A stretch of 64,000 bases of DNA from an uncultured Leptospirales bacterium (GTDB lineage Bacteria > Spirochaetota > UBA4802 > JAKQUI01), in assembly GCA_964652955.1 (NCBI GenBank), contig CAZZCF010000006.1, forward strand, positions 10,460 to 74,459, in the 5' to 3' direction. This document shows positions 1-64,000 of the stretch, piece by piece (positions within the stretch are counted from its first letter, which is position 1; the number at the start of each line of letters is the position of its first letter). The notes beneath the pieces were generated by a model. The model was not told the DNA's origin, made no database searches, and saw only the letters and a program-made list of their open reading frames with translations. Position numbers and translations under genes: made by a program.

Positions 1-83
1 ACGATGTTCTTGACCTTGACACCGAGATTGATCTGCTCAGGAACATGATAAGGATGGAGGGGCTGGAGGAGAAACAGGAGTAA
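1..83 (+). CDS. 3' end of an upstream gene (partial; C-terminus ...DVLDLDTEIDLLRNMIRMEGLEEKQE*)
   Basis: Open frame runs from the window edge to TAA at 81-83; product cannot be identified. Confidence 0.25.
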   Translation, partial: DVLDLDTEIDLLRNMIRMEGLEEKQE

Positions 84-220
84 GCAATTTCGGGTGAATA
101 TAGAGGTGATGTATCATCGACAGTGAGGATTTCCCGGCCAGGTGCTCATGCCGAGCCCTCGGGTGACGGAGAGTATCATACAGGCAAAATTAGAAGCCAA
201 TAATTTCAGGAGGTGTTGAC

Positions 221-1315
221 ATGACCGATACGGGTGACAGTGACAGTTTGATAAAGCGTGAGGAGCAGATCGATATCTCAAAGTTCTCTGAAGATGAGCG
301 TAAGAAGATTGAGAATATCGCCAGTCAGGTTGATATAGAGGATTCTCAGGGGGTGATTATCTATGGGGTCGGCGCCCAGCGTGAGATATCTCAGTTCGCC
401 GATACGATTCTGAACGAGGTGCGCTCAAAAGACAGCGGCTATGTCGGCGAGGTGCTCACGGAGCTGGTCCTGAATATTAAGGATCTCAAGGTTGACAGCC
501 TCTCCCCCGGGGGAAGCTTTCTTTCGAAGATCCCGATTATCGGGAATCTCGTCGATGCGGCAAAGCGTTTCATTGCACGCTATGAGAAGCTGAGCGTTAA
601 AATTGAGAAGATTGTCGATGAGCTGGACAAAGCGCGCATGACCCTCCTCAAGGATATCGCCCTCCTTGACAACATGTACGACAAGAACCTCGATTATCTG
701 AAGAATCTCAATTATTATATTGCCGCCGGTCAGATCAAGCTGAAGGAGCTGAACGAGCGGCTGCTTCCCGAGCTGAAGGCAAAGGCCGAATCATCGAAGG
801 ATGCAATGGATGCACAGAAGTATCGGGATATTGAGCAGGCGGTCAATCGCTTCGACAAGAAGTTACATGATCTTATGCTGAGCAGGATGATCGCCATTCA
901 GACCGGCCCGCAGGTACGGCTCATTCAGAACAGCGATCAGACGCTCGTGGAAAAGATACAGAGCTCAATCCTGAATACCATCCCGCTGTGGAAAAACCAG
1001 ATTGTCATCGCCATAACCCTCTTCAGACAGCACAAGGCGCTGGAATTGCAGAAAGAGGTTTCAGAGACAACGAATGAGCTGCTCAAGAAAAATATCGAGC
1101 TTCTGAAAGAGGGCTCGGTTGAGGTTGCAAAGGAATCCGAAAGGGGTATTGTCGAGATTGAGACGCTCAAGAAGGTGAACACCGATCTCATCAGCACTAT
1201 CGAGGAGACGATCAAAATTCAGAAAGAGGGGCGAGTGAAGCGCCGACAGGTAGAAGGGGAGCTCGTAAAGATTGAGAAAGAGCTGAAGGATAAGCTGGTT
1301 GCCCTGAAGGAGTAA
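221..1315 (+). CDS. TelA/KlaA-family toxic anion resistance protein
   Basis: 364-aa ORF with good RBS (AGGAGG 8 nt upstream); coiled-coil rich; overall similarity to the TelA family (PF05816) judged from the translation. Confidence 0.7.
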   Translation: MTDTGDSDSLIKREEQIDISKFSEDERKKIENIASQVDIEDSQGVIIYGVGAQREISQFADTILNEVRSKDSGYVGEVLTELVLNIKDLKVDSLSPGGSFLSKIPIIGNLVDAAKRFIARYEKLSVKIEKIVDELDKARMTLLKDIALLDNMYDKNLDYLKNLNYYIAAGQIKLKELNERLLPELKAKAESSKDAMDAQKYRDIEQAVNRFDKKLHDLMLSRMIAIQTGPQVRLIQNSDQTLVEKIQSSILNTIPLWKNQIVIAITLFRQHKALELQKEVSETTNELLKKNIELLKEGSVEVAKESERGIVEIETLKKVNTDLISTIEETIKIQKEGRVKRRQVEGELVKIEKELKDKLVALKE

Positions 1316-1672
1316 TCGCTCCCGAACTTCTTCTCGTCATTGTACCGGAGCATCCGCTGCGAGGGGAGATAGTGGCACATATTCGTTTTCGTCAGTTTGG
1401 GAGAGACATATAGAATTTATTATTCGTGCATGTCTTCAGCGGAAGAAGTTTTCATTTTTTTATTCCTCCTCGGATTGAATCTGCTTCTTATTATTTATTG
1501 AAATTTCATAATTTTCGGACAGATTTTTCACAGACATCCTGTATGTTCCCCCTGCAACCATATCTGGTTGATGATAGGGTTTTTTTTCGCAAAATCCTAT
1601 TCACCGTATGATGCATTAACTGAATTATCTCCTGGCTGTCCTTTTCTCAGAAAGCCGAGAGGAGTTTTCACA

Positions 1673-3463
1673 ATGCTTTCACCCTACTGGCGCGACATTG
1701 TTGATATTGTTGATTATGCTTTCCAGCCGATAATAAATACATTTACCGGTGTTACGTATGCTGTAGAGGCCCTCCTTCGTGGCGTCGAAGAGGTTGGCTT
1801 CTCATCCATAGGTGATTTTTTCGATGAGGCTTACAAGGAGGGGATTCTCTTCCCGCTCGATATTGAACTCAGACGAAAGGCTATATACAAATTTGTCTTC
1901 ATTAAATCTTATAAAAAACTCAAGCTCTTTTACAACTATGATCCCCGTATACAACTGATGCACGATTATCAATCAGGTTTGTCGGATCAGATTCTGAACG
2001 GGGTAGGTCTCGTCAATAGTGATCTCTGTTTTGAGTTGAGCGAACGGCATCGCTTTGATCATACAAATGGAATCAGATATTTCCTTGAGAATGCAAAGAT
2101 GCGCGGCTTTAATATCGCACTTGATGATTTCGGTGTCGGATTTTCAAGTCTCGAGCTCCTCTATCACTCTGAGCCCGATTATTTGAAGTTTGACCGATTT
2201 CTCATATCGTGTATTAATAGCGATATAAAAAAGAAATCCTTCTGCTCGCACCTCATAAGCATGGCGAAAGTATTCGGTGTTATTGTTATCGCTGAGGGTG
2301 TTGAGAAAGAGAGAGAATTCAATACCTGCCGGGAGATCGGATTCGATCTCATTCAGGGATACTATATTCAGCGACCCACCGTGGCTGTCGATGAGATACA
2401 GCCGATCAGTGATCACATCGTCAGTTTGAACAGCACAAACAAGCGGATGGAGAACACCGATGCCGAACTGATTGTCCGGGAGATTGCCTCCCTGGAAACG
2501 GTCAGGGTTGAGGATAGCATGAGCACCCTTTTTGAGAAATTCCATCATAATTCACTTACCAGCTTTTTCCCGGTCCTCGATTCGAGCGGATTCCCTCTCG
2601 GTATCATTCACGAGAGAAATATCAAGAAATACATCTACTCCCCGTATGGATACGATCTCTTCCGGAACAAGTCTGTTGCCACCTCGCTCAAGAAGTTTCT
2701 CATCAAGTGCCCCGTTGTTGATGTCAATACCTCTCAGGAAAAGATTTTGGAGATATTTGTCAGCAATCCTGACTCTGACGGAGTGATAATCACCCGGAAT
2801 ATGCAGTATTTCGGATTTCTGAACTCACGATCGCTCCTGAATATCATCAATGAGAAGAATCTCGCTTTTGCGCGTGAGGCGAATCCGCTGACGAAGCTCC
2901 CGGGCAATACGCTCATTATGCAATACATACAAGATACCATGATGCTGACAGAGGGGGTGCGATATCTTGTCTATATTGATTTTGATAATTTCAAACCGTT
3001 TAACGATCGGTTCGGTTTTCGACAGGGTGATCGGGTCATCATTCTCTTTGCGGAGATTCTCAGAAAGGAGTTTGACAGCAGAAGTTCTTTTATCGGTCAT
3101 GTCGGTGGCGATGACTTCTTTGTCGGGATTGAGAAGCCGAATGCCTGTCGTGCGGAGATAATCGCGTGGATCAAACGGATCATTGAGAAATTCACCGATA
3201 GCGTTGCCTCATTCTATGATACTGAAGAGTTCTCAAAGGGATTTTATACTTCAACCGATCGGAAGGGGAAAACAATGAGGCTTCCCCTCCTCTCGGCAAG
3301 TGCAGCTATTATGCAGATAACGCCGAATGATTTCATGAAATCGGGATATTCGCAGGACGACATTGTATCAAAGCTAACCCTTCTGAAGAATGCCTCTAAG
3401 AAATCTGAAGAGAAAATCATTTTTTGCCATCTCTCAAATACAGAGAGCACTTTCGTTAATTAA
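1673..3463 (+). CDS. c-di-GMP signalling protein: N-terminal EAL phosphodiesterase domain, CBS pair, C-terminal degenerate GGDEF (GGDDF) domain
   Basis: EAL signature (YAVEALLRG ... EGVEKE ... QGYYIQRP); CBS-like middle region; GGDEF domain with GGDDF at the active site; ATG 1673 preceded by GAGAGGAG. Confidence 0.8.
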   Translation: MLSPYWRDIVDIVDYAFQPIINTFTGVTYAVEALLRGVEEVGFSSIGDFFDEAYKEGILFPLDIELRRKAIYKFVFIKSYKKLKLFYNYDPRIQLMHDYQSGLSDQILNGVGLVNSDLCFELSERHRFDHTNGIRYFLENAKMRGFNIALDDFGVGFSSLELLYHSEPDYLKFDRFLISCINSDIKKKSFCSHLISMAKVFGVIVIAEGVEKEREFNTCREIGFDLIQGYYIQRPTVAVDEIQPISDHIVSLNSTNKRMENTDAELIVREIASLETVRVEDSMSTLFEKFHHNSLTSFFPVLDSSGFPLGIIHERNIKKYIYSPYGYDLFRNKSVATSLKKFLIKCPVVDVNTSQEKILEIFVSNPDSDGVIITRNMQYFGFLNSRSLLNIINEKNLAFAREANPLTKLPGNTLIMQYIQDTMMLTEGVRYLVYIDFDNFKPFNDRFGFRQGDRVIILFAEILRKEFDSRSSFIGHVGGDDFFVGIEKPNACRAEIIAWIKRIIEKFTDSVASFYDTEEFSKGFYTSTDRKGKTMRLPLLSASAAIMQITPNDFMKSGYSQDDIVSKLTLLKNASKKSEEKIIFCHLSNTESTFVN

Positions 3464-3565
3464 TCCACGCACCGCAATATAAAGAAAAGTGGTTTCTCCC
3501 TTTTTTTATTGCAAAAAGAGAAGTCTCCTGCATATCTATATTAATAGATCTTCTTTGAATGAACC

Positions 3566-4033
3566 GTGAGTATAATGAATGGTATGAAAGGCGTCATAAT
3601 CTTTTTCCTCATCTTTATTAGCTTTCCGCTCTCTGCAAAAATCTCGGAGCGTGAGCTGAGGAATCACAGCTCGCTCTTTCTCTCGCGGGTGATTGAGGAT
3701 AATCGGGAATATGAGCGAAACATCATCGAATGCCTGAGCGGCGTGGTCAAGAACGGTGGTGCCGGTATTCGGCTCATGGATAAGTTTGGGTTATTTCTCT
3801 ATGAGAGCAGAAAGCGGGGCATCGCCATAACGAAAGCGAGGTTCTTTTATCACGAGAATCGGTTTTCCCTCTTCATCATATTCGAAGACGACTACGACGG
3901 CCAGCTGTATACCCTCTATCTCGAGTATGAATATAACAGGCAGAAGCGAACCTGCTCCCTGAAAGATGTATACTTTTCACTGGTGTTCGATGAGGAGATG
4001 AAGAGGATTGAGAGATTTTTCAAACGTCGATGA
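3566..4033 (+). CDS. hypothetical secreted protein (N-terminal signal-like hydrophobic segment)
   Basis: 155-aa ORF with hydrophobic N-terminus VIIFFLIFISFPLSA; no recognisable domain. Confidence 0.4.
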   Translation: MSIMNGMKGVIIFFLIFISFPLSAKISERELRNHSSLFLSRVIEDNREYERNIIECLSGVVKNGGAGIRLMDKFGLFLYESRKRGIAITKARFFYHENRFSLFIIFEDDYDGQLYTLYLEYEYNRQKRTCSLKDVYFSLVFDEEMKRIERFFKRR

Positions 4034-5139
4034 GGTCTTCTCTGATGCGAGTTCGGGTTACCGGTATTGACGCGCTGCGGGGAGTGGCGGTCCTTCTCAT
4101 GGTGGAACAGCATCTCGGATACTGGTTGTGGAAACCGCTTCCGGGGATAATTGACTTTTACGATTATCCCTTTCTCCTGAGCTTCAATGCGCTCGGCGGT
4201 TTTGCTGCACCGATATTCGTTACCCTGGCGGGGCTGGGGATAGTTTTTTTTGAGGAGCGGCATGAGCGGGTTGACGGCATACTCATATGCCGGGGATGTA
4301 TTATACTGCTTATGGGATATCTGCTCAATCTCATTACGCCGAGCTGGTTTTCATGCGGTTCCTGGTATGTATTGCATATGATAGGTTTTGCGATGATTAT
4401 TGCACCGCTGTTCAGAAGGCTCAGTGTGCCGGCGCTCATCACCATCGGCATCGTCGTTCTCATCGCGACGGTTTTCATACAGAACGCTCTTGACACGCCC
4501 CCCTTTCTGAGCACCGAGCGGATGCGGCGGCTCGATATTCCCGGCGGATTCCTCCGTCTCGCTCTCGCCGAAGGGCAATTCCCCGTGTTTCCCTGGCTGT
4601 ACTTTTTTCTGATCGGCATGATTGCCGGCAGATGGCTTCGTGATGATAGAGTTTCCCCCATACTCTCAATGGCAATCATAACCATAACGGCTGGTGTGCT
4701 TCTCCCCATACCGCATATTCTGGGTATCGAATTCGCCGTGCGGGGTCCCTTCCATCGCTTCTTTCAGATAGCGCTCGGTTTCTACCCGGCACATCCGCCC
4801 ATCGTGCTTCTGTTGAGTGCACTGGTTTTATTGTGTGTTGCCCTTTTGCGGGTTGGATTTCAGCAAACATTCGGTTCCCGAAATGTGCTCGTCTGCCTCG
4901 GCAGGACATCGCTAACGATGTTTTTTGTGCATGTTTTCGTGTTTCGCGAGCTCAGTCATCATCTTCACTTCTGGCAGGTATTCTCAACGGGAGAAACGCT
5001 TCTCCTTATTTCTGGAGTCTGGTCCCTCATCGCGCTGGCATCATTCTGGTGGCAGAAGAGCGGATATCGCTTCGGTGCGGAGTGGTTACTGAGAAGAGTA
5101 TCGGAAGTGCGCTTTATTCAGGGTGGTTCAGAACGATGA
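4030..5139 (+). CDS. polytopic membrane protein, acyltransferase-3 / DUF1624-like
   Basis: 369 aa with about 10 hydrophobic segments; N-terminal R-x-x-G-I-D-A-L-R-G-x-A-V-L-L-M motif typical of Acyl_transf_3/HGSNAT-like families; 4-bp overlap with the upstream ORF. Confidence 0.5.
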   Translation: MRSSLMRVRVTGIDALRGVAVLLMVEQHLGYWLWKPLPGIIDFYDYPFLLSFNALGGFAAPIFVTLAGLGIVFFEERHERVDGILICRGCIILLMGYLLNLITPSWFSCGSWYVLHMIGFAMIIAPLFRRLSVPALITIGIVVLIATVFIQNALDTPPFLSTERMRRLDIPGGFLRLALAEGQFPVFPWLYFFLIGMIAGRWLRDDRVSPILSMAIITITAGVLLPIPHILGIEFAVRGPFHRFFQIALGFYPAHPPIVLLLSALVLLCVALLRVGFQQTFGSRNVLVCLGRTSLTMFFVHVFVFRELSHHLHFWQVFSTGETLLLISGVWSLIALASFWWQKSGYRFGAEWLLRRVSEVRFIQGGSER

Positions 5140-5360
5140 AGGCAATCCGATCACTTCTACTCTTTCTCATCGGTACGGCCATTGTTTCAACGGCGCTGCT
5201 GGGCTATAAATACGCTGGAGGTACTCTCTTCCCGCACTGGGATGTGATTCAACTCTGCAGGTTGACACTCTTTCTTTCCCTCTCGGCGGTTGCTGTTGCC
5301 CTGCTTTCGAAAGGGCTCCGATATGTTCAGAAAAGGAGAGCGAAGAGAAATCTGAAATAG
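5136..5360 (+). CDS. small membrane protein (74 aa, two TM segments)
   Basis: ATG at 5136 overlaps the upstream stop (ATGA coupling); two hydrophobic helices. Confidence 0.35.
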   Translation: MKAIRSLLLFLIGTAIVSTALLGYKYAGGTLFPHWDVIQLCRLTLFLSLSAVAVALLSKGLRYVQKRRAKRNLK

Positions 5361-5375
5361 CTTGTCGGTGATATA

Positions 5376-5933
5376 TTATGATATAGTATCTGCCAGCTCC
5401 TGTTGTACCTCTGCTTCCACGTCATATGGCTCGCCCTCGAAGATGAATCTCCTCTGATGCCGGAAGGCCATATCCTCGAGAAAGCTGATACGATAACCGC
5501 GTTCGATAAGCTCGATACCGTAGGTAATGATGAATTTCTCAATCCCCAGACATTTCCACTGGATGACGTGTATGAGCTCGTGAAAGTGCAGGGATTCGTC
5601 GAAGGCGTATTCCTGCCGGATGAAATAGGTATTCTTGTATGTGATACCGGCGAGATTCCCTTTGAAGAGATCGATCAGTTCGTTCAGTTCGGGGGCGATG
5701 GGGGGTATCGGAGGAGTCGTATCGAGCACCACAACACTGGAGTTAGTGAGGAGCTCTTTTGAGAAATACCCCGGCAATCTGGGAAAGTTGAAGTCGATTA
5801 CCTGTTTGGCCTGATGAGCATGCTGTTCGAGTGTTCTGTCAATCCAGGTAATAATGATCGGGAGGTATTGTTCTATTCTCTTTATATCCTTCATTTCTAC
5901 CCGAATTATACCCCCTCTTTCGATTCTTGTCAA
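5376..5933 (-). CDS. hypothetical protein with an HExxH motif (HELIHVIQW); possible metallopeptidase-like fold
   Basis: 185-aa ORF convergent with the upstream genes; the motif alone gives no family assignment. Confidence 0.4.
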   Translation of the reverse strand: MTRIERGGIIRVEMKDIKRIEQYLPIIITWIDRTLEQHAHQAKQVIDFNFPRLPGYFSKELLTNSSVVVLDTTPPIPPIAPELNELIDLFKGNLAGITYKNTYFIRQEYAFDESLHFHELIHVIQWKCLGIEKFIITYGIELIERGYRISFLEDMAFRHQRRFIFEGEPYDVEAEVQQELADTIS

Positions 5934-6083
5934 CAGGGAATATAACTGAAAAATGCAAAGAAGGGCGATAAGAGCGCCCGGACTTCTTGCTGTCTCGTCT
6001 CCCGTGTGCTCGGTGAGGCGTGCGAGGGCTTCATCGGAAGTAAGATGCAGAATTTTTCGGGAGATAGGTAAAAACTCCTGTTT

Positions 6084-6818
6084 TTACTTCTTTCCGACCG
6101 TTGCGAGATACAGGGTAAACTGTTCCTCGCCGTCGAGGGTGAGAATACGGTTGAGCTCATCGTCCATGAAAGCAGCAATGGCGCAGACACCGGCGTTTAT
6201 CATCTCGGCAGCGAGATAGAGATTCTGACACACGTGGCCGCAATCGAGAAAGAGATAGCGGAAGCCCCGCTGGCTGTATCGCCATGTCATGCGATAGCTT
6301 ACCGCTGTCCAGAGAAATGTTACGGCACTTCGCAGGACCATATCCTGTCCGAGGCATCCTTCAGTTATCTGAGAGGCAATCCGGTTATCGCGTCGTATCT
6401 CGAGAAGTTTGTGATCGAGGGGGAGATAGCGGTAGAGTCCTTCGGGAAGGTCCTGAATTCTGTTCACCAGCAGGTAGGTTTCGAGAGCATGTCTGGCGCC
6501 CGCAGAGGGTACCGTCCTCAGTGTCGTCAGAGCGGGAATGATTTCCTTAACCCCCTGGGTGCACCAGAGAAGAAGTGAGAGCTCCTCCAGGCTGAGCGGG
6601 GTCGTCGAATAGCTTCGAACGCTCCTTCGGTTTTCAATGGCCTTTCGCAGAGACATATCGGGAATATCAAGACGATCCGGTTCAGGGAGATCGATGACCG
6701 TCCCCTTGTCGGAAGGGAGTACAGGGGGTGGTTGTGCAACTCCCTTCATTTGATCCGATCGCTCGAGATACTGAAATTTTGTTCTCTGAATAAAATCAAA
6801 GCCTATTCCTTTTCCCAT
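6084..6818 (-). CDS. SagB/ThcOx-type dehydrogenase (nitroreductase superfamily)
   Basis: Nitroreductase-like motifs (RRSVRSY ... PSAGARHALETYLLV) characteristic of SagB-type dehydrogenase domain proteins. Confidence 0.65.
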   Translation of the reverse strand: MGKGIGFDFIQRTKFQYLERSDQMKGVAQPPPVLPSDKGTVIDLPEPDRLDIPDMSLRKAIENRRSVRSYSTTPLSLEELSLLLWCTQGVKEIIPALTTLRTVPSAGARHALETYLLVNRIQDLPEGLYRYLPLDHKLLEIRRDNRIASQITEGCLGQDMVLRSAVTFLWTAVSYRMTWRYSQRGFRYLFLDCGHVCQNLYLAAEMINAGVCAIAAFMDDELNRILTLDGEEQFTLYLATVGKK

Positions 6819-6833
6819 GGCACTTCACCCGCT

Positions 6834-8912
6834 TTATTGTGGAACGAAGTCTATGTTCATCATCTCAAGATCAACGGAAACAAGCCGAACGCGGATCCGA
6901 TCGCCGAGACGGTATCGCCTCCCGCGATTTTTCCCGACTATTGCAAATTCCTCTTCCTGAATAAAATAGTAATCGTCAGAAAGCAGTCTCAGGGGAACCA
7001 TTCCCTCGATAGGTTTGTCGATGAGCGTCACAAAGAATCCAGCGGAGGAGAGACCGCTCACGATTACGTCGAAGAGCTCATCGACCCGGTGGAGCATTAT
7101 TCTGCACGACTTGAGTTTTATCAGATCGCGCTCCGCCCGCTGGGCAATTCGCTCCATTTCCGATGAACTCGTGCCGATATCACTTAGATTTTCTGCAGTA
7201 TAGGGTGGAGCGGCATTATCGATGAGGCTCTTCAGGCATCGGTGCACGATGAGATCCGGATATCTCCGGATAGGCGACGTAAAGTGGGTATAGTCACTGA
7301 AACCGAGTCCGAAGTGCCCCAGCGGCTTCTCGCCGTAGTATGCCTGCATCATCGATTTCAGGATGATGAAGTTCGTTACCTGTTCGTACTCTTTCTCCGC
7401 AACACTCTCGATTACTCTCTGAAGTGCGAGGCCGGTTTTCACTCCCTTCGGAAAACGTATTCCCAGGGACCAGAGGAATTTCTTCAGCGCAAGTAGTTTT
7501 TCATCGCTCATATCCTCGTGAATCCGATAGAGCGTCGGGATTCCCTTCTCTTTTAAGAGTCTGGAGACGGTCTCGTTTGCGCTGAGCATGAACTCTTCGA
7601 TGATGGTGTGGCTTTTATACCGCGGCAGTAACCGCATATCGATCTCATTTCCGGAGTTGATAATTTCCACCTCCGGGAGGTTGAGCTCGATACGTCCCTG
7701 CGACAACCGATTCTCTTTGAGGATGAGTGCGAGCTCGTGCATTCTGCGGAGAAGTACGCTGAGCTCATCCGTACCGGTATCGATTATCTCATGCGCGTGC
7801 CGATACGTGAGCCTTCGGTCAACGGTGATGACTCCCCGCGAGTATCCGAAATCGAGAAGCGTTCCCGTTGTGTCGAAGGTCATTGCAACGGTAACGGTGA
7901 ACCGATCCTCTCCTTTCTGCAGAGAGCAGAGTTTATTCGAGAGGATCTCCGGGAGCATGGGGATGACCCTTTCCCCGAGATAGAAACTTGTCCCCCGCTT
8001 CTGTGCTTCCCGGTCAAGGGGGCTGTCCTTTTTGACGAAGTGTGACACATCAGCTATGTGGACATACAGATGGAATCTGTCAGGGGCGCTTTCCAGCGAG
8101 AGGGCATCGTCGAAGTCCTTCGCGTCTTCACCGTCGATAGTGATGGTGTAAAGGGATCGGTAATCCCTTCTCTTCTCCGTGCCGGAAGCCTTCCACCGCC
8201 CGGTGATGCCTTTCAGCTCCTTATACTGCTGATGGCGTCCGGGGATGGCGTGCTTGATGGCAATGCGCTCACTGTCATAGGTATCATCACTGATGGAAAA
8301 GGTTTTCGCAATAGTGCATTCCTGTTGGTGTTGAAGAAAACCGCCGGTGAGGGTAATGAGAGCGAGCTGTCCGGGCGCGATTTCCCTTTTGCGGTGTGTG
8401 TCCCGTCGGGAGCAGACCTCAATTGTGCCAGGCGTATCGATTATTCTCAAAAAGATTCGATCTTCGCTCAACCGCTCAATCCGGGCAACGTATCGCTCCT
8501 TGCGTCTGGTAATGATACTGGTAACGCGCCCGTAAAAAGAGCCGCTCCTGAAATCGATAAGTTCGGCCTGAACGTGGTCGCCGTCATGAGCGATCTGAAT
8601 GTTCTCTTCCGGTATAATGACCGCAGGAGCATCGGGTATTTCCAGAATCCCATTCCCTCTCCTGTTGATGCGGATGATGCCCTCCAGAGTGAAGGCGGGA
8701 TTTTTGGCGTAGCGCTTCTTATCTTTCCGTATAAGACCGATTGCGTGGAGTGCCGGGAGAATGGCTCCGATCCGCTGCGCTTCTCTTTTTTGTGTTTCCT
8801 TCTTTTTCTGTTTTCCCCGCTTCGGTGTGAGCGCATCAGCAATAGTGTAAGAAGAAAAGGGTTTAGACGTCTGTTTTATGTAAGAGATAATTCTCTTTGA
8901 CGATATGGACAT
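6834..8912 (-). CDS. rnr: ribonuclease R (VacB/RNase II family 3'-5' exoribonuclease)
   Basis: 692 aa; RNB catalytic domain motifs (DDALS ... FTSPIRRYPDLIVHR) and C-terminal S1 domain; lysine-rich N-terminus. Confidence 0.85.
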   Translation of the reverse strand: MSISSKRIISYIKQTSKPFSSYTIADALTPKRGKQKKKETQKREAQRIGAILPALHAIGLIRKDKKRYAKNPAFTLEGIIRINRRGNGILEIPDAPAVIIPEENIQIAHDGDHVQAELIDFRSGSFYGRVTSIITRRKERYVARIERLSEDRIFLRIIDTPGTIEVCSRRDTHRKREIAPGQLALITLTGGFLQHQQECTIAKTFSISDDTYDSERIAIKHAIPGRHQQYKELKGITGRWKASGTEKRRDYRSLYTITIDGEDAKDFDDALSLESAPDRFHLYVHIADVSHFVKKDSPLDREAQKRGTSFYLGERVIPMLPEILSNKLCSLQKGEDRFTVTVAMTFDTTGTLLDFGYSRGVITVDRRLTYRHAHEIIDTGTDELSVLLRRMHELALILKENRLSQGRIELNLPEVEIINSGNEIDMRLLPRYKSHTIIEEFMLSANETVSRLLKEKGIPTLYRIHEDMSDEKLLALKKFLWSLGIRFPKGVKTGLALQRVIESVAEKEYEQVTNFIILKSMMQAYYGEKPLGHFGLGFSDYTHFTSPIRRYPDLIVHRCLKSLIDNAAPPYTAENLSDIGTSSSEMERIAQRAERDLIKLKSCRIMLHRVDELFDVIVSGLSSAGFFVTLIDKPIEGMVPLRLLSDDYYFIQEEEFAIVGKNRGRRYRLGDRIRVRLVSVDLEMMNIDFVPQ

Positions 8913-8943
8913 TTAATATATTTTTTTCGAGCAAATGCTGCTA

Positions 8944-9324
8944 TCAGCTTTTGGTATCGGTCTCGGAATCGGTTTTTGTATCGGTTTTGGATTCGGTCTT
9001 TGATTCCGTTTGAACATTACCGGATGGTTGCGCTTTCCTGATGGCGGCAATTTCCTCCCGTTTCACATCGATATTTTTTTTGATCTCTTCAATACTCGCT
9101 GATTTTTCGCTCAGGAACTGATCGCTCACATTGAGGGTGTTCTCTCCCTGATCGATCTTTTTCTTCACGTACTCGCCAATCTCCATATATACCTTCTCGA
9201 TACTGCTTTCAAATCGCTTAATATCCATACTGAGCTTGGCTATCTTGGCATATTCTTCAGTTTTATTGACGAGCTTCTCACTGTATTTGAAGAGTGATTC
9301 ACCGGCATCTTTAAAAAATCCCAT
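8944..9324 (-). CDS. hypothetical coiled-coil protein with a low-complexity C-terminal tail (TESKTESKTDTKTDSETDTKS)
   Basis: 126-aa ORF; tail encoded by a 12-bp periodic DNA repeat at 8944-9010. Confidence 0.4.
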   Translation of the reverse strand: MGFFKDAGESLFKYSEKLVNKTEEYAKIAKLSMDIKRFESSIEKVYMEIGEYVKKKIDQGENTLNVSDQFLSEKSASIEEIKKNIDVKREEIAAIRKAQPSGNVQTESKTESKTDTKTDSETDTKS

Positions 9325-10067
9325 ATTTGTTCCTCCTTATTTTAAGTGATGGATTTCTGTTGCATTGCATGATCTATGTACAATAGCACGCAAATCCCCC
9401 GTGTTGCACCTTCCCATCAGAGTAATGATCTCTTTCTCCCGGGTCACCTCTCGTGTTCTCTCTATCACTGTCCCTCAATACGGAGTGATATACTATAATG
9501 CAATTACAATTTTGAACAATCACGGTTACTACCAATATAGCAGCTATTGATTGTTATGGGAATAATTATTTGCTCTTTTTCAAATTATTTATCACCGGTT
9601 GCGGAATATTCCGTTCCGACGGGAAGGTCAATGAAAGCCGTTAGCGGCATCTGTTTCGGAAGTGAGCCGTGATCACATATCGTGCAATGCATCGGCGAGA
9701 TTATCTGGATGAAACTGATGGAGGCATCTTTCCTTCGCGGCCGGGTATGAGGTGACGATGACCTGCACTCAAAATCCGGTTTTTTTACGGTAAGCGGTGT
9801 GCCTGACGGCGGAGAGAACAGACGATGCTCAAAATATATGATGCCGGACCCGCTGAGAGGCGCTCACCGCACTTTTTATGCTGAGCGTGCTGTTACGAAG
9901 CGTTTTTTGATCTCCCGATGAAATAATTTGAAATTCTTGTTTACGCCGTTTATAATTAATATTATATTTTTAATAATATTTGGCGAGTTGAGAATAGAAA
10001 AATGGACATATAATTATATATTTATATATTTAACAGTTTTTATATAAAATTTTAGCTATTCGGAGTT

Positions 10068-10871
10068 GTGGTGATTATCGTTGGCGAAAAAATAAATACC
10101 AGCAGAAAGGAAATTGCAGAAGCTGTTGAACGCGGGGACAGTACCTCTATTGCTGAAGTGGCGCGAGCTCAGGCAGATGCCGGTGCTCATTATATTGACG
10201 TGAATGCCGGTACTTTTCTGGAACGGGAAGTTGAATTATTATCATGGCTGGTGGAGATCGTGCAGTCTGCTGTTGATCTCCCCCTGTGCATTGACAGCCC
10301 GAATCCGAAAGCGCTCGGCAGGGCAATGAAAATCCACCGGGGGGTTCCTCTCATCAATTCCATCTCCCTGGAGAAGGAGCGGTACGAGAGCCTTTTACCG
10401 GTTATCACTTCACAGCCATGTAAAGTGGTTGCTCTCTGTATGGCGCGGGTCTCAATGCCGACAACGTCAGGGGAGCGCATCGAAGTGGCATCCGAACTCA
10501 TTGCACGGCTCACCGGTGCAGGTATTGATCCGGAAGATATTTTTGTGGATCCGCTGGTTCAGCCGGTATCGGTGGATGTGAATATGGGTTCAGCAGTACT
10601 GAATGCAATAGCCGGCATCATGAAAAACTTTTCAGGGGTACATACTATCTGTGGGCTTTCGAATGTTTCGTTCGGTTTGCCGGCGCGACGTCTGATAAAT
10701 CGAAATTTTTTAACACTGGCAGTCCAATCCGGTCTCACAGCTGCAATCTGTGATCCCACCGACAAACGGCTCATGGCAGATCTGCTTGCGACAGAAATGC
10801 TGCTGGGTTCGGATGAATACTGTGCAAACTTCATAGATGCTTATCAGCAGGGGAGAATAGATCACGATTGA
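10068..10871 (+). CDS. pterin-binding-domain methyltransferase (methylcorrinoid:tetrahydrofolate methyltransferase, MtgA/MtrH-like)
   Basis: Starts V-I-I-V-G-E-K-I-N (GERIN-type pterin-binding N-terminus); 267 aa; first gene of the corrinoid cluster; GTG start. Confidence 0.7.
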   Translation: MVIIVGEKINTSRKEIAEAVERGDSTSIAEVARAQADAGAHYIDVNAGTFLEREVELLSWLVEIVQSAVDLPLCIDSPNPKALGRAMKIHRGVPLINSISLEKERYESLLPVITSQPCKVVALCMARVSMPTTSGERIEVASELIARLTGAGIDPEDIFVDPLVQPVSVDVNMGSAVLNAIAGIMKNFSGVHTICGLSNVSFGLPARRLINRNFLTLAVQSGLTAAICDPTDKRLMADLLATEMLLGSDEYCANFIDAYQQGRIDHD

Positions 10872-10906
10872 AAGCAGTTCAATCATGGAAGAGAGGTACA
10901 CTGCTC

Positions 10907-11542
10907 ATGAATTATGAACCGTTATTTGAAGCAGTAATAAAAGGAGATATTGAAACCGCGAAGGGGGAAACGGGTAAAGCTCTTGAATCGGGTGATGACC
11001 CGCAGAGCATACTTGATGATGTATTAATTGCCGCAATGGATGTTGTCGGTGATAAGTACGCCAAAGGACTCTTCTTTGTCCCTCAGATGCTTCGCTCCGC
11101 GAAAGCGATGCAGGGATGCGTTGAGTTGCTGAAACCGCATTTTCTGGGAAGCGCTGTCGTCACGAAGGGGACGATCGTAATAGGTGCGGTCAAAGGGGAC
11201 CTGCACGACATTGGCAAGAACCTGGTGGCAATGATGCTGGAAGGTGCTGGATTTACTATCGTTGACCTTGGCGTCGACATCGCCCCCGAAAGATTCGTCA
11301 GTGCCGTACAGGAAGAGAATGCAGATATAGTGGGGATGTCGGCGTTGCTCTCGACGACGATGTCCGCAATGCCTGAGACCGTACAGATGCTCTCGGAAAA
11401 AGGGATCAGAGATAAGGTCAAGGTGATGATCGGTGGTGCGCCGGTGACGAGAAAGTATGCTGCCGATATAGGTGCTGATTCCTATGCACCTGATGCCGGT
11501 TCTGCGGTAATAGAGGCGAAGAAGCTCCTTCATATTGAATGA
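10907..11542 (+). CDS. corrinoid (cobalamin-binding) protein
   Basis: B12-binding DxHxxG motif (GDLHDIGKNLV) and Rossmann-like B12-binding domain with N-terminal helical cap; ATG 10907 with RBS. Confidence 0.8.
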   Translation: MNYEPLFEAVIKGDIETAKGETGKALESGDDPQSILDDVLIAAMDVVGDKYAKGLFFVPQMLRSAKAMQGCVELLKPHFLGSAVVTKGTIVIGAVKGDLHDIGKNLVAMMLEGAGFTIVDLGVDIAPERFVSAVQEENADIVGMSALLSTTMSAMPETVQMLSEKGIRDKVKVMIGGAPVTRKYAADIGADSYAPDAGSAVIEAKKLLHIE

Positions 11543-11616
11543 TTAAGGCGTTGTTCGGAAGCTTACAGGGGGCATGATGCGGCTCCCTGAAATACTGTTT
11601 CAGAAAGAAGAGCACT

Positions 11617-13026
11617 ATGTTATTGGGTGATGATAAAATCGAACAGATAGATCAGGCGGGACGGCACATACTTGCCCATGCGGGAGTCAGGCTTCTCAGT
11701 GAAGGTGTTCTGAAAAGATTGCACGAAGCCGGGGCTTCTGTCGATCTGAACGAAGGCATCGTACGGTTCACGGGTGAATGGCTTGATGAGATTGTCGGGA
11801 ATGCACCCCGGATGTTCACCCTGTATTCTCGCGACGGGATGCATGACTTGAATATCGGTTCGGGAAGTGTTTATTTTGGCAACGGTGGACGTGTTTTCCG
11901 AATACTGGATATGAACACGGGTGGATTTCGATTGACCGTTCTCAAGGATGTTGCACACACAGCACGACTGGTAAATCTTCTTGAGAACATCCATTTTTAC
12001 ATTATTGCCTGTCAGGCACATGATATTTCCTCTGAGTTCTATCATTTGAATGATTTTTTTCAGGCCTTTCGTAATACGAGCAAACATGTCATGGGAGGGT
12101 GTGATAGCCTGCAGGGTGTCAGGCAGATGTGGAATCTCGCCTGTGCCGTTGCGGGGGATGAGAAGCGTTTACAGTCTGAGCCTTTTGTCTCGGTAATCAC
12201 TAATCCTATCAGCCCTCTCACCCTGGATAATAATACCCTTGAAATTCTCGAATTCTGTGCGCTCAAAGGGATTCCGGTAACCTGTGCTCCGGCTCCGATG
12301 GCAGGTGCAACATCGCCCGTTACTCTGGCAGGCACGCTTGCCCAGATGCATGCAGAGTCGTTGGCGGGGGTGGCCCTCACACAGGTCTTCCGCCCGGGGG
12401 CACCGGTGCTGTATGGTGCTGTCCCCACAGCGATGGATATGAGAACAATGGATCTCACCTTCGGCTCTGTGGAAACTGCTATGATGAATGTGAGTGCCGT
12501 TCAATTAGCCAAGCGCTATCATGTGCCGATTTATGCTTCGGCAGGAATGACCGATGCCAAGACGCCGGATATTCAGTCAGGCTTTGAAAAGGGGGTCTCT
12601 CTCCTTTTAGTCGGAATGGCAGGTGCGGAGTTCATACATCTTGCGGCAGGAATGCTGGATTCAGGCAACTCGATATCATATGAACAGTTTATCATCGACA
12701 ATGAAATACTTGGCATGGTCTACCGGGTTTTGAGAGGTATTGAGGTGAACGAGAATACGCTTGCTGTTGAATGTGTGGAGAAACTCGGTCCCGGCGGCAA
12801 CTATATGATGGAGGATCATACGGTCGAACATATGTTTGATGAATTCTTCTTTCCCTCTCTCTCTGTCAGAATGAATTTTGATTTATGGAAAGAGCGGAAT
12901 GAACCGACACCACTGAGCAGCGCTCGTGAGCTTGCTCGCGAATTATTACAGAACAATGAACCCGTTTTATCCCCCGATGAGATAGTGAGAATCGAAAAAC
13001 AATTTCCGGACATTGTGAATGTGTAA
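11617..13026 (+). CDS. MttB-superfamily methyltransferase (trimethylamine methyltransferase family, non-pyrrolysine member; quaternary amine:corrinoid methyltransferase)
   Basis: 469 aa with MttB-family length and N-terminal pattern; continuous ORF with no in-frame TAG, so a non-Pyl type like MtgB/MtcB/MtpB. Confidence 0.8.
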   Translation: MLLGDDKIEQIDQAGRHILAHAGVRLLSEGVLKRLHEAGASVDLNEGIVRFTGEWLDEIVGNAPRMFTLYSRDGMHDLNIGSGSVYFGNGGRVFRILDMNTGGFRLTVLKDVAHTARLVNLLENIHFYIIACQAHDISSEFYHLNDFFQAFRNTSKHVMGGCDSLQGVRQMWNLACAVAGDEKRLQSEPFVSVITNPISPLTLDNNTLEILEFCALKGIPVTCAPAPMAGATSPVTLAGTLAQMHAESLAGVALTQVFRPGAPVLYGAVPTAMDMRTMDLTFGSVETAMMNVSAVQLAKRYHVPIYASAGMTDAKTPDIQSGFEKGVSLLLVGMAGAEFIHLAAGMLDSGNSISYEQFIIDNEILGMVYRVLRGIEVNENTLAVECVEKLGPGGNYMMEDHTVEHMFDEFFFPSLSVRMNFDLWKERNEPTPLSSARELARELLQNNEPVLSPDEIVRIEKQFPDIVNV

Positions 13027-13062
13027 TTCCGGTGTCTTTCGTTCGTTTGAGAACGCGGTGTA

Positions 13063-15003
13063 ATGAAAAAACCGAAGAAGAATAAAAAAGGGAAAAAGAA
13101 GAGACAGTATCGTACTCCGCCGTCTGTCAGGAAAAAAGAGAAAAAATTCGTATGGCTGAACGTTCTGCCTGACAATATCTGGGTAAAGGCAAAACGGGGG
13201 GAAACGGTACTGGAAGCCCTGCGGGATACCGATCTGGATCTGGAAGGTGATTGCGGGGGTCTCGGAAAATGCGGGAAGTGCAAGATCAGGGTTATCACAT
13301 CTATCGGAGCTCCTTCCCCCGAGGAATCTGAGCTCTTGAAAAAGGAAGAGCTGGAAGCAGGTGTTCGACTTGCGTGTCGAATCGTGCTCAAAAAGAATCT
13401 GGTCATTCATACGGAATTGGAGGATAGGGAAGTTGAGTTTTTCCAAATCCTCAAGCATGGCGATCTCCCTGAAATGCGGCGTGATCCTCTCCTCGAGTCA
13501 GTTTCACTGACGCTCCCGTCACCGAGTTTGGAGAATCCTTCTTCCGATTTCCAGCGAATTCGGAAAGCACTCGGTCCCGAGTACCGAGACCTGAGTATAA
13601 CGTATAACTGTCTTTCATCGATTCATGATGAACTCCGTACAAATGATTATGCAGGTACCGCTATTATACATAAGAACTGTCTGCTCGACTGGCACTACAG
13701 AAAGAGTACGGGCGGTACATTTGGCATTATCTTTGATATGGGAACGAGCACCCTGGTTGGCAAGCTGATAAACCTGGAGGAGGGCGATGAAGTTGCTGTC
13801 GCATCCCGGTATAATTCTCAGAGAAAATACGGCAGCAATATCATCAGCCGCATACAGCATGTAAAGGAGAATCGGGATGGCCTTTCGCGCATGCAGGCAC
13901 TTCTTGTGAGAGATTTGAATATTATTATACGGAATCTCGTTGAAGCTGCGGATGTGATGCCGGAAGACATTTTTATATCGGTTGCTGCTGGAAATACCAC
14001 CATGCAGCATTTCCTCCTGGGTATCGATCCCCGGAGCATTGCTGAAACTCCCTTTACACCGATCGTGACCGAGGGAGTCACCTTTAATGCTCGAGATATC
14101 GGATTAAACCTCAATCGCAATGCAATCCTGTATATTATGCCTGCCAAGTCGGGGTATATCGGTGGGGATCTCATCGGATTTATTCTCGCCTCGAAAGCAG
14201 CGGAACAGGAAGAGAAGATAGTATTGGGTATGGATTTCGGAACAAACGGTGAGATATTCCTTGGCAATAAGAGAAGAATTATCACCTGCTCGGCTGCTGC
14301 CGGACCGGCTCTTGAGGGAGAGAAGATTACTCATGGAATGATCGGGAAAGCCGGTGCCATTGAGCGGTTCCATTTTCATGAAAATAACCTGGCCTATCAC
14401 GTGATCGGAAATATCAAACCGAAAGGGCTCTGCGGCAGCGGTTTGGTCGATATCGTCGCGATACTCCTGCACCACGGTTTTATTGATACGGAGGGTCTTC
14501 TCGGGCCGATTTCCGAGGGGGGGATGAACGATTTCATGGAGTCTCGTTTGATAAGCAACCCGGAGAGCGGGGTATATGATTTCCTGATTGCTTCTCCTGA
14601 TGAAAGTTTTACGGGAGAGCCGATATATTTGCAGCAGACCGATATCCGCGAGTTGCAACTTGCGAAGAGCGCTATCGCGGCCGGCACTAACATACTGCTC
14701 AGAACAATGGGATTGGAAATGACGGATGTCGATACGATATACCTGGCGGGAGCCCTGGGAAACTACGTGCACCCCTACAGTGCCATGAGAATCGGTTTGA
14801 TCCCGATATCTGATCCTGAGAAGATCTCATCCCTGGGAAACGCAGCTTCGATCGGTGCCAATATGGTGCTCCTTTCGAAATATTACTGGGAGAGGGCAAC
14901 TGAAATTACCGATTCAATAGAAAATGTGGAGTTGTCGAATCATCCCGATTTTTTTGATCTCTTCATTTCTGAAATGGATTTTCACGATCTGAATCTGTGG
15001 TAG
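13063..15003 (+). CDS. corrinoid reductive activase (RamA/RACo family: N-terminal 2Fe-2S ferredoxin domain plus ASKHA ATPase)
   Basis: Ferredoxin Cys cluster (CGGLGKCGKCKI ... C); large ASKHA-like ATPase body; 646 aa; unusual lysine-rich N-terminal extension. Confidence 0.8.
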   Translation: MKKPKKNKKGKKKRQYRTPPSVRKKEKKFVWLNVLPDNIWVKAKRGETVLEALRDTDLDLEGDCGGLGKCGKCKIRVITSIGAPSPEESELLKKEELEAGVRLACRIVLKKNLVIHTELEDREVEFFQILKHGDLPEMRRDPLLESVSLTLPSPSLENPSSDFQRIRKALGPEYRDLSITYNCLSSIHDELRTNDYAGTAIIHKNCLLDWHYRKSTGGTFGIIFDMGTSTLVGKLINLEEGDEVAVASRYNSQRKYGSNIISRIQHVKENRDGLSRMQALLVRDLNIIIRNLVEAADVMPEDIFISVAAGNTTMQHFLLGIDPRSIAETPFTPIVTEGVTFNARDIGLNLNRNAILYIMPAKSGYIGGDLIGFILASKAAEQEEKIVLGMDFGTNGEIFLGNKRRIITCSAAAGPALEGEKITHGMIGKAGAIERFHFHENNLAYHVIGNIKPKGLCGSGLVDIVAILLHHGFIDTEGLLGPISEGGMNDFMESRLISNPESGVYDFLIASPDESFTGEPIYLQQTDIRELQLAKSAIAAGTNILLRTMGLEMTDVDTIYLAGALGNYVHPYSAMRIGLIPISDPEKISSLGNAASIGANMVLLSKYYWERATEITDSIENVELSNHPDFFDLFISEMDFHDLNLW

Positions 15004-15146
15004 CTCCCGGAACGTGAGAACGGATTGACGGCGTCGCCTGAATCAGATGATATTTTTCAGAGATGCTTCCGCTTCGGTTCGGATGAATGTATCCGAAATA
15101 TATCTCTCTCTTCGAATGCCGTTGACAGGAGATGGCCAGTCGCCTG

Positions 15147-15902
15147 CTATGCTCCTCCGCTGATCTCCTGCTTCCTGTCCCTTCCGCTGTGAGAATGTGA
15201 AAGATGACGGTGAATTTCGTTTTCTATTTCTATTCTCTTTCGTATTCGCTCGGGAATTGCAGAGATGATGTTGAGAGGGGTGCGGAGGGTGGGGTGGGTG
15301 AATTGGAGTCGCCATGAGTGAAGACAGATTGCGTGATCGTCGAGCTGTTCGAGGGAACCATATTTCATGTCACCAACAACGGGCATGTGAACTGACGCGA
15401 GCTGAGCGCGAATCTGATGTTTTCTGCCGGTATACATCCTGACCAGGAGGAGTGCATATTTCTCGTTTCTCGATAGCGGCAGGTAGCTCAGAGCTGCCTC
15501 CTGAGCCCGAGGGTCCGTTCCGTTGACGATAACCGTTTTATCATGCTGCCGCGCAACCATCTGCTTGAGCTCGTGCCAGCCTTCGCTTTGCATCATCGAT
15601 TCGGTGTTTCCCGTATTGTGCACAAGGGCGAGATACAGCTTCAGCACGTTCCGTGTTTTGAACTCCCGGTGTAATCGCCGTGCTGCCTTCGTCGTTCTCG
15701 CAAACACCACCGCACCGGAAACCGGTTTGTCGAGGCGGTGCACCAGGCCGAGGTATACATTGCCGGGTTTTCCGTAGGCATTTTTAATATACGTTCTGAC
15801 CTGATCGAGCAGCGATTCCTCCCCGCTGAAGTCCCCCTGTATCAGCACGCCTGTCGGTTTCTCGACCGCTATGATGTGGTTGTCTTCGTAGAGAATGTTC
15901 AT
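15147..15902 (-). CDS. RluA-family 23S rRNA/tRNA pseudouridine synthase
   Basis: HRLDKPVSG catalytic motif; 251 aa. Confidence 0.8.
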   Translation of the reverse strand: MNILYEDNHIIAVEKPTGVLIQGDFSGEESLLDQVRTYIKNAYGKPGNVYLGLVHRLDKPVSGAVVFARTTKAARRLHREFKTRNVLKLYLALVHNTGNTESMMQSEGWHELKQMVARQHDKTVIVNGTDPRAQEAALSYLPLSRNEKYALLLVRMYTGRKHQIRAQLASVHMPVVGDMKYGSLEQLDDHAICLHSWRLQFTHPTLRTPLNIISAIPERIRKRIEIENEIHRHLSHSHSGRDRKQEISGGA

Positions 15903-16214
15903 TGCTATTCAATTATATTTTTTAAATCTTTGAAGATTGATCTGATATTACCCTTTGTAGAAAGATGAACTGTCTTTGACATCTGCCGCTTTCAGGTGCA
16001 ATGCGTGTACTGCGGATCCCCCTTGCTGAATATGCAACAGGGCAGGGTGCTCATAGAAAATCATTGAATTAGATGCATACTATAAAGTACAGTATTTTCT
16101 GTGCACAGGAAAGGCCTTTTATGTAAAATACGCAACAGTGTACTATTTGTTTCACGCCCTGGTATCTTGAGGTACAGAGATGCTACTGTTCTTTTTCTCC
16201 GCAGGAGGCTCAAC

Positions 16215-16712
16215 ATGCACAATGCTCGGTACTGGATTGACAGACTTGGACTTGAGCGACATCCGGAGGGAGGCTATTTCAGGGAAACCTATCGGTCCGG
16301 GGAGGTTGTCAGCAGGGAATGTCTCCCCGGACGGTATTCCGGTGATCGCTCATTTTCAACAGCCATTTACTTTCTCTTAACGGGTGATGATGTCTCACGC
16401 CTTCACCGAATCAGGTCTGATGAAATCTGGCATTTCTACTCAGGCTCTTCGCTGATCATACACATAATAAACGGGGAGGGGGCCTGTACGACGATTACGC
16501 TCGGCAATAGCATCGAAGGGGGTGAATGCTTCCAGGCTGTGGTGCAGGCCGGATGCTGGTTCGGTGCGACGGTCGCCGATCGCTCCTCTTATTCCCTGGT
16601 CGGCTGTACCGTTTCGCCCGGCTTTGATTTCGATGATTTTGAGCTTGGTAAAAAAGAGGTTCTCATGAAGCAGTACCCGCAGCATGGCTCTCTAATCGAT
16701 AGGTTGTGTTGA
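16215..16712 (+). CDS. cupin-domain protein (DUF985 / YML079-like)
   Basis: ATG 16215 preceded by GCAGGAGG; motifs RLGLERHPEGGYFRETYRS and a cupin beta-barrel pattern. Confidence 0.6.
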   Translation: MHNARYWIDRLGLERHPEGGYFRETYRSGEVVSRECLPGRYSGDRSFSTAIYFLLTGDDVSRLHRIRSDEIWHFYSGSSLIIHIINGEGACTTITLGNSIEGGECFQAVVQAGCWFGATVADRSSYSLVGCTVSPGFDFDDFELGKKEVLMKQYPQHGSLIDRLC

Positions 16713-16750
16713 GCGTCTCCCGGATGGCAGTCGGTGTTCCCCGGATTGCC

Positions 16751-17269
16751 CTATTGAGCGGTGGAGCAGAGAAGCTCTTCTATGGTATCGAAATCGGATT
16801 CCGGGCACTGTTCTGGAGAAGCCTCCCCTTTGCTCACGGCAGCGGCGAAAGCCATGCAGCTGGGATATCCGCACTTCTTGCAGTTTGTCTGGGGTAATCG
16901 CTTGAAGATTTCGAGAACGGGAATGTAGGTATGAGTGGTATAATTCGGTTCAAGGGATTCCATTCGCGACTCAAGGTCATTGAGAAATTCAATGAGGCGC
17001 TGAACGAAACGGAGAGCCTCCTCGCGCTCGAGAAAGGGGGCTGCGGCAGCGTGATCCGGATAGAGAGCGCAACCGATGCCATCGAGGTTGAATTTAATAT
17101 AGTGCGGATTCTCAAAGTACAGGGCATCGTCTATCCGAGCGTTGATATAGGGGAAGAGATGGCTGACATCACTGTCCAGCTTGAAGCGAGCAACCCTGAA
17201 TGCCACATTGGGATGGCAGTCCGGCGTTTTTAAGGTAAAATCTGAATAGTCGTTAATCATTTTCCTCAC
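16751..17269 (-). CDS. small protein with a C-terminal putative Fe-S cluster domain (PF04060-like, as found at the N-termini of RnfB and CdhD/AcsC)
   Basis: C-terminal CKKCGYPSCMAFAAAV ... CPE motif; 172 aa. Confidence 0.45.
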   Translation of the reverse strand: MRKMINDYSDFTLKTPDCHPNVAFRVARFKLDSDVSHLFPYINARIDDALYFENPHYIKFNLDGIGCALYPDHAAAAPFLEREEALRFVQRLIEFLNDLESRMESLEPNYTTHTYIPVLEIFKRLPQTNCKKCGYPSCMAFAAAVSKGEASPEQCPESDFDTIEELLCSTAQ

Positions 17270-17504
17270 CTCGTATCATGGTTGAGGTTGATGACTGATG
17301 CTTCGTCGATCTCTTTTCAGGATATGCTTATATCCTGTGCAAATTATTTCAGGGGAAGATATCCTGTCAAGGAAAACTCGGATCGGGAGCGGGAGAACAC
17401 ACTCGTCTGCTGCGTTTACTGCACCGGTATACCGCGATGCCGTAAAAGCGTTCCTGTTTTTTACGTTACCGCCAATAGTATCATTACAACTATTCAGCGT
17501 GCTC

Positions 17505-18419
17505 TTACTTGATGGCATACACGACCATCGAGCTGGTGAGGGAGAAGGCGCGGTACCTGATCTTGCTGAGCAGATGATAGAGGGTGATTCGCAGCCACTT
17601 TCGATAATCCAGTATCGAGGTGAAATTGTATCGTGATTTCAGGAGTTTTGGAAGCAGGCCAAACTCCACCGGATGAAAGAACTTTATTTTACTGAAACCG
17701 GTTTTTTCAAGCAGCATCGCAATATTGTATTTATTGAAATATGAAAAATGTCCGGGCAGAAAATACCGGTATCGCTTGCTGAGTATTCTCGCCTGAAGTC
17801 CGTTCATGTTGGCAGTCTGAATCACGAGCAGTCCGCCCTCGGTGAGCAGATCGTAGCATTCGGAAACCGCTCGGGCAGGTTCAGGTATGTGTTCCAGCAC
17901 CTCTATCATGGTAATAACTGAAAAGAAGTTGTGCCGAAAGGGGTGATCCTCGAGCGTGCCGATATGGATATTGTTCTTGCCGAATGCAGCCTGTGCTCCG
18001 GTCCCGGCGTAAGGTGATATATCGATGCCGAAGGGGGTATAGTATCGGGATAGGGTCTTCAAAAAGCCGCCAAAAGCGCAGCCGATATCCAGGACATTCC
18101 CCGCTTTCACGAAGGATCGGATTTTTTCTACCCTTTTTTCCCATACGTACTGTGAATGCCTTTCCGCCTTACGCTCATCGTAATAGGCATACTCCGCATG
18201 TCCGGTATAATAGCCCTCGCCGTAGAGGGCGGCGCGTGTTGAATCCATCAGGGGAGGATTCATAAAAATGAAGCCGCAGCTGAGGCACCGCTCTGTCCTG
18301 AAGGGGGGATCGTATCTTTTGATAAGGTGATGTTCAACGAGCTCTGTGCTCGAACAGAGGGGACAGCGGGTGAGTGGAGCGTCGTAGACGGTTCTGTCAG
18401 AGAATTCGAGATTTTCCAT
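17505..18419 (-). CDS. class I SAM-dependent methyltransferase with an N-terminal zinc ribbon
   Basis: CPLCSS ... CLSCG zinc ribbon followed by SAM-binding motif I (VLDIGCAFGGFL). Confidence 0.65.
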   Translation of the reverse strand: MENLEFSDRTVYDAPLTRCPLCSSTELVEHHLIKRYDPPFRTERCLSCGFIFMNPPLMDSTRAALYGEGYYTGHAEYAYYDERKAERHSQYVWEKRVEKIRSFVKAGNVLDIGCAFGGFLKTLSRYYTPFGIDISPYAGTGAQAAFGKNNIHIGTLEDHPFRHNFFSVITMIEVLEHIPEPARAVSECYDLLTEGGLLVIQTANMNGLQARILSKRYRYFLPGHFSYFNKYNIAMLLEKTGFSKIKFFHPVEFGLLPKLLKSRYNFTSILDYRKWLRITLYHLLSKIRYRAFSLTSSMVVYAIK

Positions 18420-18481
18420 GTTGTCTTTTGTTCATGATGATACGATAAACTTTCTCCTCGGGCGCAACCTGTGAGTCGTGC

Positions 18482-19123
18482 TTATTTCCGAGCCCAGAAG
18501 AACCAGTGTGAAATAATCGTCGCGGTATTTCCGAGCAGGCTTCGTTCCATAATCCCGTAACGTGAATCGCTGAAGGGGCTCAGGAGTGAACGCAATTCAT
18601 CTTCATTGTAAAATGACACGATGGTGTCCCGTATCGATTCGCAGTCGGTAATCCAGGTATTGTCGCCGAGATGCTTTCCGCTCTTCAGGTGAGTGTCCCG
18701 GTCCGTTCGAAGCGTTCCGAAGAGAATGCCCGGTGGTTTCAGAATGCGGCGAATCTCTTCGAGCATGATGACTGCATCCTGCTTTCGCGCGTAGTGAAGT
18801 GAACCCCATGATACTGCGATATCAGCGATTTCATTCTTCAGGGGGAGCTGTTCATTCTGTGCCAGGACAAGGCTCATCTGATATGTTTTGCACAGCTGAA
18901 GCGCTGACAGGCTCATATCAATCCCGATAATTCTCCCGATACCTCTCTCGGCGAGGAGCTTCATATGGCGGCCGCTCCCGCAGCCGAGGTCAACCGCAGT
19001 CATATCCGTCACGTCATTTCGGGAGCGCAGATAGTTCGAAATCATTCGAATGAGATTTTCATCCGGATACAGGAGAATTGATTTTTCTCTGTCATAGTGT
19101 TTATTCCATGATGATGAGGTCAT
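18482..19123 (-). CDS. class I SAM-dependent methyltransferase
   Basis: Motif I AVDLGCGSGRH; 213 aa; its start overlaps the ATP-grasp gene stop by 4 bp. Confidence 0.65.
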   Translation of the reverse strand: MTSSSWNKHYDREKSILLYPDENLIRMISNYLRSRNDVTDMTAVDLGCGSGRHMKLLAERGIGRIIGIDMSLSALQLCKTYQMSLVLAQNEQLPLKNEIADIAVSWGSLHYARKQDAVIMLEEIRRILKPPGILFGTLRTDRDTHLKSGKHLGDNTWITDCESIRDTIVSFYNEDELRSLLSPFSDSRYGIMERSLLGNTATIISHWFFWARK

Positions 19124-20334
19124 GCGCTATTCCCATCGATTATTCGTATATTCAGATTCATGAGAGCTCTTTCCGCCCTCCGCAGTGCCCGTGCTCTGCT
19201 TCGCGCGCTGGTAATAATCACACCGATGCGATCGTGATTGCTCACGGGTCTATCGGTCTGTGCGCCGAGAGGCTTGAGCATCTTCGAGAGAAGTATACCC
19301 TTCTCACCGGCGGGTGGAGGGGTGTAGGAGGCAAGGGTGCCCCGCTCCCCGGTTATGTACCTGACCGCAACTGCTCTCCGTACCTTTGCCTTCGGTGGAG
19401 TGAAAGGAAGGCCCGTAGCGGCATTCACCATCTCGCCGAAAAAATTGTATCCTGTCGCTGCTGGAATAAGCGTATCGGAGAGAAACTCGCCTCCAAACTC
19501 GGGAACTGCCTCGATGAGGGAGAGATTATCGTGATGGTCAACAATGAGCTCCATGATAAGCGGTGAAGCGCTGATTTCAAATCCCTCGCATATCCGCTGG
19601 CCCAGAACGCGGATGGGTTCCTTCAGGTGATCATATCGAGAGGGGGTTATGTGCATGATGTCAACAAAATATGGCGGAGGGGTCTTAATTTTATCCGTGA
19701 TACCGATGAGATGGTATCGCTTCCGGTGAATGATCCCGATTGCGATTATTTCATCACCTTCGAGGAATCGCTCAACAAGAAAACGTTCCCCTGCTTGAGG
19801 AGAGGGGATGCACTGCTCGAGCTCTGAGCGGTTCCGGAGAAGCTGAACCCCCCTCTTGGCGTGTCCGGTGACCGGCTTGATAACACAGGGAAGGAGATCG
19901 TGCTCAATTGCTTGAACGCTCAACCCGTCTACGACCCGGTAATCCGGTGTGGGGACACCGATCTCCTGAATGTTCATTTTCATTTTGGATTTATCTATAA
20001 AATCGTCAGTCCGGTCAAAGGGGATCATCGATATGCCGCACTGTTCGGCAATGAAGCTGACGGTCTTTATCGCCGGCCCGAAGGATCGGGAGAGCACCCC
20101 TTTTATGTCCTCGATGTCTATAAGCGCTTTCAGTTTCTGATAAATAGAATAGTACTCTTCAATGGATTCGTGAATGCGTATATCGCAGAGCATTAATCCG
20201 GGAGCAGCGGGATCCCGATCAATACCGATAACAGAAAATCCGCTCACCTTCGCCTCATGTATGAGCGGTATCTGATTGCTTCCTGCTCCGATTGATATAA
20301 AAAAGTTATGTTCAGTGCCGGTTTTGCCGCGCAT
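19120..20334 (-). CDS. ATP-grasp domain protein (carboxylate-amine/thiol ligase-like)
   Basis: 404 aa; ATP-grasp fold pattern with pre-ATP-grasp N-terminal domain; heads a three-gene minus-strand operon. Confidence 0.55.
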   Translation of the reverse strand: MRGKTGTEHNFFISIGAGSNQIPLIHEAKVSGFSVIGIDRDPAAPGLMLCDIRIHESIEEYYSIYQKLKALIDIEDIKGVLSRSFGPAIKTVSFIAEQCGISMIPFDRTDDFIDKSKMKMNIQEIGVPTPDYRVVDGLSVQAIEHDLLPCVIKPVTGHAKRGVQLLRNRSELEQCIPSPQAGERFLVERFLEGDEIIAIGIIHRKRYHLIGITDKIKTPPPYFVDIMHITPSRYDHLKEPIRVLGQRICEGFEISASPLIMELIVDHHDNLSLIEAVPEFGGEFLSDTLIPAATGYNFFGEMVNAATGLPFTPPKAKVRRAVAVRYITGERGTLASYTPPPAGEKGILLSKMLKPLGAQTDRPVSNHDRIGVIITSARSRARALRRAERALMNLNIRIIDGNSA

Positions 20335-20602
20335 GACTCTTCCTATTATGCTTTCGGCATTAATGGATTAAATAATAAGTTGCCGAATATGGTGTTTATT
20401 TGTCAAAATTTTTTGTAGACAGGCTTATTTCGGTTTATTATTATTAAGGGTGGACCCAAATGCATTTTGGGGGATTCCCCGCGTGAGCGGATTGAATGAA
20501 GAGTATAAAAACTGAATTTTTTAATTGATTTTAAATAAGGAATTCAATTTTTGGAAATATCCGTGTCATTGATATGAGGGTGAGAGGAGAAACATAAGGA
20601 TA

Positions 20603-21133
20603 ATGCTGTGCGAGAAATGTAAAAAGAGGGATGCGACCGTTCATCTTACCGAGGTGATAAAGAATGTAAAAACGGAGATCCATCTCTGTGAATGGTGTGC
20701 CAAGGATTTCGGATTGAATTCGAATCTATCGAATTTCTCACTTTCAGTTCCGGATATGTTGACCTTTCTCGATATAGAGGAGGTCGGCGATGTCGAAGAC
20801 TGCCGGGTATGTTCAACCTGTGGTATGACCTATATGGACTACAAGAAGGTTGGCAAGCTCGGCTGTTCAGACTGTTACCATTACCTGAAACCGGCATTGG
20901 ACTCGGTTATATGCGGATTTCATGGAGAGGAGAAGCATGTGGGGAAGGTCCCCCTGAAGTATGTTGACGTTGAATCGCCGAAGCGGGTCCTCCTGGCGAA
21001 AGATGAAAACCGAAAAGGGAAGGAACACAATACCGGTGAGCTGAGAAAGCGGCTCGATGCCGCTGTAAAGGATGAGCGATACGAAGACGCTGCACGGTTC
21101 CGAGATGCTTTACGGGAGATTGAGAGGGAGTAG
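20603..21133 (+). CDS. mcsA: McsA-like protein arginine kinase activator (zinc fingers plus UVR domain)
   Basis: N-terminal CxxC pairs (CEKCKK ... CEWC; CRVCSTCG ... CSDCY) and C-terminal UVR motif (ERYEDAARFRDALREIE); directly upstream of mcsB. Confidence 0.7.
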   Translation: MLCEKCKKRDATVHLTEVIKNVKTEIHLCEWCAKDFGLNSNLSNFSLSVPDMLTFLDIEEVGDVEDCRVCSTCGMTYMDYKKVGKLGCSDCYHYLKPALDSVICGFHGEEKHVGKVPLKYVDVESPKRVLLAKDENRKGKEHNTGELRKRLDAAVKDERYEDAARFRDALREIERE

Positions 21134-21140
21134 CGCGTTT

Positions 21141-22181
21141 ATGTTTGAGAATATGATAGAGAATCAGGGATTTTGGTCTCAGACGGGTCCCTATTCCGAT
21201 GTAGTCCTTTCGACGAGAGTTCGCATCGCACGAAACATGCCCGGCTTCCTCTTTCCCAATAAGATGGATCGTCGAAGTGTCGAACTGATTCATTCCATAG
21301 GAAAGCGATTTGTCGAGGATTCGGAGCTAAGTAGCGATCTGAGCTTTATTGACCTGCATGTGCTGGATGATAATGACAAGCGGTTCTTGCGGGAGCGGAA
21401 CTTAATCACCTATGAGATGGAAAAATCGAAAGATAGCGCAATTGTACTTGAAGGTGATGAGCAGTTTTCGATACTTATCAATGAAGAGGATCATTTCCGT
21501 ATACAGGTCATAAAACCCGGTTTCCAGATAATGGATGCGTATCGTCTTGCGGACAGAGTTGATGATGATTTGAATCGCTTTGCGTCCTATGCGTATTCTG
21601 ATGACCTCGGTTATCTGACAGCGTGTCCCTCCAACGTGGGAACCGGTTTGCGCGTCTCCTCAATGGTTCATCTGCCCATGCTCACCCTGCTCAACAGGAT
21701 ACCGGAAACGGGTAAGCTCATTCGCGATATGGGCTTTGTGTTGCGAGGGACCTCCGGTGACGATTATAAGACAGTTGGCTGCATGTATCTCATATCAAAT
21801 CGAATCTCGCTTGGCATTTCAGAGATAGACATCATCGAAGAGCTCGATGTAGTGACCTCGAAGGTCGTGGAATTGGAGAGCGAGCTCAGAGACAGCTATG
21901 TATCGGAGCAGGGGAATCACCTTGACGATAGAGTCTGGCGATCCTATGGGATTCTTCAATACTCCAGAAAGATGCATTTCCTTGAAGCGATGGAGCATCT
22001 CTCACATGTCAGACTGGGCATCATACTTTCAGTGGTTAAGAATATATCGTTATTTAAAATTAATGATCTCATGGTTAACATACAGCAATCGCATCTGCAA
22101 AAGATTGCAAATAAGGTTTTCGATGATACCACGGAGTGTGATATTTTCAGAGCTGAATATCTGAGAAAGCAGCTCAAGTGA
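21141..22181 (+). CDS. mcsB: protein arginine kinase McsB (ATP:guanido phosphotransferase)
   Basis: Phosphagen-kinase active-site signature CPSNVGTGLR; ATG 21141 lies 8 nt after the mcsA stop. Confidence 0.85.
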   Translation: MFENMIENQGFWSQTGPYSDVVLSTRVRIARNMPGFLFPNKMDRRSVELIHSIGKRFVEDSELSSDLSFIDLHVLDDNDKRFLRERNLITYEMEKSKDSAIVLEGDEQFSILINEEDHFRIQVIKPGFQIMDAYRLADRVDDDLNRFASYAYSDDLGYLTACPSNVGTGLRVSSMVHLPMLTLLNRIPETGKLIRDMGFVLRGTSGDDYKTVGCMYLISNRISLGISEIDIIEELDVVTSKVVELESELRDSYVSEQGNHLDDRVWRSYGILQYSRKMHFLEAMEHLSHVRLGIILSVVKNISLFKINDLMVNIQQSHLQKIANKVFDDTTECDIFRAEYLRKQLK

Positions 22182-22252
22182 ATGGTGTTCTCCAGAGACA
22201 CCCGTTGAATCGGCACCTGCACCGGTGCCATATAAGTTGAGGAGCGTTTCCT

Positions 22253-24733
22253 ATGTACGATTTCACAAAGCGATCACGAAAGGTTCTTGAGGTTTATGCT
22301 CAATCTGAAGGGAGACGGCTGAACGCCGATTCGCTCGGGCCCGAGCATATTCTTCTTGCCCTTTTAAAGGATACGGATTCAGTTGCTTCACGAATTCTGA
22401 AAAATCTCGGCGTGAATTTTGATGTCCTGAAGAAGAATATCGAGCAGGCGATACGCAAATCGGGCACGACCATTATACTCGGGAATATCCCTATCAGCGC
22501 CCGCTATAACAGGATAATTGAGATTGCACGGGATGAATCCCGGAAACTCAAGAATAATTATATCGGAACCGAGCATCTCCTCCTCGCCATTTTCAGGGAG
22601 GGAACCTGCGCGAGTATTGATAGTCTTATTAAAACAGGTATCGACTACAATGTCATCAGGGGTGAGGTGCTGAAGATTCTGGGGATTCACTCCAGTCTGC
22701 TCTCCGGCAAGAAGATTGAGGAGAAGAGCAAAACACCCACCCTCGATGAATTTGCTCAGGATCTCACGCAACTGGCAATAGAAAATAAGCTCGATCCGGT
22801 CATCGGGAGAAAAAAAGAAATTGATAGAGTTATACGGATACTCTCCCGAAAGACCAAGAACAATCCCGTTCTCATCGGTGAAGCCGGCGTTGGCAAGACA
22901 GCCATTGTAGAGGGGCTGGCGCAGAGAATCGTCGAAAAACAGGTGCCGGAACCGCTCCATAACAGGCGAGTACTTGCTCTTGACATGGCGGCGATTGTTG
23001 CCGGAACAAAGTATCGCGGTGAGTTCGAGGAGCGGCTCAAGCGTATCATGAAGGAGATCAAGGGGAGCAACAATGTTATCATCTTCATCGACGAATTGCA
23101 TACTATTATCGGCGCCGGAGCGGCAGAGGGTGCCATCGATGCTGCAAATATCTTAAAACCGGCACTTGCCCGCGGTGAGCTCCAGTGTATTGGCGCTACC
23201 ACGTTGAATGAATACAAAATGCATGTTGAAAAGGATGCTGCTCTTGAGAGAAGATTTCAGAGTGTTCAGGTTGATGAGCCAACTATCGATGAGGCGAATG
23301 AGATTATCATGGGCCTCCGGTACCGGTACGAGGAGCATCACAAGGTGAAATTTACTGATGAAGCGCTCCTGAAGGCGGTATCGCTCTCGTCCCGATATAT
23401 AACCGACAGGTATCTCCCCGATAAGGCAATCGATATCATCGATGAAGCTGGCTCAAAAGCACGTCTTGAGCACTGCGATAGGCCGGTGGACATTATCGGC
23501 CTCGAGGAAGAGATTCAGGTTCTCAATAACAGGAAAAATGATCTGGTGAAGTCTCAGGAATATGAGCAGGCAGCTGCGGTGCGTGATCTCATCAATGAGA
23601 AGAAAGTTCTCCTCACGAAGAAGATGAGTGACTGGCAGCAGAAGATCAATGAGTATCAGATCGTTGTTGATGCCGATCAGACAGCGACTATTGTCGCACA
23701 GTGGACGGGCATCCCGGTCGAGCGGCTTGAGGAGTCTGAAGCTGAGAAGCTGCTTCGAATCGAGGATGAGCTTCACAAGAGAATCATTGGCCAGGATGAT
23801 GCAATTACCGTTGTCAGCAAGGCGATACGGAGGTCGAGAACCGGTTTGCGGAGAGCGAACCGGCCAATCGGTTCCTTTATCTTTCTCGGTCCCACCGGTG
23901 TTGGCAAAACGGAATTGGCGAAGGCGCTCGCGGATTTTCTCTTCGATAATGATAATGCCCTTGTCAGGCTCGATATGTCTGAATATATGGAACGGCACTC
24001 GGTATCAAAGCTCGTCGGTGCTCCCCCGGGATATGTCGGATATGAGGAGGGGGGACAGCTTACCGAAAAGATTAAGCGGAAGCCCTTCTCGGTGATACTC
24101 TTTGATGAAATTGAGAAGGCGCATCCCGATGTGTTCAATATTCTACTGCAGGTTTTGGAAGAGGGAGAGCTGACCGATAATTTTGGTTCACATATCAGTT
24201 TCAGGGATACCATTGTCATCATGACATCGAATGTCGGGAACCGGGAGTTCCAGAGAATGGGCAAGATGGGATTCTCCTCAACCGATACGGTCAGCAATGA
24301 TGAGCGGGAGAAGGTTTTTGACGAGATGAAGGGTCTTTTCAGCCCCGAATTTTTAAATCGCGTTGATGAGGTCGTTTATTTCCATAAGTTGAACAGGAAA
24401 CACATACGCGAGATTGTGAACCTCATGCTTCAGGAGGTCAATGAACGCGTTGTCGAGATTGGCCTTGAGCTTGAGTATTCCAGCAGGGTGAGGAACTTTC
24501 TGGCCAATAAGGGCTTCGATGATAAATTTGGTGCTCGATATCTCCGGCGGGCCATACAGAGCGAAATTGAGGATAAGCTCGCCCTTGAAATGCTTGAAGG
24601 CAAATGCAGAGATTCGAAAAAGCTCTTTGTCGGGATGAAAGGCAAGTCACTCTACTTTAAACCGCTTGAGGAGAAGGGGGAAATGGAGTGTGATGATCTC
24701 ACCTCCAAGGAAGAGGTCAATATTGTCAAGTAG
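22253..24733 (+). CDS. clpC: ATP-dependent Clp protease ATP-binding subunit ClpC (two AAA+ modules, Clp_N repeats, UVR linker)
   Basis: Clp_N repeats at the N-terminus; Walker A GEAGVGKT and GPTGVGKT; UVR-like middle region; 826 aa. Confidence 0.9.
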
Positions 24734-24927
24734 TGAACACGCCCCTTAATCTGCGGACCCCCGGGTGCCTCTCTCGAATCGTACCATGATACTCTTTCCT
24801 CATGCTGCAGTTGTTACCCGATAGCCACCGATGTCAGATATTCCGAGATTACTCGTTGCTGATTTCTGAGCTGTGTGCCTCGGGACTTCCGCCCGGTTCG
24901 GGGGTAAGCGAGTTGTCCGCGTTCATC

Positions 24928-25746
24928 CTAGAGAAAGATGAGAAATCTTCCGCAGTGCGTGCATATGGAGATGGTGCTGGTATGCTTGTTCTGATTGAAG
25001 TATATCGGAGGTATCTCCATGTGGCAACCGGTACAGGTGTTTTTCTCAACGATGGCGAAGGGATTCTGACACTTCTTCCTCATTCGCTCGTAGTAAGTAA
25101 GGGATCGATTGTCTATGAGATTTTTTAGCTCATCAATTTTTTTTACTATTGACTCGGAGGTATCGCCCCTATCGTAAAGTTCATACAGGCGGTCGAGCCT
25201 GATGAGCAGGTCGAGATTGGATGAGGGGACTCCCGATAGAAGCTCCTTTTCGTCAGCAGTATACGTATCCATCTCCGAGATGGTGGCAAAGTAATCCTTT
25301 GCCTGCTTTTTCAGGACGGCAAAGATCTTTGCCGGAGTACCTGCGGCTTCGATTTCGCTCTTCTTTTCCTTGTCTGAGAAGATGCGTGCAATCATCCCGA
25401 CGAGGTAGAGGTATCTCGTACTTAACTCCGTGGGGAAAATGCTCAGAAGGAGATACTTGACCGGCTTTTTATCATATGAGTTATACTCAATCCCCTTTTC
25501 TGAGATGCCCAGAATGGTAAGAAAATCCGAAACTGAATCTGTTCTGGCGTGCGGAATAGCAACTTCGTTTCCGATTCCCGTGTTCTCCAGAGACTCCCGG
25601 TGTATGACCTGCGCATAGAATCGGTCAATGTTGTCAATAAGGCCGAGCTTCTCAAGTTTTTGAACCATCTCTTTTATGACCAGCTGCTTTTCGGTATTTT
25701 TAACGGATATGATCTGTTTTTTATCGATAAGATTTTCTAAGTCCAT
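24928..25746 (-). CDS. PTS EIIA type-2 (PtsN/EIIA-Ntr-like) domain fused to a C-terminal C4 zinc ribbon of the zf-RING_7/COG1579 (HP0958-like) type
   Basis: EIIA-2 active-site region GNEVAIPHAR; C-terminal CTGCHMEIPP ... ICTHCGRFL matching the zf-RING_7 pattern; coiled-coil linker. Confidence 0.55.
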   Translation of the reverse strand: MDLENLIDKKQIISVKNTEKQLVIKEMVQKLEKLGLIDNIDRFYAQVIHRESLENTGIGNEVAIPHARTDSVSDFLTILGISEKGIEYNSYDKKPVKYLLLSIFPTELSTRYLYLVGMIARIFSDKEKKSEIEAAGTPAKIFAVLKKQAKDYFATISEMDTYTADEKELLSGVPSSNLDLLIRLDRLYELYDRGDTSESIVKKIDELKNLIDNRSLTYYERMRKKCQNPFAIVEKNTCTGCHMEIPPIYFNQNKHTSTISICTHCGRFLIFL

Positions 25747-25893
25747 TATTTACATTAACTCCCCGAGCGCGGAATACTCCATTATGAATGGATACTTTGA
25801 TGCGGAAATAGAATGGATGCAAAACTGTTGTTCTTTCACTTCGTTATGAACATATACGAGAAGGTAAGAGTGATGAATTGATAAGAAAAACAT

Positions 25894-25968
25894 TCGGGGC
25901 GGGGAGATTTGAACTCCCGACCCCATGACCCCCAGTCATGTGCGCTAACCGGACTGCGCTACGCCCCG
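25894..25968 (-). tRNA. tRNA-Pro (anticodon GGG)
   Basis: Manual cloverleaf: acceptor CGGGGCG/CGCCCCG (7 bp), D-stem GCGC, anticodon stem CATGA/TCATG with loop CUGGGGG, T-stem GGGAG/CUCCC with T-loop UUCAAAU; CCA not encoded. Confidence 0.85.
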
Positions 25969-26075
25969 ATCGATTCACTGAACAGAATATAAAGAGGGGG
26001 TGATTGGTGTAAAGAAAAATTTGATTATTACCCTTTAAAAATGTACCTCTTTTCGGGAGAGGAAGCTCTCACCGC

Positions 26076-26714
26076 TTACTTGAATATATCCCCCGTCTCT
26101 TTGAACCAGAATACGAAGTCGAGATGATTCAGGGGTATTGCGATATCTTTCGAAAAGCTCATCAGCCTGGCTTCAGTCTCGATGTATTGTCGTGCTGATA
26201 TGCTGCCGGGAATACTGTTGATGATGCCGAGGGCTTTCATATTTTTTAAAATGTGACGGTCGAGGATTGCTATCCCATCTCCGAATCCGATGTTTCTCAG
26301 GAAGTGGCTCGCTTCCTTGTATCCCATCCCCTTTATCCGGTGCACCAGCCACTCCCTTTTCTGATGTACGTTCCTCAGTGCCATAAGCGGAGATCTGACG
26401 ATAAGCCTCTCGTTCCGGGTGAAAAAGTCTCGCGCTTCGGTGATATACTTCGATTTCTTGTTCTTGAATCGAACGATGTGAATTTTATCTCTTATATCAT
26501 CAGCGCATCCATGGAAAAGGGTATCCCCCGCGAGGAGGAGCTCAACCGCTTTCCAGCAGGTTCTCGCTTTCGATTGTGGAGTGAGCAGACAGAATGCGAG
26601 TTCAACGAAGAGATCCTCGTCAGAACCGGTTTCCCGGATGGTTTCAAAGTCCTGCAGGCGGGATTCAATCTGCCTTCTGATGGAACAGTAAATGCTCTTT
26701 AGAGTCGCCAGCAC
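26076..26714 (-). CDS. ogg: 8-oxoguanine DNA glycosylase / N-glycosylase-DNA lyase (Ogg, HhH-GPD superfamily, archaeal/Thermotoga type)
   Basis: HhH-GPD region IKGMGYKEASHFLRNIGFGDGIAILDRH; 212 aa typical of Ogg2-type enzymes. Confidence 0.65.
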   Translation of the reverse strand: MLATLKSIYCSIRRQIESRLQDFETIRETGSDEDLFVELAFCLLTPQSKARTCWKAVELLLAGDTLFHGCADDIRDKIHIVRFKNKKSKYITEARDFFTRNERLIVRSPLMALRNVHQKREWLVHRIKGMGYKEASHFLRNIGFGDGIAILDRHILKNMKALGIINSIPGSISARQYIETEARLMSFSKDIAIPLNHLDFVFWFKETGDIFK

Positions 26715-27002
26715 TCACTTACCTTCAATTTTTTTGAGAAAGTGATAGCCGCTATGGGTCAGGATGAGCTTTCCCGGGAATTTCTCCTCGAGCATTTCGA
26801 GATACTGGCGGTCACTGATGAGCTCTTTCAATACCGATTCCCTTTCGCTCTCGGGCACGATGTCCTTTAGGGTCGAAATGCCGATAGTGGCACCTGCCCT
26901 GAGATCACGAAACCGGTCGATGAACTCCTGTAAAAGCATTTTCGCGTAATAGCTTAATTCTTCGCCCATCTGACCTCCTCGATGCGCCGCATTTATTTTC
27001 AC
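26715..27002 (-). CDS. hypothetical protein (95 aa), translationally coupled to ogg
   Basis: ORF abuts the ogg start; no recognisable motif. Confidence 0.35.
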   Translation of the reverse strand: MKINAAHRGGQMGEELSYYAKMLLQEFIDRFRDLRAGATIGISTLKDIVPESERESVLKELISDRQYLEMLEEKFPGKLILTHSGYHFLKKIEGK

Positions 27003-27239
27003 CGTTCACACGCATACTCTTCGGTAGTTCACTGATGGAACTCATCTCTCCACACTGTCGCTGCTGATGACTGCATTGTCAACCCTTTTCATTTTCACGA
27101 GTTTTTGGTAAGATTTTCGTGAAATGCGAGTCACCCGATAGGCGGCGGATTTTTTATGTCACATAGAAAATTCTCTTATGCTTTTTCAGAAATATCCGAC
27201 AAGAATAGTAAGGAGAAATTATAACTATGTGGAGACATT

Positions 27240-27668
27240 ATGTTTGAGCACAGCGGATTGATGAAAACCAATTATCTCCTCGAGCGTGCGCTGGATACGG
27301 AATCGCTGAGGAGGAAGGTCATTGCCAATAATATCGCCAATGTTGATGTCCCTCATTTCAAACGGAGTGAGGTCAACTTTGAGAGCGAACTGAAACGGGT
27401 CATAAATGAAAACCAGCGGCAGGACAATCGATATCCTGCACTCATGACCGATTCCAAACACATCCCCTTTTACCGGATACGGGATGTCAGAGATATACGG
27501 CCGAGAATTAATCTCGATTATAATACCACCTATCGCAATGACGGGAATAACGTTGATATCGAGAAGGAGATGGTTGATGCAGCAAAGAATCAGATGCGAT
27601 ATAATGCCCTGATCTCCAACCTCTCCCATAACTACCGATTGCTCAAGCTTGTAACGAGATCAGTATAA
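27240..27668 (+). CDS. flgB: flagellar basal-body rod protein FlgB
   Basis: N-terminal rod motif (ANNIANVDVPHFKR) and C-terminal rod segment; first gene of the flagellar operon. Confidence 0.9.
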   Translation: MFEHSGLMKTNYLLERALDTESLRRKVIANNIANVDVPHFKRSEVNFESELKRVINENQRQDNRYPALMTDSKHIPFYRIRDVRDIRPRINLDYNTTYRNDGNNVDIEKEMVDAAKNQMRYNALISNLSHNYRLLKLVTRSV

Positions 27669-27681
27669 GAGGTGATGTAGA

Positions 27682-28146
27682 ATGGGTATGTTTGATAGCT
27701 TCAATATAGCGTCTACCGGCCTTACCGCTCAGCGATTGAGGATGGATCTGATAAGCAATAATATTGCCAATGCCACGACAACGAGAACACCGGAGGGTGG
27801 TCCGTACCGACGGAAGAGGGCGATTTTCGCTCCGGTAAATGTACGGCCTTTTTACAAATCGCCTCTGGTTCCCAACAGAATTGAGCATGGCGTCGGCAGG
27901 GGGGTTCGGGTTATCAAAATAGAAGATGACAAAACACCGTTGCGTCTTATGTACGATCCCGGCCATCCCGATGCCATAAAGAGCGGTCCGAAAAAGGGAT
28001 ATGTCGAGATGCCCAATGTTAATATTGTCATGGAGATGACTGATCTCATCTCGGCCTCCCGATCATATGAGGCGAATGTGATGATGATAAATAATGCGAA
28101 GTCAATGTTTGGCCGTGCGCTCGATCTGGGGAGACCCGGAGTATAA
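27682..28146 (+). CDS. flgC: flagellar basal-body rod protein FlgC
   Basis: FlgC motifs (SNNIANATTTRTPEGGPYRRK ... GYVEMPNVN ... EMTDLISASRSYEANV). Confidence 0.9.
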   Translation: MGMFDSFNIASTGLTAQRLRMDLISNNIANATTTRTPEGGPYRRKRAIFAPVNVRPFYKSPLVPNRIEHGVGRGVRVIKIEDDKTPLRLMYDPGHPDAIKSGPKKGYVEMPNVNIVMEMTDLISASRSYEANVMMINNAKSMFGRALDLGRPGV

Positions 28147-28159
28147 GAGGAGGTAGCAT

Positions 28160-28297
28160 ATGTATATAGAGAAGATCGGAAAGATGGAGATACATATCAG
28201 CCACGAGTTCTCGAATCGGGAGAATTCTAAAAGGGGTTTGGTTTCAAAGGAACTGAGTAAAGAACCCTTTATGTACACGATAGTAGAAACAAGATAA
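28160..28297 (+). CDS. candidate small ORF (45 aa, MYIEKIGKMEIHISHEFSNRENSKRGLVSKELSKEPFMYTIVETR) between flgC and fliE
   Basis: Strong SD (AGAGGAGG) 7 nt upstream of ATG 28160; not in the supplied ORF track because it is under 60 aa. Confidence 0.3.
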   Translation: MYIEKIGKMEIHISHEFSNRENSKRGLVSKELSKEPFMYTIVETR

Positions 28298-28315
28298 TGC
28301 ATGAGGAGTATTGTG

Positions 28316-28645
28316 ATGAAGGCTTTTTTTAATCCCTTTGATAATGGAAGCATGGTTGCCATGAGGGCAACACATCCGCTTCACTTTACCGACGCAAAGC
28401 GTGAGAAACCTGACGATGATGTGTCCACCTCCTTCGCTGAGGTTCTGAAAGGAGCTATCAACAAGGTGAACAATCTGCAGGTGGAATCGGAGCAGTTGAC
28501 GCAGAAGATGATCTATGAGCCGGAATCGGTTGACATCCATACGGTTATGATAGCCGCACAGAAGGCTGAGATTGCCCTGAGTCTCTCCAAATCGGTGAGA
28601 GATGAGGCGATCCGGGCATTTCGTGAGCTCATGAACCTGAGGTAG
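28316..28645 (+). CDS. fliE: flagellar hook-basal body protein FliE
   Basis: FliE-like sequence (SFAEVLKGAINKVNNLQVESEQL ... MIAAQKAEIALSL); start set at ATG 28316 (RBS GAGGAG) rather than 28301. Confidence 0.8.
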   Translation: MKAFFNPFDNGSMVAMRATHPLHFTDAKREKPDDDVSTSFAEVLKGAINKVNNLQVESEQLTQKMIYEPESVDIHTVMIAAQKAEIALSLSKSVRDEAIRAFRELMNLR

Positions 28646-28889
28646 TAAAAGCACCGGAGCGCTCTTGCGTGCTTTACCCTCATGCGAAAACCATGTACCG
28701 GAATGGGGAGATGAGAACAGAAAAACACAATATCAATTTTTTTGTATATTTTTTATTTTTTACTTTACATTTTTATTATTTTGTTCTAATAGTGTATTAT
28801 GTCACTTTAAAAATTTTTATGATTGTCTTTAGCTTTACTGATGACGGTCATGTATCATTTTATTTCTCCTCGGATTGTGGGAGGGAACC

Positions 28890-30590
28890 ATGCTTGAATT
28901 TTTGAAAAAACTCTTTGAACAGGTGAAGGAGATATTCGGGAAACTCGATACCACCAAGAAGATAATCATCGGTGTTGTCGTCGGTGTTGTGGTGGTTGCT
29001 TTTATTGCCCTTTTCTCCATCTCAACGACAAAACCTGATGTTCTCCTCTTTGCAGAACTTACTTCTGAGGATTTCGGCCAGGTGACAAAAAAGCTTGAGG
29101 AGATGGGCTACTACTATTCGACCACCGGTACCACCTCAATATTTGTCAAGCCGAAGGAACGTGAGGTTATCCTCACGCGACTCGCACAGGAGAGCATGAT
29201 ACCAAAAGGGATTCCGGGCTGGAAGCTCTTTGATGTCTCGAAATGGACTGAGACTGACCGCGAGATCGATGTGAAGTTTATGCGGGCTCTCCGGGATGAA
29301 GTCAAAAAGCATATTGAGTCTCTGCTTAATATTGATAAGGCCGATGTTGAGATTGCTATGACCGAGGATGAGCTTTTCACCGATAAGGAAAGTCACTATA
29401 CCTCAGCGGTAACGGTGTATCTTGCTCCGGGATACGATAAGCTCAGCAAGAAGGAGATAAAGGGTATCATGTATCTTGTGTCGCGGGCGGTGGGCAGTAA
29501 ATTGAAACCGGAACATGTCACCGTGACCGATGAGTATGGCAAGATTATCTCAGATTTTGATGATGAGTATGATCAGGCAAAAGCGGAGTACACTCTGCTC
29601 GAGTATCGACGTAAGATCGAGGAGAAAGCGCGCGTTCAGATGCTCAGAGATATCAGAAACGGGCTGCAGAAGATTTATACACCCGACCGAATTCAGATTG
29701 TGCGGTTGAATCTGGACTTCAACTGGGATAAAATCACCGAAGAGAAGGAGGAGTATACTCCCATCGAGATGGAGCGGGACAATCCGGCAACGCCCTATTC
29801 GGAGCGGAAGGTTAAGGATTCACTGGTGATCTCCGAAAAATCAACCAGGGAGCACTTTCAGGGACATGGCTGGAATCCTGAGGGGCCGGCCGGGACCGAA
29901 GGAAATAAACCGCCCGGATATAAGGCGAGCGATGATCAGTATGCGAAATATGACAAGCAGGAGGACGTCAAGAATAACGCCGTTAATAAAAGTTTGAAAA
30001 AGATACAGAGAGACCCCTTTGATATCGCCAGTGTTTCGGTTGCCCTCGTCATTGACGGAGTACAGGAGCTCCCCCGGTTGCCGGATGGAAGCTATGATCT
30101 GGATCAAACGAAAAAGCCGGTTCAGATACCTCTTTCCCGTGAAGAGCTTAAGCAGGCTGAAAACATTGTCAAGAAGGCGATTAGCTTCAATGACGCACGG
30201 GGAGATCAGGTTGCGGTGGAGAACATCATGTTCGACCGAACGAAACAGTGGAATGAGCTCAGAGAGGAGTTCCTGAAACGAGAACAGATGAAGCGGATGC
30301 TCCTGGCCGCACTCGTGGGAGTTTTTGCACTCTTCCTCGGGGTGATTCTTTTCAGGGCCATCAATAAGGAGATTGCGCGGCGAAGAAGAGCTAAAGAAGA
30401 GCAGCTGGCGGCTGAGCAGCAGCGGATGCGGGAGGCCGCGCTCCGTGCTGCCGAGGAGGAGGGGATTGATGTTGAGCTCTCTCTCGAGGAGCGGGCACGG
30501 CTGGAGTTGCAGGAAAATGCTATTGCCCTGGCGCGGGAGCGACCTGATGACGTTGCTGCGCTCCTGCGAACATGGTTAGCTGAAGAATAG
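28890..30590 (+). CDS. fliF: flagellar MS-ring protein FliF
   Basis: 566 aa; N-terminal TM segment, YscJ/FliF family body, second TM segment near the C-terminus; ATG 28890 preceded by GGAGGG. Confidence 0.9.
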   Translation: MLEFLKKLFEQVKEIFGKLDTTKKIIIGVVVGVVVVAFIALFSISTTKPDVLLFAELTSEDFGQVTKKLEEMGYYYSTTGTTSIFVKPKEREVILTRLAQESMIPKGIPGWKLFDVSKWTETDREIDVKFMRALRDEVKKHIESLLNIDKADVEIAMTEDELFTDKESHYTSAVTVYLAPGYDKLSKKEIKGIMYLVSRAVGSKLKPEHVTVTDEYGKIISDFDDEYDQAKAEYTLLEYRRKIEEKARVQMLRDIRNGLQKIYTPDRIQIVRLNLDFNWDKITEEKEEYTPIEMERDNPATPYSERKVKDSLVISEKSTREHFQGHGWNPEGPAGTEGNKPPGYKASDDQYAKYDKQEDVKNNAVNKSLKKIQRDPFDIASVSVALVIDGVQELPRLPDGSYDLDQTKKPVQIPLSREELKQAENIVKKAISFNDARGDQVAVENIMFDRTKQWNELREEFLKREQMKRMLLAALVGVFALFLGVILFRAINKEIARRRRAKEEQLAAEQQRMREAALRAAEEEGIDVELSLEERARLELQENAIALARERPDDVAALLRTWLAEE

Positions 30591-30704
30591 AGGAGATGGA
30601 CTATTTTTTCATTTTGATTTGACCTTTTGTGGTGTGTCGGTGTAAATTAGTAGAGTGAGCGGTTTTAAGCATATATAATCATTGAAGGAAGCGAGAGGGG
30701 AATA

Positions 30705-31721
30705 ATGCTTCAATCGAAGAAATCACAGTTAACCGGGAGGCAGAAAGCTGCTATTTTTCTCGTTTCTCTTGGTTCGGACGTCTCTTCAGAGATTTTCAAG
30801 CACCTTCGCGAGGATGAGATTGAACAGCTGACCTTTGAGATTGCGCGACTTGATAAGATAGAACCGGAAGACAAGGATCGGGTTCTCCAGGAGTTCCAGG
30901 AGCTCATGATGGCGCAGGAGTTTATCTCTACCGGCGGCATCGATTATGCACGGGAGGTCCTTGAGCGTGCACTGGGGACGCAGAAAGCGATAGATATTGT
31001 CAACCGGTTGACATCATCATTACAGGTGCGTCCCTTTGATTTTATACGACGAACCGATCCGAGTCATCTCCTGAACTTCATCCAGGGAGAGCATCCCCAG
31101 ACGATTGCGTTGATTCTCGCCTATCTCGATCCCAATAAAGCATCTACTATCCTTTCGGGGCTCAGCCATCAGATACAGGCTGATGTGGCAAAACGGATTG
31201 CAACAATGGACAGGACCTCGCCGGATGTTCTCAGGGAAGTAGAGCGGGTCCTGGAGCGGAAGCTCTCTACCCTTGCCAGTGAGGATTACACGTCGGCGGG
31301 TGGAGTCGATGCCATTGTTGAAATACTCAATCAGGTTGACCGGGGAACGGAAAAGATTATCATTGAGGCGCTTGAAGAAGAGGATCCCGAGCTCGCTGAG
31401 GAGATCAAGAAGCGGATGTTTGTCTTTGAAGATATTGTCCTCCTCGATGACCGGTCAATTCAGAAGGTTCTTCGGGAAGTTGATACGCAGGATCTCGCCA
31501 AGGCGCTCAAGGGTGTTGATACCGAGGTTCAGGAGAAGATTTTCCGTAATATGTCGAAGAGAGCGTCATCCCTCCTGCGTGAGGATATGGATTTCATGGG
31601 GCCGATTCGCCTTCGAGATGTGGAAGAAGCACAGCAGAAGATTGTTAATATTATTAGAAAACTTGAAGATGCCGGCGATATTATTGTCGCACGTGCCGGC
31701 GAGGAGGAATTAGTTGTCTAA
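30705..31721 (+). CDS. fliG: flagellar motor switch protein FliG
   Basis: FliG N/M/C domains (KAAIFLVSLG ... EIARL ... IVARAGEEE); 338 aa. Confidence 0.9.
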   Translation: MLQSKKSQLTGRQKAAIFLVSLGSDVSSEIFKHLREDEIEQLTFEIARLDKIEPEDKDRVLQEFQELMMAQEFISTGGIDYAREVLERALGTQKAIDIVNRLTSSLQVRPFDFIRRTDPSHLLNFIQGEHPQTIALILAYLDPNKASTILSGLSHQIQADVAKRIATMDRTSPDVLREVERVLERKLSTLASEDYTSAGGVDAIVEILNQVDRGTEKIIIEALEEEDPELAEEIKKRMFVFEDIVLLDDRSIQKVLREVDTQDLAKALKGVDTEVQEKIFRNMSKRASSLLREDMDFMGPIRLRDVEEAQQKIVNIIRKLEDAGDIIVARAGEEELVV

Positions 31722-32640
31722 GCTTGTTTTTAAACCCAACGAGATCAAGGTTACCGATTCTTTTAAACAGGTTGAGCTTCCCGACAAATATAAGAAAAAT
31801 GTTATGACCGATGAGGAGTTCAAGGAGTTTGAGGTCGATGAAGACGGTAATCCCATTGATGTCTATCAGGGGCCGTCCATTGAGGAGATGGAGGCTGAGC
31901 TTGAGCGCTATCGGCGTGAAACGGAAGAAGAAGTAAACCGGATGCTCGAAGAGGCCAAGGGTCGGGCAAAGCAGATAGAGGAGGATGGGAAGAAGGCAGC
32001 TTTTAAAGAGCTGCAGGATGCGCGGGAACAGATAAAGGAAGAGATGGAGAAATTTCGCGCTGACTCAGAGCGTGAGATAGAGCGAGGCAAATTCGAAGCT
32101 GAGAAGATGATCAAGGAAGCCGAGCTCAAGGTTTCGGAGATCGAGCATGAAGCATATAAGAAGGGATATGAGGCAGGCCGCGAGGAGGGCTATAAGGAAG
32201 GGCAGGCCGAGGTAATGCGGCTTATCGACAGGCTGGGGACCATTGTATCGACTGCCGTTGATATTCGTGATGACATCATCCGATCGTCTGAGAGGTTGAT
32301 GACGGAGATGATCCTGATGATTGCCCGCAAGGTTATCAAAGATGAAATCGTCGAGCGGCGTGAGGTTGTCATCAACAATATCAAGGAGGCGATAAAGCGC
32401 GTGAAGGATCGGGATCGAATTGATGTACGGGTGAACTTCGCCGATCTCGACATGACCACCGCGCATAAGGATGAGCTCATCAAGATGATGGAGTCTCTGA
32501 AAAAGGTTAATATCTATGAGGATTCGCGCGTTGAGCGGGGCGGATGTATCATCGAAACTGATGTGGGAGCGATTGATGCGCGAATATCAACACAGCTTGA
32601 CACAATAGAGGAAGCCATACGGAACACCAGTACCCTTTAG
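31714..32640 (+). CDS. fliH: flagellar assembly protein FliH
   Basis: Charged coiled-coil N-terminal half and FliH-type C-terminal domain; overlaps the fliG stop; TTG start. Confidence 0.7.
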   Translation: MSKLVFKPNEIKVTDSFKQVELPDKYKKNVMTDEEFKEFEVDEDGNPIDVYQGPSIEEMEAELERYRRETEEEVNRMLEEAKGRAKQIEEDGKKAAFKELQDAREQIKEEMEKFRADSEREIERGKFEAEKMIKEAELKVSEIEHEAYKKGYEAGREEGYKEGQAEVMRLIDRLGTIVSTAVDIRDDIIRSSERLMTEMILMIARKVIKDEIVERREVVINNIKEAIKRVKDRDRIDVRVNFADLDMTTAHKDELIKMMESLKKVNIYEDSRVERGGCIIETDVGAIDARISTQLDTIEEAIRNTSTL

Positions 32641-32691
32641 CGGGTTCTCTTTACGCAGCAGGATATGAAGCATCTGACCAGGAGTTTATGA

Positions 32692-34101
32692 ATGATAAGA
32701 ATTCTACCCTACGATAGAGTTGATATTCTCTCGAAGTATAAGAAGCTCATTGATGAGGTCGAGGTTATCAGGTTTACCGGCAGGGTTGAGCGGATTGTCG
32801 GACTGACCATCGAATCTGTGGGGCCGGCTGTTCAGCAGGGTGAGATATGCCGGATACGGCGTGACAATGGAGAGTCTCTTTATGCAGAGGTTGTCGGATT
32901 CAATAAGAATCGGGTGATGCTCATGCCAATCGGTGATATGCGGGGCATTGTGCCGGGCGCCGAAGTCGTTGCTGCAGGTACCGCCCTGATGGTTCAGGTT
33001 GGCGAGGAGTTGCTTGGCCGTGTTATCTCAGGGGTCGGCGAACCCCTTGACGGGCGAGGCCCCCTGTTCACCAAAGAGCTCTATCCCGTTGACAGCAAAC
33101 CGATGAATCCGCTGGAACGGATAGTCATTGACCAGCCGCTGTCGGTCGGAATACGTGCCATTGATGGTCTCCTCACTATCGGCAAGGGACAGCGTATCGG
33201 AATTTTCTCAGGTTCAGGTGTCGGCAAATCGACGCTCCTTGCCATGATAGCACGGAATACGGCCGCCGATGTGAATGTTATTGCACTCATCGGCGAGCGG
33301 GGGAGAGAGGTAAAGGACTTTGTCGAGAAAGAGCTCGGTGCCGAAGGTTTGAAGCGCTCCGTGGTCATTGCAGCGGCATCCAATCAGCCGCCGATGATGA
33401 GACTGCGGGGAGCATTTCTGGCCCACGCCATTGCCGAATATTTCAGAGACCAGGGGCTCGATGTTAACATCCTCATGGATTCGGTAACCCGTTTTGCAAT
33501 GGCGCAGCGTGAGGTTGGGCTCGCCAGGGGAGAGCCCGCTGCAACGAGAGGATATCCCCCCTCTGTTTTTTCTCTGCTGCCGATTCTTCTGGAGCGGTCG
33601 GGGACGCGCGAAGGTGGTGGAAGCATAACCGGTTTTTACAATGTCCTGGTTGAGGCGGATGATATGAACGAACCGATTTCTGATGCGGTCAGAGGAGTGC
33701 TGGACGGTCATATCGTTCTCAATCGGAGCCTCGCACACCGAAACCATTATCCGGCAATCGATGTTTTGGAATCGATCTCGCGGTGCATGAAAGATGTTAT
33801 TGATGATGAACACAAGGGTGCGGCTGAGCGGTTTCGTGAGCTGCTGGCAGCATATAGGGATAAGGAGGATCTGATACTCCTGAACGCCTATCCGCGGGGA
33901 TCGGATCCCATTGTAGACAAGGCGATTGATATGATGGATCAGATCAACGCTTTCCTTCGTCAGGGAATATACGAGAAGGATTCTTTTGAGAATATCAGAA
34001 CAAGGCTTATTTCTTTGTTCCATGAGGGCGATAAAAATTTTGGCCCTCCTCAGGATTATGTCGCACAGCCCTTCTATTCGCCGAATCGTGGTGAGAGATA
34101 G
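32692..34101 (+). CDS. fliI: flagellum-specific ATPase FliI
   Basis: Walker A GSGVGKST; F1/T3SS ATPase family; 469 aa. Confidence 0.9.
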   Translation: MIRILPYDRVDILSKYKKLIDEVEVIRFTGRVERIVGLTIESVGPAVQQGEICRIRRDNGESLYAEVVGFNKNRVMLMPIGDMRGIVPGAEVVAAGTALMVQVGEELLGRVISGVGEPLDGRGPLFTKELYPVDSKPMNPLERIVIDQPLSVGIRAIDGLLTIGKGQRIGIFSGSGVGKSTLLAMIARNTAADVNVIALIGERGREVKDFVEKELGAEGLKRSVVIAAASNQPPMMRLRGAFLAHAIAEYFRDQGLDVNILMDSVTRFAMAQREVGLARGEPAATRGYPPSVFSLLPILLERSGTREGGGSITGFYNVLVEADDMNEPISDAVRGVLDGHIVLNRSLAHRNHYPAIDVLESISRCMKDVIDDEHKGAAERFRELLAAYRDKEDLILLNAYPRGSDPIVDKAIDMMDQINAFLRQGIYEKDSFENIRTRLISLFHEGDKNFGPPQDYVAQPFYSPNRGER

Positions 34102-34117
34102 TGAATACGTATAGCAG

Positions 34118-34621
34118 GTGAATATGCGCCGATTCCGTTTTCAACTGCAGACACTCCTGGAGTTGCGGGAGGTTAAGGAGAAGGAGATACAGAATGAGCT
34201 CTCTCGGTTAGTTAATATTCAGAATCGCGAGAGAATAAAACAGGAGGATTACCGGAAGAGAATTGTCGATGAGAGCGAGAAATTTAACCGGAAGATGAGA
34301 GAGGGCCAGTATTCCTACTCTGAGGCGGTGATGTTTGAGCGGTTTGTCGATTTTGCAAATCGTGTCATTGTCAACGCTCAGGCAAAGATCGACAGTATGG
34401 AGCCTGAGATTCAGCGAGTCAGAGAACGGCTCATTGAGGCGACCAAGGAACGGCGCGTAATCGAGCGTCTGAAAGAAAAGCGGTGGAATGAGTATCTCTA
34501 TGAGTTGAATCGAGAGATACAGAAGGAGCAGGACGATTTGAATCAGCGGATGTATCTCATGAGGAAGATCGGCTCATCAGCACTCCCTGAGAGCGGGGGA
34601 ACACAGTACGGAGCAGAGTGA
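34118..34621 (+). CDS. fliJ: flagellar export chaperone FliJ (coiled-coil)
   Basis: 167-aa coiled-coil protein immediately after fliI (conserved position); FliJ-like N-terminus RFRFQLQTLLELRE. Confidence 0.55.
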   Translation: MNMRRFRFQLQTLLELREVKEKEIQNELSRLVNIQNRERIKQEDYRKRIVDESEKFNRKMREGQYSYSEAVMFERFVDFANRVIVNAQAKIDSMEPEIQRVRERLIEATKERRVIERLKEKRWNEYLYELNREIQKEQDDLNQRMYLMRKIGSSALPESGGTQYGAE

Positions 34622-35202
34622 AGGATCCCATGATTGAAGATATGTATGCGGTTATGCAGCGCATCAGTGAAATAAAGAAGCGGTTCGGTTTACAGCGAAG
34701 AGAAGTTCTCCCCGGCCCCGAACGGTCCTTTCAACAAGAGACCGAGCAACGCCTCCGGGAGACGAAGTCTCAGGAAACCAAACAGATCGAACCGAAACCG
34801 GCTGCTGAGAAATACTCGGTTGGCCAGATAAAGGATCTGGTCCAGATCTATGCAAAAAAGATGGGTGTTCCGGTTTCACTGATCAATGCAGTGATTGAGA
34901 AAGAATCCGGGTTCAATCAGTACGCCGTATCCGTAAAAGGTGCAAAGGGACTTATGCAGCTCATGCCGGAGGTGATGCGTCAGGTGAATGTATCAAATCC
35001 CTTTGTGCCCGAGGAGAATATTCGCGGTGGAATCGCGCATTTAAAACGATTGCTTGTAAAATACGACTGGGATTATAAAAAGGCGCTCGCCGCCTATAAT
35101 GCCGGTGAAGGTGTTGTTGACAGCAGAGGAATACCACCCTATCGGGAAACGAGAGAATATATCAGGAAGGTCATTGATGCATATGTTCAGAATAGTGAAT
35201 AG
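34618..35202 (+). CDS. lytic transglycosylase (SLT domain) protein, likely flagellum-associated peptidoglycan hydrolase
   Basis: SLT catalytic region (ESGFNQYAVSVKGAKGLMQLMP ... AYNAGEG); overlaps the fliJ stop. Confidence 0.65.
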   Translation: MKDPMIEDMYAVMQRISEIKKRFGLQRREVLPGPERSFQQETEQRLRETKSQETKQIEPKPAAEKYSVGQIKDLVQIYAKKMGVPVSLINAVIEKESGFNQYAVSVKGAKGLMQLMPEVMRQVNVSNPFVPEENIRGGIAHLKRLLVKYDWDYKKALAAYNAGEGVVDSRGIPPYRETREYIRKVIDAYVQNSE

Positions 35203-35268
35203 CTGCACCTCCCGTCCTGGCGCGCTCTCTTCTGAGAGATACTGAATCACTGCCTTTGGAGTACAGTC

Positions 35269-35868
35269 ATGAGAAGGATAGCCGAGAAAACAAAGATCAT
35301 TTACTTATTATTGCTAATAGTTTTTGTCCTTGTTGTTGGATTCCTCTGGCTTGATTATATCGGCTTTATCAACCTCGCCAGGATCACGGGCAAATACTAT
35401 ACCGAGGAAGCTCCTTCAGTGCTTGATGCGGCTGATGATGAGCCCTCCCTCATCGAACGGGAAGAATTCGAGAAAGAGAAGCAGAAATTTCTTGAGCGTG
35501 TTGAGGATCTCGACAAGCGGGAGATGCAGATAGTCGCTGCTGAAAAAGATCTCGATGCAGAACGGGAGAAGCTTGAAGAGGTAAAGAAGGGATTGGACCT
35601 CGAGAAGCGGAAATTGGAAAATGAGAAGAAGAGATATTCGGGATATAAGAAGAATGTGGTTACGCTGGCACAGAAGATCGAGAGCATGAGACCCGAGGAA
35701 GCGGTGGAGATCATGGTCAAATGGGAGGAGCCGCTCATTATTGATGTGCTGCGGCAGATCGATGCGAATGCTGAAGAGGCCGGGAGGACCAGTATCACCT
35801 CATATCTTATATCACTCATGCCACGCGAGAAGGCGAGCAGAATCATGTATCTGATGACACAGCTCTAA
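35269..35868 (+). CDS. FlbB/YlxF-like flagellar-associated protein (N-terminal TM anchor, charged coiled coil, MgtE_N-like C-terminus)
   Basis: Single N-terminal TM helix, E/K-rich coiled coil, C-terminal helical domain; position after fliJ as for FlbB in spirochaete flgB operons. Confidence 0.35.
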   Translation: MRRIAEKTKIIYLLLLIVFVLVVGFLWLDYIGFINLARITGKYYTEEAPSVLDAADDEPSLIEREEFEKEKQKFLERVEDLDKREMQIVAAEKDLDAEREKLEEVKKGLDLEKRKLENEKKRYSGYKKNVVTLAQKIESMRPEEAVEIMVKWEEPLIIDVLRQIDANAEEAGRTSITSYLISLMPREKASRIMYLMTQL

Positions 35869-36038
35869 AACGTCTCCACCCTGCTGTGAAATATTCCCCA
35901 TAGATGAAATCACTTCGCAGGTCGAATTATTATTGACCTGTGTACGTATGAGCGTTATGCTTCACTCTGCTGGGCGTCAGTTCCAGTATGTCTTGAGATG
36001 ATTACATTTCAGAGGTCTGAAAATTCGAAGGAGCTCAA

Positions 36039-37244
36039 ATGAAAAGGGTGACCATGAGAATATACTCCCGGGGCGCAGTGATGCTATTATTCGCTGCGAT
36101 GCTTCTGTGCTCCTGTGCATACAAGGCACAGGAGGTTGGTGGCACCAGAAAGTATTATGACAAGGAATCGACCAGCGAGTACAAAACAAAAAAACTCGAG
36201 GAAAAAAAGGAATCTCTCAGAGATGAAGGATATCCGCGTGAGCCTGAAGCAGAACGCGAAGAGGAAAAGCCGAAGGAGCGATTGGTTATATATGTCGCCG
36301 AATACTCTCTGCACGTGGAGAGTGTTCGGCAGGCCATGCGTGAGTTCACAGCCCTTGTTGCCCGATGTAACGGTTTCATTGAATCGGCGGTAACCTCCGA
36401 TTCCTATCGATATGCAAAGGTCGTGCTCCGGGTGCCGGTGAAGAGCTTCGAGGATACCCTCAGGATGATTGAACGGATGGGAACCGTAACCGAAAGAAAG
36501 GTAACAGCGTCGGATGTTACCATGGAGTACAGTGATATCTCTCTGCGGTTGGAGAGCGCAAAGAAAGTACGGCAACGATTATACGATCTCCTGAAGCGCG
36601 TAAAGAAGGTTAAGGAGCGGGTGGAGATCCTCAAGGAGATTGAACGGTTGACAACTGTCATTGACTCGCTCTCTTCTCGAATGAAATACCTCGAGAACCG
36701 ATCACGATATTCTACCATAGTTATTCATATGAGAGCCAAGGTGAAGGACGTGGTGAGGCAGTTTATTCCATCACCTTTTCCCTGGATAGCTGCACTGGAC
36801 CCCTCTCGGCGCTCTCTTTTCGATGATGGTAGTGACCTCTCCTTTGAAAGACCGTTAGGCTTTTTCTTTCTTGAAAAAGAGTTCTACCGGGAGAAAAGCA
36901 GCGCCTTCCTCTTTGTCACGCCGGATCAATCAACGGGCATTCGTATCGGCATTGTCGAGAATTACCCTCCTGCGGATCTGAAATTCTGGCACGAGGCATT
37001 TGCCATTGATTTACAGAATAGGATGTACAAGGTCCTCGCTGCGGATGAGCTCTCCGGAAAACACCGATTGAAGTTCAAGCGGTATAGTGTTCAGCTCAGC
37101 AGTGGGGAACGCTCTGTTGTTGCCTTTGCTGTCAGCGGGGATAGGATTATCGTCATCGAGGCTCGTTTTGCTGACGAGAAGAACTATGCGAGCTACAATA
37201 GTGCCCTTGAAAAATTTATCCTGTCGACGGAGTTGAAGAAATGA
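36039..37244 (+). CDS. lipoprotein, DUF4349-like N-terminal half plus a C-terminal domain paralogous to ORF 37918-38385
   Basis: Lipobox (LLCSCAY); coiled-coil and sheet pattern like DUF4349; C-terminal half (VIEARFADEKNYASYNSALEKFILSTE) resembles the downstream 155-aa lipoprotein. Confidence 0.4.
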   Translation: MKRVTMRIYSRGAVMLLFAAMLLCSCAYKAQEVGGTRKYYDKESTSEYKTKKLEEKKESLRDEGYPREPEAEREEEKPKERLVIYVAEYSLHVESVRQAMREFTALVARCNGFIESAVTSDSYRYAKVVLRVPVKSFEDTLRMIERMGTVTERKVTASDVTMEYSDISLRLESAKKVRQRLYDLLKRVKKVKERVEILKEIERLTTVIDSLSSRMKYLENRSRYSTIVIHMRAKVKDVVRQFIPSPFPWIAALDPSRRSLFDDGSDLSFERPLGFFFLEKEFYREKSSAFLFVTPDQSTGIRIGIVENYPPADLKFWHEAFAIDLQNRMYKVLAADELSGKHRLKFKRYSVQLSSGERSVVAFAVSGDRIIVIEARFADEKNYASYNSALEKFILSTELKK

Positions 37245-37828
37245 GATATGTGATCGGTATTGTTCTTTTCATCGTATTTTCATGTACCCTTCTTGCAGGG
37301 GGAGAGAACTTTATCCTTACGTATACGTACTCGGTGATGTCAAGCGATTCGGAGGCAATGATTGACATGTTGCGGAAGATAGCACGGTATCAGGGTGGAT
37401 ATGTAAAGTTCTTCTCTCGTAATAAGGTTATCATCCGGCTCCCCCGTGAACATGTTGAGCGCATACGAGGTTATCTCTCTCAGGCGGGATTTATCGCTGA
37501 TGAGAGACGTGCACAGAGTGATGTTTCGGAGACACTGCTTGACTTACAGACGAAATTGACAGTGAAGAAGCAGTTCTTGAAAAAGCTGTATGCCATCTTC
37601 GAGAGCGCTCAGTTCACGCAGACCCTTGCAGTTGAACGCGAGGTGGGAAAGGCTATTATGGAGATAGAAAAAATAAAGGGGCAGATCGCTTACTATCAGG
37701 ATCGGGTTTCACTGACTGAAGTAACGGTCATTATCAATGAGCGGAGCGGTTTAAAGAAGAGGAAAATGAGCACGCAGTGGGACTGGATCAGAAAGCTTGG
37801 CATAGAGAAACTGATTGCTGATTTTTAA
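37241..37828 (+). CDS. DUF4349-like coiled-coil protein
   Basis: Overlaps the upstream stop; sequence pattern parallels the N-terminal half of 36039-37244. Confidence 0.35.
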   Translation: MRYVIGIVLFIVFSCTLLAGGENFILTYTYSVMSSDSEAMIDMLRKIARYQGGYVKFFSRNKVIIRLPREHVERIRGYLSQAGFIADERRAQSDVSETLLDLQTKLTVKKQFLKKLYAIFESAQFTQTLAVEREVGKAIMEIEKIKGQIAYYQDRVSLTEVTVIINERSGLKKRKMSTQWDWIRKLGIEKLIADF

Positions 37829-37917
37829 CATGACGGTAATGAGAGTTCTCAGATTGTATTGCAGCGCAGGAATGTATAAGCTCGATTCCGCGGATTTTAA
37901 TTGTCAGAGAGGAAGCC

Positions 37918-38385
37918 ATGCGTTTTCTTGAGAAATGCCTTTTTCTTCTTATAGCCATAGTCGTCGCGGGTGGTTGTGAAACGAGTTATACCTATCGTGT
38001 AAAAACACCGGAGGGCTTCGCAGCGTATACGAGGGAGAAGACCTATTACAAGGCAATCTCAGCTGACGGCGTCAGGATCCGCGTTTATACGGTACAGAAC
38101 GATCCGCCCGGCGACCTGAAGATGTGGCAGGGAGCGATCGCTCATTACCTGAAGGGTATCGGGTATCATCTTCAGGATCAGAAGGAAGTGACAGCTTCTG
38201 ATGGCCTGAAAGGGGATTATACGGAGTATCTCTACAGATACAATAGTCGTAACTATATCTATTCGCTCACCCTCTTCATCAGCGGTGATACGATCTATGT
38301 CCTCGAAGCCGGTGGAATTGAAAAGGAGTATCGCGAGCGAAAGAGCGTTCTTGAGAAGATGATTGCAGGATTCTCAACGAAGTAG
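37918..38385 (+). CDS. lipoprotein (155 aa), paralogous to the C-terminal domain of 36039-37244
   Basis: Lipobox (VVAGGCETS); shared motifs (YVLEAGGIEKEY ... KSVLEKMIAGF). Confidence 0.4.
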   Translation: MRFLEKCLFLLIAIVVAGGCETSYTYRVKTPEGFAAYTREKTYYKAISADGVRIRVYTVQNDPPGDLKMWQGAIAHYLKGIGYHLQDQKEVTASDGLKGDYTEYLYRYNSRNYIYSLTLFISGDTIYVLEAGGIEKEYRERKSVLEKMIAGFSTK

Positions 38386-38982
38386 ATTATTGCCCTCCTT
38401 CGGCGGGGGTGTCTCGAAAAGTGAGAGGAGTTCTATTCTCCCTTCCCCCGTTTTTGCCGAGGTCATAAAGAGAGAGTCGGTATCTATCAGAAGCGCTTGT
38501 GCGATATCCCGGATCCTTGCATGCCGCTGGTTCTTGGAAAGCTTATCAGATTTCGTTACTGTAATGACGGTGGGGATGCCCTTTTCCGAGAGAAGGGTAA
38601 TAATATCCCGCTCGAACTCATCGGGTATTCTGCGGATATCGACAAGCAGGAATACGATCCGAAGATTATCACGGCTGTTTATGTATTCACGGATAAGCGG
38701 CAGGAAGGTTCTTCTGAGCTCCCGCGGGAGTTTTGCATACCCGAATCCCGGGAGATCGGCTACGGAAAGGGAATCATTGATAAGCAGAAAATTGATGGTG
38801 CGTGTTACGCCGGGCTTGGAACCGACCTTGACGAGAGCCTTTCTGTTGAGCATCATATTTATCAGCGAGGATTTACCCACATTTGATCTTCCCATAAAGG
38901 CGAATTCGGGGAAGGTATAGTCGGGAAACTCCTTTGCCTGGGTACAGCTCTTCAGGAATTCTGCCTTTTTTATTCTCATCAT
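38374..38982 (-). CDS. engB: ribosome biogenesis GTP-binding protein EngB/YihA
   Basis: G1 GRSNVGKSS, G3 DLPGFG, NKSDK-type G4 (TKSDK). Confidence 0.85.
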   Translation of the reverse strand: MMRIKKAEFLKSCTQAKEFPDYTFPEFAFMGRSNVGKSSLINMMLNRKALVKVGSKPGVTRTINFLLINDSLSVADLPGFGYAKLPRELRRTFLPLIREYINSRDNLRIVFLLVDIRRIPDEFERDIITLLSEKGIPTVITVTKSDKLSKNQRHARIRDIAQALLIDTDSLFMTSAKTGEGRIELLSLFETPPPKEGNNLLR

Positions 38983-39434
38983 CTTGGCGGTATTTCCTTC
39001 TTCATGAGAATAGCATCTTCACGGAGATAGTAGTTTTCTCTCCTGCCGATTTCAACGAAACCGTTTTTCCGGTAAAAGGTAAGAGCACTGCTATTGTGCT
39101 CGCGTACCTCAAGGTGTATTTCCTGTGCCTCAGGCGGTACCTTTGCAATGAGGAATTGCAGTAATGCCGTGCCTATACCGTGCAATCGGAATTCAGGTTT
39201 CACTGCTATTTTATTGAGCTGTATTTCGCTTTTCACATTCCACGCGATAATATAGGCGATGATTTCCCTTTTGCTTTCAGCAACGTAGAAGAGCGAGAAG
39301 GGCAATTGCAGTTCTCTGAGAAAGCTTATCTGTTTCCACGGTTTCGTAAAAGACCGATTTTCAATCAGATATATCGGTGCGAGATCCCTTTTCCGGGCAC
39401 GACGGATACGGTACATAAGAGTGCTCTTGATCAT
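38979..39434 (-). CDS. rimI: GNAT N-acetyltransferase (RimI-like ribosomal-protein-alanine acetyltransferase)
   Basis: GNAT motif A (RLHGIGTALL); 151 aa; coupled to engB. Confidence 0.6.
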   Translation of the reverse strand: MIKSTLMYRIRRARKRDLAPIYLIENRSFTKPWKQISFLRELQLPFSLFYVAESKREIIAYIIAWNVKSEIQLNKIAVKPEFRLHGIGTALLQFLIAKVPPEAQEIHLEVREHNSSALTFYRKNGFVEIGRRENYYLREDAILMKKEIPPR

Positions 39435-39704
39435 ATAGCGCTACTGCCACATCTATCAACAGAATGGCGCATTGTAAATCAATAAAAAAAATCGGTTTTC
39501 ATACGATTTTCCGAAAATGATAAATTCGCTTGCAATGTGGGTGAATAAATGCAAATATATATGTCGATAAAAGTATATATTTTTTTCGAATAATTCTGTA
39601 CCCTTCCGCTTTGCGGAACAGCGGGTGGGAGGGCATGCATTCTCCGGCTCTTATATTTCATTCACGCTGCAAGTTTAATTGCATTCCTGTTATGAGGAGG
39701 GGCG

Positions 39705-41123
39705 ATGACAGTATTAAAAAAGGTATTAACGCTGCGAACTGTTGTTTCTGCTTCTGCCGGGTTGGCGATGGCAACTTCATGCTATCTCGCAGGTCTCCAG
39801 GTGGCGATTATCCTCGTGGGAGAGCTCGCATGGATATCGATTCTGGTTGCCGGGGTGCTCTGCTTCCTCTCGGCAATGTGTTTTGCTGAACTCATATCAC
39901 TGTATCCGACGGCAGCGGGCATTAAGCTCTTTATTGAGAATGCCTTCAATGAAAAGGCTGCTATCAGCATCGCTCTGTTCTATGTCATTCTTGGTATTTC
40001 TATAGTCGGTGTTGAGAGCTATGTCCTCACCAGCGTTCTCGCTGATTCCTTGACTATTTTCAGTCCGGCTGTTGATAAATATATGTGGATGCTGTTCTTT
40101 ATATTTTTAGTTGGATATATCAATTACCGGGGAGTGAAGCTCACCGGCTGGGTTCAGGATGTGCTCACGTATGGCATGCTCGCCTTTCTTATTCTGGTGG
40201 CACTGTATACTATAACGAGCAGGGGAGTGAATGTCAGCGCAGCTCTGGCGAGTCCGCGCTTTACTTTTGAGAATGTTCTCATGGCTGCCGCAGTGGGAGT
40301 ATTCCTCTATGTGGCTTTCGAGTGGGTAACACCCCTCGCAGAGGAGACAACCGATTATCGAATGGTGGGGAAGGGGATGATGCTGGCCATCGGGTTACTG
40401 GCGATAACCTATTCCCTTTTTGTCGTTGCCATGTATGTCGGCCTGACCGAGGAACAGCTGAAAAGCGGTACTCCTATACCACACATCGTTTTCGCCCGGA
40501 ATATATTTGGAACCGCGGGCGGTGTTTTTTTCGTCATAATGAGTATTCTCGCCTCGGTAACATCCTTCAACTCCGGGCTCCTGAACAACTCCCGCTATGC
40601 CTATGCGATGGCGCGGGATAATGTCTTTCCGCGGTTTTTCAGCAAGCTGCACCCGGTGTATGCGACCCCCTGGGCGTCGATTCTCGCTTTGATGATATTC
40701 GCGATTGTGGTCAGCTCCCTCATTCTCATGACGGGAGAGTACCTCTTTATCATTGTCATGGCAGCTGCTCTGGAGTGTTTCATCTATGTGGTGATGGCTT
40801 ACTGCGTCATTCGACTGCGAAAAAAGAAGCCGGATGCGGAGCGGGCCTATCGTGTTCCCTTCGGGAAGCTCATTCCCGTAATTGTTATCGTCGTCTTTGC
40901 CGGGCTCATGATCGGCGTCCTGACTGATACGAGCAGAGATTATCAGGGGAACGTTCTTCTTGAGAACTACTGGGTTGCACTGCTCATGGTACTCTTTGCC
41001 ATGCTGATGGTGCTCTATACTCTGACCGTTGTACCCCGTCTGCGGGGAAAGGCGGCCGCGCGGGCAGCAACCCGTAAACGACGGCGTCCCGGAAAACGCG
41101 AAGAGGGTTCATCCTCTGCTTAA
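39705..41123 (+). CDS. APC-superfamily amino acid permease
   Basis: 472 aa with about 12 TM segments and APC-type motifs. Confidence 0.75.
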   Translation: MTVLKKVLTLRTVVSASAGLAMATSCYLAGLQVAIILVGELAWISILVAGVLCFLSAMCFAELISLYPTAAGIKLFIENAFNEKAAISIALFYVILGISIVGVESYVLTSVLADSLTIFSPAVDKYMWMLFFIFLVGYINYRGVKLTGWVQDVLTYGMLAFLILVALYTITSRGVNVSAALASPRFTFENVLMAAAVGVFLYVAFEWVTPLAEETTDYRMVGKGMMLAIGLLAITYSLFVVAMYVGLTEEQLKSGTPIPHIVFARNIFGTAGGVFFVIMSILASVTSFNSGLLNNSRYAYAMARDNVFPRFFSKLHPVYATPWASILALMIFAIVVSSLILMTGEYLFIIVMAAALECFIYVVMAYCVIRLRKKKPDAERAYRVPFGKLIPVIVIVVFAGLMIGVLTDTSRDYQGNVLLENYWVALLMVLFAMLMVLYTLTVVPRLRGKAAARAATRKRRRPGKREEGSSSA

Positions 41124-41178
41124 TACAATTTCTCCGGTGTATCGAAAATGCGGTAAAATGTTTATAGGAGCAGGAAGT

Positions 41179-41985
41179 ATGATTATGACAAAGAGCTTTT
41201 TCCAGCCGGAACCGAGGGTGCTGGCGCATCGCGGCCTTTCAATCGAGTATCCTGAAAATACGATCCTCTCCTTCAGGAAGGCTGCGGAACTTGATGTTGA
41301 CGTCATTGAAACGGATGTTCACTTGACGAATGACAATCAGTTCGTGGTTATCCATGATGATCGGCTGGAACGGTTGTCCGATGGGGGCGGTCGGGTTTCA
41401 GATTATACACTGGCAGCACTGCAACAGTTTGACGCTGCATATCATTTTACCCTCGACGGAGGGAAAACATTTCCCTACCGGGGGAGCGGTATTACCTTTC
41501 TGTCACTCGATGAGTTGCTTGAGGAATTCCCGGAGCAACGCTTCAATATCGATCTGAAGATAAAAAATCCCGATCTGGTGGACAACTATGCTGCAATCAT
41601 TCGCAAGCATCATGCAGAGACCAGAGTGCTCACCGCATCTGAGCATCGGATAAATCTTATGAAGATGCGTTCACAAATTCCTGAGATGGCGACGTCTTTT
41701 TCCATGGGGGAGGTTATTGCCTTTTTCGCTCTCTTCAAGACGGGATTTCTCTTTTGCAAAAAGAGTTTTGTGGGTGATGCTTTACAGATCCCGGAATTCA
41801 TCGGTCCATCTCGTATTGTTACCCCTTCATTTGTGAGGGAAGCACATGAGAGGATGATTCGCGTTCATGTATGGACAGTCAACGAAGAGCATGATATGAG
41901 GCGATTGCTCGATGCCGGGGTGGATGGTATCTTTACCGATGATGCGCGGCGATTGCAGCGGGTTCTCGAAGACTATTCTCGATGA
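41179..41985 (+). CDS. glycerophosphodiester phosphodiesterase (GDPD family)
   Basis: GDPD motifs (AHRGLSIEYPENT ... ETDVHLTNDNQFVVIHD); ATG 41179 after AGGAG. Confidence 0.8.
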   Translation: MIMTKSFFQPEPRVLAHRGLSIEYPENTILSFRKAAELDVDVIETDVHLTNDNQFVVIHDDRLERLSDGGGRVSDYTLAALQQFDAAYHFTLDGGKTFPYRGSGITFLSLDELLEEFPEQRFNIDLKIKNPDLVDNYAAIIRKHHAETRVLTASEHRINLMKMRSQIPEMATSFSMGEVIAFFALFKTGFLFCKKSFVGDALQIPEFIGPSRIVTPSFVREAHERMIRVHVWTVNEEHDMRRLLDAGVDGIFTDDARRLQRVLEDYSR

Positions 41986-42027
41986 GAAATAAACGGGGAA
42001 AAGAATGCTATCATCAAGGAGGCGATA

Positions 42028-42639
42028 ATGAGCAGACTCTTTGAATATTACGGGATAACGAAGAAGCAGGGAGAGGTGCTCTTCAGAGAAGGCGAGATGG
42101 CGGATTATCTCTATCTGATTCATCAGGGAAAAGTACAGATCAGCAAAAAGGTGGGAGAAGCGCTGGAGGAGATACAGACGCTCGGTGAAGGAGAGTTCGT
42201 CGGCGAGATGGCAGTGATAAATGAGGCACCCCGCTCCGCGACAGCAGTTGCAGTCGAGGACTGCGAACTGATCAGTATGGATAGAGAGTCGTTTAACGGT
42301 GGTATTCGTGAGAATCACAAGTTTGCGGTCAGCGTTATTGAAATGCTCTCTGAACGGTTGCGTGAAACCGATGAAGTCATTACCGACCTCGTCTCAAAAT
42401 ATCGTCGTGAAAAGCTCTTATCAGAGATTGCCATGGAGCTTATCAGAAATGGGAAGAGAGACGCAACCGGACAGTGGTTGCTCATTCCATTCGATTCATT
42501 CTGGAAGAGGGTGGTTTCAGCGCTTCCATGGGGGGAGGATTTCATACAGAAGCTTCTCGATGAGATTGTCAATGAGGGAACGGTAACAATAAAAAAGGGT
42601 GCAAATGGGAACAGATGGATAGGGTTCCGACGTGAATAG
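42028..42639 (+). CDS. cyclic-nucleotide-binding domain protein (no canonical Crp HTH seen)
   Basis: cNMP-binding fold (GEFVGEMAVINEAPRSATAVA); C-terminal domain unassigned. Confidence 0.6.
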   Translation: MSRLFEYYGITKKQGEVLFREGEMADYLYLIHQGKVQISKKVGEALEEIQTLGEGEFVGEMAVINEAPRSATAVAVEDCELISMDRESFNGGIRENHKFAVSVIEMLSERLRETDEVITDLVSKYRREKLLSEIAMELIRNGKRDATGQWLLIPFDSFWKRVVSALPWGEDFIQKLLDEIVNEGTVTIKKGANGNRWIGFRRE

Positions 42640-42745
42640 GGAATAAAAGAGAATGTACTCCCCTGCTGTTGAGCGGGATACTGCACTCTATGAGCACGGA
42701 ACGACGCTTTATCTCGATCATTAAAGAAGCATTCCGGTATGTATC

Positions 42746-43303
42746 TCAACTGAGACCGGAATCGTCTCCATCGTCCATTGAGAATTTATCTGCGGAAGCC
42801 AGCCTGCTTTTATACATCTTGAGATCACCGCCACAACTGGGGCAACGCTCGATTCCTTCCCTGACCGGATAGTCGTTTCCGCAATAGGGACACTTTTTAA
42901 AAACGATTTCGAGCTGAAAATCCGGGAATGAGTATAACCGTCGGTTATCGCGAATTATCTCCTGTGCGATGCCCCCTGATATTAATTTCTGGATTTCTGT
43001 CCTTACATCGTCGGAATCGCCCAGCTCCCCAATAATCGCCTCTCTGGAAACCTCGCCGTGGTTCTTGCGGGCGAGCGTGAGGAGCCTTTTCCTGATACCC
43101 GCAGGACTGGAACGAATGGACTTTCTAAATATGCGAATACCGACAACGAGCAGGGCACAGCCAGCGAAGATGAAAAGTGCTCCCGCTCTGAGTCGTGAGC
43201 TCTCTCCCTTTGCGGCTATAAGGAAAAGGATACCGAGGAAAAAGGAGAGAAATCCTATTACCGAGAGAAGCGCTCCGAAAATAATTCCAAGTGTCATCCC
43301 CAC
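42746..43303 (-). CDS. membrane protein (two N-terminal TM helices) with a cytoplasmic C4 zinc ribbon; last gene of the rSAM operon
   Basis: TM helices, then CPYCGND ... CPSCGG; start overlaps the upstream gene by 10 bp. Confidence 0.45.
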   Translation of the reverse strand: MGMTLGIIFGALLSVIGFLSFFLGILFLIAAKGESSRLRAGALFIFAGCALLVVGIRIFRKSIRSSPAGIRKRLLTLARKNHGEVSREAIIGELGDSDDVRTEIQKLISGGIAQEIIRDNRRLYSFPDFQLEIVFKKCPYCGNDYPVREGIERCPSCGGDLKMYKSRLASADKFSMDDGDDSGLS

Positions 43304-44559
43304 TGCTCCTTTGTTGTTCTGTTGAGCTCATCACCCATTGTAACAAAGAATTTCTCAATTCCCGACTCGGTGAATATCGTATCGGAATACTTATCCAGTG
43401 AAGTGGAAAACTCGGCAGGATGGAGATTATAGAAGGGAACATCGATATCTTTGCTCAGCTCACCGATTCTCTCTGAGAATTCCATTGAGATATCGGGTAT
43501 GTCAATGTCGAGTTTCGGCAGCGCGCTGTATTGATCCTGAGATTCTTTCACCGATTCAACACTCTTCTGAAACTCTTCAATTCCCTTTCGTATGCCCCCG
43601 ACAAGCGCGAGAAATGATACCGATTGCTTCAAGCCCTCCTGAAGGGAATGGTATACGCTGTTGAGCTCGCTGATTTCAGCGAGGCTGTCGACAATTTCCT
43701 TCCGGTCACTGCTCAACCGCTCGCCGCAGTACTGACAGAAGAATTTGTTTTTCCGGTTTTCTGATTTGCACCGTGGACAGGAATCCGGAATCGCTCCTTC
43801 GACTTTGGAAAGGAACGGTTCATTGCCGTTGAGGGAATCAAGGACGTTGATGAAGGCGGCCTTGCCAACCAGCTCTGCCCGGTTCTCAATGAGATGGTCA
43901 AGCTTTTCAGATATGATGGAGAGCTCAACCTGCGCCGTATTCCATTCTTCCTGAATTGTATCCTCCTCGGTGGAATAGGCCTCCATCTTTTCCTGCCATT
44001 TCTGTCGGATATCCTCGATGTCCTCTGCAAGTGTATTACGATCGAGAAGAAGCAGCTCCTTCTTCTCCTGAAGTTTCCTCATTCTGAAGAGGTTGGTAAC
44101 AATACCGAAACCGGTATTGAGTTCGTCAATTTTCTGATTGTAAGCGTGTATTTCCTGCTCGAGCGCCTCCACTTTTGTCTTAATCTTTTCCTCACGGTTG
44201 TCGAGCTTCCGGTTGTTTATTCGAATGTTCTTCTGAAGTGCACGTCGCTTCTCATCGGCGGTTGCATGCTTCTGTTCAAGGCTCTTTTTCTCTTTCTGGA
44301 GTTCACGTATCTTTTCATCGAAGATCTTCTCCTGCTTCTTGTACTCATCCTCATAGCGTTGTGCAATCTCTTTCGGCAGGGCGTCGGGATCATGAAAGAA
44401 AGTATCCTGCAATACTTTGATCTCATCGAGTCGAATCTGTTTGACATTGCTGAAATTGTTGTTAAAGAATTCCTGGATGGTATCGAGCTTCTTTCGAATC
44501 TCTTCAAGTTTATCGGCTGTCTTCTTCAGGAATGATATCATGGTTGTGAGATCACCCAT
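43294..44559 (-). CDS. long coiled-coil protein with a central C4 zinc ribbon (CPRCKSE ... CQYCGERL); function unknown
   Basis: 421 aa, E/K-rich heptad regions; start overlaps the rSAM gene stop by 8 bp. Confidence 0.45.
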   Translation of the reverse strand: MGDLTTMISFLKKTADKLEEIRKKLDTIQEFFNNNFSNVKQIRLDEIKVLQDTFFHDPDALPKEIAQRYEDEYKKQEKIFDEKIRELQKEKKSLEQKHATADEKRRALQKNIRINNRKLDNREEKIKTKVEALEQEIHAYNQKIDELNTGFGIVTNLFRMRKLQEKKELLLLDRNTLAEDIEDIRQKWQEKMEAYSTEEDTIQEEWNTAQVELSIISEKLDHLIENRAELVGKAAFINVLDSLNGNEPFLSKVEGAIPDSCPRCKSENRKNKFFCQYCGERLSSDRKEIVDSLAEISELNSVYHSLQEGLKQSVSFLALVGGIRKGIEEFQKSVESVKESQDQYSALPKLDIDIPDISMEFSERIGELSKDIDVPFYNLHPAEFSTSLDKYSDTIFTESGIEKFFVTMGDELNRTTKEQWG

Positions 44560-46015
44560 CAGTTGCCTCCTGTGATGTATTGATCTGTGCGTTCGATTCT
44601 TCTGAAGGAATGCCGTCTGCTTCGGAACCGAAACCCATCACCCCCCGTGTCTTGACCCGCAGGAATTTTTCCAGGCTCCAGAATGCATTTTTGAGCTTCG
44701 GTTTTTTCTTTAGTACCGTTTCGATCTCCTCGAAAGAACCGGCGGTTTCCCAGTACAGCGGGCATGCGCCGCCGCAGAGAATTTCGTACTCGCACCCTCG
44801 GCATACCGGGGGAACGTATTTGCGTTCCCTCCAGTAGAGGGCTTCATCGGAGTTCCAGATATACTCGAATGAATGTTTGAGAAGGTTGCCGATTCCACGG
44901 TCAAAACTGGAACAGGGGATGATATCTCCCGCGGGATTCACCGAAAGAAGCCCCGAGACGCAGGCACATGACTTTGAACCGAGATTGTGGTCAACGGGAT
45001 TAAAGATACAGTACGGTGTCGGGGAGTACCAGACAAAGGTTATGCCAACGGTCTCACAGAAGTTGATAACCGGTTTGATTAGTGCTCCGATGGACGAGTA
45101 AGTAATGTCCCGGTCATGTATCTTTGCCATGCCGGTCTTTATGATCATGTTCATTGATAAATAGGGTGGATCGAATTCCTTCTTGATGAATTCAACAAAA
45201 GGAATGAGCGTGTCTCGATTCTTATGGCAGATGGTTGTGTTCGTATGCGTATGAATCCCGGCCTCTTTCAGGGAGTGCACTCCCTGCAGGGTCCTGCGGT
45301 AGGCATGCCGGTTGCCAACGATGCTGTTGTGTATCGATTCACGGTGAGACTCAAGGCTGACCTGTGCGGATTTAAGGCCGGCATCAGCGAGGGCAGCGCA
45401 GTATTCCTTATCGGCGCAGCGAATTCCGTTGGTGATGAGATTGGTTCTCATCCCGATACTCTGTGCATAGCGGATAAGCTCGGGGAGATCATCCCTGAGT
45501 GTTGGTTCTCCACCGGTAAAGGAGACGGTGGGGACATGAGCCTCGTGAAAGATTTTATCAATGATAATCTTAACCTGGCTGGTGCTCATCTCCGCAACCG
45601 ATTGGCCGCGATAGGGACTCGAGGCGTAGCAGAAATCGCATCGGTTCTGGCATCGATAGGTGAGTGCAATCTCCGAGAGCACGGGGAACGAGATGCTGTC
45701 CGGATCGAAGTCGATGGTATCGATCATCGGGGCGGAGTAATCATCGTTCATAATGGCACGAATGCTCTGGAGGAGTGCGAGGAGATCGTTTTCCAGCTGC
45801 GCAGCGGATACCCGGTATTTTTTTGCGAGGGTGCCGATAACTGTTCCCGCAGGATGCTTCTTGTTGTATAGTGCATCGAGCATCTCGAAAGCTGATTCGT
45901 TGAGATGCTGAATTTTGTTCGGTCTGATAATGAGGATTCGATCAATCTCCCGGAGATGAATGACCTCCTTCGTGGCACTGAGAAAATCCTGAATGTATGA
46001 TTCCAGAATAGTCAT
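44552..46015 (-). CDS. radical SAM / SPASM-domain peptide-modifying enzyme with an N-terminal PqqD-like RiPP recognition element (RRE)
   Basis: Radical SAM cluster CQNRCDFCYA (Cx3Cx2C); C-terminal SPASM Cys motif CRGCEYEILCGGAC plus auxiliary-cluster Cys; about 95-aa N-terminal winged-helix PqqD-like segment (LNESAFEMLDALYNKKHPAGTVIGTLAKKYRVSAAQLENDLLALLQSI). Confidence 0.85.
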   Translation of the reverse strand: MTILESYIQDFLSATKEVIHLREIDRILIIRPNKIQHLNESAFEMLDALYNKKHPAGTVIGTLAKKYRVSAAQLENDLLALLQSIRAIMNDDYSAPMIDTIDFDPDSISFPVLSEIALTYRCQNRCDFCYASSPYRGQSVAEMSTSQVKIIIDKIFHEAHVPTVSFTGGEPTLRDDLPELIRYAQSIGMRTNLITNGIRCADKEYCAALADAGLKSAQVSLESHRESIHNSIVGNRHAYRRTLQGVHSLKEAGIHTHTNTTICHKNRDTLIPFVEFIKKEFDPPYLSMNMIIKTGMAKIHDRDITYSSIGALIKPVINFCETVGITFVWYSPTPYCIFNPVDHNLGSKSCACVSGLLSVNPAGDIIPCSSFDRGIGNLLKHSFEYIWNSDEALYWRERKYVPPVCRGCEYEILCGGACPLYWETAGSFEEIETVLKKKPKLKNAFWSLEKFLRVKTRGVMGFGSEADGIPSEESNAQINTSQEATDG

Positions 46016-46024
46016 TTCTTTCTC

Positions 46025-48781
46025 CTAGAAGCTCGAGACGCAGGCCGAGTGGCACGCAGAATGGCAGGCCGAATGGCACACGCATGCCGAGTGGCAGGCC
46101 GAGTGGCATGCCGAGTGAACGCAGGCTGAGTGGCATGCCGAGTGGCAGGCCGAATGACAGGCGTCGTAATTGAATGAGGAGATGTTCTCGGGCAGGTTGA
46201 CCGCATTCTCCACTGCGGTTTTGACGTCCGGGGATGTGAAGAGATTCTCGATATTATCCACGACCCTGCTCGATATATCCTCGACGTTCTCGACAATGCC
46301 CTCGGAGAAATCCTGTATGCTGTCACCAAGAGAGGTCGTTGTATCCGAGAGCTTATCAAAAAAGGTAAATGTCTCACCTCGTTCAGGATCGCTCTTTGCC
46401 TGCTCCATGAAAGTGGAAGTTCCCCGCTCGAAGTTGTCATGAAGGACAATCCAGGGATGATACTCCTCGAAGTAGCGCTTCTGTTTCCCGTAGTCGGGTG
46501 CCGAATCGAAATCGCTCCAGTGGCCGGTGATCTTTCTGGTATAGGTTTCAGCTGTTTTCTCAACATCCGCCTTCCAGACCTTCCCCTGCAGGGACTTTGA
46601 GATTGATTTCAGAATAACCGGAATTCTGTTCTTGCTCAGCGTTCCGTCTTCGGCAATTGATTGCAGGAAGAGGATCTCATAGGGCTGTAATCCCTCCTCG
46701 GATCGGTTCAGTATGTTCACCTGAAGGGGATTGCGGTTCAGAATGTCGATGTATCCCCGCCTGAAGAGATCCATGATGAGAAGGTTAATCGCTTTTGAGG
46801 GCTTGTTCAGAAGAACTGCCGCTTCAATGGGCTCAAGGTTCTCCACTGTTTCTGTTGTCTTGAATGTCTCTATCTGGATCTCGGGAGCGATGTATTCCGG
46901 CTTCTTTTCAAAGATCTTTTTTATGGCGGGGTGGAATGAGGCGAGCTTCAGGAGCAGGGTGACTATTCCCGCAGCGAGGTAAAAGAGAATGCGAAAGGGA
47001 ACCAGGATGCAGTTGAGGCTGAATATGTATCCCGAGGTTATGCTGAATTTCTTCCGTCCCCGTGGAAAGAAAACCTTACTGAAGAGATCGAACTTGATGA
47101 TTTTTCCGATCAGATAGAGCGGCAGGCCGAATATCGCTATCTGAATCCCGAGATAGAGAAAGTTGAGGAAATAAGCCATGAGAAGATGCGCAATGAGCGT
47201 TCCGATAATTGTTTTCAGGAAGTCGAAGTCTGTCTCTGAGAAGGTGCCTTTGAGGAGGTCATTGAAAAGGGTCCGTAGCGCAAAACTGTCCGTCATTTCG
47301 AATTCTGCTGGAAGCACCTCGAAGAAGAGAGGAATGGCGGGAATGTGATTGCTGCTTTTAAGCGAAGCGACAATATTCACATAGGGATAGTATCTCTTCT
47401 TTTTCGTTTTATCAAGATAGGACTCTCCCGTGGTCTCGTATCGCTTGACGAGACGCATGGCTGAAAAGTTTTCCGCAATTGCAGGATCGATTATGAGAGG
47501 GAGCCTTTTGTCATCCATGGGAAAGTCGGCAGTTTCAGTATCAAAGGTTGACTGGAAGGGGGTCGTGATCCTCATTCTGATGATTTCGGGGGGCGAGGTG
47601 AAGGTCAGAGCAGGCCAGGTATATGTCGCTCTGAATGTATTGTCAAAGAGCTCGGGAATTACCTCTGCGACGATGTTTCTGTTGAGCTGTATACTGACCT
47701 TGACCGTGCTCGCGTCAATAACCTGTTTCAGTATGAGATCGAAAGCAGCGGTATCATACCGTTTCGCTTCGGTGATGGTTTCTCTGAGCTTTGCCTGTAT
47801 CTCGTTGCCGTCGACGGTGACAGTGATTTTCTCGGGGGTGATGCTCCCCTTCTGAACGCCGAGGTGAATTATTTCTCTGAAGATATTTCTTGTGCCGCTG
47901 TTGTTGATAATGAGCTCAATGGCGCTCGTCTCGGTGAGAGAGCGTAAATCCTTTCCCGGTCTGAGAAGTGTAACGCTCAGAAGTGCGCTCTTTATCGTAT
48001 AGGTTCCCTCATCGATGAGTTTGCCCACGGTGAATTCACTTGAGGCATATGTGCCGCCCGGCGCGCCAACGGAGACAGAGGTGGCAGGTATGTAAAAGCC
48101 GAGTGATTCTTTTTCGTTAGGAACCAGGTTCTCCTTCTCGGCGTGAATGGAGAGGTAGTTTTTCCCCTTCCACAGTGACGGATAGTATATCCATCGGCTA
48201 TGGCTGCTGACTGTACCTTCGCCCGTTATCAGACCATGCTTGTTCACCAGATCGTCCTTAATCATTTCAGCCTTCCGGTAGCGGCGGGGTATCTCAATGG
48301 GGAGTATGATCTCGACAATCTGTTTTTTTATCGGGAGGCTCCACTGCAGTGGTGACCACCAGAAGAAGGCGTATTCCTGCCCCTGATAGGTCGTGCTGTC
48401 GAATACCGGCTTTTCCATTTTAAATCGGAGATGTACGGTGTACAGATTATTTTTCTGCGTGTTGATGTTGAACAGCGCGGCGTAGTAGCCGTTTCCCGCA
48501 CTCTTCATGGTAACCTTGAATCGCTTTCCCTTCGCCGTACCGTAGGTTTCGAGAAAGGTTACGGGTTCGATAAACTGTCCGATAGCTTTAATTCGATCTC
48601 GCGATTCGAGCTCCCTGAAAGTGAGCTGATAGAATATCTCACTCTTGCCGTCTTTGAGAATCGTGATATGATATTTGGCCTGTTCAATGCTCACCGGATA
48701 AGAGAAAAGCTCTTCCGTGGTAAAGAAACAAACAGCCATGAGGGTAAGAAGACAGGCAAGGAGAAGTGATCGTATCTTCAT
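46025..48781 (-). CDS. DUF2207-like membrane protein (signal peptide, about 480-aa ectodomain, 3-4 TM helices, about 300-aa cytoplasmic region) ending in a tandem (Ala-Cys-His-Ser)n tail of 11 Cys and 9 His
   Basis: Signal peptide MKIRSLLLACLLTLMAV; DUF2207-type N-terminal motif YHITILKDGKSEIFYQLTF; hydrophobic core; C-terminus DACHSACHSACHSACVHSACHSACHSACVCHSACHSACHSACVSSF; stop 10 bp upstream of the rSAM start. Confidence 0.7.
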   Translation of the reverse strand: MKIRSLLLACLLTLMAVCFFTTEELFSYPVSIEQAKYHITILKDGKSEIFYQLTFRELESRDRIKAIGQFIEPVTFLETYGTAKGKRFKVTMKSAGNGYYAALFNINTQKNNLYTVHLRFKMEKPVFDSTTYQGQEYAFFWWSPLQWSLPIKKQIVEIILPIEIPRRYRKAEMIKDDLVNKHGLITGEGTVSSHSRWIYYPSLWKGKNYLSIHAEKENLVPNEKESLGFYIPATSVSVGAPGGTYASSEFTVGKLIDEGTYTIKSALLSVTLLRPGKDLRSLTETSAIELIINNSGTRNIFREIIHLGVQKGSITPEKITVTVDGNEIQAKLRETITEAKRYDTAAFDLILKQVIDASTVKVSIQLNRNIVAEVIPELFDNTFRATYTWPALTFTSPPEIIRMRITTPFQSTFDTETADFPMDDKRLPLIIDPAIAENFSAMRLVKRYETTGESYLDKTKKKRYYPYVNIVASLKSSNHIPAIPLFFEVLPAEFEMTDSFALRTLFNDLLKGTFSETDFDFLKTIIGTLIAHLLMAYFLNFLYLGIQIAIFGLPLYLIGKIIKFDLFSKVFFPRGRKKFSITSGYIFSLNCILVPFRILFYLAAGIVTLLLKLASFHPAIKKIFEKKPEYIAPEIQIETFKTTETVENLEPIEAAVLLNKPSKAINLLIMDLFRRGYIDILNRNPLQVNILNRSEEGLQPYEILFLQSIAEDGTLSKNRIPVILKSISKSLQGKVWKADVEKTAETYTRKITGHWSDFDSAPDYGKQKRYFEEYHPWIVLHDNFERGTSTFMEQAKSDPERGETFTFFDKLSDTTTSLGDSIQDFSEGIVENVEDISSRVVDNIENLFTSPDVKTAVENAVNLPENISSFNYDACHSACHSACHSACVHSACHSACHSACVCHSACHSACHSACVSSF
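46037..46162. repeat. tandem 12-bp repeat (consensus GCAGGCCGAGTG on +, about 10 copies with occasional 3-nt insertions), in frame, encoding the (ACHS)n tail
   Basis: Visible directly in the sequence; period 12 preserves reading frame; alternative-frame ORFs over it are artefacts. Confidence 0.9.
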
Positions 48782-49104
48782 GAAGATAGCCCTTCTGTTT
48801 ATAGATTATCGGGGATCGTTTTCTGCGGGATAGGCGCGAACATTTGCCGCGACGCCCCCCTGCGGTATATCTACATAATTTCAGATAAAATTCAAATCTT
48901 TTTTCTCGGGAGAGAGCTCTTTTGAGCCTCCCGGTGAACGGGTTATCTGAATGTATTGTGGTGCTGTTGGAAATGTATTTTTGTGCACTGTCGGTTCGGA
49001 AAATTATTGAAAGCGCCTGTCGGTACGCTATGATATTCACATAATCGTTTTGCTATACGAAAAGAGATATCATACCTGTCACGAAGAACCGGAGGGGGGA
49101 TTCT

Positions 49105-49522
49105 GTGATGAGTGATACGGGGAATAACTCGGGGAGAATCCATTTCCTCAAGAGGATTTCAGTACGGGTGACAATCATCATACCGGTTATTCTTTCCCTG
49201 GGAATTGGCGTTACCATTTACTATTACCTCGAATCGCAGAATACGACAATTATCGAATCCAGAGAAAATGCCATTATGGGAGAGAGCACTGTTCTGTATA
49301 TTGCCGTGAAGAACAACATGCTTGCAGGAGAAGCGGAGCAATGATCCGAATGCGAGGAACGGATGGCTCTACTATATAAAGGAGGGTGATAAGGCGAGCA
49401 TGCGAATCGACGGCAGGATGTGTATCGGCTGTCATGAAGCTGCCAATGAACAGCATCCTTATTTTGATAGAAACCCCAGGAGCATCTTTCGCGATTATCT
49501 CTTTGCTCCCTTTGCCAATTAG
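49105..49522 (+). pseudogene. possible frameshifted small membrane-anchored c-type cytochrome / DUF3365-like heme sensor (ORF 49105-49344 TM anchor; ORF 49322-49522 carries CIGCHE)
   Basis: Two overlapping ORFs in different frames; the second has no RBS and a TTG start and holds a CxxCH heme motif; the pieces together resemble one roughly 140-aa protein. Confidence 0.25.
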
Positions 49523-49560
49523 GGAGTATGTCTGCTTTCGATAACAGGACGTGCAGAGAT

Positions 49561-51960
49561 TTAGACTTTCACGGGGAACCGAAGGGTGAATTTCGTGCCG
49601 GCAGTTCTGTCGAGCTCAATGGTCCCCCCGAGCTGTGTCGCCAGCATATTCACCAGTTGTAACCCCAGTGTCTCTGCACTGTTTAGATCGATCTCATCCG
49701 GAATTCCAATCCCGTTATCACCTATCACCATGATATACTCATCTTCTGATTTTTTTAAATCGATTTCAATAATCCCTTCTCTCTTATCGGGGAAGGCGTA
49801 CTTCATCGCATTTGTTACAATTTCATTGATGATCAGTGCACAGGGTATGGCGGTATCAACACCGAGAAATATCTTTTTTGCCTTTATGTCCAGTTTTATA
49901 TTCGTTTCGTCGAGTGGATAGGAGTGGAAAAGCTCCCTCGTGAGAGTAGATATATATCCGCCGAAGTCTATTTTTGCCAGGTCCTCCGATTGATAGAGTT
50001 TCTCATGAACCATCGCCATCGAGCGAACGCGATTCTGGCTCTCCCGCAGCAGCTCTCTGTCATGGCCATCCCGTATGTACCGGGATTGCAGGTTGAGGAG
50101 ACTTGATATGATCTGCATATTGTTCTTCACCCGATGGTGTATCTCCTTGAGCATAACCTCCTTCTCCCTGAGAGAATTTTTGATCTGCTCATCTGCCTGT
50201 TTGCGATCGGTTATATCGAGGGTTACCTCTATTCCGCTTGTCATTTTGTTATCGGCATCTCTCACCGGATATCCGCGTATAAACCAGGTCCTCCCGTCAG
50301 GCGTTGTCTTCTCGATTTCCGTGGGCTGGCCGGTGTTCATCGCGGTAAAGACGGGACAGTCCGGGCAGCGCTCGGTGCGCTTCGGCCAGATCTCATAGCA
50401 GTGGCGACCGATGAGCTCTTCGCGGCTCATTGATGCTGAGTCGCACGCTGCTCTGTTGGGCCACTGTATTCTCATGTCAGAATCGGTATGGATGACATGC
50501 TCAACGAGGCTGTCCAGTATCATCCGCTTTTCGTGCTCGGCGTCTCTGAGCGCCTCTTCGGCTTGTTTCCGTTCGGTGATATCCCGGACAACTCCCCTGA
50601 AGCCTGTTGGCATGCCGGCTGGATCTGTTATCAGGCTAATTGATGTCTCGATGCTTCTCAACATTCCGTCCTTTGTCGGTATCTCCCAGATGAATGATCT
50701 TTCGGGTTTTCCCGTTCGATACACTTTGTTAAACGTGCGAAATATATTCTCGGCTCTCTCGCGATCCAGCATGCGGCGAAAATTCATTCCGGTGAGCTCT
50801 TCGTGTGAGAATCCGGAGATTCTGCACAGGGAGTCATTGAAGAAAGTAAAGCTTCCGGCGAGGTCGACCTCGTAGTATCCCTCTTCGATGTTTTCGATGA
50901 TGGTGCGGTACTTCTCTTCGCTCTCACGGAGTGCTTCCTGGGCTCGCTTCTGCTCTGTTATATCCTCGGCGACTCCTTCGTTCCACCCCGCCTTATAATT
51001 GGGCTTTGAGGAAAAGCGCACCCAGAAGGTGGAGCCGTCCTTCCGCCTGAATTCCGCTTCATAGCCCCTGACCTCGCCATCTCTCTGAACTATCCCGAGC
51101 ATAGCATCGCGGGCGTTCGGATCAACGTAGTGATCCTTCGCGATGAACTGCTGAATGAACTCTTCCCTGTTTGCATAGCCGAACATCCTCGCATTCTGTT
51201 CATTGCTCTCGAAGGCTTTACCGTCTTCCATTCTCGTTCTGAAGAGTCCGACCTGTGCGTTCTGGAATATATTCCGATAGTTCTCTTCGCTCTGCTTCAG
51301 ATTTCTGTTGAGCTCGATGTTCTTCTGCACCTCGGCATGTGCTCTGTCGAGCGCCTGCTTGCTGATGTTGAATACCTGATAGGATATTAATCCGACAAAG
51401 ATAAAGGCAATGGTATTGTCCATGAGGTATTCAAACAGGGTCTTTTCGGAGATACCGAAGTCAACCTCTATCTTTATTATGAAAATGAAGAAGATGATCA
51501 GGTTGATAGTGAAATAAGCAATTATCCACTCCTTCCGTTTCGTGAATATCAGAGGAGTGAAGGTGAGGAGGGCCAGGACAAGTACGATGGTGTCCATCGC
51601 CTCTATGGGACTTCGAGTGAAATCGTCGGTAAAGATGACTGCCCAGAGTGGGATAAGCAGGGCCATGAAAAGCGAGTGGGCCGCCGTGGCGAAGTAACCC
51701 TTTATCAGAATGATGATAACCAGCACGGTGATGAAGCACCCTATGAGAATCGCTGAAAAGGCCACCACATCCCTTCGGTGCAGTATCACCGAGAGAAAAA
51801 GGGTCGGCATCACGACAAAGAGAATCGACAGGCATATCACCAAAAAGGTCTTTGCCTTCTGCTGCAGAACGAAATCGGCACTTTCGTACCTTGCAAGGGA
51901 AAATCTGAACAATCTCTCAATCATGTGTACCCTCTTTTTCAGGTGCAACGATGAAGCCAC
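49561..51960 (-). CDS. sensor histidine kinase: polytopic N-terminal membrane sensor, three to four PAS domains, HisKA_2 (HWE-like) dimerisation/phosphoacceptor, HATPase_c
   Basis: HisKA_2 motif ([18 protein letters not shown]); ATPase G-boxes (IGDNGIGIP ... LGLQLV); multiple PAS segments; several TM helices at the N-terminus. Confidence 0.8.
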
Positions 51961-52144
51961 TCTGAGAAATTTCGCATCCCTTTTATTAAAGGATGAATGG
52001 CTCTATTGTGCAACAATATTTTCCGCGATTGAGGGATGAACCACTCAATTGCTGCCTCGAATTTTGTGCAGGAAGTCTTGACGTATGAGTATGGTAACGT
52101 ATGGTATACGTTGTAATCAGATTTCAGCGATATCAGGAGGAAGC

Positions 52145-52906
52145 ATGAGCTATAGCACGATACTGTATCAGGAAGAAGAGGGGATTGGGCTGCTCACCCT
52201 GAACAGGCCTGAGCGTATAAATGCGCTCAATCAGGTTATGCTTGAAGAGCTTGACGGGCTCCTCGATGCACTTGCTTGCAGTGAGAGCTGTCGGGTGCTC
52301 ATTATTACCGGAGGAGGTGACCGGGGATTCTGTTCGGGTATGGACATGAAAGAATCGGCAACACTGCTCTTCGAGCAGGTGCCGGCGATGATTTATCGGT
52401 ACCAGTCCCGTGCCTCCCGTCTGGTGTACAAACTGAGGACGATCCCCCAGCCGGTCATTGCGGCGGTTCACGGGGCAGCATCGGGTGTCGGATTCAGTTT
52501 TGCCATGGCCGCCGATGTTCGCATTATCACTCCGGAAGCCCGGTTCAATGCGGCTTATATCAACATCGGTCTCGGAGGAGCAGACCTGGCGAGCAGCTAT
52601 TTCCTCCCGAAGCTCATCGGTTCAGGAAGGGCAAATGAATTTCTCCTCACCGGTGATTTCATGAGCGGGGAGGAGGCGATGGCACTCGGTTTTGCGAGCC
52701 GGATGGTTCCGCGAGAGGAACTCATGCAGGTCGCGCAGACCGTTGCGCTGAAGATGGTTGAGAAAAACCCTTTCGGTCTCTTTTTAACCAAAGAGGCGAT
52801 CAACCAGAACCTCGGCGTTTCTTCGCTGGAGCAGGCGCTGCATCTTGAAAATCGGAACCAGTCTCTTCTCATAACGGCGATGAAAATCGGTGTACAGGGT
52901 GAGTAG
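52145..52906 (+). CDS. enoyl-CoA hydratase/isomerase (crotonase family)
   Basis: Crotonase N-terminus (GIGLLTLNRPERINALN ... ITGGGDRGFCSGMD); ATG 52145 after CAGGAGGA. Confidence 0.8.
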   Translation: MSYSTILYQEEEGIGLLTLNRPERINALNQVMLEELDGLLDALACSESCRVLIITGGGDRGFCSGMDMKESATLLFEQVPAMIYRYQSRASRLVYKLRTIPQPVIAAVHGAASGVGFSFAMAADVRIITPEARFNAAYINIGLGGADLASSYFLPKLIGSGRANEFLLTGDFMSGEEAMALGFASRMVPREELMQVAQTVALKMVEKNPFGLFLTKEAINQNLGVSSLEQALHLENRNQSLLITAMKIGVQGE

Positions 52907-53074
52907 TGTGAGCAACACTGCGAGATGCATTTTTCTTGACTTTTACCGGGTTCACATAATCATTATGGCATGTGAATACTGTTTCCCCGGTCTCTTTTCC
53001 CTCATGGCGCTGATGGAGACATTCAGTGTTAAGGAGAATGGCGATACTGGGTTCAATTATTTCAGGAGGAATAT

Positions 53075-54052
53075 ATGATAAAGACGCGTATTACTGAGAT
53101 GCTCGGGATACAATACCCGATTATTGGCGGAACCATGATGAATATCTCCAGGCCGGATTTCGTCGCAGCTTGTTCGAATGCGGGCGGATTGGGAATAATC
53201 GCTTCGGCTATCTACAAGGATTCAATCGACCAGCTTCGCGAGGCGATACGGGAAACCATATCCCTGACCGACAAGCCCTTTGCCGTAAATATTAATCTCT
53301 TTCCGATGCTCCAACCGGTTGATCCGAAAGAATTTCTCAAGGCGGTGCTCGAGGAGGGAGTGAAGGTTATCGAGACATCGGGACACAGCGCTCCCGAGGA
53401 TTTCGTTCCGATGTTCCGAGAGGCAGGGGTGACCTGGATTCATAAATGTGCAGGTGTTCGATATGCTCGCAAGGCTGCCAGTCTCGGTGCCGATATCATC
53501 GAAGTGGTCGGCTATGAGAACGGCGGTGCTGTTGGCATGCTCGAAATTGGGACACTCGTTATGGTTCCCAGTGTCGTCGACGCTGTGGGTGATATTCCGG
53601 TCATCGGCGGTGGCGGCGTCATGGATGGCCGGGGACTTCTGGCAGTTCTCTCGCTGGGAGCGGAAGGCATTATCATCGGGACAAGGATCATGGCGACGAA
53701 GGAGTGCCCTATTCATGATAATTTGAAACAGGTGCTTCTCAATGCTGCTGAGACGGATACGGAAGTTATCATGAAAACGATTCGAGCCTCTCACCGCGTA
53801 TGGAATAACGCCGCAGCGAAGAAGGTGCTGGAACTTGAGGTTTCGCAGAGCGACCCTGAGGAGATGTTCTCCGTGAGTGCCGGCGCCAAGGTTCGTGCGA
53901 TGTATACTGACGGTGAAGTGGATAAGGGTGTTCTCTACTGCGGTCAGGGGGTCGGTCTCGTTCATGATATCCCGACGGTTGCTGAGCTCTTCCAGCGATT
54001 GATCAAAGAAGCTGAATCGAATATATCAGCACTGAGGAAGCGGTTTAGTTAA
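53075..54052 (+). CDS. NAD(P)H-dependent flavin oxidoreductase (nitronate monooxygenase/FabK-like, TIM barrel)
   Basis: NMO-family pattern (GIQYPIIGGTMMNISRPDFVAACSNAGGLGIIAS ... VIGGGGVMDGRG). Confidence 0.75.
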   Translation: MIKTRITEMLGIQYPIIGGTMMNISRPDFVAACSNAGGLGIIASAIYKDSIDQLREAIRETISLTDKPFAVNINLFPMLQPVDPKEFLKAVLEEGVKVIETSGHSAPEDFVPMFREAGVTWIHKCAGVRYARKAASLGADIIEVVGYENGGAVGMLEIGTLVMVPSVVDAVGDIPVIGGGGVMDGRGLLAVLSLGAEGIIIGTRIMATKECPIHDNLKQVLLNAAETDTEVIMKTIRASHRVWNNAAAKKVLELEVSQSDPEEMFSVSAGAKVRAMYTDGEVDKGVLYCGQGVGLVHDIPTVAELFQRLIKEAESNISALRKRFS

Positions 54053-54360
54053 AACCTTCTGCCGGAGAATAATAGGGGTGCTCCTAAGAGCTATTGATAT
54101 GATGCCCCCCTGATCGGCTTTTTTTCGCACATCCTGAGCACGCTGATATGCGTGACGTCGTGTCGCTGTGAGCACAATGCCTGATGCAACCGGTATTTAC
54201 AATCTGTGGATCGATGTAAATACCGGTTTTTAGAGGTTTCAATACATAAGACAGAATGACAGGGTTATCCTGACAATCCTGTCTCGGTACTATATACAAC
54301 GTTTTCTCGCCTGGCAGCATTTTATTAGTTACTTCATATTCAATACTTTGAGGAGGGAGC

Positions 54361-55299
54361 ATGGAAACGAATGAGGTACGGCAGGCAGTTGTTGTCGGTG
54401 CCGGTGTGATGGGGCATTCCATCGCACAGGTATTTGCTCAGTACGGTATAGAGGTTGGCCTCGTCGACCTCAGCGATAAAGAGTTGAAGCGGGCGATGCA
54501 TCTGATACGGAATAACCTCCAGGTGCTGGCCGACTTCGGCAGGGTCCCGCGAGATGAGATACCGTCAATTATTGGGCGCATTCATCCATCAACAGATCTT
54601 GCCGCCGCTTCGAAAGGGGTCGACTTTGCCCTCGAGGCGGTTTCTGAGGTTGCCGAAGTGAAGAAGCGTGTTTTCGCGCAGCTTGATGAGTGTTGTCCCG
54701 ATACCGTTCTCGCCAGCAATACTTCCGGGCTGGACATCTTCAACTTCGTTGAGGTAAAGAATCCTCAGAAGCTGCTGATAACACACTGGTTCGCTCCGCC
54801 GCATATCATCCCCCTCGTCGAGATTGCATCGGGTCCGGAGACAGCCGATACCACTGTTGATTTTGCCGCTGCTCTGATGGAGCGGCTCGGGAAGAAAGTA
54901 ATCGTTATGCAGAAGTATATTCCATCCTTTATCGTCAACAAGATACAGGGCGCTATTGGCATGGCCATCTATGAGCTCATCACGGGTGAATATGCAACCC
55001 CGGAGGAGATTGATCTGGCGGTGAAGTACAGCCTCGGCATACGATTGCCTATTGTGGGGGTTGTCCAGACGCTCGATTTTACCGGCCTCGATCTCATATA
55101 TGACGTTGTCAAAGCCGCGGGAGTGAGCTATCCCTATCTCGAGGAGAAGGTGAGAATGGGTCATCTCGGTGCGAAGACCGCCCGGGGTATATACGATTAT
55201 GGCGGGAGGAGCGAGGAGGAGATTCTCCGCAAGCGGGATGAGCGGTATCTCAAACTGCTCGATTTCCTTCAGGAGATAAACGCCTTTGAGCCGGTGTAG
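54361..55299 (+). CDS. hbd: 3-hydroxyacyl-CoA (3-hydroxybutyryl-CoA) dehydrogenase
   Basis: Rossmann motif VVGAGVMG; 3HCDH N- and C-terminal domain pattern. Confidence 0.85.
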   Translation: METNEVRQAVVVGAGVMGHSIAQVFAQYGIEVGLVDLSDKELKRAMHLIRNNLQVLADFGRVPRDEIPSIIGRIHPSTDLAAASKGVDFALEAVSEVAEVKKRVFAQLDECCPDTVLASNTSGLDIFNFVEVKNPQKLLITHWFAPPHIIPLVEIASGPETADTTVDFAAALMERLGKKVIVMQKYIPSFIVNKIQGAIGMAIYELITGEYATPEEIDLAVKYSLGIRLPIVGVVQTLDFTGLDLIYDVVKAAGVSYPYLEEKVRMGHLGAKTARGIYDYGGRSEEEILRKRDERYLKLLDFLQEINAFEPV

Positions 55300-55430
55300 T
55301 CTGTGATAAAACCACTTACTAGTTATCATATACATTTCAGTGGATCCGTGCTTCATTATTTTGACTCAGCAAAATCCATGAGTGGATTCTTGCAGGAATC
55401 CCATTAATAGGATGTAAGGAGGTAGGCGAA

Positions 55431-56405
55431 ATGGGAGATCGTTCAAAGCGTGGAGGACTCAGGTTAGTGTTCTTTGCAGCTGCTGGTTTAATAATCCTTA
55501 TCGGTATCGCTCTCTTCGCCGTGATGAGGGCAATGAAGCCTGCACGAGCGGCGGACCTCCCCTGTCGGAATACAGCGGGAAGAGCCCGATGCGTCGCGGT
55601 GAATAGCTTTGATCTCTGGTGTCGGGAAACCGGCAACAGGTCGGGGAAGACGGTTATCGTTCTTCATGGCGGCCCCGGCATGTCCTGTCACTACTTTCAG
55701 GATGCCTTCGATTTCCTGGAGCGGGAGTATCGACTTATTTTGTATGATCAGCGTGGCTCCGGATTTTCACAGATAAAACCTGATCTCCGTAACTACAGCT
55801 TCAATGCCCTTGTTCAGGAACTTGAGGCGGTGCGGCGAGAGTTTGTCGGCAATGAGAAGATAATCATCATCGGACACTCATTTGGGGGACTCATCGCGCA
55901 GCGATATGCCGTTGAGTACCCTGATCGTGTTGATCGGATGGTGCTGATATCCTCCGCCTATGCGCGCTTAAACCGACAGAGCATCGTGCGGCACTTCCGG
56001 CTGGTATTGAAGTACGGACTTCCTCCCTCTGATCCGGAGAAGGCAAATGAATTTTTCATGAAGATGTTTCCGGTTATTTTTGAGGATACCTTCTACGATA
56101 TGAAAAACTTTCAGAACCTTAAACCGGGGTATGCCTCGTTTGCAAGCACCATGGCGGTGCGGTACTCGCTTGGGAATTACGATTTTCGGGACGATCTGCA
56201 ACATATTAAGGCGAAAACGCTCATTCTCTATGGTGAAGCGGAGGTGGCAACCACTGCTGAGGAGTTTCAGAAAAAGATTCACGAATTAATTCCCGGATCC
56301 GAGATGGTAAAATTCGAGAAGAGCGGCCACTGGTTATTTCTGGAGGAGCCCGAGAGATTTCAGAAAATCGTTTTCGATTTCCTCAGGGGGAGTCCGCAGA
56401 GGTGA
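55431..56405 (+). CDS. alpha/beta-fold hydrolase (proline iminopeptidase-like) with N-terminal TM anchor
   Basis: Nucleophile elbow GHSFGG; HGGPG oxyanion region. Confidence 0.7.
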   Translation: MGDRSKRGGLRLVFFAAAGLIILIGIALFAVMRAMKPARAADLPCRNTAGRARCVAVNSFDLWCRETGNRSGKTVIVLHGGPGMSCHYFQDAFDFLEREYRLILYDQRGSGFSQIKPDLRNYSFNALVQELEAVRREFVGNEKIIIIGHSFGGLIAQRYAVEYPDRVDRMVLISSAYARLNRQSIVRHFRLVLKYGLPPSDPEKANEFFMKMFPVIFEDTFYDMKNFQNLKPGYASFASTMAVRYSLGNYDFRDDLQHIKAKTLILYGEAEVATTAEEFQKKIHELIPGSEMVKFEKSGHWLFLEEPERFQKIVFDFLRGSPQR

Positions 56406-56588
56406 TGTGCGGACAGATGAAACCGCTATTCATATTAATATTGAGCAGACATATACTTTTACCTTGACTTTTTGAGTAAAGGGGAGTATCGTAATTCTCG
56501 CCTCGGGGATATTGTTTCAGAACAAAAAATAAATATTTGCATCGCCATTATGAGATGATGCATACCATTAATACTGGGAGGGTTTGTC

Positions 56589-58307
56589 ATGGAGGAGGAA
56601 AAAAATTTTAAGTACTGGCCGAAGGGAAGGCCGAAGTCTCTGAAATACCCTGAAATACCTGTCTATGAGTTTCTCAACTCAACCGCCACGCGCTATCCTG
56701 ATACTGTGGCCATGCGGTTCGGCGGGATGGAGATAACCTATAAGGAGTTCCTGGACCTGAGCCACAAATGCGCTCATGCTCTCAAGGCGAGAGGAGTGAA
56801 GAAGGGGGACAGGGTTGCCATTCATCTGCCCAATTGCCCGCAGTTTGCAATCGCGTACTACGGATTGCTCAAGCTGGGGGCCATATTTGTTCCCTGTTCC
56901 CCCCTTGCGGGTGAGCGTGAGCTTGAATATCAGTTGAACGATTGCGGGGCGGAGACCTTTATCACCCTCGATCTCATCTTCGGTTCCGTAGCGAATATTC
57001 TCGACAAGACGAAGGTTAAGAATCTGTTTGTCGCGAGTCTTGCTGATTGCTATCCGCCGCTTTCAGCCCCGATAAAGCTTCTCACCAAGCAGCCCCTTCC
57101 CAGGGGTGAGGACTTTCAGAATCTCGTTACGGAGGGGAGCACTGATCCCATCAATGAACCGATTGACCCGAAGAAGGATATAGCACATCTCGCCTATACC
57201 GGGGGGACGACCGGTCTCTCGAAAGGGGTGATGGTATCCCATTACAATGCCGTTGTCAACGTTGTACAGGCCAATCTCTGGTTCGCCGGCGGTGAGGTTG
57301 AATACAAGGATGGTATTCTCACCAGGGATTACTCATTCTATAAGAAGGAGATGGGTGATGCGGAGCCCCCCATTCAGGATCGGGAAACAGCGCTCGTCGT
57401 CGTCCCCTGGTTCCACGCCATGGGTACCATCGGCTATCTGAACAATATGGTTTTCGGGGCAACGACCATGATAGTATTTCCTCGCTTCGATGCAACCGAA
57501 TACCTCAGGGCGGTCGATAAGTACAAGGCGGAAATGCTGGGAGGGGCGCCGCAGCTCTACATACCGCTGGTACAGCATCCGGAGTTCAAGGATGTCGATA
57601 TGTCACGGATCAAGCTTGCCGTCTCGGGTGCTGCGCCTCTGCCCGTCCAGGTTCTGGAGCAGATGCTCGATGCCTTCACCGGCGTGGTCTGCGAGGCGTA
57701 CGGTATGACAGAAGTGGTGATGATCGGTATTGGGAATCCGCCCTTCCGGGAGGGCTTGAAAGCCGGCTCGGTGGGAATACCGATTTTCGACACCTATGTC
57801 AAAGTTATTGACCTGAACACCGGTGAGCCGCTTCCTCCCGGGAAGGAGGGTGAGATCTGCATGAAGGGTCCGCAGGTTACCATGGGCTACTGGCAGAAGC
57901 CGGAAGAAACCGCACAGGTGTACATCGATGGCTGGGTGCATTCCGGTGACATCGGCTACTACGATGAGGATGGCTACTTCTACATCACCGACCGAAAAAA
58001 GGATATGATAATCTACAAGGGGCACAATGTTTATCCGAGAGAGCTTGAGGAGATTATTTTCGAGCATCCGAAGGTAGGCCACTGTGCCGTGGTCGGAAAG
58101 AGGGACGAGAAGGGTGGCGAAATACCGGTGGCATTCGTGCAGCTCAAGCAGGACACGGAAGCAAAAGCAGAAGAGATAATGGACTTCGTTAATGAGAAGA
58201 TGGCTAAGTACAAGCACATTCGCGAGGTGCACTTTATCGATGAGATACCGGTCAGTGCGGCCGGTAAAGTCCTCAAACGAGAGCTCAGGGATAAACTGAA
58301 TGAATAG
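56589..58307 (+). CDS. fadD: long-chain-fatty-acid--CoA ligase (AMP-dependent synthetase/ligase)
   Basis: AMP-binding motif (YTGGTTGLSKGV); 572 aa. Confidence 0.85.
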   Translation: MEEEKNFKYWPKGRPKSLKYPEIPVYEFLNSTATRYPDTVAMRFGGMEITYKEFLDLSHKCAHALKARGVKKGDRVAIHLPNCPQFAIAYYGLLKLGAIFVPCSPLAGERELEYQLNDCGAETFITLDLIFGSVANILDKTKVKNLFVASLADCYPPLSAPIKLLTKQPLPRGEDFQNLVTEGSTDPINEPIDPKKDIAHLAYTGGTTGLSKGVMVSHYNAVVNVVQANLWFAGGEVEYKDGILTRDYSFYKKEMGDAEPPIQDRETALVVVPWFHAMGTIGYLNNMVFGATTMIVFPRFDATEYLRAVDKYKAEMLGGAPQLYIPLVQHPEFKDVDMSRIKLAVSGAAPLPVQVLEQMLDAFTGVVCEAYGMTEVVMIGIGNPPFREGLKAGSVGIPIFDTYVKVIDLNTGEPLPPGKEGEICMKGPQVTMGYWQKPEETAQVYIDGWVHSGDIGYYDEDGYFYITDRKKDMIIYKGHNVYPRELEEIIFEHPKVGHCAVVGKRDEKGGEIPVAFVQLKQDTEAKAEEIMDFVNEKMAKYKHIREVHFIDEIPVSAAGKVLKRELRDKLNE

Positions 58308-58336
58308 TTGATTGTGCACAGGTGATTTATTGTGAT

Positions 58337-58368
58337 GGGGGCTTCGGAATGGGTGCCCCCTTCTTTTC
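58337..58368 (+). terminator. rho-independent terminator candidate after the acyl-CoA ligase gene
   Basis: GGGGGC / GCCCCC stem flanking a 12-nt loop, followed by TTCTTTTC. Confidence 0.5.
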
Positions 58369-58593
58369 AGATATACCGATGTGATGCTCCATGCCGGTTA
58401 TGCAAATTTCCTCTCGAGGATGCCCTGAAGAATGAAAAAATGAATAGACATACAAAAAAAAGATTTTATACCGGTAAGGGCGATCGTATTTACACCGCTG
58501 TTTGTTGATGTTTTCGTTGTGATGCAGAATAAAGAGTTTTCGCAATCTCTGCGTAGATTGTGAAGCGAGTTTAATAGCAATGAGGAGGTTCGT

Positions 58594-60411
58594 ATGATTC
58601 CTGAGACTATGACGCCATTAGAGAGAATGGAAGCGGCCATTGCACTTGAACCGGTTGATCGGCATCCGGTTTTTCCCATACTGGTGACATCGGCGCCGAG
58701 ATTATATGGCATCAAACAGGCGGAGGCGTGGCGCGATCACAATGTCGCCCGCGAAGCGCTGCTCCGATGTTATAAGGACTTCGGGTATGATATAGGGAGC
58801 AAGCCCAATTACTACTATCCCATGCTCCCCGGAAAGCTCATGGGCGCTCCCGTCAGAAATCTCATTCCCGGCAAGCAGCTTGCTGAGGATGATCTCTATC
58901 AGATTGACGAGCGTGTTCTCTTCAGCCGTGAGGATTATGATGCGATAGCGTCCCTCGGCTGGAACAGCTTCTGGGATCAGCATTATGAAAAGATGAGCGG
59001 TAAATCATTTGAAAAGTTCATTACCATGCAAACCTTCTCCAATCAGCTGTATGTTGAGGACACAAAGATATGCGAGGAGCAGGGGATGCCGATATTTCTC
59101 GGTGCAGCCGTCGATTCGGTATTGATGGCTTTTTCACTCAGCCGCACCCTGACCGAGTTCACCAAGGATCTCTACCAGGTGCCTGACAAGGTTGAGGCGG
59201 CGATGAAGGCATCGTGCGATGATATCATTGCCAATACGATTCAGTGCTGCAGGAATAACGACAAAAACGTCGCCTTTATTGTTCTGGAGCGTGGTTCGGG
59301 GTATTATTACCGGCTGGAGATATTCGAGCGCTTTGAATGGCCGTTTCTCCAGCGCTACGTCGATGCCTTTGTTTCTGAGGGGATTCTGCCCTGGCTACAC
59401 TTTGATACCGACTGGGGAATCAATCTCCCCTATCTCAAGCAGCTTCCCCGGGGAAAGTGCGTTTGCGATCTCGATGGAACCACTGACATCTTTCAGGCCA
59501 AGGAGGTTCTGCGTGATCACATGTGCATCAGCGGGGATGTGCCGGCGGCATTGCTGTCGCTGGGAAAACCCGAGGAGATTGTCGAATACTGCAAAAGGGT
59601 CATCGACGAGGTGGGAGACGGAGGCGGCTTCATGCTGACCACGGGATGCGAGTGCCCTGTTGATGTCAAACCTGAGAATCTCAGGGCGATGGTTGAAACG
59701 GGGAAGAGCTATCGAGGAAAGAAGGTGAGCAGGAAGGTCCATCCGGCAGCGGTGGTTGAGAAGGAAGCGGTGAAAGAAGTACAGCCGATGGGAGATATTG
59801 CTGCTGCCTTCGGCAATCTGGTGTATGATGACGTTGAGCGCCTGGTTCAAGAAGCGCTTTCAAGTGGTGTTGAACCACTTGCTGTTCTTGATGAGTGTAA
59901 GTCGGGTATGGACATCGTTGGTGAGCTCTACAGCAGCGGTGAGTACTTCCTCTCGGAGCTCATCCTCTCGGGTGAGCTATTCAAGCAGGTCGTCAATACC
60001 CTCAAGCCGCTCATCGAACGGAAAGGGGAGGTTGCTTCAATAGGATCGGTTGTCATCGGGACGCCGAAGGGTGATATTCACGATCTGGGGAAGAATATTG
60101 TTGCAACGCTCTTCGATGCGAGTGGATTCACGGTAACCGATCTCGGTGTTGATACTCCCCCCGAGAAGTTCGTCGATGAGGTTGCCAGAACGGATGCGCG
60201 GATTATTGCCATGTCGTCGCTAATTACTCCGGCTTTTGAGTCGATGAAAAAAGTAGTCGATCTGTTGGAGGAACGCGGATTGCGGAAGGGGAGATATGTT
60301 ATCATCGGCGGTGGTCCCACCACTGAAGCCGTTCGGGATTATGTCGGTGCGGATGACTGGTCCTTAAATCCGGTTGTCGGGATTCACCGGTGCAAGGACT
60401 TTCTCGCGTAG
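58594..60411 (+). CDS. CmuA-like bifunctional protein: N-terminal MtaA/URO-D-family methyltransferase domain fused to a C-terminal cobalamin-binding (corrinoid) domain
   Basis: MtaA-type N-terminus (TPLERMEAAIALEPVDRHPVFP); C-terminal B12-binding cap plus DxHxxG (GDIHDLGKNIVA); 605 aa. Confidence 0.65.
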   Translation: MIPETMTPLERMEAAIALEPVDRHPVFPILVTSAPRLYGIKQAEAWRDHNVAREALLRCYKDFGYDIGSKPNYYYPMLPGKLMGAPVRNLIPGKQLAEDDLYQIDERVLFSREDYDAIASLGWNSFWDQHYEKMSGKSFEKFITMQTFSNQLYVEDTKICEEQGMPIFLGAAVDSVLMAFSLSRTLTEFTKDLYQVPDKVEAAMKASCDDIIANTIQCCRNNDKNVAFIVLERGSGYYYRLEIFERFEWPFLQRYVDAFVSEGILPWLHFDTDWGINLPYLKQLPRGKCVCDLDGTTDIFQAKEVLRDHMCISGDVPAALLSLGKPEEIVEYCKRVIDEVGDGGGFMLTTGCECPVDVKPENLRAMVETGKSYRGKKVSRKVHPAAVVEKEAVKEVQPMGDIAAAFGNLVYDDVERLVQEALSSGVEPLAVLDECKSGMDIVGELYSSGEYFLSELILSGELFKQVVNTLKPLIERKGEVASIGSVVIGTPKGDIHDLGKNIVATLFDASGFTVTDLGVDTPPEKFVDEVARTDARIIAMSSLITPAFESMKKVVDLLEERGLRKGRYVIIGGGPTTEAVRDYVGADDWSLNPVVGIHRCKDFLA

Positions 60412-60587
60412 ATGAAGCGCCGCTATCGCAGAGTGCCCAAATTATAATACATCAAACTGATGTGCGTCGATGAGAATTGATCATCATCACTCCCCGTTAT
60501 CGAATAGAGGTGATGGAACGCGCTCCTTTTATGAATGAGCTCAGATCTGCTGTTGAATAAGTAAGGATATACAGAGGAGTTTTCAAA

Positions 60588-61019
60588 ATGTCTGAATATG
60601 AAGATCTCTCTCCAGACTTCAAAGATATGTTAATGAATAAGATGAACACGGATACTCCCTTCTGGTCGCTCCTTGACATGGAGCTCGTTGATATCAGGAA
60701 GGGATGGGCAAAGGTGAAACTTCCCTTTGCAGAGAAGCTTCTTCATCCGATGGGTGTTGTCCACGGAGGAGCCATATTCTCTGTTGCTGACTCGGCTGTT
60801 GCCATGGCCCTGGTTGGCATGACTCGGAAAGGTGAGACCATCGCCACTGTTGAGATGAAGATTAATTACCTGAAGCCCATCAACGGCGGTGAAATCGTGG
60901 CAGAGGCGAAAATCGTTAATAAGGGAAGCAGAATCGCACTTGGTGAAGTTGAGGTAACCAATGGGAAGGGGGATCTCGTTGCGAAGGCCCTGGCGACGTA
61001 CATGATCATTGCCAAATAG
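60588..61019 (+). CDS. hotdog-fold thioesterase (PaaI family)
   Basis: PaaI-type motifs (HPMGVVHGGAIFSVADSA ... G.RIALGE). Confidence 0.75.
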   Translation: MSEYEDLSPDFKDMLMNKMNTDTPFWSLLDMELVDIRKGWAKVKLPFAEKLLHPMGVVHGGAIFSVADSAVAMALVGMTRKGETIATVEMKINYLKPINGGEIVAEAKIVNKGSRIALGEVEVTNGKGDLVAKALATYMIIAK

Positions 61020-61519
61020 ATGTTGAGACGAGGAGCCGGAGAGTGCGGCCGGTTGTCATTGCAGGAGCATCCTCTGCTCACCAGGCTGTTGTGCTCGTGG
61101 AGGAGGAGAGCGCTCTCTCTTCCGGTGCATCTTCAGATGAGCTTCGAAATGCATACCGTGAAGACGCACAGATTCCGCCCGACCATTGATTCCGTTCCGG
61201 CCGGTGCAGTAGAGATTGTGAGTTATACTATCATATATGAAAATCCGGCGCGCGGTCAGTACAATGATCCATGGATTCTCTGCACGGGAGCACCGATGAG
61301 GGACAGTTCATTGCAAATCTCGAAGGCAGAGAACCCGGTCGTCTGGCACAGATGAAACCGGACGAAGTCATTGGACAATCCTGTACTATCAATACCGATG
61401 ATAAGTGCCACATTATCATACACTGAGGGTGAGCACCGGTTTTCCCTTGACATCTTTCCTTTATACCTGAACATTTTGCAGAGGCGTGGGAGCGATTATT
61501 GAGATAATAAGGAGATTAC

Positions 61520-62302
61520 ATGGAGTATCAAACGCTTTCCTATGACGTTGATGGCAGTATCGGCATCCTGACCTATAACCGCCCGGAAGTGGTCAATGCC
61601 ATAAATCGGGAGATGCTTGATGAACTCAATCACTTCTGGAATGAACGGCAGAACGATTTAGGAGTGCGGGTTCTCATTCTCCGGGGGGCCGGTGATAAGG
61701 GGTTCTGTTCCGGTGTCGATCTGAAGGATGCTTTCGAGGAGGGCGGCGGATTCAGGAAGCAGGGCGTCAGCTCCGAGGCGATTTACTATTCGCAGAAGGG
61801 ATTCTCGAAAATCATCAGGTTGATGAGGACCTGTCCGCAGCCCATTATTGCCGCGGTTCATGGCTATGCCCTCGGTGGTGGTCTCTCTTTCGCGATTGCT
61901 TCAGATATACGGCTGGCGAGCCGCGATGCCGTCTTCTGCGCGCAGTACATTAACATCGGTCTTGGCGGTGCCGATGTCGGTTCGAGCTATTTCCTCTGGC
62001 GGATCGTCGGATGGGGACATGCCGCTGAGATGTGCATGACCGGCAACAGGGTTCCTGCTGATGAGGCATACCGTATCGGTCTGGTAAACAGGCTGTGTGA
62101 GCCTGGAGAGCTGTTTCTTTCTGCGCGGGCAATGGCAGAGGAGATGATCGGCAAATCGCCGATGGGACTTCGGATGACCAAGGAGGCGCTGAATGCCGGA
62201 ATCAACCTCTCGTCACTTGATGATGCGACGAAGGTTGAGGATCGGAATCAGGCATATCTCATGGCGAGCATGCTTATCAAGCAGCAGGGAGAGGATTCCT
62301 GA
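61520..62302 (+). CDS. enoyl-CoA hydratase/isomerase (crotonase family)
   Basis: Crotonase pattern (GIGILTYNRPEVVNAIN ... GAGDKGFCSGVD). Confidence 0.8.
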   Translation: MEYQTLSYDVDGSIGILTYNRPEVVNAINREMLDELNHFWNERQNDLGVRVLILRGAGDKGFCSGVDLKDAFEEGGGFRKQGVSSEAIYYSQKGFSKIIRLMRTCPQPIIAAVHGYALGGGLSFAIASDIRLASRDAVFCAQYINIGLGGADVGSSYFLWRIVGWGHAAEMCMTGNRVPADEAYRIGLVNRLCEPGELFLSARAMAEEMIGKSPMGLRMTKEALNAGINLSSLDDATKVEDRNQAYLMASMLIKQQGEDS

Positions 62303-62306
62303 GTCG

Positions 62307-63161
62307 ATGGAAGTCATCACCCCCTGCATCCGACGACTGCAGATGCCGCCTTTCGGTCCGGCTGAATGGGAGGTGAGTAATGTCTACTTTCTCGGAACCG
62401 CTGAGATGCTCATCATCGATGCGGGGTATCCCACACCGGAATCCATCGATAGCATTCTCAATGCCTGGCGGGATCTCGGGAAGCCCAATCTGAAAGCGAT
62501 TCTCATAACCCATGCGCATCTTGATCATGTCGGTGCGCTTGCCGCAATAATCCGAGAGACCGGGGCACCCGTATACGCGCATCGGTATGAGGCGACTTTT
62601 TTCAGGGAGATGTTTCCACAGGAGTCAATTGACCATACAATTGATGAAGGAGATATCATTGATGTCCCCGGAATACGAATACGGGTTTTTCACATGCCCG
62701 GTCATACGGCAGGTCATCTCTGTTTTCTTGAGGAATTGAGCGGATCCCTCTTTACCGGTGATCAGGTCATCGGGAGCACCTTTGCTATCATTGTTCCCCC
62801 CAGCGGAGACATGATTCAGTATATGGAGAGTCTGCACCGCATGGCGGCTCTCCCGCTGAAGAGAATATTACCCGGTCACGGATCACCCATTAATGATCCC
62901 TATGCCAAAATTGATGAATATATTGCCCATCGGGTCTTACGTGAGATACAGATCCTCAAGCAGCTTGAATCCGGTAACCGTTCTATTCCGGATATGGCGG
63001 AGGAGATTTATGCTGATATGCACCCCATACTGCGCCAGGCAGGCCGTTTGCAGATTCTTGCTCACCTTCTGAAGATGGAAGCGGACGGGCTGGTGAAGGT
63101 CGTTTCAGGGGAGAGCACCGAAGCGGTTTACCGGAGTCTCGTCGGCACGTTGCCGTTCTAA
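62307..63161 (+). CDS. MBL-fold metallo-hydrolase
   Basis: HxHxDH motif (THAHLDHVG); ATG 62307 lies 5 nt after the upstream stop. Confidence 0.7.
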   Translation: MEVITPCIRRLQMPPFGPAEWEVSNVYFLGTAEMLIIDAGYPTPESIDSILNAWRDLGKPNLKAILITHAHLDHVGALAAIIRETGAPVYAHRYEATFFREMFPQESIDHTIDEGDIIDVPGIRIRVFHMPGHTAGHLCFLEELSGSLFTGDQVIGSTFAIIVPPSGDMIQYMESLHRMAALPLKRILPGHGSPINDPYAKIDEYIAHRVLREIQILKQLESGNRSIPDMAEEIYADMHPILRQAGRLQILAHLLKMEADGLVKVVSGESTEAVYRSLVGTLPF

Positions 63162-63214
63162 GTGCCGGACTTGTTGGAGTCATCCGGTTTTAGCATGACC
63201 CGGTAGTTTCAGGA

Positions 63215-63455
63215 AACTGATGAGATGAAAAGGGTTTTACAATACTGCTCACAGCGACACGATGTCGCGCATGCCAGTGGGCACAGGATGTGCAAAACAA
63301 CGCTGGCCAAGGAGCACGACAAAAACGTTGTTTTTGGAAGTGTCCTTATGAGCACAAAAAAACTCTTTTCAACCTGTGAAACTGATGAGATGAAAAGGGT
63401 TTTACAATACTGCTCACAAGGAGCACGACAAAAACGTTGTTTTTGGAAGTGTCCT
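63215..63455. repeat. intergenic direct duplication: about 79-bp unit (AACTGATGAGATGAAAAGGGTTTTACAATACTGCTCACA + AGGAGCACGACAAAAACGTTGTTTTTGGAAGTGTCCTTAT) present twice; the first copy is split by a roughly 56-bp insertion
   Basis: Exact repeated strings at 63215-63253/63377-63415 and 63309-63348/63416-63455. Confidence 0.7.
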
Positions 63456-63601
63456 TATAAACACCTATCTCAAGGGTATTATATGAATGTGCGTGTATAT
63501 GACCGCCTGATGCCGTGCGAACGGTAGGAGATGCAATCAGACGATTACTCTTTCAAGGATAAGAGCTGAATAATTCAATCGTTAATGAGGAGGTAGTTCA
63601 C

Positions 63602-64000
63602 ATGAAGGTAGTAGCTTTTAATAGTAGTCCCAGGAAGGACGGCAATACGACGATACTCATCAAGCTTGTGCTCGACGAGCTGGAAAATCAGGGCATTGAA
63701 ACTGAATTTGTAGACCTCGCCGGCAAGAAGATAACCGGTTGCCGCGCCTGTTTCAAATGCGTTGAGAACAAGAATCAGCGATGTTCGGTGACGAACGATA
63801 TCGTGAATGAGTGCATCGAGAAGATGCTCGCCGCGGAGGGGATTATTCTCGGATCTCCCACTTACTTTGCAGATATAAATGCAGATATGAAAGCGCTCAT
63901 TGATAGAGCCGGCATGGTGGCAAAAGCGAATGGTGATATGTTTAGAAGGAAGCTGGGAGCAGCGGTGATACCCATGCGTCGTGCAGGTTCTGTTCATGCT
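63602..64000 (+). CDS. flavodoxin-like NAD(P)H-dependent FMN reductase family protein (partial, runs off the window end)
   Basis: ATG 63602 after GAGGAGG; N-terminus MKVVAFNSSPRKDGNTT typical of the NADPH-dependent FMN reductase / iron-sulfur flavoprotein fold. Confidence 0.55.
   Translation, partial: MKVVAFNSSPRKDGNTTILIKLVLDELENQGIETEFVDLAGKKITGCRACFKCVENKNQRCSVTNDIVNECIEKMLAAEGIILGSPTYFADINADMKALIDRAGMVAKANGDMFRRKLGAAVIPMRRAGSVHA

Follow-up and report, generated by a model that had tools for sequence, protein, structure and literature searches.

A reduced, putatively horizontally acquired methyl-transfer operon with an uncharacterized MttB-superfamily enzyme in an uncultured Spirochaetota bacterium

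A four-gene methyl-transfer operon in a spirochaete

Analysis of a 64-kb stretch of DNA (the window) revealed a methyl-transfer operon of four intact genes in one orientation (positions 10068-15003, + strand; Table 1) in an uncultured Spirochaetota bacterium. We consider it probable that this operon is functional, corrinoid-dependent and horizontally acquired, with the mechanism and history set out below. The gene set is biochemically sufficient, comprising a substrate:corrinoid methyltransferase (MT1), a corrinoid protein, a methylcorrinoid:tetrahydrofolate (THF) methyltransferase (MT2) and an activase. An initial annotation had proposed four consecutive co-oriented genes of these kinds, and both the positions of the open reading frames and their family matches bear this out. 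Its description of the host as spirochaete-like and flagellated also holds: Spirochaetota was the only phylum among the named relatives of the host FliI and RNase R, and a fliF-G-H-I-J block occupies 28.9-34.6 kb of the window.

Seven sigma-70-like matches are grouped 5′ of the operon and represent candidate promoters by consensus scoring; the best of them, TTGAAA-17-TATAAT at 9928-9956, agrees with 11 of 12 consensus positions. A GGAG ribosome-binding site (RBS) lies 6 nt 5′ of the GTG start at 10068.

Table 1. Features of the operon and its surroundings (window coordinates)
Feature	Position	Strand	Basis and remarks
Promoter-like AT-rich region	9928..10050	+	5′ of operon; consensus matches only
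MtgA-like methylcorrinoid:THF methyltransferase (MT2), pterin-binding TIM barrel	10068..10871	+	PF00809, NF005719; 267 aa
Corrinoid (cobalamin-binding) protein, MtgC/MttC-like	10907..11542	+	PF02607 + PF02310; 211 aa
Deletion-scar spacer, 46 nt	11545..11590	+	Replaces ~1.7 kb including P1 in L089
MttB-superfamily substrate:corrinoid methyltransferase (MT1), P2 clade, non-pyrrolysine	11617..13026	+	PF06253; 469 aa
RACo-type ATP-dependent reductive activase of corrinoid proteins	13063..15003	+	Pfam domains, PDB 3zyy; 646 aa
Polybasic RACo N-terminal tail, residues 1-30, net charge +15	13063..13152	+	Homologue comparison

The operon as a reduced form of a six-gene cassette

A conserved gene order, MtgA, corrinoid protein, MttB-P1, MttB-P2, DUF1638 and RACo, recurs in ~80 genomes (MAGs) of Desulfobacterota, Dehalococcoidia and Nitrospirota; it is frequent among sulfate reducers of sediments and among Dehalococcoidia. 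The 82 cassette loci recovered by tblastn and clustering include MttB in 81, DUF1638 in 67, RACo in 60, and MtgA and the corrinoid protein in 59 each. DUF1638 lies between P2 and RACo at 64 of 70 related loci and is probably fused at 5 more; together with a RamA-like protein, it is genetically required for B12 reactivation in Phaeobacter.

The window genes for MtgA, the corrinoid protein, P2 and RACo are orthologous to their cassette counterparts (59-72% identity) and keep the same order, whereas P1 and DUF1638 are missing and the host belongs to Spirochaetota. P1 accompanies P2 at all other loci, which leaves the window as the sole P1-less one of ~82, and no second MttB homologue occurs anywhere in the 64 kb. 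Twelve DUF1638 probes gave no tblastn match in the window, where the gap between P2 and RACo is 36 nt. The cluster thus appears to be a reduced derivative of the six-gene cassette; the system initially called complete holds the minimal set but not the full one.

Components of the methyl-transfer system

The first gene product matched PF00809 (Pterin_bind; 78 bits) and passed the NCBIfam model NF005719 for methyl-THF:corrinoid methyltransferases (335.7 bits, cutoff 259), and its translation contains the pterin motif GLSNVSFG. Among solved structures it is closest to a methyltransferase of Desulfitobacterium hafniense (4o0q/4o1e/4o1f, E 5e-63), with MeTr/AcsE and the MetH folate domains ranking behind; identity to the first cassette gene of relatives is 59-71%. 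AcsE proper was ruled out by its model (NF040758, 144 against a cutoff of 370).

For the corrinoid protein, ATG 10907 was preferred to the other candidate start at 10868 because gene callers and the preceding GAGAGG RBS favour it. The protein combines a B12-binding_2 cap with a Rossmann B12-binding domain and retains an intact DxHxxG His-on motif (DLHDIG). The best PDB matches are 1y80 (E 2e-55) and Methanosarcina barkeri MttC (7xcn_M, E 6e-42). All specific equivalog models scored below their cutoffs, including the top NCBIfam model MtgC_2 (220 bits, cutoff 370) and TIGR02370 (188, cutoff 215).

The activase matched the Pfam domains Fer2, RACo_linker, Raco_middle and RACo_C_ter (ASKHA ATPase), and all four N-terminal [2Fe-2S] cysteines are intact (C64-x5-C70-x2-C73...C105). 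Residues 36-638 align with chain residues 10-617 of Carboxydothermus hydrogenoformans RACo (best PDB match 3zyy, also 4c1n; E 1.3e-96), so that the two share the [2Fe-2S]-linker-middle-ASKHA architecture end to end; identity to cassette RACos is 47-63%. The initial label of RamA/RACo is therefore narrowed to RACo. RamA was rejected, since TIGR04270 aligned with the ASKHA region alone and, at 143.5 bits, fell short of its cutoff of 500, and since the protein lacks the C-terminal 2x[4Fe-4S] domain, its Fe-S cluster being the N-terminal [2Fe-2S]. Identity as the CoFeSP (AcsV) activase was likewise rejected (NF040756, 399 bits, cutoff 800), which sets the protein apart from C. hydrogenoformans RACo.

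The two also differ at the N terminus, where the window protein bears a conserved lysine-rich tail of ~30 residues (MKKPKKNKKGKKKRQYRTPPSVRKKEKK) that is absent from 3zyy. The tail had been noted as odd. Its presence is confirmed. However, 69 of the 72 RACo homologues from cassettes share it, if eight or more K/R among the 35 residues preceding the WLNVLP motif are taken as the mark of such a tail; this suggests that it is a conserved hallmark of the cassette's RACo subfamily. In some Desulfobacterales a receiver domain precedes the tail, and the partner proteins of RACo are acidic (pI 4.8-5.0).

P2 represents a distinct clade of the MttB superfamily

The P2 protein belongs to the MttB superfamily (PF06253/COG5598): PF06253 (MTTB) covers residues 2-454 of 469 (356.4 bits, Pfam gathering score 25), while TIGR02369 stays under its cutoff (417.7 bits, cutoff 525). 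As initially annotated, the frame is uninterrupted by any amber codon; ATG (12547-12549, Met311) occupies the position of Pyl334, which is V, L, I or M across the P2 clade, and no tRNA-Pyl was found in the window. An AlphaFold2 monomer model (pLDDT 84.5, pTM 0.89; active-site loops 312-317 and 344-353 of low confidence) retrieved 2qne/9yce, 7xcl and 4yyc in Foldseek at TM 0.74-0.76, with MtmB next at 0.49. At the level of this predicted structure, the MttB/MtgB TIM-barrel fold is confirmed.

Clustering at 50% placed the P2 clade in one cluster among >2,250 superfamily representatives. In a neighbour-joining (NJ) tree computed with no support values and with the PDB sequences of MtgB, MttB and 4yyc as references (the Eubacterium limosum enzymes MtcB, MtpB, MtyB and MthB being left out), the P2 proteins group on the MttB side, with the M. 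barkeri enzyme and apart from MtgB and 4yyc. Overall, P2 appears to constitute a tight, uncharacterized clade of the superfamily, with the signature residues G91, R92, Y306, M311 and H341.

The D. hafniense MtgB/MtgC/MtgA system (PDB 2qne, 9yce) resembles the window system in its MttB-type MT1, DxHxxG corrinoid protein, pterin MT2 and ATP-dependent activase, and MtgB shares the barrel with P2 at TM 0.75. The E. limosum enzymes MtpB, MtcB, MtyB and MthB, acting with MtqC (MthC), MtqA (MthA) and RamQ, likewise pass methyl groups from a non-pyrrolysine MT1 through a corrinoid protein to THF with the help of an ATP-dependent activase. Neither an MthK-like kinase nor an EamA transporter occurs near the window operon. 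The operon might be an equivalent of MtgBCA, or of MtpB/MtcB/MtyB with MtqC/MtqA/RamQ, that demethylates glycine betaine or, alternatively, proline betaine, carnitine or gamma-butyrobetaine, as the substrates named in the initial annotation would imply. D. hafniense MtgB is indeed the top-scoring solved relative of P2 (E 3e-69; 32% identity, compared with 31% for M. barkeri MttB and 28% for 4yyc), MtgC_2 is the best model for the corrinoid protein, and four related loci carry genes for ABC transporters of the OpuA type (betaine family) beside the cassette. Glycine betaine is, moreover, the dominant osmolyte of the saline sediments that harbour such genomes.

The active site argues otherwise. 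Four MtgB residues whose role in glycine-betaine binding is backed by mutagenesis and a ligand-bound structure are all replaced in P2: Y97 by G91, R312 by Y306, H348 by L342 (with H341 adjacent) and F356 by G350. phmmer, MAFFT and hhalign agree on this mapping, and the replacements are kept in 73-76 of 76 clade members. R312 anchors the acid group (carboxylate or phosphate) of the substrate; R312L abolishes MtgB activity, and the residue is conserved in MtcB, MtpB, MtyB and MthB, which act on acidic quaternary amines (conservation as reported in PMC13080624). Since P2 lacks these residues, R312 included, sequence comparison disfavours betaine, carnitine, gamma-butyrobetaine and phosphocholine as substrates bound in the known way. 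The initial view that the substrate cannot be read from sequence was in this respect too cautious. Given also the separate position of the clade in the NJ tree and an MtgC_2 score far under its cutoff, we consider a betaine-type demethylase unlikely.

The P2 motif instead resembles that of pyrrolysine-containing MttB from M. barkeri (7xcl, 7xcn), a member of the same superfamily and fold: G91 corresponds to G110 and Y306 to Y329, and the xDAKxPD motif after the catalytic position is shared. Taken with the grouping of the clade beside M. barkeri MttB rather than MtgB, this could point to a pyrrolysine-independent trimethylamine methyltransferase. Such an activity is nevertheless highly improbable, as pyrrolysine is held necessary for forming the quaternary adduct with trimethylamine ahead of methyl transfer, and P2 has Met in its place (Val or Leu elsewhere in the clade), His (H341) for Tyr364 and Arg (R92) for Thr111, besides scoring under the TIGR02369 cutoff. 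The systems also part ways downstream: the M. barkeri pathway leads to CoM via MtbA and relies on RamA, whereas the window pathway would lead to THF via the pterin MT2 and uses a RACo-type activase.

Probable gene transfer, P1 loss and selection

For each of the four genes, the closest homologue is found in Desulfobacterota (72/71/70/63% identity), and the window P2 nests inside a Desulfobacterota P2 subclade (NJ tree, no support values). The housekeeping genes of the host, by contrast, are of Spirochaetota type. In the spirochaetes the cluster sits between rluA and rnr. The sister lineage (L089) carries it at the same site together with P1 (L089rc 8337-9788), which is 80% identical to Desulfobacterales P1, while the syntenic rluA-rnr site of the more distant relatives L090 and L091 holds no cluster. 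These patterns indicate that the spirochaete lineage most plausibly acquired the operon by gene transfer.

Comparison of the window with L089 by blastn aligned 9903-11544 with L089rc 6465-8109, and 11591-17538 with L089rc 9815-15770. P1 thus appears to have been lost from the window through a clean, recent deletion of ~1.66 kb that left the upstream region and RBS of P2 intact. The same allele of the P1-less four-gene arrangement was recovered in six independent metagenome assemblies, and it is therefore no assembly artefact.

Pairwise dN/dS of the operon genes is 0.06-0.18, compared with 0.12-0.15 for the flanking RNase R gene and rluA, which suggests that the remaining four genes are under purifying selection; these values average over both lineages, so that a recent relaxation in the window lineage is possible. 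For P2, 9-12 unique changes were counted in the window lineage and 3-8 in the sister (p 0.05-0.37), and relative-rate tests detected no significant acceleration.

This evidence also bears on whether the operon is a decaying remnant, in which DUF1638 and then P1 were lost after transfer and the rest is useless and disappearing. Such decay would fit a locus that is alone in lacking P1 and among very few without DUF1638, that has no dedicated transporter, and whose P2 has slightly more lineage-specific changes than its sister. It sits poorly, however, with four open frames free of internal stops, with the retention of residues invariant in the P2 clade, and with dN/dS equal to that of the housekeeping flanks. 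The non-significant rate tests, the clean deletion and the occurrence of the allele in six assemblies speak in the same direction, and we regard a remnant as quite unlikely.

Proposed function and implications

We propose that the operon descends from the six-gene cassette of anaerobic sediment bacteria, which would have entered the Spirochaetota lineage between rluA and rnr already devoid of DUF1638 and lost P1 afterwards in the window's lineage. In the predicted mechanism, the corrinoid protein, inactive in its Co(II) form, would be reduced to Co(I) by the RACo-type activase with the help of ATP and the [2Fe-2S] cluster of that enzyme. P2 would bind a pre-activated methyl-onium compound, most likely a quaternary amine or similar osmolyte-type compound, in its TIM barrel; Co(I) would attack one of the substrate's methyl groups to give the methyl-Co(III) corrinoid protein, and the MtgA-like enzyme would transfer the methyl group to THF. 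The OpuA-type transporters beside the cassette support a quaternary-amine-type substrate. As the R312 anchoring of MtgB, MtcB, MtpB, MtyB and MthB is absent, P2 would take another compound or bind it in another mode, and it may do so, for example, through the invariant R92.

Several observations count against this explanation: DUF1638 and P1 are missing, and no transporter or regulator was found within the cluster. If P1 and P2 can act only as a pair, P2 might be inactive by itself.

Regarding the destination of the methyl group, no THF or Wood-Ljungdahl genes (fhs, folD, metF, CODH/ACS) occur within the 64-kb window, and methyl-THF may have fates other than the acetogen-like C1 metabolism put forward in the initial annotation. 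One such alternative is an anabolic or bidirectional module: as in Phaeobacter and Ruegeria, the MtgA-like enzyme, the corrinoid protein and RACo would belong to a split, cobalamin-dependent network of the methionine-synthase type, and the MttB homologue would serve as auxiliary methyl donor rather than in an energy-yielding, acetogen-like pathway. The MT2 reaction is reversible, such systems share these parts along with a RamA-like protein and DUF1638, and the missing Wood-Ljungdahl and THF-oxidation genes would suit this role. A homocysteine S-methyltransferase-domain gene also lies 3′ of the cassette in three Desulfobacterales; this neighbour is confined to 3 of 82 loci, however, the window contains no Hcy-binding (PF02574) gene, and characterized MttB-superfamily systems are catabolic. 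An anabolic or bidirectional role is hence decidedly unlikely.

The preferred reading, a transferred operon for methyl transfer to THF, describes a system that is ordinary in kind. What would be new are the P2 clade, the six-gene cassette, its transfer into Spirochaetota, the subsequent loss of P1 and the conserved polybasic tail of RACo.

Operon architecture and component proteins

The four co-oriented open reading frames that the initial annotation had proposed as a corrinoid methyltransferase system were confirmed gene by gene at the positions listed in the table below, and the same four-gene arrangement occurs in six independent assemblies. The MtgA-like product exceeded the cutoff of the methyl-THF:corrinoid methyltransferase model (NCBIfam NF005719; 335.7 bits, cutoff 259), fell far under the AcsE-specific model, and found its closest solved structure in the D. 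hafniense methyltransferase (4o0q/4o1e/4o1f; E 5e-63). The corrinoid protein (CoP), for which 1y80 and MttC are the closest solved structures, starts at an ATG located 3′ of a GAGAGG ribosome-binding site, the same start being chosen by gene callers. The MttB homologue, hereafter P2, was likewise correctly described as free of an amber codon: it contains no internal stop, and Met311 (codon 12547-12549) stands where pyrrolysine (Pyl) sits. The fourth product is indeed a reductive activase, but its assignment to RamA did not hold, since it scored 143 bits against a RamA cutoff of 500 whereas its domain composition and an end-to-end alignment with solved RACo 3zyy (E 1.3e-96) identify it as RACo-type. 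Promoter-like hexamers are grouped in the AT-rich segment 9928-10050, immediately upstream of the operon. Collectively, this is a genuine and probably functional corrinoid methyltransferase operon, and as a system of known kind its existence is in itself unsurprising.

Features of the operon and the remainder of the window
Feature	Position (nt)	Strand	Description
GC-richer insertion relative to the sister lineage	9597-9902		306 nt; part of the 740-nt intergenic stretch 5′ of the operon
MtgA-like	10068-10871	+	267 aa, pterin-binding; PF00809 match
CoP	10907-11542	+	211 aa; B12 cap and Rossmann domains, DLHDIG motif
P2 (MttB homologue)	11617-13026	+	469 aa; PF06253 (MTTB), 356 bits, full length
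RACo	13063-15003	+	646 aa; Fer2, RACo_linker, Raco_middle, RACo_C_ter
FeS protein	16751-17269	-	172 aa; C-terminal PF04060 'FeS' domain; 1.7 kb 3′ of RACo
mcsA-mcsB-clpC-like operon	20603-24733	+	McsA-like (UVR), McsB (ATP:guanido phosphotransferase), ClpC-like
fliF-G-H-I-J block	28.9-34.6 kb
APC-family permease/glycerophosphodiester phosphodiesterase	39705-41985	+	Overlapping genes; weak match of the permease to an ethanolamine-permease model
Radical SAM locus	43294-48781	-	Radical SAM/SPASM protein with N-terminal PqqD-like domain (44552-46015), flanked by 918-aa and 421-aa ORFs, both without Pfam match
URO-D/B12 fusion	58594-60411	+	605 aa; URO-D (MtaA/CmuA-like), B12-binding_2 and B12-binding; within 52085-63161

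The GC-richer insertion upstream of the operon is unique among the sequences compared, lacks a counterpart in the sister lineage, matches no Rfam family and yields no signal of folding (z +0.57 and +0.40). At gathering cutoffs, a search of the whole window against Rfam returned tRNA-Pro only. A riboswitch or other RNA element 5′ of the operon was considered and rejected, an E-value scan of 9300-10100 having given a chance-level FMN hit (16.5 bits versus a gathering cutoff of 66).

Relatives and the probable ancestral six-gene cassette

The closest P2 homologues (58-72% identical) are all encoded in MAGs or SAGs and fall into three groups, namely Desulfobacterota (Desulfobacterales, Syntrophobacterales, Desulfomonilaceae), Dehalococcoidia and Nitrospirota (Thermodesulfovibrionia), with none from Spirochaetota. 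Clustering of 82 loci obtained by tblastn revealed a strongly conserved gene order, MtgA-like, CoP, P1, P2, DUF1638 and RACo, in which P1 is a second MttB paralogue of ~483 aa that shares ~31% identity with the P2 of the window and carries the signature S, D/E, W, A, H. Our literature search found no paper describing this six-gene cassette; sediment Spirochaetota MAGs with MttB genes have already been reported in one paper, in a speculative mercury-methylation context.

DUF1638 has been genetically tied to a RamA-like protein in B12 reactivation (PMC5764234, preprint; PMC12478193). A Dehalococcoidia locus (L028, 10001-12050) encodes a natural P2-DUF1638 fusion of 682 aa (P0084), and at L084 DUF1638 is apparently fused 5′ of RACo. 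These gene fusions suggest that DUF1638 physically associates with the methyltransferase/activase complex.

A second, distinct MttB cluster lies 5′ or 3′ of the main cassette at loci L008, L011, L014-L016, L019, L025, L032, L038, L071, L084 and L087. Its gene order is MttB, MtgA-like, MttB, corrinoid protein, with identities of 38-43% (to the query), 37%, ~30% and 48%, respectively, and the first MttB has Met where Pyl would sit. Genes for an AsnB-like amidotransferase (at 19 loci) and for a Methyltransf_25-like protein of ~425 aa (at 13 loci) often intervene between the two clusters. MttB paralogues in pairs appear to be a recurring theme.

Non-canonical active site of P2

P2 shares 32% identity with DhMtgB, 31% with M. 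barkeri MttB and 28% with the S. meliloti protein 4yyc, and its score against TIGR02369 (418 bits) is under the cutoff of 525. In MtgB, glycine betaine is bound by Y97, R312, H348 and F356, as established by mutagenesis and a ligand-bound structure (PMC13080624, 2026); R312 is also kept in MtcB, MtpB, MtyB and MthB, and every one of their substrates bears an acidic group (PMC13080624). At these four positions P2 carries G91, Y306, L342 (with H341 beside it) and G350, a residue mapping that is concordant in three independent alignments (phmmer; MAFFT, 163 sequences; hhalign).

Compared with M. barkeri MttB (PMC9842639), P2 matches at G91 (G110) and Y306 (Y329) and shares the xDAKxPD motif, but differs in having Met311 for Pyl334, His341 for Tyr364 and Arg92 for Thr111. 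This G, R, Y, H signature is conserved across the 76 members of the P2 clade (G 76/76, R 76/76, Y 73/76, H 66/76), in which the Pyl position is occupied by V, L, I or M. An AF2 model of P2 (117-sequence alignment, pLDDT 84.5) matched MtgB, MttB and 4yyc alike in Foldseek (TM ~0.75), which confirms a predicted MttB/MtgB fold at a resolution that cannot tell MtgB from MttB.

To place the clade within the superfamily, we searched 1.84 billion representatives with an HMM, whereupon P2 fell into one 50%-identity cluster, out of more than 2,250 superfamily clusters. The position equivalent to R312 is variable across the 141 nearest clusters (Y 31, R 20, F 18, W 13, D 13), so that members without the arginine are frequent where the superfamily is still unexplored; every characterised non-Pyl enzyme keeps it.

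Probable horizontal acquisition of the operon and loss of P1

The proposal of a flagellated, spirochaete-like host was borne out, as the relatives of FliI (70-75% identical) and RNase R (47-60%) that carry a name all belong to Spirochaetes/Spirochaetota. A spirochaete sister lineage (L089; ~88% nucleotide identity) possesses MtgA-CoP-P1-P2-RACo at the identical position, with the 126-aa gene/rnr on one side and rluA on the other. The alignment places 46 nt of the window (11545-11590) against ~1.7 kb containing P1 in the sister, indicating that P1 was deleted in the window lineage; DUF1638 is absent from both.

Two more distant Spirochaetota relatives, L090 and L091 (RNase R 60% and 54% identical), retain rluA, the small gene and rnr with the methyltransferase cluster absent, and the former has an additional aminotransferase at that site. 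In a neighbour-joining tree the P2 of the window nests inside a Desulfobacterales subclade, and the P1 of the sister lineage is 80% identical to Desulfobacterales P1. Together with the empty site in the distant relatives, this topology and similarity support a scenario in which the operon was gained en bloc from a donor resembling Desulfobacterota and was reduced afterwards. A compositional mark of transfer was sought and not found, the GC content of 0.48-0.49 being like that elsewhere in the window.

We detected no relaxation of selection following the loss of P1. The dN/dS values against the sister lineage (MtgA 0.18, CoP 0.06, P2 0.16, RACo 0.10) are low and near those of the flanking RNase R (0.15) and rluA (0.12), and Tajima-type relative-rate tests did not show the window lineage to evolve significantly faster, which argues that the remaining genes are not decaying.

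A conserved polybasic tail on RACo

The lysine-rich N-terminus of RACo, which begins at ATG 13063, does exist, with a net charge of +15 over 30 residues, but the oddity ascribed to it by the initial annotation is a family-wide trait: in 69 of 72 cassette-associated RACo homologues, the 35 residues preceding the conserved WLNVLP motif include 8 or more K/R (median 11). Solved RACo is without such a tail. The partner proteins are acidic (pI 4.8-5.0), and the tail could plausibly serve in electrostatic docking.

Several Desulfobacterales RACo proteins (L087, 12094-14406; also L009, L011, L012, L015-L018 and L022) begin with a receiver domain of the response-regulator type, and this same polybasic segment links it to the [2Fe-2S] domain. 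This fusion suggests phosphorylation-controlled corrinoid reactivation.

Other features of the window

The URO-D/B12 fusion constitutes a second corrinoid methyltransferase module of the window. Its neighbours encode an acyl-CoA ligase, enoyl-CoA hydratases, a 3-hydroxyacyl-CoA dehydrogenase, a FabK-like reductase, a thioesterase and a hydrolase, and it could perform an O-demethylase-type step within an acyl-CoA degradation cluster. The FeS domain of the 172-aa protein is of the kind present N-terminally in the CFeSP large subunit AcsC/CdhE and also in RnfB; the gene is present in the window and the sister lineage, absent at the matching position of L090, and outside the Desulfobacterota cassette. 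The radical SAM locus looks like a peptide-maturase-type system. The McsA/McsB/ClpC operon, best known from Firmicutes, is conserved in L090.

Substrate, mechanism and fate of the methyl group

By homology with characterised systems, ATP-dependent RACo would reduce Co(II)-CoP to Co(I), P2 would present a methyl-onium substrate whose methyl group is taken by Co(I), and the MtgA-like enzyme would pass the methyl group to THF. Trimethylamine or another tertiary amine is an unlikely substrate, given that P2 lacks Pyl, and MtgB-style binding of glycine betaine is also unlikely, given the missing R312 and aromatic pair.

A joint reading, which we consider rather doubtful as a whole, is that the P2 clade and P1, its constant partner, represent a new substrate class of the MttB superfamily with a shared CoP, a docking or regulatory RACo tail and an autonomous P2. 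The substrate would then be a methyl-onium compound other than an R312-anchored acidic quaternary amine, with choline-type compounds, tetramethylammonium, TMAO-related compounds, sulfonium compounds, N-methyl-heterocycle osmolytes as candidates, or else a betaine bound through the invariant R92. P1 and P2 would perform successive or alternative demethylations on one CoP, and the polybasic tail, sometimes under a receiver domain, would dock on or regulate the acidic methyltransferase complex. If this new-class reading is true, the spirochaete is a natural "P2-only" experiment that shows P2 to be autonomous.

Conserved transporters or neighbours were examined as pointers to the substrate and rejected, as conservation around the cassette does not extend past the six core genes across the 82 loci; OpuA-type ABC transporter genes occur at 4 loci, homocysteine S-methyltransferase genes at 3 and 2-oxoacid:ferredoxin oxidoreductase genes at 5. 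The permease/phosphodiesterase pair, 25 kb from the operon, is a possible route for choline or ethanolamine head groups.

THF or Wood-Ljungdahl genes were not found in the 64-kb window. Methyl-THF could conceivably be oxidized, enter acetogenesis or serve biosynthesis, and the locus alone does not demonstrate acetogenesis in the spirochaete.

Significance

MttB-superfamily systems determine what becomes of methyl groups from osmolytes in anoxic sediments and guts, where they compete with methanogens and trimethylamine producers. To our knowledge, six substrate specificities are known in the superfamily, against thousands of sequence clusters. What this analysis adds is the placement of the enzyme in a widespread, uncharacterised clade whose active site is non-canonical, a probable inter-phylum transfer, a natural loss of P1 and the recognition of the RACo tail as a conserved trait. 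The locus probably records how a B12-dependent methylotrophy module recently passed between phyla and was streamlined, and the two spirochaete lineages offer a natural comparison of P1 plus P2 with P2 alone. The cassette is tight and widespread in wholly uncultured lineages of Desulfobacterota, Dehalococcoidia and Nitrospirota, and because its enzymes lack the substrate anchor of all characterised non-Pyl members, it is a rational next target for substrate discovery.
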